Positions 1 through 63,533 are shown, counted from the first letter of the whole stretch. The stretch: DNA of 63,533 nucleotides, filler included, from Welwitschia mirabilis (GCA_051453625.1; 7 parts of one record of this genome joined end to end with filler, not necessarily neighbours in it), one strand, 5' to 3'. The notes: generated from the letters alone by a model not told the origin. Translations and numbers: made by a program.

Positions 1-199
1 AAAAATTATTGAGAGTCAAGAATAAAATCATGGAAATGTGCAAATACCAATACATTTGAAGGAATTTTGGACTAATTTTGATACTTTACATTTTAATGAG
101 AAATTAATGAGCTTCAATGCTAATTTAACTTTAATAAAGAGCTTTAAGAAGGATATTGTCCCCTCCATTATCTAGACAATAGTATAGGACAACAACACC

Positions 200-2538
200 T
201 ATAAGCTGATTAGGATGTTGACTAGACCAAAATGCATGTTAATATAGATTTTGTTTGACATGGCATCATCCCCACCATTATTCAAATGATAACCAGGATG
301 ACATCTAAAAATAGTCAATGTATCAAACTTCACTAAATTATGTAATATGTCATGTGCTTCCTTTGTGTTCATTAGGGGTTTACTGGGTTTCTTAGATTTG
401 CTATTTTTGAGTTTGTTATTGTGAATAAATACTTCCTTCACCTTTGACTTTGATCATATTCATTGCACTAAAAATTCTCATGACAGGAGATTAAAGGGCT
501 AGAGGTCCATTCGTTAGTTACAAAGAGGAGTCTTCCTTGGTGTTGGGCTGTGTCTCTTTCTTTGAGGTATTACTACTTTGTAATAGGATGTTGATTTGAG
601 AAATAATGAGAATTTTCTCTTAGTTTATATATTCATGAGAATGTCCCTTATGGTTTATGTTAGTTATGATTTCTTGAAAGTTTATAATTAATATAGATCA
701 TGAAGGGCAACCTTTCTCAAGGTTGAAAATGTTAGTTTAGGATTTACATTGCATTTTATATTTCATAGATTAAATCATTACATGTTTTTGTATTCTATTT
801 AATGCACTTGATAGCTTAGGTTCATTAGAATTAGTGATAGTTTCCTTAATTGATCTAGGTTATGCAAGGCTAGTCTTGATGAGAAAGATTTGGTAATTGA
901 ATAGATATTTCATTTAGAGTAGATTGCATTTGTATTTGATAGTGTGTTTAATTTTCTTACATTGCACTTTTTATTTTATTGAACCTAAAAGAAAAATCTA
1001 AAAATACTTTGTGAAAATCAATTCGCTTTCTTCTCATCTAGTACCTTTGATGAGTTATGACATTTAGGTTCACTACTATCTANNNNNNNNNNTTATGTTT
1101 GTGCATATATTTGTGATTGATAGGATTTGATAAAGGATGTAACATTTGCATAAATGTGCACTATAACATCTTGGTACCATTATTCAGAAAGGCTGTAAGG
1201 AGTTCAAGGATTATTGTTACTTAAATAAATGCTTTGTATTTTGATTCAGATATTTGTTTGTGGTAATATGTAGTATTTTTACTATAAATATCATAGTTTT
1301 TCATGTCATGTCTTTTCATGTTTTTTTTTTTATTTTTAATTTTGCATTTTTTGAGCCTATTGTCCTCTCTATTGCCTAGATGATACAACAGATGNNNNNN
1401 NNNNNNNNNNNNNNNNNNNNNNNNNNNNNNNNNNNNNNNNNNNNNNNNNNNNNNNNNNNNNNNNNNNNNNNNNNNNNNNNNNNNNNNNNNNNNNNNNNNN
1501 NNNNNNNNNNNNNNNNNNNNNNNNNNNNNNNNNNNNNNNNNNNNNNNNNNNNNNNNNNNNNNNNNNNNNNNNNNNNNNNNNNNNNNNNNNNNNNNNNNNN
1601 NNNNNNNNNNNNNNNNNNNNNNNNNNNNNNNNNNNNNNNNNNNNNNNNNNNNNNNNNNNNNNNNNNNNNNNNNNNNNNNNNNNNNNNNNNNNNNNNNNNN
1701 NNNNNNNNNNNNNNNNNNNNNNNNNNNNNNNNNNNNNNNNNNNNNNNNNNNNNNNNNNNNNNNNNNNNNNNNNNNNNNNNNNNNNNNNNNNNNNNNNNNN
1801 NNNNNNNNNNNNNNNNNNNNNNNNNNNNNNNNNNNNNNNNNNNNNNNNNNNNNNNNNNNNNNNNNNNNNNNNNNNNNNNNNNNNNNNNNNNNNNNNNNNN
1901 NNNNNNNNNNNNNNNNNNNNNNNNNNNNNNNNNNNNNNNNNNNNNNNNNNNNNNNGTTTCTATTCTAGTTTTTAGTAATTCTATTTTCATTTTTTTTTTA
2001 GTTTTCTATTTTTTAGTTATTTAGGATGTAATCCAGATGGATGAGTGAGACAACCAATAAGTAGATATTTTGCTGAGCATGCAAGAATGTAATAAAGATC
2101 TATAAAAAACTAAAATATCAGAGGGAATGATTCTTTATTAAGAAAAATATCAAAAACGATTTACTCAATGAAAAATGAAACTCAAGTATACTCACCCCAG
2201 GTACATAATTTCGAAGATTTGAAGAAAATTTTTCTACTCTTGTATTATTAGAACAAAATTTTTCAAAAAGTAGTTGAAAATAATAAAATAAAAGAAAAAT
2301 CATTTTGTCCTCTTCTTCATTAACAAGTAGTATTGCTTAATAAAAATCATGATAAAACCCTCTAATCCAAATGTGAACATTACCATTAGAGAGTTAATTA
2401 CTAGAAGGAAAAGTGAAAAACAAAAATCTTTTAAATTATCTTCTAGTGATGATCTAGAAACTAGAAATGAGAATTCTTCTTATTCATTCTTTTCATCCAC
2501 TTCTAAGAATAATGATAAGAGACCACTTCATGAAATAT
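200..2538 (+). mobile_element. Athila-like Gypsy LTR (3' part), PBS and 5' internal region, copy 1
   Basis: Colinear similarity to 5244-7010 (e.g. 'ctactttgtaataggat', 'tttagagtagattgcatttg', 'aagaataatgataagagaccacttcatgaaatatt'). The putative LTR ends ...taaca at 1168. It is followed by ttggtaccattattcagaa, read as a heavily decayed form of the Athila tRNA-Asp PBS (tggcgccgttgccgggga). Family assignment is inference. Confidence 0.55.
1171..1189 (+). promoter_or_regulatory. Degenerate primer-binding site (tRNA-Asp type)
   Basis: Lies 2 nt after a CA LTR-like end. Differences from the Athila consensus PBS are nearly all transitions. Confidence 0.4.
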
Positions 2539-2639
2539 TNNNNNNNNNNNNNNNNNNNNNNNNNNNNNNNNNNNNNNNNNNNNNNNNNNNNNNNNNNNNN
2601 NNNNNNNNNNNNNNNNNNNNNNNNNNNNNNNNNNNNNNN

Positions 2640-3770
2640 GACATTGTCTATTTTGCTATCTCTAAGAATCACATTATTTTATTTTCTTTAAAAATTTCAC
2701 ATTTTAATTTATCAAGAACTACCTTGTGATATTTGTTACAAATTTGACTAATGCTTAGTAAATTATGCTTTAAACCACTTATATACAAAACTTTATTAAT
2801 TCTAGTAATGCTACCTCTACCAATGCTTTTAATCCCTTTTATATTTTCTCTTCCATTGTCCTCAAATGTCACTTCTCCTCTATTAAAATGGCTCAGTTGC
2901 TTGAATCTAGATTTATCTTTTAACATATGCCTTAAGCATCTACTATCGAGATGCCACCTTCTGCTATTTGAAACTTTGAAAGATATCTAAATTAATAAAC
3001 TTTTAATATCATTAGATTTTACCCACATAGTCTTTCTGGACTTACGTGGTACACCTTCTTTAGGAATAAACTTAAATGGTAAAGTACTAACTGAGTTTTA
3101 AAATAGCATTAATTTTCTAGCATTGCATATGAGCTTTGAATGACCAATTATTCCACAAAAATAATAAGTAATTTTTGAAAGAAACTTATCATCACTGGTT
3201 TCCTAACTTTTCTTTTCTTGAGATTTTTCAAAGATGAAACCAATATTTCCCTTGCTTCTAATAGGTTTCTAAACTACAAGAATTTGTTCCAATGTGGTAG
3301 ACCCACTTGAAAATTTATTAACAAAATAAGATAATTCTTTTACCTATAAAGTGAGGTCAGATTTTTTGGATTTTAATCTTTTAAGGTTTGATTTCATTTC
3401 CTCCTTTTCCATGGTGAAGGATTTTATAACCTTATTCAGGTCATTTATCCTTGTAGCTAGCTTCTTACACTCTTGATATAGCTCTTGATAAGTGTCTTTC
3501 AAATCTTCTTGTTCTTCATTTCTCATATCATAATCCTCATGGACTAATGTGTTTGGCACATCCTGTAATAAAGGCATAAGTTTCATAAAGAGAATCTCCT
3601 TTTTTTACTATATTTTTAAATTTTTTTTTTATCTCTTTCACTTGATTCTTGAGAGTTTTCACTAGCTACAGACTGTTTAAAAAAAATAGCCATATGATAT
3701 CCAACATATGTAGATCAAAACACAAGTATTGAGGGAGGGCCTGCTTAAAAATTCATCATCTAGAAAGGCA
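2640..3770 (-). pseudogene. gag: Copia/Sirevirus gag-protease remnant with internal gag deletion
   Basis: Minus-strand translation gives WHLDSRCLRHM (decayed WYLDSGCSRHM protease site, ~2925-2960) and GLKHNLLSISQIC. A decayed zinc knuckle YYFCGIIGHSKLIC lies at ~3120-3170. EDLKDTYQELYQECKKLA matches the gag at 60316-61446 (EDVEDTCHKLYQECKRLA). Confidence 0.85.
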
Positions 3771-3826
3771 ATCATTAAGGGGTTCTAAGTCTAGGTCAGC
3801 TAAAATTTAAGAAAATGATTAACCTA

Positions 3827-3838
3827 CTCTAATACCAA
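3827..3838 (-). promoter_or_regulatory. PBS, tRNA-iMet type (degenerate)
   Basis: ctctaatacca reverse-complements to tggtattagag, versus the consensus tggtatcagagc. It abuts the LTR end. Confidence 0.75.
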
Positions 3839-3839
3839 A

Positions 3840-5243
3840 TGAAAGGATAAATAACCTTAGAAGTATTGGGGGGTAGGGGGTGGAGGGGTGTGTGTGAATA
3901 GATTCTTTCAAAAATTCAACAATTAATATAAAATTAATCTATTTGAAACACAACTTGCATGCAAAAATATATTATTCTAGGATGTGCACAATATGATAAG
4001 ATACTAAAAGTAAAGAATCAAAAACTAAAAGCACAAACTCCCAATTTAATGCAAGCTAGATTTATAGTGATTTGGAAAACTCCCCTACTTCACTCTTGAT
4101 GATCAACTTCTCCTAAGCTAGATCTTGGATCTCTGTTACTCCACTAGGTATTCTAGGTTTATCTATAATCTTTACAAATGGACTTTTCTAGGCTAAGTCT
4201 TAACCTTTAGAATGGACTTTTTAAGGCTTAGTCTTAACTTATAGAATGAAATTTTCAAGGCTTAGTCTCAACCTTTAGCAAATACGATAGTGATGTAGTG
4301 ATGCCTCAAAAACATAGATATTACTCTTTCTGTATTCAGTATAATAGATGGAGCTCTCCTCTTGTAGAAATATACCTAATGAAGCTTTGGATCTGACTTT
4401 CAATGAAATAGGTATGCCAGTGATAGATCTCCTCTAGTCAGAGATGTAGAAGCCAAGATACAACAATGCTAACAATGTCAATACATAGCTTTAATCTTTT
4501 AGATCCCAAAATGATTTAGCCAAATGAGAGTAGTTCCAAAAGATTAATTGATCATCTATGGGTTAGCTATTTATAATGGAAGGCTATCAGGGTTTAGTAC
4601 ATTTGAATTACACCTTCAATGGCTATAATCAGCTAGAAAATAGCTACCTAATAGCTAGGTAATAGATATATAAAATTTAAAAAAATTTCTTTGTTGCATT
4701 ATCTGGTCGATCACATAAAAATTCAGTCAACCCTATGTGGTATCATGAATTACATAGGTTACCTAAGAGAAATATATGTTCATCTCAGGTTTTTATATCT
4801 CCAAGTCTAATTGAAGCCATCTAGGTCTGGTAGACTCCAGTTTAGTCAACCTTATCTTGGGTCCGGTTGACCCCTTGTCTCTTAGTCTGTGAATACTGTC
4901 TGTCAGGTCATCAAATTCGGTCGACCCCATGAAAATCTAGTCGAGCCCTTTCCATTTAGTTCAAGGACTCTAGTTCTCTAAGTTACAAGTGTGATCAACC
5001 CCATCAAAATCTGGTTGATCCCTTTAGATGTAGTCCATTTTCTTTTAACAGCTTTAGGTGCGGTTGACCTTTTTAGGATTTAGTCGATCCCTTTAGAGAT
5101 TAAAATAATTAATCAGGTTTTTGTTGCACATTTTAGTTTTCTCTTTTAATGTGCAAAAATCTTAAACTCTTTTACACAAAATACATAAATTTGTTATACA
5201 TAAGACATTAGTTTGACATCAATTTGCAAAACATGATCCAATA
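3840..5243 (-). mobile_element. Sirevirus-type 5' LTR (~1.4 kb) inserted into the Athila-like LTR copy 2
   Basis: On the minus strand it starts tattggatcatgttttgcaaattgatgtcaaac, like the LTR start at 20706, and ends with a C-rich tract then ...tcctttca. It has many ggtcgacc/ggttgacc motifs (4700-5090) and ~33-bp tandem repeats (4160-4280). Athila-like LTR sequence resumes at 5244. Confidence 0.75.
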
Positions 5244-8200
5244 ATATGGACTTCTCTTAATGTGGCATCATGCCCACAATCATCTAAATGACATTCAAGA
5301 TGACATCTAAATTTATTCAATGTACTAGAGTCCATCAAACTTATGCAATGTATCAGGTTATTTCTACATGCCATTAGTATTTCTTATTCATCTATTAGAA
5401 TTATCTATTTTTAGATGTTTTATTATAATAAATACCTCCTTTACCCTTGACTTTAACTTTATTTTTATAACACCAAAAATTCTCATAATAGCAGATTGAA
5501 GGGTAGAAGATCCATTTGTTAGTTGTAGCAAGGAATATTCCTTAGTGTTGGGAAATGTCTCATTCATCAAGGTGCTACTACTTTGTAATAGGATTTTGGT
5601 TTGAATTTCGTGAAAATATTATTTGAGTTTAATATATATATGTGTACATACCTTATGGTTTATGTTGATTATGATTTCATAATAGTTTCATAATTGATAT
5701 AGGTCATGATCGACAAACTTATTGAGTTTAAAATCATTAGTTTATGATTTTAGGTTACATTTTTTATTTCATAGATTAAATCATTGTAGGTTTTCATATT
5801 CTATTTGATATACTTAATAGCATAGGTTGGTTAGCATTAGTGACAATTTTCTTAGTTGATCTAAGTTATATATGGATAATCTTGGTAATAGATAGATATT
5901 GCATTTAGAGTAGATTGCATTTGCATTTGCATAGTATATTTAATTTTCTTGCATTATGATTTTTTCTTTGTTAAACTTAAAAAGAAAAACATAAAAATAC
6001 ATTATAAAAATCAATTCTCTTTCTTCTTGTTTAGTGATTTTAATGAAATATGAATTGGGTTGACTCTTATCTAAATTAGTGTGTTGTATTTATACATATA
6101 TTTGTGATTAATAATATTTAACTAAGAATGTAAATGTTTGCATAAATACACACCAATTATTATTACTTAGATAAGTGCTTTCAATTTTGATTTAGGTATT
6201 TGTTTTCAATAGCATTATATTTTTCTTATAAATATCATATTTTTTCTTTTTGCATTTTCCTGTTAATTTTTTTTTTCATTTCATATCTTTCACACCTCTT
6301 GTCGTATCTGTTATTCAGATGATATAGGTCAATAATGGTCTAAGGTTAGGGTTTCTATTATTTTCCATAGTCCCCCCCACTATGTAATAAGTTAATATCA
6401 TCTCCATTGTCATTCAGACGACACAAAAAGATGACTAACAATGTGTTTCTATGTTGGGTTTTAACAATTTTTTTTCGGATTTTTTCATCATCCAAGATAT
6501 TGTTTAAATGACAACTGAGATAACAACTAGGCAAACATTTTTTCTGAGCATGTATAAATGTCATAAAATTTGATGAAAAGATGAAATATCTGAGAGAATA
6601 AAGCTTCATTTAAAATAATATCAGAAAAAGCTTATTCCATAATAAACAAAACTTAGGTATGCTCATCCCACATATGCAATTTCAAAAATTAAAAGAAAAC
6701 TTTTGTTCTTTTGGGATTTTAGAATTAAAATTTTCAAATAGTAGTAGTGAAAATAATAAAATAGGAGAAAAATCACTTCATTTCCTTCTTCACTAATAAG
6801 TAGCGTTGCTTAAAAAATGATAGAACCCTCTAATTAAAATGTGAATGTTACCATTGGAGAGTTAATTGATAGAAAGAGAAATGAAAAATAAAAATATCTT
6901 AACTTATGTTCTAATGATGATATAGAGCTCAAAATTGTAAAATCATTTTGTTCATCCTTTCCATTCACTTTTAAGAATAATGATAAGAGACCACTTCATG
7001 AAATATTAGCTAAAATGAGAGCTGAAAGAAGGAGAAATAATAGAATTTCTAACAAAAATAATAGAAATAGATCTCTTAGAGAAATTCTTACAGAAAGGAG
7101 ATGGGAAACTCCAAATAGTGATGAGACTAGGGATTAGGTTCCTTCCTCTTTTCAACCATCTTATTTTACCCATCCTTCTTTTTAAGATTTATACAAAAAT
7201 GATAATGATAATGTGCAATAGTTTAGAAAATCAACCTCATCTAGTAAAACATCATATAATCAATTTAGTAAATCCCTTTCTTCTCCCATGAGCTATTATG
7301 AAGAAAAAACATGTTCTATCAATTATTATGAAGAAGAAGATCTAGCACAAGCTATTATAAACAAAGAAATAACTATGTTTTAGAAATTCTTGATGAAAAT
7401 GAAAAAGAAGTAAGAAGATACCAGCAAGAAGATAGAAAATATAATTGAAATCCCTTAATAAAATTTATTAAAAATCAACAGTCTTAAGGTTCTTTTACAT
7501 AACAAACCTATCGTACTACATCCTACCTTAAGAAGAATGAAGAGTACTTAGAAATAAGCTATAGCAATTCTTGCTTTCAAACATAAGATGAAGTTATGAA
7601 TCAATAAGTAGAAGGAGATGGACAACAAAAAAATAATGATCTAAGTCTAATAAATGAAGATGACTATTTATCAAATGATGAGTTATGTTACAACTCCATT
7701 TTCTTCCTATTATAAAATCAAGATGAAATAAAAGAATTAATTCAAAAAAATCTAAATATTATTTTCATGATGAAGATAATGATTTCATTTCTCCTTATGA
7801 TAACAAATTGGAAAATAATGACATACAATATGATGATGAGAATGGTGAAGAAGAAGATGATGATGATATTGACATATTAGATCATATCCCTGGTCTTCAC
7901 TTACTTTGTAATAAGAATAGAGAAGTTCAACCTTTAACATAAGTCCAACATATGAGATGAAGGAAGAATTTATGTAATGAAATAAAATCAATACAGAATT
8001 CATATTATGAAAGAAGCATTTACCTTTATCATTTAAACGACAATTCGAGCTAATAGTGAGTAACAGTGCTTCAACAGTAAAAAATAAGGATTATAGTTTA
8101 GAATTCACAGAGTTATTCAATAGATTGGAAGAAGAGTCAACTCAAGAAATATTCTCATAATGAAATTAATAAGAACTTTTTTTAATGATCTTTTTATTGA

Positions 8201-10800
8201 TCTTTTTGATGAATCAACTAATTTGGAAAAAGATAATAATCCTTAATAAAATAATAATAACTATAATAAATAAGAGTAAGATATAGTCATTGATGATGAT
8301 AAAAATAATGAAAAAGAGGGAGATAATGATGAATTAAATAATAAAAAAGAGAGGAATAAAGAAGAACTAATTGAAAATCAAACAAACCTAATGGAGAGTA
8401 GACTTATGCCTTTTATTGAAACAATCCAACTTAAAGAGTCTATCCGTGCTTCTTCATATCTTGTACTTCCATGGAAAACCTTAAATAACATCCTTCCTTC
8501 TACTCCTACTTTTACATTATCTTGTTATCTTAACAATAATCATAATTCTCCCTCTTTCCCTTTTGATCATTGAAGTAATTCTCCAAATGATATTAATCTT
8601 GTTGATTTTAATGAAGTACATAACCTTAAGAACTTTATTTCTAAAATCTATCAATCATTTCCTCTTATAACTCCATGTAAAAGTTAAATTCGCATTATTT
8701 CATCTTTTATAAATTCACTTTACTTTGTTCTTTTAATTATTACTCTTTTCAAAAACAGGACTTTGGATATCTTGAAATTCTAAATTGGGGTAAATCTTAT
8801 CTACCTGATTCAAATCCATGCTTAGAATTGAACCTTAAGGAGCTTATTAAGTACATTAAACCTACCTTAGTTAATCATCTTAAGAAGTTTCTTCAAAATC
8901 CTTGAATCCAAAGTAGTGTCATTAATGTCTCCCATGTTCAATATCAAGCTTTGAATGAAATTTATGTTTCAAATTCTTTACATCACGAGTTTGATAAGAG
9001 ATTGTTTTTCCATGAGTTATATAAATTTTTTATGTCTTATAATGCTAATACATCTTGTGGAGACAAAATGTCCTTTGGTTATGTTAATTGAAAAAAGCCT
9101 TAATTCTTTAATGAAAATCTATATCTCAAGTTTAATAATAGCAAGATTTTTGATCTTGCTAGATATTCTGAAGAACCCTCCAAAATTTATTTAAAAACTT
9201 TTTTGCATGCTTTATCTAATGATCATCATGATTTGTGTCATTTAAATAAGAGATAATTCTTCAATAACATTTATTACTTTTTCATCTCTTATTTAAATTC
9301 TGAAATTTGTGCTATCAAATTTTTATCCTTTTATTATGTTTATGTTTAATTAATTTTACTAAAAGCTAATTATATACATTTTATCTTTTATCAATTGGTG
9401 AATATGTTATTTGGTTCTTATTTTTCTGAGAAAGTACAATATCCTATGACCATAGCCTTAGGTTAATGAATGTTTTATTTTCTTTTTAATAAAGTGTTAA
9501 ATAGGATTTAGGATTTAAATAAAATTTATTTTTAGTTTGTTTTGGTTTTTCCTTTGGTTTTTATGTTGTTATTTTATTTGTCTTTGGTTTTTATTAGTAA
9601 TAAATTAAGCTCTAAATGGTAAGGTCCTTATCTTTTAGAGAGAATACATATTTAATGGGTTAGTTATGATTTCTAATTTAAACACTAGAGAAATTCAACA
9701 AAAATGGATAAAGGTTATAAATCCATGAATTATCAAAAGATCTTGAGCATGATAAAAGCAATTGTTTTGAAAACTTTTCTTGCCATTGTCTAAATTCTTT
9801 CTTAGCTTATTCTTTTAGAAGACATCATGCTATCACTTAAACATCTTTAACTTGACTTATGTCTTACTTTATGAAATGACTAGTAATTTTTACTTGGGCA
9901 TTAAAGTGATAAGATTAGATTCATCTAATCTTAAAACATTTGAATATATATGAACTTTATTTTGAAGGAAGATGCTTTAGTTTTTTTTGTTTTCTCTCAA
10001 TGGTATGAGTCTTTGATCATTTAGGGATGTTCTTTTTTATCTCTCATCTCAATTCTTTACCTTTGTCTTTATGAGTGTATGGTCATGTGGAATTTAATTT
10101 GAAGAAGCATTATTATTAAAAAAAAAGGAATAATAACCATGATCTATTATTTTGGTGCTAAATATATGATCACCATGATATCCTACTGCACCAGGGTAAA
10201 NNNNNNNNNNNNNNNNNNNNNNNNNNNNNNNNNNNNNNNNNNNNNNNNNNNNNNNNNNNNNNNNNNNNNNNNNNNNNNNNNNNNNNNNNNNNNNNNNNNN
10301 GAATAATAACCATGATCTATTAATTTGGTGCTAAATATATGATCACCATGATATCCTACTGCAGTAGGGTAAATTTCCTCCAGAGGGATCTTTGACAGTG
10401 TTAGTATCTATGGGAACTTCATTAGGGGTTTAGTTGGTTATGCTTCGTGGATCCCTACTTCTCTCATGATGTTTCAATCCCTTCATCATGGATTAAAATA
10501 AAATATTTTGAGGCCATGAGATTAATGATTGGTGTCATCAGAGGAATTGCTTATTTCACTCATTGTGCTTAAGTATTCCCACATGGTTATGTTACTTTTG
10601 AGGATTCAGTTGTGTTTTAGGATGTTAATAGGTGAGTTCATTTCTAATAGCTTTTGATATTATCACTACTTATTTGAAAACATTAGTTACTTAGCATTGT
10701 CATAATCACTGCCCATTCGAGTGATACTTTATGAAGTTTTTACATTATGTCATGCATCACTAATTAGGTGATTTTATAATTTTTTCCATGAGGGTTTGCT
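5244..10800 (+). mobile_element. Athila-like element copy 2: LTR remnant, decayed internal ORF and 3' non-coding region
   Basis: 5244-7010 aligns with 240-2538, with the PBS segment deleted near 6155. 6500-9460 reads as a stop-riddled N/E/D/K-rich frame, and no RT or integrase motif was found. The right boundary is uncertain. Confidence 0.45.
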
Positions 10801-13542
10801 AGATTTGAATGTACGATAGGTACACAATTTTCTTCATATTCCTAAGTTGTCTATCTCCATTTTGATTTTCTTAGTTATTTTCTTTGGTATTTCAAAGTCA
10901 TTTTCGTACTTCAGCCTTTATTAGTTTTCTTGTTGACTTTTATTTTTATTTGCAGTTTTTCTTTATAAAAGTTAATTTTCTTTTAACCAACAATATCTCT
11001 TTTGTTTATGATAATAATTTTTCCTATTTGCTTTTATTCTCTTTTCAAGTTTAATTGTTTATTATTCTTTTTGAGTTTTGATGCATTCAATAATTGTGAG
11101 TTCATGGTAAATTTCAACATATTTCTTAGCTTGGTGCATTATAAAGTTACCCCTTTGATACTTTTCTTAAACCTTCATGATATTATTTGAGATTAATTTA
11201 TTTTGTTAATACTTTAATTTTTATTAATACTTTGAAAAACACTATCATCCACCATGTCATCTAATAATAAGGTAGACGATGCACAAATATTTACTAAGGT
11301 GCATCATCTTTATGTTTCATCTTTTTCTTGCATCTTTCTGACCCTATTTTTTAAATGTATAGAACACTACTCCTAGCCTCACTTATTTTTCTTATTTGTA
11401 TTTATCTCATGTTTCCATATTTTACACTAATGCAATAGCGGATGCATTGGTTATTCTACCATGAAGGCACTAGAAAAGATGGTCCCAAATGCCAATAATG
11501 AGGAATTACAAGAGAAATCTACATTTCAAGGATCAAAAGGCTTAATCATGATGGATTTTCCTATATGTAGTACAACTAATTGTGGACTTATAAAATAAGA
11601 CTCTTTTAGCCCAAAATAATGCCAGGTCAAAATATTCTTTAATTGATGTTAAATACAGATCCATCAATTGTAGTATTAGTGCACATGAGAACACACATTT
11701 GGATTGTGCTAAAATCTCAAGATCTTTTGATTTAAATATTTATAATTATGATGAAGGAAATCATTTTGGTGCTTTGTTTTTAGATACACAAGTTATGGAT
11801 ATTCCTATGCAATACATTTATAAGGAATATACACATGCTTTAGATTATGGAAATACTTGCTTTGACCAAGTTTTATTAGAAGGCAAGCAAAATGATGATA
11901 AAAGGTCCAAGAATGTAAACAGAAGAATGAGGAAGGGTGTACAGAGAATCAAGACACTAATGGTTGGGATGAAAGTTTGTTTCCTTTCTGTGTAAAAGGT
12001 ATGCTTATATGCATTCACATATAAATAAATCTCTTTTATACTCTAATAAATCTTATACTTCAATGTTCTTATTTTTTTATTAATAGAGTAACTATGGACA
12101 TAGATTTGCTTAGTTTAGACTATTAATTTACCATCATTGAGCTAAATAAGTTTGAAGTCTTTCAATCTATAGATACTATTGCTTTGAAGGTGACTCCATT
12201 TATTTTAAAAAATATTTTGCTTTATCCACTGCTTTTAACATGAAATTTCCTTAATCCTTTTATTTAATTTTGAAGTCATATAGGCTATTGTTGGTACATT
12301 GAATATAATTAATAGGGATCTAATTTGTTCTATGGACATTATAATGTGGTGGACATAAAGTTATGGCAAGTGATACAGCTGAATATGTTTTGAAGCCTCA
12401 CAATGCCAGAAGATGAATTGTAGCATTTAGCTTATGATGGATGATCAATATTTATTTTGAACATATTATGAACATGGTATTATTTATTTAACAACCTATT
12501 TGAAATTTTATTATCACATAGTGAAATATATTTTTGTGTAATTTATTTTGAGAGTATGGCAATGTGATAACATCCAAGGCTAGAATGCAATATTAAGCTT
12601 GTGTGGTTGATTTGCTATGTTGTATGAGACCCCTTTAGTATAATTGTATATGTAATTTATAAAAAAGTCCTATGAAGGCCCATGATTAGGGTATTGGAAC
12701 CCATTAAGGTTAACTAAAACTGGTCCTCTTGTTTAAGCTATTAATCTATCTCAATCGTAAAATCGTCTTCCTTGAAATAATGTCTGCACCATTCTTATCA
12801 ATGTCTTGTTTAGCATGCTGGTGTTGATTAACTACTTTAAATAGCTTATGTTAAACCATAGTTGGTAATGTTACATTAAAGTTTCCAATTAACATAGCCA
12901 GGCCATGACTATGTGGGAAGGGTTCTGCACTAGTAACATGTGAGCAAATTTTCTTATCAGCTTTGTGGGAGTTATCTGACAAATGAGATCTTTGCTTACT
13001 TTCATAACCAACACGTACTTGAATTGAAGAGAGGTGGAATTTGTCTTATTACTTGCCTTAAAGACTCTTGTGTTCTTAAGCCCAGTTCATAATTGATTTT
13101 TAATTACTCATTTATTGCAGTTCTGATTGATGTGCTTAATTTACTTACGCTCAAAGATCTAATTCAGTTAAGCTAAATGCCTACAATGTTTTGAATGATT
13201 ATGTGCTGAATTTTTACACAACTTGGTCTGTTTAAAAGTATGGATGACAGCTTCAGGAATAACTTAAACAGTGCTTCATATCTTCATTATGTTTTAGTTA
13301 ACTAAGCTATCATAAGTAATCTCTATATCCGTAGTGAAGTTATGTTATGATTTCATTATAGAGTTACATGCTTTTCTTATTCAGGCTTAGGTGTTAAGAG
13401 TTTTTGCCCCATTGGTAGCTCTGTTGCAAAGCTATCACATAACTTGGTAATGAGTTATGGTTTTCACTGATTGCTTTCATTGACTATTCTCACTTTTCCA
13501 ATTCATGAATCACTGTTAATAAATGATAGTTAAGAAAAGTAA

Positions 13543-15325
13543 AGAAAATTGTAGAACCCACAAGAAAAAAGGGAGATTATTATCATATAAATAATGCGTG
13601 CAAAAGCATATCTCTTCAAAATGACATAATATTGTAAATGTAAAATGATCACAAGAGAATAAACATCTAAGTATTGAATATAAATAAAAGCATATCAAAT
13701 TCTTGCCTATAATCATATCTTTTAATGCTTTTAGCTTCTAAGTCTGACTTTTCAAGAAGTGTGTTACCTGAAACGTTTTAAAGTAAATGCATTATAATAT
13801 GAAGTATGCATTTCAATTAAAAAAATAAAGCAACCAGATACAAGTTTTTCAAAATTCTTGGAATAATATAAGTTTAAAAAATGACCTCTCTAGAATAGAG
13901 AATGANNNNNNNNNNNNNNNNNNNNNNNNNNNNNNNNNNNNNNNNNNTGTCCATTAATCCAGGTCTTCATCCATAAAATTAGACTTGAAGTCTCATCCAA
14001 AGGACCAACAAAGTTCTATTAGTGAACATCTAGTCTATAATTTTAAGAGGCTAAAACATTCCAAGGTCCTTGGCTAATATTTGATGTGTAGGACTATAGG
14101 ATATGTGTTGATAGAAATATGTCATTAACAAGGTGCAAAGATCATATTTCACAATATGTGGATATCACATATAGTCCTATTGTTAATTCTTCCAGATGTC
14201 AAATAAATCATAACAAAAGAGAGTATGATGCTTTATCAATTTTATATGCACCACCTATTGCATGTCACTAAGAATTTGATCATGTAGAGTGCATATTTTT
14301 TGTAACCCAATATGTGAACATCAACAGAATTTAGAAGTAATTACTTACTGGGAAACATAATAAAATACTAAGAACTTGATTTGATGTAATATGACATGAT
14401 AAAAAAGCAATCCAACTCGAATTTATAATAAGAAAATTGTAGAACCCACAATAAGAAGGGAAGATTATTTTCATATAAATAATGCGTGCAAAAGCATATC
14501 TCTTCAGAATGACATAATATTATAAATGTAAAATGATTAAAAGAGGATAAATATTTGAGTATTACATATAAATAAAATCATATCAAATTCTTGCCTATAA
14601 TCATATCTTTTAATGCTTTCAACACAACCTCCAAGTCTGACTTTTCAAGTAGTGTATTACCTAAAATGTTGCAGAGCAAATGCATTATAATATAAGGTAT
14701 GAATTTCAATTAAAAAAAAAAAGTGACCAGATACAATTTTTTCAAAATTATTGGAATAATATAAGTTTAAAAAATGACCTCTCTAAAATAGAGAATGAGC
14801 AAGGGAATTGAGATAGAAATTGTGACATGGAATGCATTTGTATCCATTAATCCAAGTCTTTACCCATAAAATTAGACTTAAAGTCTCATCCAAAGGACCA
14901 AAAAAGTTCTATCAGTGGACATTTTATCTATGATTTTAAGAGGCTAAAACATTCCAAGGTCCTCAGTTAATATCTGATGTGTAGGACTGCAGGATATGTG
15001 TTGATTGAAATATGACATTAACAAGGGGCAAAGCTCATATTATACAATATGTGGATATCATATATAGTCCTATTGTTANNNNNNNNNNNNNNNNNNNNNN
15101 NNNNAAAAAAGAGATCATGATGCTTTGTCAATTTTCTATGCGTCACCTATTGCATGTCACTGATAATTTGATCATGTAGAGTGCATTCTTTTTGTAACCT
15201 AATATGTGAACAACAACAAAAATTTGGGAGTAATTACTTGCTGGAAAACATAATAAAACACTAAGAACTTGATTTGATGTAATATGACATGATACAAAAG
15301 CTATCCAACTTGAATTTATAATAAG
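13543..15325. repeat. Tandem duplication, two units of ~890 bp
   Basis: Unit 1 starts 13543 and unit 2 starts 14431 (agaaaattgtagaacccaca...ataaataatgcgtgcaaaagcatatctcttc). The units are colinear with many substitutions, and their junction is in called sequence rather than at a gap. Confidence 0.9.
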
Positions 15326-16749
15326 ATACACGACAGAGGTTGTGAAACCAAGAAANNNNNNNNNNNNNNNNNNNNNNNNNNNNNNNNNNNNNNNNNNNNN
15401 NNNNNNNNNNNNNNNNNNNNNNNNNNNNNNNNNNNNNNNNNNNNNNNNNNNNNNNATAAAACACTAAGAACTTTATTTGATGTAATATGACGTGATACAA
15501 AAGCTATCTAACTTGAATTTATAATAAGATACACGACAGAGGTAGTGAAACCAAGAAATATAGCTAACTGCAAATAGAAGTAACATAGATGGAAATACCT
15601 TGTCATAAGTTTACTGTCAGCTAGATTCCACTGAAGAATACAAAATTTATACCTCTTAATTAAAAGAAATAAGTAATCTTGAGTCTCATTNNNNNNNNNN
15701 NNNNNNNNNNNNNNNNNNNNNNNNNNNNNNNNNNNNNNNNNNNNNNNNNNNNNNNNNNNNNNNNNNNNNNNNNNNNNNNNNNNNNNNNNNTCATTCTAAA
15801 ATAATGCAACTTTAGAAACAAAGCTTTTAAACAACTAAAACAAATGTCTAATTTAATAATAAACATTCTGAACATACATAAAGCCTAAAACGTTTAAGAA
15901 TTACATTAGGACATCTAACATTGGCTGAAAACAACAAAAGTGTAATTAGGTAAAGAAAAACATAAGATATAAAAGTATGCATACTCTCATTCTTCCAACA
16001 TGCTGATGGAATTTTATAAATGTGCTTCTTTAAGGAATACCTACTTTTTAGATTATAAATGTGCTTATTTAAGGAATATATGCTTTTTCATCTTTAAAAT
16101 AATAGATTATGAATCTCTAAAATAATAGTGCATCTAATAAGTTATCACTTTCTCAAAAACACAGGAAGACTAGCCCAGAAGCCTTCTTACTATCCATTTT
16201 CCTAAAACTCTTAATGAATGAGAAAACCCTAACTCAAAACTACAAAATGTAGCATTTGGCTTGGACAAATATGGAATCTAGAATTGTAGAGTAGACAACA
16301 ACATTGAAAGATAAAAGAAAAATCTAAATTGGAGTGGAATTATTGCAAAGAGAGGAGATCCATGGTTTCGAGCTCAAAAGAACCTCTACCATGACACATT
16401 AAGTTCTATTGCCCATAACGCCGATAACCTCTTCTTTTATGCATTTAAAAATTCCTCTTGATAATAATACTAGGGCCCTCGAAGGAGAAAGCAAATGTGA
16501 GGAAAAGGAATGACTCATGAGCTTTCAACCCCTTCCTCATAAGGTGATTCTTGATGCAGAAGAGCTAATTATCATGAGAGCCGTAACACAGAAGAGTTAA
16601 TTCTCAAATGTAGAAGAGTTGTGATCTAGGAGAGCTAGAGAGTTAATTCTTAAATGTAGAAGAGATGTAACGTAGAAGAGCCGTTTGTTTGTTTAATAAA
16701 GATAGATGATTCTAAAATGAGAGAAAAGGTTCAAGGTAAAAAAGACATA

Positions 16750-16989
16750 TTATTTAAGCGGTTTATTAAAATAAATGCCTTAAAAATATGGACTTTTTAA
16801 GGTATTTATTTATATAAATTCCTTAACAGAATATCTGAATGCTCTTAAGGCGATTGTCTAAATAAATAACTTAAATAGCTTTTCATTCAGCTCATTTTAA
16901 GGAGTTTATCAAAATAAAATCATTAAAAGGCTATATATTTAAGGTGTCTATTTTAACAAATTCCTTAAAAGATAATATTTCTTGTAGTA
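16750..16989. mobile_element. CACTA (En/Spm) terminus with subterminal repeats
   Basis: Ends tttcttgtagta (reverse complement TACTACAAGAAA, one transition from CACTACAAGAAA). About five imperfect palindromic subterminal repeats of the form ttaagg..ttt...aaat.ccttaa precede it. The other end was not found. Confidence 0.7.
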
Positions 16990-18279
16990 AGTGGGTTAGA
17001 GCTAATAATCTCAAAAGTTTTCTAACACAGTTAGCTCTCAGANNNNNNNNNNNNNNNNNNNNNNNNNNNNNNNNNNNNNNNNNNNNNNNNNNNNNNNNNN
17101 NNNNNNNNNNNNNNNNNNNNNNNNNNNNNNNNNNNNNNNNNNNNNNNNNNNNNNNNNNNNNNNNNNNNNNNNNNNNNNNNNNNNNNNNNNNNNNNNNNNN
17201 NNNNNNNNNNNNNNNNNNNNNNNNNNNNNNNNNNNNNNNNNNNNNNNNNNNNNNNNNNNTGAGCATTAGTCAATTATATGACAAAGGTCACAAAGTAATC
17301 TTTGAAAAACCGAAATGCAAAGTTGTTGATGAGAAAACTAATATTGCTATCTTTACTGTAAAAAGAGTAGATAGTATTTACAGAATAGATATCCATTTGA
17401 TCAATTAGTTAATTCATACAAATTATGACATAATAAAAGGAAATATTAGCCTAAATCTTACTAAAACTAAATGTTTTTTGGAGAATTCTAATGTAACTCC
17501 CTGTGATTGTAATTTAATTATCAATCATGAAAATGAACTGGGGGTTTTGTTACCATTATTTAGCTGATTACAAGTTAATCAACTAGATCTATCATTCAGT
17601 TAACCAGATGTGGTTGGTCAACCGACCTAAAAGCCTAGTTTCCCGAACTCCTTCTAGTACTATAGACTTGCATCTCAACGGGTCAACTAAAATCTCGAGT
17701 AGTTGACTAGACANNNNNNNNNNNNNNNNNNNNNNNNNNNNNNNNNNNNNNNNNNNNNNNNNNNNNNNNNNNNNNNNNNNNNNNNNNNNNNNNNNNNNNN
17801 NNNNNNNNNNNNNGAACTGGGGGTTCAGTTACTATTCTTTAGATGATTGCAAGTCAATTGATCAGATCTATCATTCGGTTGACCAGATGTGGTCAGTCAA
17901 CCGACCTAAAAGCCCAGTTTCCCGAACTCCTTCTAATACTATAGACTTGCATCTGAACAGGTCGACTAGAATCTCGAGTAGTTGACTAGACATGATGGAT
18001 CACAGTGCAGACATACCATTGGTGGACTTGATTTCTTTCTTCATTNNNNNNNNNNNNNNNNNNNNNNNNNNNNNNNNNNNNNNNNNNNNNNNNNNNNNNN
18101 NNNNNNNNNNNNNNNNNNNNNNNNNNNNNNNNNNNNNNNNNNNNNCTAAAATCTCGAGTAGTTGACTAGACATGATGGATCACAGTGCAGACATACTATT
18201 GATGGCCTTGATTTCTTTCTTCATTTTGTTTTATTTTTCATAGTTTCTAAAAGAAAGAAGACCCTAAATTGATTTTCTT

Positions 18280-19450
18280 ATGTTCCATCCTTCTTCATCT
18301 CTCAGATCTAGAGCTCTTTCTTCAAGATCAAGAGCTTTACTCTTAGATCTAGTGCTTTTCTCTAAGTTTTCTTGCTTACAAAGTTCTTNNNNNNNNNNNN
18401 NNNNNNNNNNNNNNNNNNNNNNNNNNNNNNNNNNNNNNNNNNNNNNNNNNNNNNNNNNNNNNNNNNNNNNNNNNNNNNNNNNNNNNNNNNNNNNNNNNNN
18501 NNNNNNNNNNNNNNNNNNNNNNNNNNNNNNNNNNNNNNNNNNNNNNNNNNNNNNNNNNNNNNNNNNNNNNNNNNNNNNNNNNNNNNNNNNNNNNNNNNNN
18601 NNNNNNNNNNNNNNNNNNNNNNNNNNNNNNNNNNNNNNNNNNNNNNNNNNNNNNNNNNNNNNNNNNNNNNNNNNNNNNNNNNNNNNNNNNNNNNNNNNNN
18701 NNNNNNNNNNNNNNNNNNNNNNNNNNNNNNNNNNNNNNNNNNNNNNNNNNNNNNNNNNNNNNNNNNNNNNNNNNNNNNNNNNNNNNNNNNNNNNNNNNNN
18801 NNNNNNNGCCTGCTGTTACCAAAGAGATTTGTGGTAAGGTGAATTCTTGAAAGCACACCCTTTCTACTTCATTATTGACACCAGAATATCATTTTATTCA
18901 CTTGATTTTTCCTTATAACTTCTTACTTTTAGCTAGACATCGTAATGAGGCCTCCTGCTATAGAGCCTATATGATGTATTTGGTAGGGACTGAGCATTCT
19001 ATTGATGCTTCTACCATAATACTGAACAATATGATCTCACAGTTGGAGTATCATAGGACTAAGGCGTTACCCTATTCTATGATTATCANNNNNNNNNNNN
19101 NNNNNNNNNNNNNNNNNNNNNNNNNNNNNNNNNNNNNNNNNNNNNNNNNNNNNNNNNNNNNNNNNNNNNNNNNNNNNNNNNNNNNNNNNNNNNNNNNNNN
19201 NNNNNAATCCTTGAAGTCTCCCTCTTCAAAGAAAGCTTCTCCTAATGAGACCCTTTACTATCTAAGATGGATTGATTCCCGTACCAGATACATAACAGAA
19301 GCATTCATAGCAGCTAGTTATGATATTGCTAATACCTCAGTAGAGATCACTAGCTCAGCTCACACAAGAGACGATGAAGAAGATACAAAGAAAGACTTTG
19401 AAGAAGAAGAAGAAGAAGAGAGTCTGACTAAAAATTTTAGATTATGTTTT
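18280..19450 (+). pseudogene. Sirevirus env-like/extra 3' ORF (gapped)
   Basis: LTPEYHFIHLIFPYNFL...SIDASTIILNNM...ALPYSMII, then YLRWIDSRTRYITEAFIA. Homologous to 30700-31950, and located between pol and the PPT. Confidence 0.7.
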
Positions 19451-20810
19451 GCTTTGNNNNNNNNNNNNNNNNNNNNNNNNNNNNNNNNNNNNNNNNNNNN
19501 NNNNNNNNNNNNNNNNNNNNNNNNNNNNNNNNNNNNNNNNNNNNNNNNNNNNNNNNNNNNNNNNNNNNNNNNNNNNNNNNNNNNNNNNNNNNNNNNNNNN
19601 NNNNNNNNNNNNNNNNNNNNNNNNNNNNNNNNNNNNNNNNNNNNNNNNNNNNNNNNNNNNNNNNNNNNNNNNNNNNNNNNNNNNNNNNNNNNNNNNNNNN
19701 NNNNNNNNNNNNNNNNNNNNNNNNNNNNNNNNNNNNNNNNNNNNNNNNNNNNNNNNNNNNNNNNNNNNNNNNNNNNNNNNNNNNNNNNNNNNNNNNNNNN
19801 NNNNNNNNNNNNNNNNNNNNNNNNNNNNNNNNNNNNNNNNNNNNNNNNNNNNNNNNNNNNNNNNNNNNNNNNNNNNNNNNNNNNNNNNNNNNNNNNNNNN
19901 NNNNNNNNNNNNNNNNNNNNNNNNNNNNNNNNNNNNNNNNNNNNNNNNNNNNNNNNNNNNNNNNNNNNNNNNNNNNNNNNNNNNNNNNNNNNNNNNNNNN
20001 NNNNNNNNNNNNNNNNNNNNNNNNNNNNNNNNNNNNNNNNNNNNNNNNNNNNNNNNNNNNNNNNNNNNNNNNNNNNNNNNNNNNNNNNNNNNNNNNNNNN
20101 NNNNNNNNNNNNNNNNNNNNNNNNNNNNNNNNNNNNNNNNNNNNNNNNNNNNNNNNNNNNNNNNNNNNNNNNNNNNNNNNNNNNNNNNNNNNNNNNNNNN
20201 NNNNNNNNNNNNNNNNNNNNNNNNNNNNNNNNNNNNNNNNNNNNNNNNNNNNNNNNNNNNTACTTTGTAATATTTACTTATGTCTAATGAAATGCACTTA
20301 TATATTTTACACAAGATCATGATTTAATTGGTATCTCAAATCTATTTGTTCTTTTCCAAATCATATATGCTCAACATGTTTTTCTTTTGGTATTATGTGT
20401 GCTTAACTTGCAAAGTTTAAAATCTTCTAACATTGGAAACAAATTCTCATATATGCCATCTGACTAAAATGTTAAATGAGTGCCATGATCACATTATGAT
20501 TATCATAAAGTTATGCCTTTTTAAACTTTCAAATATGCATATTAAATTGTTCTATTTAAAGCACAAAATTTGACTGTTCAAAATGTCTTAACTTGCTTCA
20601 AAAGGAGTATTATTTTGCAATAGGCATTTTGTAAGGGGAAGCTTTTCTAAAGTTCTAATTTTTTATAAATAAGTTTTGTTTATCATCAATGTCAAAGGGG
20701 TAGATTATTAGATTATGTTTTATCAATTGATGTTAAACTAATGTTTTCTATATAGTAAATTTTATATATCTTGTGCAGAAGATATTAATTACTTATAGTC
20801 AAAAGATGAA

Positions 20811-20910
20811 NNNNNNNNNNNNNNNNNNNNNNNNNNNNNNNNNNNNNNNNNNNNTTAATTAATTAANNNNNNNNNNNNNNNNNNNNNNNNNNNNNNNNNN
20901 NNNNNNNNNN
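20811..20910. other. Artificial assembly spacer N44-TTAATTAATTAA-N44 (also 29721-29820, 43299-43398, 52331-52430, 59150-59249, 61531-61630)
   Basis: An identical 100-bp structure occurs six times. TTAATTAATTAA is a six-frame stop linker. Confidence 0.97.
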
Positions 20911-21149
20911 GGTATGAATCTATTGGATCTGAAGGATCAAGCATTGTAATCTTGTGACTTTCACTATTGTATCTTATCATCTATACTTCTGATTAAAGAA
21001 GATCTACCATCTATATCATCTCTACACTTAAGATCAGATCTTGTACTTCATTCATGTTACATCTACAAGAGAAGAGCTCCATTAAATGTACTAAATCAAG
21101 AATAAGTGATATCTTTGCTCTGTTGGCATCATTACATCACTACTTTGCT

Positions 21150-21660
21150 TTGTAAAAGATTGAGACTAAGCCTTGAAAATTCCATTCAAAGGTTGAGAGT
21201 AAGCCTTGAAAAGTCCATTAAAAGGTTGAGACTAAGCCCTAAAAAGTCCATTCAAAGGTTGAAACTAAGCCTTGAAAAATCCATTCAAAGGTTGAGACTA
21301 AGCATGAAAAAGTCCATTTGTAAAGGTTACAGNNNNNNNNNNNNNNNNNNNNNNNNNNNNNNNNNNNNNNNNNNNNNNNNNNNNNNNNNNNNNNNNNNNN
21401 NNNNNNNNNNNNNNNNNNNNNNNNNNNNNNNNGATATCTTTGCTTTGTTAGCATCATTACATCACTACTTTGCTTTGTAAAAGATTGAGACTAAGCCTTG
21501 AAAATTCCATTCAAAGGTTGAGACTAAGCCTTGAAAAGTCCATTAAAAGGTTGAGACTAAGCCCTAAAAAGTCCATTCAAATGTTGAAACTAAGCCTTGA
21601 AAAGTCCATTCAAAGGTTGAGACTAAGCATGAAAAAGTCCATTTGTAAAGGTTACAGGTA
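21150..21660 (+). repeat. 33-bp tandem repeat inside the LTR (aaaggttgagactaagccttgaaaagtccattc)
   Basis: About five consecutive units lie on each side of a 100-N gap, and the two sides duplicate each other. The repeat produces the spurious RLRLSLEKSIQ ORFs. Confidence 0.9.
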
Positions 21661-22089
21661 GAATACTCAGTGGAGTAATGAAGATCTGAGACCTAGCTTG
21701 GGGATAAGCTAATCATCGAGAGTGGAGTAGGGGGTTTCCAAAATTACTATAAATTTGGCATGCATTCATTTGGTATTTTTGTACCTTCAGTCATTATTTT
21801 TTTACTTCTATTATTTTCTTATTTCATGCACATTTTAGATTAGTTAATTACTATATGAAAGTTTTATTTAAGATTGGATTCATTTAAAATATTGTGTTGC
21901 ATCTTGGTTCAGCCCCCCCCCTTTAGGGTTCTTAATTCTATCACAATAATATTTTAATTGTTAAATCACTAAATGAGACTGAAAGATAGCTAGTTTGATT
22001 TCCTTTTCTAATTAAATTTCTTTATATAGTATAGATAATAAACTTAAGAACTCAATTTGTTGCAGAGACTTATAATTAGTCTATTCTTT

Positions 22090-22475
22090 TAGAAATGCTT
22101 AAGGAATTTTTGGTACCCATGTCTTGAATCCATTGATATTAAATACACATGCATTCTTTGAGAACATAAATAGAAAATAATTTTATAGAATGATCATGCC
22201 TATGCCTGTTTGAGAATGCTTATCATTAATAGCTACAAAATCAGATTGAATCACTTGATTTTCAATCTTAATTATTACTTTTAATTCTACATGAGAAATA
22301 GGTGCTTTACCATTCATTATAGAGATAGAATACAGAATAGGTAACTTAATCCAATGATCTTGTAATATATGTAGTATAGCAAAATTCTAGGTTGCTCCTG
22401 TGTCAATCAATGTAATTTGTTTTTTTCATAAACCATTTTTCCTCTGTATTTTAGTTAAAATGTAAATTAAAGAAA
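22090..22475 (-). pseudogene. Caulimovirid aspartic protease remnant
   Basis: LIYILTKIQRKNGL*KKQITLIDTGAT*NFAILHILQDHWIKLP, with the DTG codons at 22396-22404. Confidence 0.8.
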
Positions 22476-22899
22476 TAATCTTAAATGTTCTAATAATATT
22501 TTGTTTTTATAGTTATTACTATAGATGATATTTCATTTTATGGATAAGATGACCTTTAATGATATACCTACTTTCGAAATGATGCTATATCTATTAATTT
22601 TTCTACACTAGTTTGTTGTAAATCACCTTAAAATAATTTTATAAATTATTTATCTATGTCATCGATCCATCTTAGATCTATTCTATCATCATCATAAATA
22701 GGTGTTTTTTCATCATTTTCTTTTGAACATTCACCTTATTCACAAAAAGCATAGTGTAGATACATTCTAATTCTTCCTTGTCTTGAAATTGTTCATCAAT
22801 AATATCTGACCATGATTTTTAAACAATATATAGTTATCCTTCTAAATTTTTACATATCTTGTTATTAACCTTAGGTATACTTGATTTAACTTTTTCTTT

Positions 22900-23450
22900 T
22901 GCATGTAAACCTTGTGAATATCTGTGGTCAAAGTAAGTGATACTATAAAGTAGTAGTTTGCATGAGATTTATTTTCTTTGTGCATTAATTCTAATATTTT
23001 TCTTTTACATATTTTGGAAGAGAAGCTAAAAATGTGGTAATATAAGTAGTATTATGGAATAAGCCAAGACGATAAGTGGCTTTATGATAATATTTTGCAT
23101 ACTTTTCAAATTTAGATAAATCCTTTAGTTTTCATCATTGTAACTGAGTAACCTTAAATTCTCCTCTAAGTGGACCCATTTCTAGAGTGAATTCTTTTAA
23201 TAAGTAAGCTATTAAGACTTATCTACCTGAATCTAAAATTTACTATTTATACGCATCTAGAGAATTTATCCACCAATATCAAGCGATTCCTGAAATTCTA
23301 GCTAATGCCTATTTAATAATATTTTTTTCTAGCTCATCTCGTATTTCATATGCTATATGTATATATTCTATTCACAAATTTATGATAAATAAAACTTCAT
23401 AAAGCCTAACCTTATTAATATTTGATTTTGGAATATTAGTCTTTCATCTA
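22900..23450 (-). pseudogene. Caulimovirid coat protein core remnant
   Basis: ISGIA*YWWINSLDAYK**ILDSG...LLKEF...KLKDLSKFEKYAKYYHKATYRLG...TFLASLP resembles the G..K.WW / EF / L..F..Y / F...LP pattern of caulimovirid capsids. It lies between MP and protease. No zinc knuckle was seen. Confidence 0.65.
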
Positions 23451-24429
23451 TTCTGAAATGCCATTATATTATAGTATGGTAACTCATATTTATCTACTTT
23501 AGTCATTAACTATTTTACTAGGGATTTCTTTGATGGATCATATGAATATTGGAATTGTGAAAACCATTTATTATTATGTTCTAGAGGTAACTGATTTGAA
23601 TAATTTGATTTAAATATTGCCATAGCTTGATCATATGCTAATAATTCTTTTGCTTTAGCCTTTGTTTCTACCTATTCTTATTTTATATTTATTTTCTTTT
23701 GTCTCTCTTTTTCTTCACTAGCACACTGCTGTTCAAAAACTCTAAGAATTTTGAGATTATAGTTAATCTTCTTAATTTATTATTCAAAAAAATATATTTT
23801 TGGTAATGGATGATCTATATAAGATATTAGGTAATTTAACTGTTTAACTAAATATTCTTGCATTTTGTTTTTAACTCCATTGAATGTTCTAAAATATGAG
23901 TAATATCTACTTTTGTCTTAGTTAATGAGATATTTGAATTATTTAGGAGGATATTTTAATTTTTTAGTATAAAATTTTTAATTTAAAATATCTAAAATTC
24001 ATCACTTGATTCTAGTTAATACTTTATTTCTGTTCCTTTGCCTTCATCATATTTACTTTTGCTAAATTTTTTCTATTTATTTCTCATAGAATTCTTCTTC
24101 ATCACTTTTATATTCATCCCAATCTACTAAACTTGTACTTGCATTACTTTTGTTTTGGATTTTAGGTTCTTCTTCAATCTTGATATTAACTTGAATATTC
24201 TGATTTACTGATATTACATGAGGAACTTCTAGTTCAGTGTATAAATTTATAGTAGCATATATTCTAGTTTAAATACTTGGATATTTGGAAAAGATCTTTG
24301 GGCTAAACTATTTCTTGTCTTTAGGCTTAAATATATATTTTTAATTATCTAAATATTATTGGATTGCTAAAAGATTATTCACATAACCATTAGTATTAAC
24401 TCTTTTATCAAGTTCTAATAAATTTCTTG

Positions 24430-25073
24430 ATCGAATGGGAAACTTAACAGCATATGCTAACTTGGAATTCATAAACATATCTCAAAGTAAATTGAAAGTG
24501 CATCTCGAACCTATAGAGAAATATACAGATACTTCAAGTATATCTACTCCATGTATCTCAATGCATACCATTAGAGACTACATAAGTAGTTTATCTTATA
24601 AACTTAATTGAAAGTTCAGTTAAATACAACATATAAAATCTTTATTTAAATGTCCTCTAAATTGAAAAATGAGAGCATTTTCCCATGTTGTATGTCTAAC
24701 CTCTAATAAACTTACTAAATAGTTTTCACAAATGTTGTAGTTAAACTTTGGGTAAATAACCTTTTTATTTTCATTATTCTATATATACTTATTAAATAAG
24801 TGTAAAAATACTAGTTTAATACCCTGACCTTCTACATCCAAATGAACTTTAGGTTCTAATATGTATACATAGTTATTTTCTATATTTAGGTATATCATAT
24901 AGATTGTCTTTTTTAATATCTAAGAATCTAACTTCATTCATTTTTAAATCATGCTGGTATTCATTTTTCATAACTAATTTATGAATAGGCATAAAGTGAT
25001 ATTCATTCAATAAACTTCGAGTAGATAATGTACCAGTAAAAGCATAAGAAGTTAAATCTTTTTGAAGAGCCAT
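24430..25073 (-). pseudogene. Viral 30K-superfamily movement protein remnant
   Basis: ATG at 25073 (MALQKDL...). After a frameshift: LVSLLEVRHTTWENALIFQFRGHLNKDFICCI*LNFQLSL*DKLLM*SLMVCIEIHGVDILEVSVYFSIGSRCTF. This matches the caulimovirid MP core pattern L.D.RH...ALI...PNF..SL.D..L..SL...I..HG.D. Confidence 0.8.
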
Positions 25074-26150
25074 ACCTTTTGTCTATAATCAAACATTATA
25101 GACTAGATGCGAAGGCTAATAATTTACAATTACTTGCTACTAATCATAGCTTTATAATGATCCATATTTGTTTAAGCTTATACTTAGAATCTCTCTTTCC
25201 CAAGGATCTATGTGGTAATTTATCAAGAGAAACACAAATATTCTATCTTACAATGAAACTCAAAATAAAAGAAAATTAGAAGTTCTAAAAGAGGATAATC
25301 TTTAGTTGATGATGTAAGGAAACAGAAATGCTCTAAGGATCTAATTGATTCATCCAACTCTCTATTGCAATGTGAATTTCTACAATGTTTCACATCTTGA
25401 TCTAAATCCTATTAATTACAAATAAAATGCAGAAACACAACACACTAGTATAGTTGGGAGTAATCCAAATGTTGTAATTCCATTGAAGGCTAAAGTATGG
25501 AAAATAAAGAGTTAATTTCAAGATGGAAATATATAACTCTAATTTATTGAAATAAATTGCAACACATGGAATTGACATAGTAATGTAAAACTAATCTATG
25601 AAAAGAAATAACGACACACCTAATCTAATCAAGCTCAACCTTGATAAAGGCTGTCCTTATAATCTATATAATAGAAGAAACCTGTCACTGAATCTTAAAC
25701 AACATAAACTATGAGGGAGAGATTCCTGCATATATTGAACAAATAGGATAATTTATATTAAAAAGCATAAAANNNNNNNNNNNNNNNNNNNNNNNNNNNN
25801 NNNNNNNNNNNNNNNNNNNNNNNNNNNNNNNNNNNNNNNNNNNNNNNNNNNNNNNNNNNNNNNNNNNNNNNNCACAATCTATATAATAGAAGAAACCTAT
25901 CACTGAATCTTAAACAACATAAACTATAAGGGAGAGATTCCCTTCATAGATTGAACAAAAAGGATAATTCATATTAAAAAGCATAAAAGACATCTGTATC
26001 ACAAAGTAATCATTCCTCAATAGAGGATACGCCACCCAACACCAAGGTAACGTCTCTCTAGATTACAAGATGGTTCTCTGGTCTTAAGATCTCCTGTCAT
26101 GAGAATGTCAGGTACTGTCGAAGATGATTAGGAATCGAGAGTAAGACCTT

Positions 26151-26159
26151 TATTTATAG
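26151..26159 (-). promoter_or_regulatory. Putative viral promoter TATA box (CTATAAATA)
   Basis: About 1.1 kb upstream of the MP ATG. An equivalent CTATAAAAG in similar context lies at 40320-40328 (minus) in locus B. Confidence 0.45.
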
Positions 26160-26849
26160 ACAAAAAAGAAAGGGAAACTGACAGAGAAGTAGAAGAGAAA
26201 CCTTAGCTAACATGCAAAGTAAAGTCGCAAAGAAGTGACGACAACTCAAGAAAACATTCGGTAAAAATATAAGNNNNNNNNNNNNNNNNNNNNNNNNNNN
26301 NNNNNNNNNNNNNNNNNNNNNNNNNNNNNNNNNNNNNNNNNNNNNNNNNNNNNNNNNNNNNNNNNNNNNNNNNNNNNNNNNNNNNNNNNNNNNNNNNNNN
26401 NNNNNNNNNNNNNNNNNNNNNNNNNNNNNNNNNNNNNNNNNNNNNNNNNNNNNNNNNNNNNNNNNNNNNNNNNNNNNNNNNNNNNNNNNNNNNNNNNNNN
26501 NNNNNNNNNNNNNNNNNNNNNNNNNNNNNNNNNNNNNNNNNNNNNNNNNNNNNNNNNNNNNNNNNNNNNNNNNNNNNNNNNNNNNNNNNNNNNNNNNNNN
26601 NNNNNNNNNNNNNNNNNNNNNNNNNNNNNNNNNNNNNNNNNNNNNNNNNNNNNNNNNNNNNNNNNNNNNNNNNNNNNNNNNNNNNNNNNNNNNNNNNNNN
26701 NNNNNNNNNNNNNNNNNNNNNNNNNNNNNNNNNNNNNNNNNNNNNNNNNNNNNNNNNNNNNNNNNNNNNNNNNNNNNNNNNNNNNNNNNNNNNNNNNNNN
26801 NNNNNNNNNNNNNNNNNNNNNNNNNNNNNNNNNNNNNNNNNNNNNNNNN

Positions 26850-29720
26850 AAAAATACCTGAAAAGAATCAGAAAAAATCGGTCGTCCAACCTGTCATCTA
26901 GATAATAATGGGGACAACAGGCTCCTTAAAAGATTTTCAAAATTAGAACCTATGACAAAAATCAAATATTTTATTAATTAAATTAAATAGCTCCTCACTG
27001 TGATAAATAGTTAGATAAAAGATAATCATGTAAAAATTAAGAAATCTTGTATCAGTAACTAGATTAAAAGGAGGATCTACAATAATGATCTCTTATAATC
27101 AAAAAAATTGAATCAGAAATATTGAAATTATGCGTGTCCTGCCCTCACTTAAAATATGCAATGCATCCCGAATTGCCTAAACAAATAAAAAGGGAAAGTA
27201 CTAAAGAAAAAGAAAAATGTGAAAATGAATGGAAAATAGGAGACATGAAAATAGAAGAAAGGCAAAGGAAAAATAGACACAAGGAACAAGAAGAAGAATG
27301 TTTACCTATTCTAAGTACTAATGTTATCAAACTCCAAAGGTAAACATCATAACATCACCTGAGTGCATATACATGATAAAATGTATTAACTCGATAAAGT
27401 TCATTTGAAAAGGCAGTGGTTATGACGATATCCAAGGTTTCAAGTGTGTAGAAAAATGAAGGTCAAAATCAAAAGTCACTTAGAAATGGACTCATCTATT
27501 TCTACCTACAAACACACCAAAATCTCCAAAAGTAAAATGATCAAGTGGGAATACTAAAAGTTGTATTTCATTTACCATGATGAGGGGAGTGCAACCACTA
27601 TCAGAGGAGTAAGGACTTGCGAAGCATGACTGACTAACCCCCCAGTGGAGTTTCCACAGTTACCATATTACACTGCCAAAGGCNNNNNNNNNNNNNNNNN
27701 NNNNNNNNNNNNNNNNNNNNNNNNNNNNNNNNNNNNNNNNNNNNNNNNNNNNNNNNNNNNNNNNNNNNNNNNNNNNNNNNNNNNNNNNNNNNNNNNNNNN
27801 NNNNNNNNNNNNNNNNNNNNNNNNNNNNNNNNNNNNNNNNNNNNNNNNNNNNNNNNNNNNNNNNNNNNNNNNNNNNNNNNNNNNNNNNNNNNNNNNNNNN
27901 NNNNNNNNNNNNNNNNNNNNNNNNNNNNNNNNNNNNNNNNNNNNNNNNNNNNNNNNNNNNNNNNNNNNNNNNNNNNNNNNNNNNNNNNNNNNNNNNNNNN
28001 NNNNNNNNNNNNNNNNNNNNNNNNNNNNNNNNNNNNNNNNNNNNNNNNNNNNNNNNNNNNNNNNNNNNNNNNNNNNNNNNNNNNNNNNNNNNNNNNNNNN
28101 NNNNNNNNNNNNNNNNNNNNNNNNNNNNNNNNNNNNNNNNNNNNNNNNNNNNNNNNNNNNNNNNNNNNNNNNNNNNNNNNNNNNNNNNNNNNNNNNNNNN
28201 NNNNNNNNNNNNNNNNNNNNNNNNNNNNNNNNNNNNNNNNNNNNNNNNNNNNNNNNNNNNNNNNNNNNNNNNNNNNNNNNNNNNNNNNNNNNNNNNNNNN
28301 NNNNNNNNNNNNNNNNNNNNNNNNNNNNNNNNNNNNNNNNNNNNNNNNNNNNNNNNNNNNNNNNNNNNNNNNNNNNNNNNNNNNNNNNNNNNNNNNNNNN
28401 NNNNNNNNNNNNNNNNNNNNNNNNNNNNNNNNNNNNNNNNNNNNNNNNNNNNNNNNNNNNNNNNNNNNNNNNNNNNNNNNNNNNNNNNNNNNNNNNNNAT
28501 GTTGACAAATATGTAAGGGCATAATATTAACACTGGTTCCTATATCTATCAAGGCTTTTTGAATTCTTCGGTTCCCCTCTAAAGTGACACTAACAGTTGT
28601 TGCACTTGGATCTTTAAATTTTGGACACTTCTTAGAAACTAAGTTATTAATAGATTGAGCTAAGAAGACTTTACTAAGGATAGTTTATTTTTGTTTTCTC
28701 CTTATTAGGTCTTTCCATAGCTTAGAGTATTTGGAGTTCTCTTGNNNNNNNNNNNNNNNNNNNNNNNNNNNNNNNNNNNNNNNNNNNNNNNNNNNNNNNN
28801 NNNNNNNNNNNNNNNNNNNNNNNTAAGACTATTAAGACATGAGGTAGTAGGTTTCTTTTGTTAAAATTTTTTCTTTTTGTTGATAAGTGAAGAAGGGAAG
28901 GAATGATTTTCTAGGATTTCTATGTCTTCTTCTTCATCATTTTTGTCATTGTGGGAAGTTGAGGCCTCATGATTAGGAGTTGTAATAGTTCCACTCCTTG
29001 TTACTACCTTACAATCTTTTCATATTTCATTAGGATTCGATAAGGGTTGAGTGGTAAGGATCCCTTGTGGTCTTTTGTTGGTAAGCATGGTTTATTGTAA
29101 GATGTTTACTAGATTTTTTATGTTTGCATTTATCTTCTCTTGAGTTTTTCTCAACTCCTAAATAGAATTTCTAAGGGGATCATTATGGTTTGGGGAGTTG
29201 GAAGGGCTTGCCAATTTATTTGGATAGTTGGATTAAAAGTTTTGATGTTCAAATCTNNNNNNNNNNNNNNNNNNNNNNNNNNNNNNNNNNNNNNNNNNNN
29301 NNNNNNNNNNNNNNNNNNNNNNNNNNNNNNNNNNNNNNNNNNNNNNNNNNNNNNNNCATACTTCATTAGGGTTCAGTAAGGGTTGAGTGGTAAGGATCCC
29401 TTGTGGTATTTGGTTAGTAAGCATGGTTTGTTGTAAGATGTTTACTAGATTTTTTATGTTTGCATTTGTCTTCTCTTAAGTTTTTCTCAACTCCTAAATA
29501 GAATTTCTAAGGGGATCACTATAGTTTTGGGAGTTGGAAGGGCTTGCCAATTTATTTGGATAATTGGATTGAAAGTTTTGATGTTCAAATCTATTTCGAA
29601 ATGTTTGAAAGTTAGGATAATGTGTTTGAAAATTGTGATTGGGGACTTATATTTGGTTATAATTTTGAGTGTAGTTGAAAGGTCCTTGGTTCAAAGCATG
29701 AACTTTTTTATAAATTCTCT
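26850..29720 (-). mobile_element. gag: Athila-like Gypsy gag-protease fragment and downstream internal region
   Basis: ALIDIGTSVNIMPLHIC (protease, ~28500-28560), CPKFKDPSATTVSV and QGILTTQPLLNPNE resemble the Athila motifs ALCDLGASINLMP, PPKLKDPG and GKLPSQPE.NP. Confidence 0.7.
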
Positions 29721-29820
29721 NNNNNNNNNNNNNNNNNNNNNNNNNNNNNNNNNNNNNNNNNNNNTTAATTAATTAANNNNNNNNNNNNNNNNNNNNNNNN
29801 NNNNNNNNNNNNNNNNNNNN

Positions 29821-30377
29821 TCATCCTTACTTGATAAACCAGTCAACCTTATGAAGGTAGATTCTAGATAGTATGTTATCACCTGTAACTAAATTGGTCA
29901 ATCACCCTTACTGTCAAGAGATTAAACTTTTACAGATTATTGTATAGTCGCCCGTGTCTACTTGTATGATTCCCCTTACTGTCAAGAGACTAAAATTTCA
30001 TAGATTGTCATGCAATCACCATTGTCTAACTATGTGGTCGCCCTTATTGTTATGAGACTGAACTTAGCAGATTATAATACAGTCGCCCTTGATTTTATGA
30101 GTGATCACTCACATTTGCCCTAGTCTTTTGTAGAATTTTAACTGGGTCACCCAAAAAAATTTGCATGATGGCCTGTGCTAGAACCAATTTTCTTTCTAAT
30201 TTAGTAGTTTGATCACTCAGTAGATTAGTATTAGTTTTTTGATCCTAAAGTAGTTTATTGTTCTTAGCAAGTCAGTCACCTGAAGGTATGAATCAGTCAT
30301 CTAGTGCTAGAAAATCTTTGCATAATAACTAACTACAAAAACTCATTAAATTAATCAATAACAATATGTTCTCAACA
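29821..30377 (-). repeat. Sirevirus 3' LTR (partial)
   Basis: Preceded on the minus strand by the PPT caaaggggaagtt. Has internal ~65-bp degenerate tandem units with ggtcgccc/ggtcaccc motifs. Confidence 0.85.
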
Positions 30378-30699
30378 AACTTCCCCTTTGTCATTGATTA
30401 AGGAAACATAATAATTGGACATGTGGGTCTCCCTCTAAATCAATTAAATTCCTAATCGATTAAATTTATATGAGTTTTGCATGAAAGAAAATTTAGTAAA
30501 GATCAGAGATATTTTCATAAAGATAAAAGACTTTTTGTATTAATCAAAAAAGTTTAATTACAACATGTGAAGTGTATTTTCCTTTAATGCTCAAAAGAGA
30601 TAACATAAGTACAATTTGTTCTCCTCCTTTTTGACGACATTAAGAATAGGGAGGACAAGGAAAACTAGGGAAAAAAACATAAGATTCAATTGGACTCAA

Positions 30700-31950
30700 A
30701 GGATTCAAAAGACTGTGCATCCTCAATTTAAGATGTATCAGCCACTGAAGTACCACTCGCAATGAGAGCTTCTTTGATGTGACATGTACGAGAGTCAATA
30801 CGGCATAAAAGGTAAAGGATATCTAGATTTCGAGAGGCCTTGATCTTAGGCCTAGACAGAGCTATAGGTTCTTTAAAAATATGCATCCTAAAGAGAGTGG
30901 TACATTCAATAAGCATCATGGAATTCTAAATCTCCTGCCAAGCAAGATGAGGAATGTTAGAGTGACGACAGATCTGAGTGATGAGAAAAGGATATGATAG
31001 GGCATACCTCTTATGAGGTTGAAGCTAGTTGGCCATGCACTTGAGAACGATACTAGGAGCATTAATGTCTCATATCTGATCCAACGAGTAAAGAAGAAAG
31101 ATCCAATAGTTTGAGAGCTCATCTCTGTGCTCAACAACTAGCAGGAAGTTATATGACATAATCAAGTGCAAGAGATGAAACTTAGAAAGAAGCTGGGAAG
31201 CTTTGAGAGTTTTCTTCTAGGTAACCAGAGTGCCACACACATGTTGAGTGGCAATATCCTTTTCTTCAAAGGACTCAAACATGGACCAATATTCTCCCCA
31301 GTTTTCTTACGGTAGCCTAGTGAGGGAAGTTATGAGATCAGCAGTGATGTGAATTTTATGGCAAAAAATAAAAATAATAAATGTGGAATGGGCAACATCA
31401 AATCTAGCATTTGAGTAGAATAACCTAGTGATAAGAGGATAACATGCCTGACACATGGAGAAAATAACTCCAGTTTGCTTCTCCCAGTAGAGTTTGGACC
31501 TTCCTTAGGCTGAGAANNNNNNNNNNNNNNNNNNNNNNNNNNNNNNNNNNNNNNNNNNNNNNNNNNNNNNNNNNNNNNNNNNNNNNNNNNNNNNNNNNNN
31601 NNNNNNNNNNNNNNNNTCTAGCATTTGAGTAGAATAACCTAGTGATAAGAGGATAACATGCCTGACACATGAAGAAAATAACTCTAGTTTACTTCTTCTA
31701 GTAGAGTTTGGACCTTCCTCAGCTTGAGAAATTGAATAGGTTTACAGGTCCTTTCCAAAGAAATGGGGCTAGACTCAAAATGCTTCTCAAAGTGAGTGAG
31801 TTACTCACTGTTCATTCTGAAAAAGACATAACTTATGGGTTTGACAACAACCTTCTTTCTTCTCTTCTTGGAACCTTGTCCTGACTGCTGAGAAGCCATT
31901 TGAAAGTTATATATGAGAAAAAAACATGAAAAAAAGTGAAGAGAGGCCCC
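30700..31950 (-). pseudogene. Sirevirus env-like/extra 3' ORF (frameshifted)
   Basis: Fragments IMSYNFLL, RGMPYHILFS and DILYLLCRIDSRTCHIKEALIASGTSVADTS match the 18280-19450 ORF. Lies between RNase H and the PPTs. Confidence 0.7.
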
Positions 31951-32499
31951 ACAGGAGTTAAAAAAAACAATAGAAGAAGGATATAAAAGTGAAGTAGGAG
32001 AAAAGGGTAGGTGAATTTTAAAAATCTGCGGTGCACCACCTTAAACTAGGTGACTGATTCTCGAGGTTGTTCAACCCATGTAAAGTTTTAAAAATTGGAA
32101 AAGTAAGATGATGATTAACCTTAAATAAATAGGTGGATGATATTATGAGATGAGGATTTAATAGGAGAAACTGAGTTAAAGTAGGTCGATCTAATAAATG
32201 ATTACAGTCAACCTGATATAACCAAAATCGGGCCTCAAGGAAGTTGACCTGAGAAAATTTAACGATCAACCCAATGATTAGAAGATTTGATAGAAAAACT
32301 AAAATAATCTAGTGAACCCAATGATATGGTTTGGTCAACCCAGTAAAGGGAAAAATCTAACAGTAAGAATCCGAAAGATGAGTGGTTACCCTACTTGATG
32401 AAGGAGGTTGACCGAGGTTCAAACTTATATTACAAAGAAAGGTTTGAACCCTTCAACTAAACTCTATTATTCAGATGAGGCTGGGTTTTTCAAGTTTAT

Positions 32500-35390
32500 T
32501 TCAGACTTGACACCCAGAAGGTAACAAAGAGTAGTAAATCAACCAGATGATAAAGATTTTGTAAAAATATTTGCCAATTGATCTTCAGTACAAACATATT
32601 CTAAGGTAATAATTTTCTTTTTTACCAATTATATGATAAAATGATACCTGATATCGATGTGCTTAGTGTGAGTATGTTGAACTAGATTATGAATGATTTG
32701 AATAACACTTGCATTGTTGTATAAAATAAGAACTTCTATGATGTTTAGGCCATAATCCTTTAAGGTTTCTTTCATCCACAAAGTTTGAGTGCAACAGGAT
32801 CCAGCAACTATGTACTCAGCTTCGACTAGAGAGAGAGATATGGAGTATTATTTTTTACTATACTAGGTGGTGAGACAATTTTCAAAGAAGAAACATCCAT
32901 CACTTGTACTCTTTCAATCATCTTTGCATCCCATCTAATCCGCATCACTATAACCTATTAAGCTTAAGAAAGTATTATTTGAAAATCATAAACCAAAATC
33001 AAGATTACCTTTTACATAGAAAAGTATTCTCTTTGCAGTAGTAAGATAAGATTCATTTTGTTTCCTTTGATACCTAGCACACAATCCAACACTAAATGCT
33101 ATATTAAGATGACTAGCCATTAGATATAATAGACTTCTTATGATACTATAATATAATTTTTGATTCATATCTTTATCATCTTCATCAAGAGAAAGTTTAA
33201 CATTCATGTCCATTGGNNNNNNNNNNNNNNNNNNNNNNNNNNNNNNNNNNNNNNNNNNNNNNNNNNNNNNNNNNNNNNNNNNNNNNNNNNNNNNNNNNNN
33301 NNNNNNNNNNNNNNNNTATTTCCTTTGATACCTAGCACATAATCCAATACTAAATGCTATATTGAGATGACTAGCCATTAGATATAATAGACTTCTTATG
33401 ATACTATAATATAATTTTTGATCCATATCTTTACCATCTTCATCAAGAGAAAGTTTAACATTCATGGCCATTGGAGAGCCCAACATTTTGCATTCTCAAA
33501 TTTGAATTTTTTGATTAAATTTAAAGAGTATTTCTTTTGACTTATGAAAATACCATCTTCATGTTGTTGAATTTATAGGCCTAAAAACATGTTAGCTGGT
33601 CCAACCATGCTCATTTCAAACTCAGAACTCATTGTACTTGCAAAACTGTTTAATAATTTTTCATTTGTTGACCCAAAAATAATGTCATCCACATAGATTT
33701 GAATCAAAATTAAATCATTATTCAAAACTTTTCTAAATAAAGTTCTATCAATGAAGCCTCTAGAAAAACCATGCTAGAGTAAGAAGGAGAAAGCTTTTCA
33801 TACCAACCTCTGGGAGCTTGTTTCGACCCATACAAATCCTTATTAAGTTTATACACATAATTAGGTTTATGAGGATCAAAGAAGCCTTAAGGTTGTTTTA
33901 CATAAACTTCTTCTTCAATGTATGCATTTAGAGAAGAACTCTTTACATCCATTTAAAAGACTTTCATTTTTTTATAGCAAGTAAAGGCTAGAAACATCCT
34001 TACTAATTCTAATCTAGCAATAGGAGCAAAAGTATCCCCACAAACTATCTCTTTTATTTGAGAGTACCATTGAGCCACAAGTATTACTTTATTCTTAGTG
34101 ATTTCATTCTTCTCATTTAACTTTTTTTTAAAAATCCATTTTATGCCTATGATATTTTTCCCAATTAGTTATGAAACAAGNNNNNNNNNNNNNNNNNNNN
34201 NNNNNNNNNNNNNNNNNNNNNNNNNNNNNNNNNNNNNNNNNNNNNNNNNNNNNNNNNNNNNNNNNNNNNNNNNNNNNNNNNNNNNNNNNNNNNNNNNNNN
34301 NNNNNNNNNNNNNNNNNNNNNNNNNNNNNNNNNNNNNNNNNNNNNNNNNNNNNNNNNNNNNNNNNNNNNNNNNNNNNNNNNNNNNNNNNNNNNNNNNNNN
34401 NNNNNNNNNNNNNNNNNNNNNNNNNNNNNNNNNNNNNNNNNNNNNNNNNNNNNNNNNNNNNNNNNNNNNNNNNNNNNNNNNNNNNNNNNNNNNNNNNNNN
34501 NNNNNNNNNNNNNNNNNNNNNNNNNNNNNNNNNNNNNNNNNNNNNNNNNNNNNNNNNNNNNNNNNNNNNNNNNNNNNNNNNNNNNNNNNNNNNNNNNNNN
34601 NNNNNNNNNNNNNNNNNNNNNNNNNNNNNNNNNNNNNNNNNNNNNNNNNNNNNNNNNNNNNNNNNNNNNNNNNNNNNNNNNNNNNNNNNNNNNNNNNNNN
34701 NNNNNNNNNNNNNNNNNNNNNNNNNNNNNNNNNNNNNNNNNNNNNNNNNNNNNNNNNNNNNNNNNNNNNNNNNNNNNNNNNNNNNNNNNNNNNNNNNNNN
34801 NNNNNNNNNNNNNNNNNNNNNNNNNNNNNNNNNNNNNNNNNNNNNNNNNNNNNNNNNNNNNNNNNNNNNNNNNNNNNNNNNNNNNNNNNNNNNNNNNNNN
34901 NNNNNNNNNNNNNNNNNNNNNNNNGTCTCTACCATGATTACTTTAAATTTTGTTAATTACATACTCCTTTTCAGTTTGGCGTTTCTTGCAAATTCTAATA
35001 AAATTTTCATATGCATCAGATTTTGCATGAAGAAAATCTATGCACAAAAATGTATAAAAATCATTAACCATAATAAGAAAACATCTTTTTCTAGATAGAC
35101 TTGCTATTTAAATAGGCCCAATCAAATCCATATGAATTAAATCTAATGGTTTGCTAGTGGTAACATTGCTAATTCTTTTATGAGATGTTCTGGTTTGTTC
35201 TCCTTTTTGGCATGAGTCACATAAATCTTTATGAGAGAAAGAGATTTTTGGAAGATCCCTGACTATCTCATCATGACATATTTTCTTCAAAGTATCAAAA
35301 CTAATATGACCTAAACGTTGATTCCAGATAACATCTTCTTGAGTATGAAAAGAGAGATAAGTAGAATTATTAGATTGATTTATGCAATNN
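32500..35390 (-). pseudogene. pol: Copia pol: integrase, reverse transcriptase, RNase H (decayed, gapped)
   Basis: CDSCQKGEQ and PLDLIHMDLIGP (GAG-pre/integrase); IQIYVDDIIFGSTN (RT); SLLYLMASHLNIAFSVGLCARYQ; HTKHIDIRYHFI and QLANIFTKSL (RNase H). Confidence 0.92.
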
Positions 35391-35884
35391 NNNNNNNNNN
35401 NNNNNNNNNNNNNNNNNNNNNNNNNNNNNNNNNNNNNNNNNNNNNNNNNNNNNNNNNNNNNNNNNNNNNNNNNNNNNNNNNNNNNNNNNNNNNNNNNNNN
35501 NNNNNNNNNNNNNNNNNNNNNNNNNNNNNNNNNNNNNNNNNNNNNNNNNNNNNNNNNNNNNNNNNNNNNNNNNNNNNNNNNNNNNNNNNNNNNNNNNNNN
35601 NNNNNNNNNNNNNNNNNNNNNNNNNNNNNNNNNNNNNNNNNNNNNNNNNNNNNNNNNNNNNNNNNNNNNNNNNNNNNNNNNNNNNNNNNNNNNNNNNNNN
35701 NNNNNNNNNNNNNNNNNNNNNNNNNNNNNNNNNNNNNNNNNNNNNNNNNNNNNNNNNNNNNNNNNNNNNNNNNNNNNNNNNNNNNNNNNNNNNNNNNNNN
35801 NNNNNNNNNNNNNNNNNNNNNNNNNNNNNNNNNNNNNNNNNNNNNNNNNNNNNNNNNNNNNNNNNNNNNNNNNNNNNNNNNNNA

Positions 35885-37206
35885 GGGTATTTAGAGTTTA
35901 ATTTAGATAAAGGTTTGAGATATAAACAATGATAAAAATGAATCATGCTAGGGAAAAAACTACTAGACACAATTCCTTTAAGCATAGAGGAATTTAAGGC
36001 AAGGTTATTCTTCAAATCTCTTATTTCCTTTTCTCTAGTCTCAAGCTTATCTACTAGATTTTTATTTTCTTTCCTCATATTGTTTATTCTACAAGCTAGA
36101 TTTTGACATTCCATATACATTTTTATCTTTATTTCATTTAGTGAATCATTATTAAAAATAGAATCAATGATAGGTGAGGAGTATATTTTTTCATCTATTA
36201 GGGTCATGAGAGATATTCCACCTCACTTTGAATATGAGTTCTATTCACTCTTACTCTCTTCATTGTCCTATATTACTGATAAGACTTTCTTTCCTTTTTT
36301 TTATCATCCTTCTTGTTGTTTGGGTAGACACTTAATATGTTGCCAAAACCCTTACAGGAATAGAAATGAATCTCTCATCACCCTTCCTCTTTTCTTTTTG
36401 GTGGTCTTCGAGATTGACCTTTAGTTTGATGTCACTGCATGAAGCATCTAAATCTTTTGGGTAGAAGAGCTACTTTATCATTCTAGTTCTTGGTTAGATC
36501 CATCCTTGATTTTCAGAATTTTATGAGTGGTTGTTAAAGCCGCACTTTTATTCTTTTGTTTTACAAACTTGAGTTCAAATATTTGTAGGTTCCTTTGGAG
36601 TTCATCCATCCTCATGATATTCAGGTCCTTGCTTTTTTTAATGGCAGTTACTTTGGATTTGAATCTTTTGGGCAGAGATCTTAATGCTTTGTGAACTAAC
36701 CTTGATTTCTTGATAATTTCACCTAAGCCACACATAGAATTAACAATATCTGTTAGTTTTGCAAAGAAATAATTAATACCTTCATCATCTTTTATCTTGA
36801 GATTCTCAAACTAAGNNNNNNNNNNNNNNNNNNNNNNNNNNNNNNNNNNNNNNNNNNNNNNNTGAGCGGTCTCCAAGATGTCTCATGCTTCTTTTGGAAT
36901 GGTGCAATTTACTACTCTTTTAAAGTCTTCAGGACCTATGGCACATAAAATGGCATTCAGTCCTTTGAAGTTGCAAGTTGCTACTAATTTTTTGTGAGGT
37001 GTCCATTTGTCCTTACTCTTTAGAGTAGTTAACTTGGTTACAGAATCCTGCACAGTGGGAAGATAATATTCATTAGTATTAGACTCCCATTTTTCAAGGT
37101 GTATGGATTGAACAAAGATCCTCATTTTTACCTTCCAATAATCATAGTTGGTTCTATCAAAAAAGGAAGGCCTTGTGATAGAATTTCCTTCTGTGGACTA
37201 CCTCAT
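35885..37206 (-). pseudogene. gag: Copia gag (decayed)
   Basis: RPSFFDRTNYDYWKVKMRIFVQSI, and KALRSLPKRFKSKVTAIKKSKDLNIMRMDELQRNLQIFE (UBN2-type gag). Confidence 0.9.
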
Positions 37207-37278
37207 TTTTTAGGGTTGATTGAAGCAGAGATCTATTAGGATCTGTTGCTCAACTCACTTTGATACTAATTAATAATT

Positions 37279-39089
37279 AAGGATCAATCCTAAAGGGGAG
37301 TGAATAGATCTTAGTACCAATATTTGTCTTCTTCAAAATCTGAAAATAAAACAAACAAATGTACAAACACAAGTGCATGATATTTTAATGATGGATAGAT
37401 ACCACCCTTTAGCCCCTTAGACCTCCTATCCCTAGCTGACATATATTAACTTCAAAGATTGATTTTTATGCTTACCAAAAACCTATTCCAACATTAGAGG
37501 ATTTTAGGACTAATCCTTAATCATAAAAAAAGAAAGTAAGCTATTTGCACAGATGTACAAATATGATTCCAAATTGTACAATAATATCTCCAATAGATAA
37601 TGCAACGAGCTCCTCAAAAAGAAATCTGAACTCACAATTCATTCAGAAACAATAATTGATTGGTATAATAGTTTTCTTCTTGTGTTTATTTGTGTAATAA
37701 AAAAGGCATCTTCCTTTTGATTGGAAGAAAGCTTAAATNNNNNNNNNNNNNNNNNNNNNNNNNNNNNNNNNNNNNNNNNNNNNNNNNNNNNNNNNNNNNN
37801 NNNNNNNNNNNNNNNNNNNNNNNNNNNNNNNNNNNNNNAGGATCAATCCTAGAGGGAAGTGAATAGATCTTAGTACCAATATTCGTCTTCTTCAAAATCT
37901 GTAAATAAAACAAACAAATGTACAAACATAAGTGCAAGATATTTTGATGATGGATAGACACCACCCTTTAGCCCCTTAGACCTCCTATCCCTGGCTGGCA
38001 TATATTAACTTTAAAGATTGATTTTTATGCTTACCAAAAATCTATTCCAACATTAGAGGATTTTAGAACTAATCCTCAATCATAAAAAAAAGAAATCAAG
38101 CTATTTGCACAGATGCACAAATATGCTTCCAAATTGTACAATAATATCTCCAATAGATAATGCAAAGAGATCCTCAAAAAGAAATCTGAACTCACAGTTC
38201 ATTTAGAAACAATAATTGATTAGTGTAACAGTTTTCTTCTTATGTTCATTTATGTGATAAAAAAGGCATCTTTATTTTGATTGGAAGGAAGCTTAAATAA
38301 AGAAAGTACGCAAGGTAATCATNNNNNNNNNNGCTTTTTAGATGAACTGTTAGAAACATAATGGTTATATTTGTAATATGTAAGATAGACTCAAAAATAA
38401 TCTCAGTCGTCCTAGTATCTAGTTGCCCTTCTTTCTTTACTTCGGTCGCTCTTATTTGCGATAGATTTCTTAGTATGGATCAGATGAACATTTAGTGATC
38501 CTTATGTGAATATGTTGTCGATCTTGTTTCAGTCACCCTTACTTGATAAACTGGTCGACCTTATGAAGGTAGATTCTAGACAATATGCGGTCACCTGTAG
38601 TTATGTTGATCAGTCACCCTTACTTTCAAGAGACTGAACTTTCATAGATTGTTGTATGGTCACACGTGTCTACTGTGCGGTGGCCCTTATTGTTAAGAGA
38701 CTGAACTTTTATAGATTATTGTATGGTCGCCCTTATCTAACTATGCGGTCACCCTTACCATCATGAAACTGAACTCAGTAGATTGTAATGTAGTCACCCT
38801 TGACTTTGTGAGTAGTCGTCCACATTTGCCTCATTCTTTTATAGAATTTTAGACTAGGTCGCTTAAAGAAATTTGCATGATTGCCCATGCTAGAAACAAT
38901 CTTCTTTCTGATTTAGCAGTCCAATCACTTGATAAATTAGTATCAATCATCCAATCCTAAAATAGTTTATCGTTCTTAATAGATTGGTTATCCAAAGGTG
39001 TGAATCGGTCGCCTAATGCTAGAAAATATCTACATAATGACTAACTTAAAAAACTTATTAAATTAATCAATGACAATAGGTTCTTGATA
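37279..39089 (-). repeat. Sirevirus 5' LTR (length inflated by gap-flanking duplication)
   Basis: Adjacent to the decayed iMet PBS ctttgatacta. 37279-37738 is duplicated at 37839-38300 across a gap. Confidence 0.85.
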
Positions 39090-41087
39090 GAATTTGGTGG
39101 GGATGGTTAGGGAATGTGATGGTGCTACTGGTGTAACAGATTTTAGGCTATAGGGTCTCAGAACTTTTTAATAGAAGCCTAAAATGCTTGTACCTTAAAA
39201 ATTTGCACCCTATAAAAATAACCTATACATTATTAATTTTCTTAAATATTTTAAAATAATTTATAGAATAGGACTAAGAAATTTATGAAAAATTTATAAA
39301 AATCATAAAACACACATAATACAAATCATTAGATTTTGATTTGGTTTTAAATTCATGATCTTGGGTTCGGTTACACCTATAGGAAAGTTATTAGACTTGC
39401 AACACAAAAATATTAGATTAGATAACTAAGCTTAATAACTTAGATCAGTTTAGGTTTTACTAAAAATGACTTAGTACCTATCATTGAAAGAAAAAGAAAA
39501 TGTAAAAATGAAAGGAAAATGGGCTAGTTATAGTATCACTGAAAACGGATTAGTATCCACCACTAGAAGAATAAAAGTTAACTAAAAAATTATAAGCAGA
39601 AAATCATGCATTCTTAAAAAATTACTGTGCCAATATCTTTAATAATGGAGTTAAAATCTAATCATAGCTTTATATGGATTTTTTAAAGTTTATACTTAGA
39701 ATCATTCTTTCATAGGGATATAAAGGGTACTTTATAAAGAGAAACATAATTATTCTATTTTATAATGAAACTTAGAAAAAAAGAAAATTAAAATTTTGAT
39801 GAGAATGATTTTTAGTTGACAATGTAAGGGAATGAAAATTCTCCAAGGATCTAATAAATTCACCTTATTCTCCACCTTTGCTCTAATGATTCTTATATCT
39901 TAAACTTGACAATTAAGTAATATCTACCTAAAAATTATCAATTACCAATGAATTATGTAATAATGATGAAAGGAAGAAACCTACTTAAGAAATATTCTCA
40001 TCTAAATATTGCTAATGCCAAATCAATTATCTAATAATAATAAAAGGATTAAAATTAAATCTAAAACTAGTCCTACATAAATATTACTAATACAAAATGA
40101 CTTTGTGCATTAATAATGAAAGGGCTTAAACTAAATCTTTTACTAAAATTAAACTAGATATACATTACCTCAAATGAAGGAGGTAAAAAAAAACCTCCTC
40201 AACTAGCCTTGGATCATTCCACCCTTAAGAAAAGTTATCGGAGCATCATAACATCCTAGCCTCTAAGTCTTTCCCATGTTAAGCTAATCAAAAGATGTTT
40301 ACAAGGGGTACTCAAGGCTCTTTTATAGATGAGGAAAGGATTAAAGTCTAAGTCATGATTGCATAGGTGGTAGTTACATAAGGAGGGTTACTTAAGGATG
40401 GATACATAAGGAGGAAGTTATAATTTTTCATATGTATCCAATTCCTTTTCTTAATATGCAAACATGATGATAATGTGTCCTTTGACTATTGATTATGCTA
40501 CCAAAGGATGCCATATCATGTGTCTTTCATGTGATTATCCTTATTATTATCACATGTTATTACAACATGTCAATTTGTACTTTTCCTTGTGTCATTAAGT
40601 CTAAATATTTTTTTAGGATTAATTATGACTTAGCTCATAAGTACAATGTAATTAATGTCAAAAAGATATAGGAACGTGAGTTTTAGAACAATCTTATTTA
40701 GAAAGCTAATGGAATGAGAAGACTTGACCATGCCATCGGTGTTTGGTGATAAACATTCATCAGTTTGGGCATAGTTCTTTCAAAGGCTATAATATACCTT
40801 ATCATGTTAAGGGAAGTCCGTAATTTCATGAAAAGTAATAAAAAGGTCAAAAAAATTAATATGTGATAAAACCATAAATTTAGTATTTCTTCCTATGCTA
40901 AATTGATCAATTATACTTACTTAGAATGTCAATTTTGACATGCAACTAGTTATCAATGAGCAATTGGATTTGTAGTCTTTAAGTAAAACTTGGACTCTAT
41001 TACCAAGAAGGAGGGTTTATAATCAATTCTTGATTAATACACTCTTAACAGATGAATATAAGTCTAACTGATAAATGAAATGCAATT

Positions 41088-42422
41088 TTCGCCTTTAGAA
41101 ATAGTACTATTTCCTAATGATCATTACTGGCATTAGTGACTAGGACAAATCTACTTTCACTATTTGAATAAATAGGTACGAATGATGGTAAGTTTGAACA
41201 AATTTTCTTTAATAATTATACTACCTTTTTTGCTTCTGAATTCTACTAAAATGGTTGTCCTTTCATGCATCCATGGATAGCTTTTGTCTTAGAGCTAACA
41301 ACTAGAATAACATCTCTTATATAATTAATGAATCCAAGAAATCTTTGACATTACTTTACATCTAATAGCTGATCTAGAAAAGTTGAATTTTTTGATATAA
41401 TATGATCTTAAACTTATATTTGTCCATTTATGATATTAACATGAAGGAAATCAATATGATTTTTTAACATTTTAAATTTCTTTTTATCAGTGGAGAAACC
41501 AATACCATGCTTTAATGATAATTTTGCAAACTTATTGAATTGGACCATCAGCCTTGAAATATACATTTGTAGCATTTATTATTCATTCTCATGTAGAAAT
41601 TTGAAGAAATAAAGATCATATGGTAATTAATTGTATTCCTCTCAATAAAGTTACAATTAATCTAGCATAACCTATAAAAGATAAAGGTTTTCTTATCTAG
41701 AAGGTTGTAGGAAAAAAGTATTTTTAAAAAGTTTATTATAAGTCAAGATATCATCAATAAAAATTCATCCTGATGACATTTATAAGATAGCTTTTGAAAC
41801 TCTTAAGGAATCTTTTGAATGAATAGTTATGTCATTTGGCTTCAAGACTATACTTGCTTAATTCCAAGCTAGAATGAATACTATTTTTGCTAATTGTAGT
41901 GATTTTATTAAAAACTATATTGATGATTTTGCTATTTTCTATAATACATATGAAGAACATCCCCAACATTTAGATTAGTTTGTAAAATTAGCATTGAAGC
42001 ATGGTATTGGTTTTTCTAGTGATAAAATGAAATTTAAAATGTTATAAAATTATACTGACTTACTTGACGTTGATATCATTAATGGATAAATACAAGTTTA
42101 AAACCATATTATATCAAAAATTTCAACTTTCTTAGATTAATTATCAGATATAAAATCAACATTAAAGATTCCTTAGATGCATCAAATATGTAAGAGATTT
42201 TATTATAGCTATTAGTACTAAGAAAAAAGTATCCATGAATGCATGAAAAGACAATCATTTCAATGGACTTCAGAAGTAATAAAGGTAATACAATTATTAA
42301 AGAAAATTTATTCAAGTTACCATCATTAGTACCTATTTAGTCAATTAGTGAAAGTAGATTCATCCTAGCCATTGATGCTAGTAATGATTATTAGGAAGCA
42401 ATATTATTTCTACAAGAAAATA
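41088..42422. repeat. Inverted repeat of viral RT/RNase H (arms ~41088-41535 and ~41975-42422)
   Basis: aaaccaataccatgct pairs with agcatggtattggttt, and aatctactttcacta pairs with tagtgaaagtagatt. There is no gap inside the structure. Confidence 0.9.
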
Positions 42423-42573
42423 CTATAGGAAAAAAAAGATATTCTGATACTTATTAAGAGAATTCAAAAAGAATGAAAAGAATTAAAGAATCCTAGAAAA
42501 ATAAGTCCTAACATTAATTAATTATTTAGACAGGTTACATTCATTTCTAATGGATAATGAATTTATTGTACGA
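41545..42573 (+). pseudogene. Caulimovirid reverse transcriptase and RNase H (decayed)
   Basis: AFIIHSHVEI*RNKDHMVINCIPLN ... KIHPDDIYKIAF ... FE*IVMSFGFK...FQARMNTIF...NYIDDFAIF (YIDD at 41916-41927) ... KHGIGFSSDKM. RNase H motifs IDASND (~42371) and FLMDNEFIVR follow. The AF.V..H.E..RGK.RMVINY..LN pattern is characteristic of Caulimoviridae rather than Gypsy. Confidence 0.9.
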
Positions 42574-43699
42574 NNNNNNNNNNNNNNNNNNNNNNNNNNN
42601 NNNNNNNNNNNNNNNNNNNNNNNNNNNNNNNNNNNNNNNNNNNNNNNNNNNNNNNNNNNNNNNNNNNNNNNNNNNNNNNNNNNNNNNNNNNNNNNNNNNN
42701 NNNNAAATGTGCTCCTAGAATTACTTATCCGATAATTTACATAGAAAAAGAAAAAAGACTATTTGAAGATGTATGAAATAGGAGCTAAAGCAGTACATCC
42801 TTATGAAAGCATGGTGCATAAATCTAAGACTATTGATGTCGAGTATCTTTGACTTAATAACTTTTAGTGCAATCTTGCTAAAAAACTATTGAAGTTTTAG
42901 AGTGGCAACTTAAATTAAATAAGTTCTTATATACTTATCAATATGAAAATGAAACACTACTTATTCTAATTAGAATGCAAGAATNNNNNNNNNNNNNNNN
43001 NNNNNNNNNNNNNNNNNNNNNNNNNNNNNNNNNNNNNNNACTCACATACAATGGTATTAGTATGATGCTTACTACTATCAAAATTTATGATGTTACTCAT
43101 TTAAATTCTAAGTGTTTTCATTAGCCTCTATTACTAAGTAGTAGCCATACTATATGTATGAAGACTATTTACATGACGATAAGTGTTTTAATTAGTTGCC
43201 ATTTAGAAAAGATTATATGTAAATAGAAGTTTATAAAAATTAGAGAAGCTTTAAGCTATAGTGAAAAGAATTTGACTATTCACTACCAAAGTGCCATTNN
43301 NNNNNNNNNNNNNNNNNNNNNNNNNNNNNNNNNNNNNNNNNNTTAATTAATTAANNNNNNNNNNNNNNNNNNNNNNNNNNNNNNNNNNNNNNNNNNNNTA
43401 TTTATTATGAGCACATTATTTAAATCCTATGCTATGATTTATTATTAGCATGTTATCATGAGCACATTTTACTTGATTAGTTGTTATCTTTTGTGAATGA
43501 AATTACTGAATGCTAATGTGCCTTTTTTAAAATCTATACATGTTATTCAAGTGATTAAAATCATGATCTTTTTAATATAATTGTAAAATATGCTTATGTA
43601 CTTCTCTATTTTAAATATAAATGTCTTAATTTAGTTATTAAATGTAATTGCACTAATAAAATTTAACAAGTTTTGAACATAATCAAAAAGGGGGGAGAT

Positions 43700-45213
43700 T
43701 GTTGGTGAATCTAGTTTTGATGATTTCACTTATCAAATATTTTATGTCTTTATGTAGATAAGTTAATGTAAAAAAATGAAATAAAAAATAGCATAAATCA
43801 ATATTAGACTTTCAAGCAGATATCTAAATTAATTAACTGAAGACATCTATGATGAAGATGTCTAGACTCTTGAAGATGTTTATGGTGAAGATGTCTACAA
43901 GTTAAAGTTGTTTATGATGTACTAGCTTTTAGGTCATAGGTTAAATATGTATATCTTAATAAAGATTATTATGTTAAAAGATGAATCTAACACAGATAAA
44001 AGACATCTACATGTGTAAAGATGTCTATGCTGAATTGTAATAGGTAATAGAGTCATTTTGTACTTTAATGAATATTTAACTTTCCAAGTAAGCTATCAAT
44101 ATTTGCATTATGGATTCATGATCATAGAGGGTTAGAGATTATATAGTATAATGTTCATCAAGTTATAAGTAGTTTGGATGAAAACATCTACCAGGTGAAA
44201 CATCTGACTATTAATAGATGTCTACAATTTTAAAGATGTCTTGAATCAAGGTTCATGTTAAATTAAAATGAAGATCTGATGCCTAGATGCACTCATCTGT
44301 TGCATAACAATTACAAAGTTTAAATGGCTACTGTTTAAGATCAAATAGCTAGAATCTCTTAAATGGTATAAAGGAACGACTTAATGAAATAGGTCAAAAG
44401 CATTTAAGGCACATAAGGATCAAACCAAGAATAAAGGAAATGAATACATGGTTAATTGGAACTACTCAAGAAGGATCAAAGATATCATTTAAAATGAACT
44501 TTTAGTGTCTACATCATTTATTTTCTTAAATCCTACATTGTTGCATCATTCTGTAGCACTCATGATAATGACAACAATAAGGGAACTCAAGCTCTCTTCA
44601 AAGATACATCATTTAGGTTGATTATTATATATGTTTATTAGATCTTACATTGTTGTATTATTTCATTTTTGAATATTATTATATAGTCCATTCTTGTTTT
44701 ATCAAATCTCAAGGATCCCTTACTAAGGTTCCTCATTATAAATTAACCCTTGTATAAGTGTGCTTTTCAATGCCTATGAGCACTTGTATTATTATATTGT
44801 TATTTCCTTAAGGGGAAGAGAGTACTGCCTTATGATAAGCATCTCACTTTATGATTATACTTGTGAGCACATTGTTATTTCTCTAAGGAAAAGAGTTTAT
44901 TGCCTTATGAGGAGCACCTTACTTTGTAGTTGTACTTGTGAGCATATTATTAGTCTTCCCTAAGGGAAAGAGAATGCTGCCTTGAGAGAAGACTCTCATA
45001 TTATTGTAAGGGTGGTGATGAGACAAAACCACTAATCTTATAGGGTAAGAATATCCAGAGATATGAGAGGAAGCCACCCTCTACATGTGTATTTACCTAG
45101 GTTAGGGAACCACATTATCTTGGTAAGGTATTTATTATACTATTTTTTAAATTTGTTATTAGTGAAATTTTTTATTTAATAGACTCATTCACCCCTTTCC
45201 TTTGAGTTTAACA
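43700..45213 (+). mobile_element. Sirevirus-type 3' LTR with PPT
   Basis: PPT aaaaaggggggagat (43685-43699), then TGTTGG..., ending attcacccctttcctttgagtttaaca at 45213. Contains repeated aagatgtcta/aagacatcta motifs and ~65-bp tandem units at 44760-45000. Confidence 0.85.
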
Positions 45214-45625
45214 ATCCTTAGTGCATTACAAATCTTAAGGGCATACTCTTTTCCTCTTAAGGATTATAATAAATAAAGGTCTAATAGTATTATCAAGCAT
45301 GTAATTAAGACATAAGAAGTACACTTATACAAGGGTTACCTTATACTTTGAAATCCCCAAGCAAGGGATTCTAGTAAAGTAGGTAAAGAAAAGCTTATGA
45401 ACTAGAATAAATGGATTTAATAATCAGATAGTTCTACAATAAATTACTAAAATAGAAATATAATGAAAGAACAATAAGCTTGATATGATGTTAAAATAAT
45501 ATTTTCTTGATTTCTCCTTGGTGTAATCACCCATGAAAATCTATTATTAGATTTTACAACAATGGATATTCTAGAAATCCTGTAATGTCTTTAATGAAGA
45601 AGTTTCTTCATTAAGAGCAATAGAT
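45214..45625 (-). mobile_element. Fragment of a related LTR in opposite orientation
   Basis: cacttatacaagggtta (~45322) is the reverse complement of taacccttgtataagtg (~44744). Weaker similarity extends over ~44480-44850. Confidence 0.6.
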
Positions 45626-45629
45626 TTTT

Positions 45630-48600
45630 ACTTGTATGGTATCGACTACATAAGAGAGGGTTACTTGAATAGGTGATTAGCACTAAACAAGTTGAAATAT
45701 AGAAGAAATGTATAAGAAATAGAGTACTGAATGTAATGAATAAATCACTTTCTATTACTAGAATAAAAATTATAATTCTTACAAATAAGAATTAAACCAG
45801 CATAGCTTTTATAAGATCTCTTCTTAATAGTGATGTTCAAAGTCTTACTTAGGATTTACCACTCTAATGCTTAATAACTTTAAAAAGAGAATACAATTAA
45901 GCATGACCTTACATTAGTAATTATCTCCTTAAATTTCATAAGAAGGGCTTCTCTCACACTCCAGTTCTAATATTTATTACTTCTACCTTTTTTAAGTCAT
46001 TCATTAAGGCATTAACCAAGTCATTCTCTTCATCTTTTTATATTCTATTATTCATATAACTTCAAGAGAAATACTTATTAACAAAGAATCCTCTTAGTCT
46101 TAGGCTTTTATATAATTTTTTAAAGATAAAATGTTTCTTATGCATGAATTCCATCCAAACATAACATATTCCTTACATATTTATCTTTTTCTAAATATAA
46201 AATATTTCAACCATTAAGATTCTTTCTATGCTTCTACATAGGGTGTTTACATGGTGACTATACATGATGTCTTCATGATAATTACACATGGCAAATTTTA
46301 TTTTCCACATTAGTACACTAGAAACTTAACAAACATATCCCTAACTAAAGCATAATCTTTAATTTTATTTTATAAGAATGCTCCTATATCATTCTTTCTT
46401 ACTTAAAAGTAAGATATCATATGAAAAGGATTTCTCCTTTATTGGACCTCTATGGTCCCTTATCATGTAGTTCCGCTATGAGATCCAAATTACATCTTCT
46501 AGATGATCTCTTGGAAAATGGGCTACATACTCATAATATACCTTCCTTCATGTTTTTTTCTCATGGATTTTTATAATTGCTAGTTTCTTGTTTTTAATAT
46601 TCTTCTCTTTATTTTACTTTTGAAGATTTGAAATCTAAGCTTGATCCTCTATCGGTTTTCCATTATACTTCACCAAGTATACTATTATAAGTAGGTGAAG
46701 TACCCCTATTCTTTAAAAGATATTGTGAAATATTTTTCATAATACTATATATTTTAAAACTTAATATTTTTATATGTTCTTATGGAAAGTATTTTTTTTT
46801 GCAAGTATGCCATCAATAAATCACCTTCATCAAACTCCATATGTTTATTCACTTGTTTATGCATCCTTAGCCTTGAAGTTTGATGCTTTCAAAGTTTTTT
46901 CTACATACTCATAAAATGCTGCAATTTTCTTTGCATAGTCCTTTGTCATATCTGATAGCTCTTATACATCATGCAACATATCTAACATCCTTAAGTGATA
47001 TTCATATACCAATTCAAATGGTGACTTTTCTATACTTCTATTCGTTAAATTATTGTAACAAAACTCTACATGTAGTTAGTATTATTTCCATATATTTGAC
47101 TTACCTTTGTGAAGACATCTTCACAAGATCTTGATGCTATAGTTAACCACTTCTCTCTATTCATCTGTTTCTGGATGATATGATAAAGAATACTATAACT
47201 TAGCATGCATCATGTACCATAGGATTTTCAAAAAAAGAGAAATAAATTTTGCATTTCTATTTAAAACTATTATCTTTAATAATTCATGGAGATGTAAAAT
47301 CTCTTTGAGCAATAACATGGCCATGTATGAAGCATCACTTGTCTTAATACAAGAGAAAAAAAAAATTCTAACTTGCTAAATATGTCTAACATCATCATGA
47401 TGAAATCATATCCACTCTTGAAACAAGGTAATTCTAAGATGAAATCCATAATTAAGTATTATCATGGTTTTGTTGGAACTAATAAAAATAGGTATAATCT
47501 TAAATTTGTTGATCCCCCCTTTTCTCTTTGACATGTAAAGAAACTTTGTACTATTTACTATATATCCTTGTACATGTTAGGCCAATAGTGTAACCTCTTC
47601 AATAATTCATAGGTTTTATTCAATCTATAGTGTCTAATCATGTCTCCATAATACTTTTCTTGTAAGATATTTTTCCCTGATGATCCTCTAGGAATATACA
47701 ATCTATTATACTTATAAAGTAAGCTATCATTAATATAAAAATATTTACAATCATAGCCTTATAAAGGATTTTTCACTTCCTCCCATACCTCCTTAAATTC
47801 TGGATCATAATGTTATACATCTGAAGTATGTTATAAATTAAAACAAAGTTTGAAAGATCTTATCATGTATACTACTCAACTTAAAGCATCTGCCACTCTA
47901 TTCATTTCCTTTATTTTACTCTTAATTAGAAACCTAAATTCCTATAGATTTTCTTCCCACTTCACTTGCTTTACACTTAACTCATCTTGACTATTTATGT
48001 ATTGCAATTTCTTATGAGCTATGAATAAGATGAATTCCTTCTATAGTAGATAATTTCTCCACCTCTTCAATGCTTATAAAATAGCATATGACTTCTTTTC
48101 ATAGGTTAAGTGCTTTTGCTTAGAATCATTTAGCTTTCCACTAAAGAAGATAAATGGTTTCCCTTTTAGATGAACATTCCTCTAATTGGTTTACCACTTG
48201 CATTACATTCCACTTAAAAAGTCTTGTTAAAATTTAAAAATGCTAATGTACGATCTTTAAAAATGCTCTTTTTCAACTGCTCAAATGCTTCATCCATTTT
48301 CTTAATCCACTTGAAAACTCAATCCTTCTTAACGATAGCTAATATTGATGCAAAATCCTGTTTGAAATTCTTAATAAACCTCTAGTAAAATCTTGCTAAT
48401 TCATAGAAACTATAAATACCCCTTACTAACATTAGTATAAGCTAATCCAAAAAAAACGATTTACCTTGTTTAGATCAATGCTAATTCTATCTTTAGAGAT
48501 CATTATCCTAAGGAACACTAACTTTGGCTAGGCAAAGACAAAATTCTTTGCATTTACCATCAATGTATTTTCCTTTAACCTTTAAAGAACTCTTCTTAAA

Positions 48601-51600
48601 TGTTCTCTTTGATCTTCAATGTTTTTGTTGAACACTAAAATATCATCAAAAAATTCAATAACAAACTTTCTAAGGAAAGGCTTTAATATCTCTATCATTA
48701 AAATCATGAATGTACTTTAAACTTCATTAATTCAAATGATATCACCAAGGATTACATTCATTTGAAATCTTAAATACATCTTTTACTTATCTTCTTCTTG
48801 GGTATGAATCTTATGATTTGTTCTTCAAATCTATCTTACTGAGAATAAATTCTTTTATCAAATAATCTAAAATATTATTCATGTAAGGCATAAGAAAGTA
48901 ATACCTAANNNNNNNNNNNNNNNNNNNNNNNNNNNNNNNNNNNNNNNNNNNNNNNNNNNNNNNNNNNNNNNNNNNNNNNNNNNNNNNNNNNNNNNNNNNN
49001 NNNNNNNNNNNNNNNNNNNNNNNNNNNNNNNNNNNNNNNNNNNNNNNNNNNNNNNNNNNNNNNNNNNNNNNNNNNNNNNNNNNNNNNNNNNNNNNNNNNN
49101 NNNNNNNNNNNNNNNNNNNNNNNNNNNNNNNNNNNNNNNNNNNNNNNNNNNNNNNNNNNNNNNNNNNNNNNNNNNNNNNNNNNNNNNNNNNNNNNNNNNN
49201 NNNNNNNNNNNNNNNNNNNNNNNNNNNNNNNNNNNNNNNNNNNNNNNNNNNNNNNNNNNNNNNNNNNNNNNNNNNNNNNNNNNNNNNNNNNNNNNNNNNN
49301 NNNNNNNNNNNNNNNNNNNNNNNNNNNNNNNNNNNNNNNNNNNNNNNNNNNNNNNNNNNNNNNNNNNNNNNNNNNNNNNNNNNNNNNNNNNNNNNNNNNN
49401 NNNNNNNNNNNNNNNNNNNNNNNNNNNNNNNNNNNNNNNNNNNNNNNNNNNNNNNNNNNNNNNNNNNNNNNNNNNNNNNNNNNNNNNNNNNNNNNNNNNN
49501 NNNNNNNNNGTTATTTTTTTGATGACTTCTAAATTAACACACACATGTAACTCTATATTTTTCTTCTTTGGAATTAACACTAGTAGAATAGAACATAGTA
49601 ACAAACTTTTCTTTATGAAGCCCTTGTTTAGTAGCTCCTATACTTGTCTACTTATCTTCCCTCTTTTATGCAATGCCATTCTATATGATGCTTTATTTAG
49701 AAATGAAGCACTAGAAACTAAAGCTATCTAATGATTTATACTCCTCATGGGTGGTAAAATAAAAAGCAAATCATTAATGAAAATTACCTATAAATGATTT
49801 TAATACATATTTTACCTTCATTGGTTACTTCTTCAACTTCTATTCTAAAGATACCTTTAATACAAGTGTCATGTCATTGCCTTCTTCTTTTATTTTATCA
49901 ATAACCTCCTTTCTTCCCCAGGAGTGTATACTTCTCTTATGCTTTAAGATATTATATAAATCTAGTAACAACTAAAATATCTTTTCATTATTACCAATTA
50001 TGATATAACTATGAGTCTCTTGATTATGCATGTACTTAGTATCATATTGCCATGGTCTACCTAATAATAAATAACAAGCATTCATAGGAATATCATCATA
50101 GTGAAATTGATCATAAAAGTTACTTAAAGTTGACTAGGCATTATTCTGTAATTCTAACATGGTGCCCATCCTATAACTAAGAGAGTTGGTATGATGCTAG
50201 ATGCAATATGGTCTTTAAATTCAAATTTTCTATCATCTCAATAAAAACCAAGTTATTAGTGCTTCCATTTTTAACTATAGCCTTGTAGACATTATCTTTA
50301 CACTTATATTTCATTTAAAGAGTCTTTTCCATTGTTCTTGCTTCTTAATAATTTCTGCATTTTGTATGAGGTTTATTCTAATAATCATATTCTCTCCTTC
50401 TCATTAGCATCATTCTATAATTTCTTCATGTTAGATTCTTTGCTTGTCTTACCATGATAAAAGGCAACAGTAATGTGCATATCTTTCTTGCTTAATTAAC
50501 CCTCATAAGACTTATCTTCTAGATTATGAAATTTATGATAGATATTTTAAAAATTACCTCCTATAACTCTTCATCAAAAAGTACCTCCTATACCTCTGGT
50601 ATCTTCTTTACCTTTCTTTTTCTATTCTTGGTTTCTTCTTTCTCCTTATGAATAACCCCTTCTTTGTGATTTTTTTTCTTTGAATTTTCCTCTATTTGAA
50701 CTATTCCCTTATTGCAACTTATTTCCTACTTATACCATAAACTTGTATTCTTCCTCTATTATTCTATAAGTAACAATGATAATTTCATTTTAAATAACAA
50801 GTCTTAAATCCATAACATATATGGTTATCTCTTCTATGCTAAAGTTAAAATGTCCTACTTGAATGACAACTGCAGGAAATCCTCTATGTATTCTGTCATA
50901 AAAATTTTTTACTTAATAAGGTACTTGCATCTTTTTTATTATCTTTATCTCATGCAAAAGTACCATAAACTTGTATTAGAATGTTTTCTTTATGTAGATC
51001 CAAGTAGTGGAAAGATCTTTATTTTGAAGATCCTTTCAAAAATGTTTATACTAATAGCTCTAACTTCTCACAAGTGAGTTGAAGCAATATTTAACCTTCT
51101 TTTCTACATTTATGTTCTTCATCTTAAAGTATTACTCCATGCCTCAAATCTAGTCTTGAAGATTTTTCACTTTCAAACTTCCTTCAAATGGTGTTAAACT
51201 TACTATGTCCTATCCTAGCTTTAGTACGATTTTCATAAAGAGAGTCATCTCTTTGTCTTTACTCTGAGATTCATGCATAACATCCTCCTTTGGTGGCTTA
51301 TGCATTAGGAAGGATTATTTTTGTGCTTCTTCTCTAGAATTAGCTCTAAAGGTTTAGATGTATAGTCCATACTCATCCTCTTTACCATCTCTTATATTAT
51401 ATGTATAATACCTTCTATTACTAGTTCTTGTCTTACAACATGCTCTTATAGGTGAGAAACCATTGCATTCTTTGATGTTATCTTGAAATAAAATAGAACA
51501 CTAACTCCACAAAAAATCCAAAACTTACTTTGATATTAGATGATGCAAAGATAATGTAACAAAAAGTTCAAGAGCATTTTGGGATTGTGTTCCTAGAGTA

Positions 51601-52045
51601 GAATAAAAATATAAAAGAAATATATAGGAAACAAGATCTTTAATGTAATGAAGGAATCACTCTTTATTACTAATAAAAAATTTACAATACTTACAAATTA
51701 AAATCAAACTAGTAGAGATTTCATTGGCTCTCTTTCTAATAATAGCCTCTAAAGCCTTATTTAGACTTTACCACTCTGATCCTTCATAGCCTTCAAGAGA
51801 GAATATAAGTGAGTCATAATCTTACACTAGGAACTATATCNNNNNNNNNNNNNNNNNNNNNNNNNNNNNNNNNNNNNNNNNNNNNNNNNNNNNNNNNNNN
51901 NNNNNNNNNNNNNNNNNNNNNNNNNNNNNNNNNNNNNNNNNNNNNNNNNNNNNNNNNNNNNNNNNNNNNNNNNNNNNATAAAGAATCCTTCTAATATTAA
52001 CCTCTTACATAATTTACTAAAGAAAACATATTCCTTTGTTGCAAT
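45630..52045 (-). mobile_element. CRM-like (centromeric chromovirus clade) Gypsy element, decayed
   Basis: LTR pair: 45700-46110 aligns with 51610-52030. The 5' LTR ends ...TGCATCA (51541) next to a decayed iMet PBS (51527-51538). Coding motifs: IPMNACYLLLGRPWQYD, KFVIEFFDDILVF, NRVADALS and HPETDE*REVVN, in protease-RT-RNase H-integrase order. Confidence 0.8.
46500..51460 (-). pseudogene. pol: Gypsy gag-pol polyprotein, heavily decayed
   Basis: Motifs listed for the parent element, with numerous stops and frameshifts. Confidence 0.8.
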
Positions 52046-52745
52046 CCTAATTTATCATGGTTTAATGGTGTAATTGATGATGTTTTGCAGGGAACAGGAA
52101 CTCAATTCAGTCTTTTCAGAAACTTTTGTTGTAAAGTAATAAAATATCTTAATTTTGATCTTAATTACTATATTTTCATTTATAAGAGCAGGAATTCAAC
52201 CATGGAAATATTGGAGTAAAAATTGAAATAAAAACTTAACAAATTTACTATCATCCCTCATGTATTCCCCATGACATCATCCATAACAACACTATAATAA
52301 GGCTATGGAGCTACTAATTAGGTGATGCTANNNNNNNNNNNNNNNNNNNNNNNNNNNNNNNNNNNNNNNNNNNNTTAATTAATTAANNNNNNNNNNNNNN
52401 NNNNNNNNNNNNNNNNNNNNNNNNNNNNNNCATCTTTCATGCATTTATTTCAGTTAGTCTCTACTTCATTCGCCCATGCATTTCTCTCTTTCATTTCCAT
52501 TATTACCTCATTCACCGTCTTCCATCGCAATCGGATCACACACTCACCATTTGTTCTATGTATGTGTTTAAACTTCCATTGAATGGAATTTTTATTACCC
52601 GCTTAACTCCCTTTTATCATTTTACATTCTCGCCTTTAAAGTAAAATATTACATATGCGAAGGCTTTCGTTAAAAGACACATCCAATTTTCTCATGTTTT
52701 TGACATGAGATTCATTTATTCACCCCATGTTAAAAAGGGGGCAAC

Positions 52746-55700
52746 TATAATAGGGCTATTTTACATTTTTTTTTCCCACTCATTACTTCATTTTACAAAC
52801 CATGCCCTTCACTTTCCATGTTATTATGACACACTTACATCATTTATTTAAAAAAAAAAGATATTTTGAAGTTTCCTATGAATGATAGTGAATAGAGGTT
52901 CTCATGTCCAAAGTCCAAGAGAGTATCCCATATGCTTCTATTTCTTCAAAAGGAGAAATCACCTTATTATTCCTATTGAAACTTTACTAAAAGACCTTGT
53001 AAAAGCTTATTCAAAGAACTAAGAACTCTATTGAAAAAATGCTCTTCGTAGAAGCTTATTCAAAGAACTAAGAACTCTATGGAAAAAATGCTCTTCGTAG
53101 TTATATTGGCCAATAATTCTTTTAAGTAGCATTTATTTCCAAGATAACACAAAAATTAAAAGGATCTAGAAGCTGTCCACTGAGCATTTCCCTACTTGTC
53201 TAAGCATATAAAGCTCTAAAGCCTTTATATTAATTTTCACCACTGTACATCTATATTTTAGACATATAGTTAACCCATTTGAATTTCTGATTGTTTGCTT
53301 TTGATGTTTATGATGTAAGGGCTTATGTGGTAATCATTCAGTGTCACTAAACACGTTTCATCTTAGGATTTCATATTTTCAATTCCATCTTTCAGTTCTT
53401 TTGTAATGTTTTCATCATATATGATCTTCAATGGGGGTAAAGTAGGTGAAGACTGTGTTTACAAGTGAAAAATGACAAGCAATATTAGTGGAAATGAATT
53501 TAATGTTCCTAACTTTGGATTATTTATGTCATGTGCCTTTGCCTAGTACTTGACCAGAAAAGCCAGCTCTCTATATTTGGTATCTATGTGGGTAAACAGA
53601 CTATATATATACATATGATTTCAGAGCCACTTAAATAAATGACAAGATGATGGGAGACCTAAAATTGTTGTGTGAAATTACCTTATTTTAAAATTCATCC
53701 CTATTCAAAATTTCCACTAATGCCAAGATGCTTATAAATAAGGGTTCCAATCCAAGACCTATTCTTGTTTTTCACAATTATGATTAACATCTAACAATCT
53801 TGTGGGTCCTCTAAAAGTGGAAGGAAATGCCAACAGTCTGCATTTGATTACTTGCCAATACCTGTTCAGGTCTCAGATGGGCTATAGCAACATTTGTGTG
53901 TAGCAGTTGTTCCTAGGAAGAATTCTGTTTGGAAATTGCAATCATGGGAGTATTTCATAATGAAATGGTCCCTTCAGTTGTGTTGTGGTGGGGATTGGGA
54001 TGCTTCACATTTACATTCTCTGTGTTATCTGCTGCAACTTCCTTCCATAATCCGCAATGGAGGATTCACATACTCTTCAGTGTGGAATGTAACAACTACT
54101 TTGATTGACAAACTGTGGTACTGATAAACAGCAACAGAAAGGCGAGTAGAGCGCAGCATTTTTGGAAGAAGATTGGAGACGCATCTCAGATCAGAAATAA
54201 AAGGAGACAGCCTATCAAGTAGCATTCCACGGATCACATTGCTAAAACATCCCGGAAATCATGTTGTATTGTTCACCATTTTAACAGAGATCCCTTTTCT
54301 TTTAGATTGAAGTGGTGAGGCTAAAGGAAAGGGGGCCACAATCAAACCCCATTGGAAAGATTCAATGATTAAAACAAAATGGCAGTAAAGCCGTGGAAAA
54401 GAAGATAGCCCTACGAAAAAGTAGGAATGAAAATCTGAAACGAAAAGGCAGAGCAAAAAAAGGAACACCATCATAACAGAGGAGGGGGAAGGGGGGGCCG
54501 TCACAGAGAACAGGACATCAGAAATCACAGAGAGACGAAGATAGAAGAGGATGGCAAAAATGCCAAGGCACAAAGCGAAGAGGACAAGACACATTATAGT
54601 ACATAGGAGGAATGCCATTACGGCTAAAGACACAGAAACTAGAAAAAGCTTAACAGACACATAGAGGAGAAGGCGGAGACTAGCAGAGGTAGATGCAGGG
54701 ACGAGTACCTCATCAGGGACACAAGGCGAGACAGAGGATCGGAAGGCGTAGACCAACAGAACTATAACATGCATCGAATCACTGAGGAAAGCATCCACAG
54801 AAGGGAGCAACACAGCACAAACACCAAAAAGAGGCCATTCACGAGATAAAAATGTAGAGAATAGTAAACAGAGGTAATTTTTAGAGAAGGAACGACACAA
54901 CACCAAAAAAAAGAAGGAGACCAACGTAATGAGAAATAGCAGTAAAGAAAGACACAGTGAAATAGTAGAAAAGGAAATCAGCCAGAGAGAGGAGACACAT
55001 TCAAAGAGAATGCATAGCAAGAATCATCCACCCAGAGGTGAGATAAGACGCATCAGGAAGAAGACCACTAAAAATGCGGATTATCAGACGATTAAAAATT
55101 CACAACAGTGAATGGCATCAAAACGCCAGCAAGGATGCAAATGAAGAACAGTGAGAGGAACGACGTAGAAGAAGGCTAATGAAACGGAGAGCGGACGACA
55201 ATAGACGAGCGTAACAAAAGGCACGTATCAAATAGCAGAGACGCAGAGTTAAAACGGAGGAAAATCCAATATGCAAGGCATCAGGGGGAAGAGATCGTGC
55301 GCACAGGAGGAACAACATGGAGGAATGACTGGTAAAGTCCGAAAGACGCAGGGGATCTAGAAGCAGGCACTCAGATAAATGCCCAGCGAAAACGGGTCAA
55401 CGATAGAGAAAAGCTCATCAAGAAGAGAAAACGCGAAGCGCACCGCAGTGAGGCAGTTAATGACGCGGCGCTAGAACAGCAGTAAATCGGTAGATAAGAG
55501 ATAACACACACTAGCAAGAGAAAAGTTAACGGCAAGCAAAAGCACCTTAGGTTTCTTTATTTTCTAGGTTCTAAAATCTTTTGTTTTTTTTTTTTTTTGT
55601 TTTTGTCGTCTACATTGTTTTACATTATTACCGCTTACAAATGGCCAAATAAATCTCAAATTAGAAGCAAATCATTTTTGTTATTTCATTCATCTCGTGA

Positions 55701-56185
55701 TGATCTGGCGGCAGTTTATCGCTCTGCAAATTTTGAATTACATTTGCATCTTTCTTAATCTCAGCCGGATCTCTGAAAATGTAGACCTGTTTATTTCAAT
55801 TATAGTTCGATCAATTACTTGTAGCAATTGTTACTATATGGTTCTTTTTGCTTAGCCTTGCACATGCGAATTACTGTTTTCAAAGTATCTCTATTAAACT
55901 AAAAGATTTTACATGTTCTTCTCCCTTATAAAATCCAACCTATTTTCTTATTTAATTTCATTTGCTTCATGCAACAAGATTCATTAAAAAAAAAAAGATA
56001 TATTAGGTTTAAATTTCCTTTTTAATGTCTCTAAAGAAAGAATTCCTTCTTAATTCATAAACTTTGGCATCTTGTTTTGTTTAAAGAGTAGTTATCATTA
56101 TCATCATTATTATTACTTTATCTAAAAAAAAGGGGAGGGAGATTTGATGATCCAAATTTCACATCGTGAAAAATAGGTAACGAAA
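52746..56185 (+). mobile_element. Putative long (~3.4 kb) Tat-clade LTR flanked by a PPT (left) and a PBS (right)
   Basis: aaaaagggggcaac (52732-52745) is a Tat-type PPT, and a PBS lies at 56189. No second LTR copy is available to confirm the boundaries. Confidence 0.5.
53003..53100. repeat. 49-bp direct tandem duplication
   Basis: aagcttattcaaagaactaagaactctat(t/g)gaaaaaatgctcttcgtag occurs twice with one mismatch. Confidence 0.95.
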
Positions 56186-56188
56186 GTT

Positions 56189-56205
56189 TGGTACTAGAAG
56201 GAGGG
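56189..56205 (+). promoter_or_regulatory. PBS complementary to plant tRNA-Asn 3' end
   Basis: tggtactagaaggaggg versus the expected tggcgctagaaggaggg (one CpG decayed on both strands). It lies ~100 bp upstream of gag. The tRNA identity is from recalled sequence. Confidence 0.7.
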
Positions 56206-56303
56206 CCCTCGTGTAGGCCTTATATCGTTTTTCAATTATTTTTGAATTGCGTTCGTTTTTGCTCTAGTTTCGCCTACCACCTTGTCACATATAATAACCA
56301 CAA

Positions 56304-58913
56304 ATGCCAATGTCCACCCATGGGAAAAAAGCCTGTATTTCTGAAGATGAGTACAAGGTACGCATTCAACAACATCCCTCGACCCTTACTTCTGATGAAC
56401 TCCGTGTCATGAACGACTACAGGAGTTACTGGGAGGGTTATCTAACCCATCCCACACAAAGAATTCACTCTTTAGCAATCAGAAAACTAATAATTTCAGA
56501 CAACGAGAACAAGGTTTTCCCTGAAGATCCCTTTTCACAAAAATACGACGAAAACATAGAGTTTGTAAATGAATGGGGTCGCGACGAAAAGATCAAAACA
56601 ACACAAAAACCTACACAACAAATCCCAAAGAAAGACTTCAATGATAATAGTCTATTCGAATATGAGACAAATGAAGATGAGCCACCTAGAGTTTCACAAA
56701 TTAAGGACCAAAAACCACCTATCCAATCAACTGAATTCAACATGTTATGGGAGGCCATCAATGATATTAAACGAGGCCTCAAAACTAAAAAGAACTACCT
56801 CGATATAGATTTCGATAACACACCAATCCATCCCTCTATCCATCGTAAAGTGATTTTGCCTAGTGAAATGCTCGATTTTGAAACATTTATAGGTGTCGAA
56901 GACCCTGTTATTCACATTAGAAATTTCAAACATTCATGTCACATGTACAACATAGAGCGAAACACTGTTTGTCATCTATTTTGTTGATCTTTTCAATGAC
57001 AAGCCCTCGAATGGTATCATCTCCTNNNNNNNNNNNNNNNNNNNNNNNNNNNNNNNNNNNNNNNNNNNNNNNNNNNNNNNNNNNNNNNNNNNNNNNNNNN
57101 NNNNNNNNNNNNNNNNNNNNNNNNNNNNNNNNNNNNNNNNNNNNNNNNNNNNNNNNNNNNNNNNNNNNNNNNNNNNNNNNNNNNNNNNNNNNNNNNNNNN
57201 NNNNNNNNNNNNNNNNNNNNNNNNNNNNNNNNNNNNNNNNNNNNNNNNNNNNNNNNNNNNNNNNNNNNNNNNNNNNNNNNNNNNNNNNNNNNNNNNNNNN
57301 NNNNNNNNNNNNNNNNNNNNNNNNNNNNNNNNNNNNNNNNNNNNNNNNNNNNNNNNNNNNNNNNNNNNNNNNNNNNNNNNNNNNNNNNNNNNNNNNNNNN
57401 NNNNNNNNNNNNNNNNNNNNNNNNNNNNNNNNNNNNNNNNNNNNNNNNNNNNNNNNNNNNNNNNNNNNNNNNNNNNNNNNNNNNNNNNNNNNNNNNNNNN
57501 NNNNNNNNNNNNNNNNNNNNNNNNNNNNNNNNNNNNNNNNNNNNNNNNNNNNNNNNNNNNNNNNNNNNNNNNNNNNNNNNNNNNNNNNNNNNNNNNNNNN
57601 NNNNNNNNNNNNNNNNNNNNNNNNNNNNNNNNNNNNNNNNNNNNNNNNNNNNNNNNNNNNNNNNNNNNNNNNNNNNNNNNNNNNNNNNNNNNNNNNNNNN
57701 NNNNNNNNNNNNNNNNNNNNNNNNNNNNNNNNNNNNNNNNNNNNNNNNNNNNNTAATCAAGGAACATCACACTAAAAACTGCTTTAATTTGAAACATATC
57801 ATCCAAGATATCATCGAGAATAAAAAGGAGATCAAATTTGATACGATTCTCGCAACTGCAAACAAACAGCTTGAGATCTATAAAAACCCATTTCTGACTC
57901 AATCTCCAACATCGCAGATACCACAAAATGTGGTAGTTCAAGATAATAATGCCCCATACGCAATTTGGGTAGTCAAGGAACAATCGACAAACCTTTAGAA
58001 CAAATCATTCAGGAAAACAAGCAAAAACTACAACAATTAGTCGAGATAGAAGATACTCAAAATCGATTTACCTCTCGATCAAACATTCAGTTACAATCAC
58101 ATGCTTCTAAAGTAGAGGAAGCGTATTACCATCTCTTTTCATTAATCACAAACTCTGAATCTTACAAACAAGCCTTTGAAAGATTATGCGAGGAATGTTT
58201 AACATCGAAGATACCTTCAAAACAACAACCTACTTCAAATCAAGTAGATGTTCAGAAGAACGATGAGGATTATGAGATAATCCAATTTCAACCTAAAGAG
58301 ATCTCATCCACCTCTCGAAGAACAACCATTACTAAACCATCCTACATCTCGGTAAACATTGGTTCTACTAAAGTAACTAAAGCCTTTGTCGATTGTGGGG
58401 CTAAACTGAATGTCATTGGGTCATCCTTCCTAGATAAACTTAAATTACAACATCTACTAGACTTAAAAAAGAGTGTAACGATTAGAGATTTCAATGATCG
58501 AGAAGATAAGTCTAAGGGAACAGTTATCTTACCAATTGAGGTAGCTCAAAAGGTTAAAGACACCGAAGTCTATGTAATTGATAATGCTACCGCATTTAAT
58601 TTACTTTTAGGTCGTCCTTGGATCATGGATACATGGGCAATTATTTCATTATCCCATCAAAAACTAAAATTCATTGGATTAAAGATCTCAGTGCCACTGG
58701 AAAGAAATCATAGTGGCAAACATCAAGGCACGATCTCAAACTCCTTCTTCATCATTACCTCGAATCCCAGAAAAAAGAATCATCCCATTCTTACACTTTA
58801 AGCACGATTCTATAGACCCTCATAAACTAAAGGTCCCACAAATCCTTGATGCACAACTCTTAGATTTTAGCTGGGTTCCATTTAATCCCGATAATTTTCC
58901 CACCAACTCATAA
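56304..58913 (+). pseudogene. gag: Tat/Ogre-clade Gypsy gag-protease (few disruptions, gapped)
   Basis: FETFIGVEDPVIHIRNF...CHLFC*SFQ*QALEWY (retrotransposon gag), NCFNLKHIIQDII, KAFVDCGAKLNVI, and FNLLLGRPWIMDTWAIISLSHQKLKF (Tat-type protease). Confidence 0.88.
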
Positions 58914-59249
58914 TCATTTTTCTTACATTCTAGAGTTTTAACTTCTTACACTCATCACTTTTAGTTATAGTAGTCCATTGCGTTCACCTGCATTTCCTTA
59001 TACAAAACTCTTTTATGCTACCTTCTCATGGAAAACATTTATTCTTCTAGTCGACAATGACATGTTTCACTTATTCATTCTTTTCCTTCAGTAATTAGAC
59101 ATGTAGTTTTTGATTTCCACCTTGCACTTAATTCCTTTTCAACTTGTCANNNNNNNNNNNNNNNNNNNNNNNNNNNNNNNNNNNNNNNNNNNNTTAATTA
59201 ATTAANNNNNNNNNNNNNNNNNNNNNNNNNNNNNNNNNNNNNNNNNNNN

Positions 59250-59549
59250 ATCCCGTGTGAAGGGAGAGGATTGTAACCCTTGGAGAAGGGTGTTGTAAGG
59301 TGTCCAAGTTGTTGGGTGTCTTAAAGGAACAAGGAGGCTAGAAGCACATTGTAACCCCTTGTGAGTGGAGTAGGCAAGGATTGCCGAACTACTATAAATC
59401 TAGTGCACTTGTCATTTGCTTCTTTTCGTGTTTCTACTAATTTATTTCTATTGGTTTTTCAGATCTGAATTTCTGTTATTGCGAAATAATTTTAAAATAC
59501 CTTATTCAACCCCCCTTCCTCCCCTCTAGGGTGCCTTTCGATCCTAACA
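59250..59549 (+). mobile_element. Sirevirus LTR 3' end
   Basis: gagtggagtagg...actataaat motif as at ~21720, ending attcaacccccttcctcccctctaggg...gatcctaaca. Confidence 0.75.
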
Positions 59550-60004
59550 GATAGAGCTTCACAATAAATTACCATTAAGATGCAAATCCAACAGATCAAT
59601 AACAACTAGAGTATTTATGACCTTTAGTTAATCACAATAGCATTAATGACCATACAATAATGACGTTCACATACAAAAACGAGGTAAATATCATAATGAT
59701 GCTTCCAAAGAGCACATCATATTAGAAAGAGTATCGTATCTAGTATCATAGTAAATTATTGTAGCAAACAAAAATATTAGAACAATTGACAGTCTAGTAA
59801 AAATAATGTAGTAAACAATAATTGATCAAATTAACAACAACTTGAACTAAGTAAAGATAACTACTTACATTACCAAAAANNNNNNNNNNNNNNNNNNNNN
59901 NNNNNNNNNNNNNNNNNNNNNNNNNNNNNNNNNNNNNNNNNNNNNNNNNNNNNNNNNNNNNNNNNNNNNNNNCTTGTTTGGGAACAAATTTAAATGATAA
60001 AGCA

Positions 60005-61446
60005 TTAATATTTGCAAAATACATATTTTTTTCTATATGGATAGTTAAATTTTGAGTGACTAAGTTTGCAACAATATTGGTAAGAGATATTTCTGGTAGA
60101 AAATGTTATATCTTCAATACTTACCTCACTGGATGATGTTGATGCACTATTGCCTTCAAACCCAATCCCCTTTTTATCATGTGCAAGTTGTCCCAATCTA
60201 AGCATCTTTTCAAGTTTCTTTGGTCCTTTTGTGGATCTACTCAAGACTTGTGAAGACTGGCTCAAATTCTTTATGAGACTTGTGTTTTCATCTTGAATCT
60301 CTTTATATCTTTGATTTACCTTCTCGAATCCTTGATGATCTTGTTTAGTTCATTAACTTTCTGAGCAAGCCTTTTGCATTCTTGATACAGTTTATGACAT
60401 GTGTCTTCAACATCCTCCTCTTCTTCATCTTTATTCATGTTCAAATCATCATGGTCAATGAATTTTGGTGATTGTGTAGTGGGGGTTACACATGTCGTGA
60501 AAAATAATGTTCCACTTCCTTTAGATTCAGCATCTGAGCTTTCTTCTTCATCTTCTTCAAGGTTATCCCAAGTGGCTATTACCGAGGGCTTCTTTAGGTC
60601 CTTCAGTTTCTTCTTGTTGGCACAATTGTTTTCCATATGCCTAAAACCTTTGCTGATTTCTCCATCTCTTCTTCTTGACAGAAATGTTTTAAATTTTCTT
60701 GCTAAAAGAGTTACTTCATCTGATTCATCTTCTGACCTGTCAATTTTTGTATCTTCTTGCACACGTTTCAAAGCAAAGCTTTTCTTTTTATTCTTAGAAA
60801 AATTTAACTCATAAGTTTGAAAGTTACCTTGTAGTTCATCTAGTGGCATCTTTTTGAGATCTTTACTTTCTTCGATCACAGTCATCTTTGGTTCAAATCT
60901 CTTGGGAAGGGATCTTAAGACCTTTCTTACTATTCTAGATTCCTCCATTTTTTCTCTAAGGATTGCCATGGAGTTTACAATGTCTATTAGGCTAGCAAAG
61001 AATTCCTGGAGAGTTTCTTCCTCATCCATCTTAATATCTTTAGATTTTGTAATCAACATTTGCATCTTTGCTTGCTTGACAATGGACGTCCCTTCGTGAG
61101 CAATAGTAAGAATATCCCGTCCTTTGGCAGTCTCGCAGTTCACTATTCTCTTGAACCCATCTATAGTCACAACACAAAAAATTGCATTCAAAGCACGAGC
61201 GTCAAGAGTAGCATTAGCTTTATCTAATGAAGTCCATTTATCTTTTGGTTTCAACACAACTGTAATATTGCGTTCACCCTTCTGTTGAGTTGTGGTAAGG
61301 TGACCATAACCTTTGATCAACATATCCTCATAATCTACATGAAGGGATCTTATGAATATTCTCATTCCATCTTTCCAATATCCATAGTTTGTTCCATCAA
61401 ACAGTGGAGGCTTAGAAAAAAAGAGACCTTTTGTAATAGAACTCAT
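60005..61446 (-). pseudogene. gag: Copia/Sirevirus gag (376-aa open frame plus frameshifted tail)
   Basis: KPPLFDGTNYGYWKDGMRIFI, KVLRSLPKRFEPKMTVIEESKDL..PLDELQGNFQTYE and HDKKGIGF. The first zinc knuckle is partly deleted (GFRHMENNC). Confidence 0.92.
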
Positions 61447-61499
61447 GGCTAGGGTTGAATCAAAGACTGGTTAAAATCTTAGTGATGACTCAGCCTAGG

Positions 61500-61530
61500 G
61501 TTCTGATACCAAGTGAAGGATATGAAATAA
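61500..61530 (-). promoter_or_regulatory. iMet PBS and 5' LTR 3' end
   Basis: gttctgatacca (61500-61511) reverse-complements to tggtatcagaac. The LTR end ...tccttca is at 61514. Confidence 0.85.
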
Positions 61531-62185
61531 NNNNNNNNNNNNNNNNNNNNNNNNNNNNNNNNNNNNNNNNNNNNTTAATTAATTAANNNNNNNNNNNNNN
61601 NNNNNNNNNNNNNNNNNNNNNNNNNNNNNNTTTTTTCACAAAAAGGAGGCCCCACATCACACTTCTAGCCCTTAAAATCACATTTCTTACACACAATGAG
61701 CAGCTTAACGCATTTAGAGCTTGTTGTAAAGGATTTGGCAAGAAAGCAGCAATGCACGTGTAGGCTTTTTTGCCTTTTTTTATCATTTGTTTCTTTCTCT
61801 TATTGCTTTCCTTTCATTCCAAACTTCAAAAACAGTCAAAACTCAAATTAGAAACCCTTTAAAACGCATTCTAGAACATGTAAAACTGATTTCAATTGCT
61901 TTCCGTTTCTACTTCAATTTTTTTTCTTTTTACTTTGAACTCCTTCCTTTCATTTCAAAGCTTGAAAACACAAATTGGGAACCCTTTAAAATGCATTCTA
62001 GAGCAAGTAAAACTGATTTCATAGCTTTCCATGACTACTTCAAACTTGTTTTTTAAGTTTGAACTATTTTCCTATTTTCGATTACCATCTCAGAGTCATT
62101 AATATTTTACCAGGTCCATTGAAATTTGAAATATAGATTCTAAATGAAAAATCATTAAAAACTGAAATTTATTCATTACTCTTCA

Positions 62186-62760
62186 ATGGCACAAACAAGA
62201 AAGTCAACATAATTTGTATCTAGTGATAGAACAAAGCCAAATAGGCAAACAAGTGAACCTGATCCTGATAATTTGGATGTTGAAGTAGAAGAAGAACAGT
62301 GATCCCACCAAGGAAGCTTCTTACGGACCGAGCCCTCACAAGCTAGGTGTGCGGACTAACTGGATTCAACGAAAGAGGGATCCAACATGGAAACACGCTA
62401 AATACAGTAAAGTGACTTCGTAGCAAGATGGTAAAGATATGGTTTTCTCTTTCTATAATAGGCAAAATCATAGCAAAATAAATAGGTTCAAGTATCGTCT
62501 AGCACACATTCCTCATAGAGACATTACATCTTGCCCTAACATTATACATGAAGTTTGTAATGCCACAACCTTGCAACTAGGAAAAGGAGAGGCCTAAAAA
62601 AGAGGATGCTTTAAAACAAAAACGCACACTCATCTAATGCACCAAATTTAGGGCAAGAACAATCAAATCTTGAGAAAGAACAAGGTCTTACACTTACCAT
62701 CAGAGCTTCTACTACTAGGCTAAAACAAAGTCATCAGAAACTCTCTTCGACTTCATGTTT
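62186..62760 (+). pseudogene. hAT transposase N-terminus, decayed BED zinc finger
   Basis: RDPTWKHAK...MVFSFYNRQNHSKINRFKYRLAHIPHRDITSCPNI fits the plant hAT zf-BED pattern DP.WKH...C.FC...GGI.R.K.HLA...C. The catalytic domain is absent. Confidence 0.6.
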
Positions 62761-63129
62761 CCATATTACTTGAGTTTTGATTGATTCCAATGACACTTGT
62801 GAAGTTTTTTTTTTTAATATATAAAATAATCATTCTTTTGCCTTGATCCTGGTGACTTTGTTATAGCAGCATTTTTTCCCCCTTTTTCCTTTTTTGGGTT
62901 AAGTATTGTGTGATTGCATTTAATGTATTGAAGTCATCAACTCTAAGTGCATGACAAAGGTTATAGCTGGTTCAGGAATTGCTTACAAAGGGCCCAATTA
63001 TGATCAAGTATGAGGGTCAGTGTTAAAGAAGGAATATGAGGTAAGACACTCTTCCTAACTTTCCTTTTTGGTGTTTTTTGTTGCTTTAATTTTGAAATCT
63101 TATTCTTATTGCTTTTCTTAAAAACTTTG

Positions 63130-63290
63130 AATGTTGTGAAACTTGCGGCGAGTCCCGCGATTTCAGCGAGTTCGCGACTTTCTGGCTCGCCGAGAGTTTC
63201 AAATTGCGAGTTTGGCGAGACAAGTTTGGAGACCTTGGACTCGCCAAACTCGCCTTGGGGGTCACAAACTCGTGGATCCATTAAAAAAAT
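63130..63290. repeat. GC-rich subterminal repeat cluster of a probable hAT-type element
   Basis: Repeated ctcgcc/ggcgag/gcgagt motifs in both orientations, starting after aatgttgtgaaact. Confidence 0.5.
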
Positions 63291-63533
63291 TGGTTTTTAA
63301 AGGCTCAACCACCCCCGGAGAGTCAGGAAACTTTATTTCTCTTGAGAGGGCTCAAAAATGAAACGAAAATGGAGAAAAAGAAGGGCTGAAAAGAAGGTGA
63401 AAGTGTGAAACCTTTTTTTAACTCTTGTCACCCACTAATGATTCCCTCCTCTTTGTGATCGTTATGTGTTTTCCTTCACACCAAGAAAATTGCATAAAGT
63501 CATAAACATAAAACAATGCAAAAATATTTATTA

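Follow-up and report, generated by a model that had tools for sequence, protein, structure and literature searches.

Features of the locus

The window (the whole stretch of DNA that was analysed, 63,533 nucleotides with filler) carries, from 25073 to 22105 of the minus strand, decayed coding sequence for a 30K movement protein (MP), a caulimovirid coat region and an A3-type aspartic protease, in viral order (Table 1). The polyprotein of Welwitschia mirabilis virus 2 (WMV2; P0004) recovers three collinear minus-strand blocks by tblastn, corresponding to MP (E=2e-41), coat (E=2e-9) and protease (E=4e-11), and the full set of collinear HSPs lies at 24998-24125, 23881-22997, 22893-22837 and 22497-22105. 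A preliminary description of this DNA had read an MP, a capsid-like block and a protease here, and the order and strand that it gave are borne out. It had also placed them in one decayed frame, which does not hold: by tblastn, the blocks are spread over frames -1, -2 and -3. Thus, at least two frameshifts have occurred.

Table 1. Features of the viral element, its flanks and related fragments in the window.
Feature	Position	Strand	Remarks
High-copy repeat next to the viral core (3' side)	21660..21935		Depth 10,000-28,000
A3-type aspartic protease	22105..22497	-	Frame -3; 3 in-frame stops; LIDTGAT at 22410-22390, DTG codons at 22404-22396
Short coat C-terminal motif	22837..22893	-	Frame -3; P0016 residues 225-243, E=0.001
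Coat (capsid) protein region	22997..23881	-	Frame -2; 14 in-frame stops
Acidic linker joining MP to coat	23882..24124	-	10 stops in 81 codons; between MP and coat HSPs
30K MP core and C-terminal extension	24125..24865	-	Frame -2; 9 in-frame stops; 12-residue deletion relative to WMV2
MP N-terminus, polyprotein start	24873..25073	-	ATG at 25073-25071; 66 open codons up to a stop, homology resumes in another frame
Upstream non-coding stretch	25074..25385	-	Intermediate copy number; depth 64-517 in bins 25110-25385 versus 1-18 in the core
High-copy dispersed repeat	25386..26273		100-N gap at 25773-25872 within duplicated flanks; not virus-specific
Inverted partial RT duplicate	41087..41530	-	WMV2 residues 1273-1417, tblastn E=3e-22; placed in the RT tree
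Second locus, decayed RT to start of RNase H	41494..42573	+	Other scaffold piece; WMV lineage; truncated by an N run

Residues 48-228 of the WMV2 polyprotein align with 24865-24359 at 45% identity (81/181), and residues 53-307 of WMV1 (P0019) with 24865-24125 at 36% identity. In frame -1, WMV1 residues 8-55 match 24998-24855, and this HSP is linked with that for the MP core (E=1.3e-45); P0019 stretches the MP homology over 24998-24125 in two frames. A caulimovirid MP profile built from the reference proteins scores E=9.8e-26 on the element. The 30K-type MP domain expected of Caulimoviridae is thus identified by the WMV2 match and the custom profile, with the direct PF01107 match falling below threshold (E=0.0094, 16 bits versus a cutoff of 23). 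The MP proposed earlier for 24430-25073 is confirmed by the same WMV2 alignment, PF01107 itself being weak. The linker at 23882-24124 is without significant homology.

The coat region matches WMV2 residues 396-709 (23881-23015, E=2e-9) and two proteins that bear PF22909, namely P0010 (residues 30-178 against 23443-22997, E=3.6e-16) and P0016 (residues 43-184 against 23440-23012, E=3.7e-8). No direct Pfam match was obtained for the coat piece, so that the conserved caulimovirus coat domain is recognized only transitively, via P0010 and P0016. The C-terminal coat motif, lying in frame -3, indicates the second frameshift. When the knuckle regions of WMV2, WMV1 and Nymphaea sequences were compared with 22400-23100 by permissive tblastn, only chance-level matches were found, and the CCHC zinc knuckle of the element has probably been lost by decay.

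Evidence for the protease comes from PF02160 (Peptidase_A3; E=2.3e-4, 21.2 bits versus a cutoff of 21.3), from tblastn with WMV2 residues 923-1020 (22497-22186) and P0016 (22461-22135), and from the motif LIDTGAT. Together these identify an A3-type enzyme with a DTG active site, whose DTG codons had been placed correctly in the preliminary description. The 22105 boundary is reached by P0021 only at E=0.081. A word-index search of longer proteins with the protease piece found nothing. Direct Pfam evidence on the shorter pieces of the element is weak throughout (MP under the cutoff, protease 0.1 bit short, coat without a match), and whole-frame scans of three read-through frames gave nothing at E<=10.

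Lacking downstream of the protease are reverse transcriptase (RT) and RNase H: no RVT or RNase H signal and no tblastn match was found on the minus strand of 17260-22100. Thus, the RT-RNase H1 region that characterizes Caulimoviridae is absent from the element's own scaffold.

The DTG protease and a gag-like region are common to caulimovirids and Ty3/gypsy elements, and a genuine Ty3/gypsy RT is present in the window at 48441-48716. Nevertheless, it is extremely improbable that the gag-protease part of a Ty3/gypsy LTR retrotransposon has been mistaken here for a virus. A 30K MP is present (E=2e-41), the protease fits Pfam A3 and not the retropepsin families, and none of the gypsy polyproteins among 134 reference queries matches the element at E<=1e-3. 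Neither long nor LTR-like direct repeats were found flanking the element, and its features are not those of the Metaviridae (gag-pol with integrase, LTRs, no MP). Collinearity of MP, coat and A3 protease supports the earlier reading of the locus as an old integrated caulimovirid, as does the fact that the 16 of the 134 queries that match include no Ty3/gypsy polyprotein. Two outcomes had been named beforehand as speaking against a virus, namely no 30K match for 24430-25073 and a best match to gypsy for capsid or protease; neither was observed. The window also contains a copia-type gag ORF (60319-61470) with 148 matches at E<=1e-10, of which the best 120 are only 26-45% identical and scattered among angiosperms, which is uninformative about the host lineage.

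Decay, copy number and flanking sequence

The coding part of the element contains 37 in-frame stops in 821 codons, and its GC content is 25.0% with a CpG observed/expected ratio of 0.20. The GC content of the whole window is 30.5%, which is compatible, and no more than compatible, with the 29.07% given for the Welwitschia genome in PMC8275611.

Summed contig depth in two DNA runs is 1-18 over the viral core and 10^4-10^5 over its flanks, with the limits of the low-copy core near 21.94-22.1 kb and 25.1-25.4 kb. DNA runs represented by 12 rows, from three studies and two organism labels (A and B), contain all or part of the stretch; five of the rows have at least half of its words, and the best-matching run may be the sample from which the window was assembled. 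No RNA runs containing the stretch were listed in the run index, and no RNA reads fell on 21798-25523 in runs X13 and X16, about a quarter of each having been read.

Plant sequencing data were the source of the circular WMV1 and WMV2 assemblies (bioRxiv 10.1101/2022.02.23.481439), which would be in keeping with contaminating or episomal virus DNA. We give almost no credence to this explanation, or to a domesticated host gene still in use, given the 37 in-frame stops and at least two frameshifts, the contiguity of the element with high-copy host repeats in the assembly, a depth far below that of the flanking repeats (two DNA runs) and the lack of RNA reads on the core (X13, X16). The viral fragment is a dead genomic fossil in a very AT-rich plant genome, and its polymerase is absent.

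Most of the 1.1-kb leader with a TATA box that had been claimed upstream of the MP is a high-copy genomic repeat. This follows from the depth of 29,000-192,000 in bins 25386-25772, against 1-18 in the viral core. The TATA-type sequence TATAAATA at 26158-26151 occurs 16 times in the window, the N gap is flanked by duplicated sequence (25661-25772 and 25876-25988), and a primer-binding site is missing; the claim of a leader is thus unsupported. For the tRNA-Met primer-binding site, no match was found in the leader at <=2 mismatches or to a transition-degenerate pattern, nor at <=3 mismatches in 25074-26273, a region that is partly N. The first 12 bases of the motif used are those of the 16-bp site quoted in PMC13308828. 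Elsewhere in the window it has 3 to 4 matches, which is chance level. The non-coding stretch at 25074-25385 is possibly a remnant of the viral leader. Part of it (25140-25352) matches 39658-39862 at 77%; this pair was considered as a shared viral leader and rejected, as nothing beyond adjacency ties it to viral coding sequence. On the other side of the core, TRF identified 33-bp tandem arrays at 21480-21643 and 21155-21318, and 21546-21895 matches 3919-4276 at 75%.

The element lies on a scaffold piece of 8.8 kb (20911-29720) that has five internal N runs and is bounded by N44-TTAATTAATTAA-N44 linkers. Its truncation may therefore be partly an effect of assembly. Carried further, this would mean that a full-length endogenous caulimovirid is present in the real genome and that its RT/RNase H half is absent only through a scaffold break in the adjoining high-copy repeat and gaps. 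The repeat does begin directly after the protease, and RT fragments of the WMV lineage occur on another piece of the window. However, the roughly 1.2 kb that can be read past the protease (22105 to 20911) consists of repeats and the tandem arrays, with no RT. The RT fragments lying at 41-42.6 kb have also been rearranged, into an inverted duplicate. In two DNA runs, contigs join within the core, which points to further rearranged copies, so that fragmentation seems typical of the family. We consider a full-length copy decidedly unlikely.

Relatives and placement

Searched exhaustively with HMMER, the read-through MP-to-coat frame matched 15 proteins at E<=1e-3, nine of them at <=1e-10 and two at <=1e-30. 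The best (E=2.4e-57) is P0004, annotated as 'polyprotein [Welwitschia mirabilis virus 2]', with MP, A3 protease, RVT_1 and RNase H domains. Named relatives among these matches are entries from Nymphaea thermarum, Taxus chinensis and Welwitschia. The 16 reference proteins that match the element at E<=1e-3 comprise WMV2, WMV1 and 14 of the HMMER matches; within the same set of 134 queries, Pinus nigra virus 1, Petunia vein clearing virus (PVCV), tungrovirus, badnaviruses and gypsy polyproteins have no match at this threshold.

An MP phylogeny had been proposed as a check on the preliminary description. In the resulting tree (37 rows), WMV1, WMV2 and the element form a group at 96/87, which joins Nymphaea copies and P0013 at 100/98. 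The element is sister to WMV1 plus WMV2 and nested in neither, with a best identity of 55% over 101 columns. The placement of this RT-less element rests on MP, whereas the published classification uses RT-RH1. Debat & Bejerman (bioRxiv 10.1101/2022.02.23.481439) have proposed the lineage of WMV1 and WMV2 as a genus, and in PMC13308828 (PLoS Pathog 2026) it corresponds to subclade B.1. The earlier suggestion of an undescribed, unplaceable lineage is thus unsupported.

WMV2 (DBA06665.1, genome BK061148) is the best match in every block of the element, whose MP, coat and A3 protease follow one another on a single strand as they do in WMV2 and WMV1. The polyprotein of WMV2 is reported as a single ORF of 2,111 aa, and its fused architecture is the MP-CP-AP(-RT-RH) arrangement listed in the preliminary description (bioRxiv 10.1101/2022.02.23.481439). 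Identity to WMV2 by tblastn is only 45% (MP), 24% (coat) and 36% (protease), values in which decay inflates the divergence. Unlike WMV2, the element has the 12-residue deletion in the MP core, the stops and the frameshifts, and is without knuckle, RT, RNase H and C-terminal domain. It sits between host repeats, whereas WMV2 is a circular 7.6-kb genome (bioRxiv 10.1101/2022.02.23.481439).

The polyprotein of PVCV (P0036) has no tblastn match on the element even at E<=10, except for a chance match in the upstream repeat. PVCV, a caulimovirid of Petuvirus that is known to integrate and has endogenous copies, has MP, coat, protease, RT and RNase H joined in one large polyprotein; it falls outside the 100/98 MP clade and in a different starred clade of the RT tree, so that the element does not group with Petuvirus. 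Pinus nigra virus 1, of the Gymnendovirus 2 group, is a gymnosperm caulimovirid with a fused polyprotein that is sister to the WMV group in the RT tree (98/96), but it has only a marginal protease match on the element (E=0.081) and lies outside the 100/98 MP clade. Membership in Badnavirus or Tungrovirus is likewise not indicated: the 13 badnavirus rows form their own MP group (100/99), the Agapanthus tungrovirus is elsewhere, and none matches the element at E<=1e-3. Unlabelled plant loci with MP, A3 and RT (e.g., Fragaria proteins) fall in other clades of both trees, in a reference set without a named florendovirus.

RT fragments of the same lineage are encoded on a different scaffold piece. 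WMV2 residues 1114-1380 match 41494-42302 (E=6e-34) and residues 1459-1506 match 42430-42573 (tblastn), and the RT of 41494-42573 joins WMV1 and WMV2 at 100/98. The duplicate at 41087-41530 shares 83% DNA identity with 41979-42412 as inverted arms (blastn).

The sister position of the element in the MP tree and its low best identity (55% over 101 columns in the tree alignment, 45% by tblastn) could indicate that it represents a caulimovirid lineage of genus rank that is undescribed and no closer than sister to WMV1 and WMV2, which themselves share only 28% polyprotein identity (bioRxiv 10.1101/2022.02.23.481439). We regard this as unlikely. The 96/87 and 100/98 MP clades put the element inside the described group, as the 100/98 grouping does for the RT fragments of the window, and endogenous copies of subclade B.1 are reported from many seed-plant families (PMC13308828). 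Heavy deamination decay also inflates divergence, so that distance is not a reliable criterion of rank. More tentatively, and with somewhat better prospects, although still against our expectation, the element and the two RT fragments at 41-42.6 kb may represent a third, unnamed virus of the Welwitschia-virus group, either as a species or as a branch of genus level, with old copies common to organism labels A and B.

We are confident in a more general assignment: what survives in the ~3-kb stretch is a truncated and non-functional endogenous caulimovirid (endogenous pararetrovirus) comprising the 5' half of a single-ORF polyprotein, with movement protein, coat and A3 aspartic protease, from the WMV1/2 lineage, subclade B.1 of Caulimoviridae.

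Origin and significance

Caulimovirids are not known to encode an integrase, and the viral DNA would therefore have been captured in the germline by illegitimate recombination. Once captured, the DNA may have become methylated and decayed through C-to-T deamination, together with the remainder of the GC-poor genome, and the element would have lost, or been separated from, its RT/RNase H half. It is presumably inert as a virus now and at most could feed small-RNA silencing, a putative role.

Endogenous caulimovirids are common in seed-plant genomes. The element, a further copy from an already described lineage, is an ordinary genomic fossil, and alone it matters little, both because such fossils are common and because its lineage is already in print. 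It does show the extent of erosion by deamination in a viral fossil whose protein homology can still be recovered at E=1e-57. Endogenous copies of subclade B.1 / OTU 1 are reported from gymnosperms, Nymphaeaceae, Amborellaceae and magnoliids (PMC13308828). That catalogue is RT-based, and the RT-less element would go uncounted there; RT-based catalogues are blind to such fragments, and copy numbers of the lineage are thus underestimated. If the host lies outside the families covered in PMC13308828, the host range of subclade B.1 would be extended. The subclade is poorly dated, and because the locus occurs in DNA runs under two organism labels, comparison of orthologous loci could give a minimum age of insertion. 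A third branch, if real, would provide a dated calibration point for subclade B.1.

Coding blocks and their decay

A Pfam scan of the whole read-through frames gave no match. Shorter minus-strand pieces gave two weak matches in the expected order: viral movement protein (PF01107; 24910-24352, E=0.0094, 16 bits vs a 23-bit cutoff) and caulimovirus peptidase A3 (PF02160; 22560-22060, E=2.3e-4, 21.2 bits vs a 21.3-bit cutoff). The doubt left by these scores was removed by an exhaustive HMMER search with the 689-residue frame running from movement protein (MP) to coat, with stops replaced by X, which retrieved 15 proteins at E<=1e-3 (nine at <=1e-10, two at <=1e-30). The top match (E=2.4e-57) is a 2,111-aa protein named 'polyprotein [Welwitschia mirabilis virus 2]' (WMV2), which carries MP, A3 protease, RVT_1 and RNase H domains. 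By tblastn, this polyprotein aligns with the window in three collinear minus-strand blocks (see table). The MP match with Welwitschia mirabilis virus 1 (WMV1) is longer (24998-24125), with the N-terminus in a different frame, and P0010, a Welwitschia transcript product with a caulimovirus coat domain, matches 23443-22997 (E=3.6e-16). LIDTGAT is encoded at 22390-22410; its DTG occupies 22396-22404, the coordinates given in the preliminary description. Thus the HMMER result, the alignments with both viruses, the P0010 coat match and the LIDTGAT site confirm the proposed MP, coat and protease blocks in minus-strand order.

Features identified in the window, with strand and supporting matches
Feature	Position	Strand	Remarks
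MP block	24865-24359	minus	WMV2 residues 48-228, 45% identity, E=2e-41 (tblastn)
Coat region block	23881-23015	minus	WMV2 residues 396-709, 24% identity, E=2e-9 (tblastn)
Protease block	22497-22186	minus	WMV2 residues 923-1020, 36% identity, E=4e-11 (tblastn)
33-bp tandem arrays	21155-21318, 21480-21643		five copies in each; a 100-N gap separates the two arrays
Retrotransposon-like ORF fragments	27668-29019	minus	upstream, on the element's scaffold piece; broken by N runs
PF20167 'putative plant transposon protein'	30949-31465	minus	E=1.4e-8, 35.3 bits, under the 45-bit cutoff
Reverse transcriptase (RT) to start of RNase H	41494-42573	plus	WMV2 residues 1114-1506; ends at an N run
Inverted partial RT duplicate	41530-41087	minus	
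Ty3/gypsy RT fragment	48441-48716	minus	best scores with gypsy polyproteins with chromodomain or integrase
Copia-type gag ORF, intact, 384 aa	60319-61470	minus	PF14223/PF13961-type relatives; GC 36.5%
N44-TTAATTAATTAA-N44 blocks	20811-20910, 29721-29820, 43299-43398, 52331-52430, 59150-59249, 61531-61630		

Contrary to what had been proposed, these blocks do not lie in one decayed frame. They occupy three (MP N-terminus, -1; MP core and coat, -2; coat C-terminal motif and protease, -3), so that at least two frameshifts are needed. Along five collinear blocks, 37 of 821 codons are in-frame stops (block by block, 1 in 67, 9 in 247, 10 in 81, 14 in 295 and 3 in 131), and the MP core lacks 12 residues that WMV2 has. 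The GC content of the element (25.0%) and its CpG observed/expected ratio (0.20) are lower than in the window as a whole (30.5% and 0.27). The stops, low GC and low CpG are the mark of long neutral decay, probably caused by methyl-cytosine deamination. A CCHC knuckle is not detectable between coat and protease, and no RT or RNase H was found downstream of the protease (17260-22100).

Placement of the element

The tblastn reference set comprised 134 proteins, made up of the HMMER matches and 119 polyproteins found via the WMV2 RT region. At E<=1e-3, 16 of these match the element: WMV2, WMV1 and 14 proteins from the HMMER search, among them Nymphaea thermarum, Taxus chinensis and Welwitschia entries. 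Pinus nigra virus 1, Petunia vein clearing virus (PVCV), Agapanthus tungrovirus, badnaviruses and gypsy polyproteins in this set gave no match at that threshold. Rows for an IQ-TREE analysis of the MP domain (37 rows, 146 columns) were selected from 102 proteins with an MP-profile match, short fragments being excluded. The window MP groups with WMV1 and WMV2 (96/87), and the trio joins five Nymphaea-type rows and one other protein (100/98); PVCV, Pinus nigra virus 1, the tungrovirus and 13 badnaviruses fall outside this clade. The Taxus chinensis protein (KAH9293036.1, 104 aa, hypothetical), too short for the tree, is an MP relative of this group, with 44% identity to the window over 71 residues.

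The WMV1 and WMV2 genomes are reported as circular, of 7,872 and 7,648 nt, with one ORF each, and together with Pinus nigra virus 1 were proposed as a new gymnosperm caulimovirid genus (bioRxiv 10.1101/2022.02.23.481439). Both are assigned to 'subclade B.1', for which endogenous copies are reported in gymnosperms (Araucariaceae, Gnetaceae, Pinaceae, Welwitschiaceae, Cycadaceae), Nymphaeaceae, Amborellaceae and magnoliids (PMC13308828). Taxaceae are not named among the subclade's hosts in the passages of PMC13308828 consulted here. Given the MP tree and this literature, the lineage is already described, though not as an ICTV genus, and the suggestion of an undescribed lineage is not supported. 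The grouping of the element with WMV1 and WMV2 is by MP, and its formal place in the subclade is a putative one, since the published classification is based on RT-RH1 and the element has no RT; its distance from the two viruses is inflated by decay.

A second locus, on a different scaffold piece, carries two RT fragments, with inverted arms (41096-41530 and 41979-42412) that share 83% DNA identity. A 40-row RT tree with an outgroup of six gypsy polyproteins pairs the two fragments (100/98) and unites the pair with WMV1 plus WMV2 (100/98); Pinus nigra virus 1 is the next to join (98/96). Counting the element, at least three decayed fragments of the WMV1/WMV2 lineage thus lie in the window.

Flanking repeats and genomic support

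Contigs of two DNA runs were placed on 21660-25772 and their depth summed per bin. Core bins (21936-25109) have a depth of about 1-18, compared with 10,000-28,000 in bins 21660-21935 and 29,000-192,000 in bins 25386-25772. These two flanks are different dispersed repeats, at about 10^4-10^5 depth. Further copies of both, 75-77% identical, are present in other parts of the window. From the depth and these further copies, a dispersed repeat of high copy number makes up most of what had been read as a viral leader of ~1.1 kb. The only part that could have survived from the viral non-coding region is about 25074-25385 (depth 64-517, bins 25110-25385). No tRNA-Met primer-binding site was found in 25074-26273 at <=3 mismatches. 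The proposed TATA box is not confirmed: TATAAATA is present at 26158-26151, but the window has 16 occurrences of it (and 134 of TATAAA).

The stretch or part of it was found in 12 sequencing run rows, from three studies with two organism labels, and five of these contain at least half of the sampled words. Because the assembly may derive from the best-matching DNA run, we count the support as at most two independent studies. The core is tiled by contigs with 0-4% differences in both DNA runs, X1 and X5. Contig joints inside it (e.g., 23993 to 22455, 23833 to 25283, 24989 to 25071) point to further copies in those genomes that are rearranged in other ways. With about a quarter of each of two raw-read RNA runs (X13, X16) checked, 13 and 6 reads were placed; all are 90-95% alike, overlap the stretch only in part and are confined to repeat bins, with none on 21798-25523.

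Scaffold setting and other elements

The window is AT-rich (GC 30.5% of non-N bases), consistent with the 29.07% published for Welwitschia, for which long-term deamination has been invoked (PMC8275611). It includes 45 N runs. The N44-TTAATTAATTAA-N44 blocks look like a joining linker between small scaffolds; the window would thus be a string of small scaffolds in which adjacent pieces need not be genome neighbours. The element sits in an 8.8-kb piece (20911-29720) with five internal N runs. Two 100-N gaps have near-identical flanks (21108-21332 vs 21433-21657, 98%; 25661-25772 vs 25876-25988, about 94%).

The upstream ORF fragments on this piece have no Pfam match; one ends ...ALIDIGTSVNIMP, which we take to resemble a retropepsin motif. 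The PF20167 domain is on the adjoining scaffold piece. The best matches of the RT fragment at 48 kb are Ty3/gypsy polyproteins, which marks it as what is left of an LTR retrotransposon, with no relation to the element; further matches lie nearby at 46.5-49.5 kb. The copia-type gag is the longest clean ORF in the window. Its relatives are 26-45% identical and scattered among angiosperms (best 120 of 148 matches at E<=1e-10). Together with the intact frame and the GC content, this suggests a younger transposable element in a host without close annotated relatives in the database searched.

Origin and status of the element

The element is low-copy and heavily mutated, and comprises only the 5' half of a viral polyprotein, lying between host repeats. 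Because Caulimoviridae encode no integrase, the viral DNA would, from what is established for the family, have entered the germline genome via illegitimate recombination. The element should be unable to express any viral protein or yield virus, and it is possibly a source of silencing small RNAs. It is an ordinary genomic fossil.
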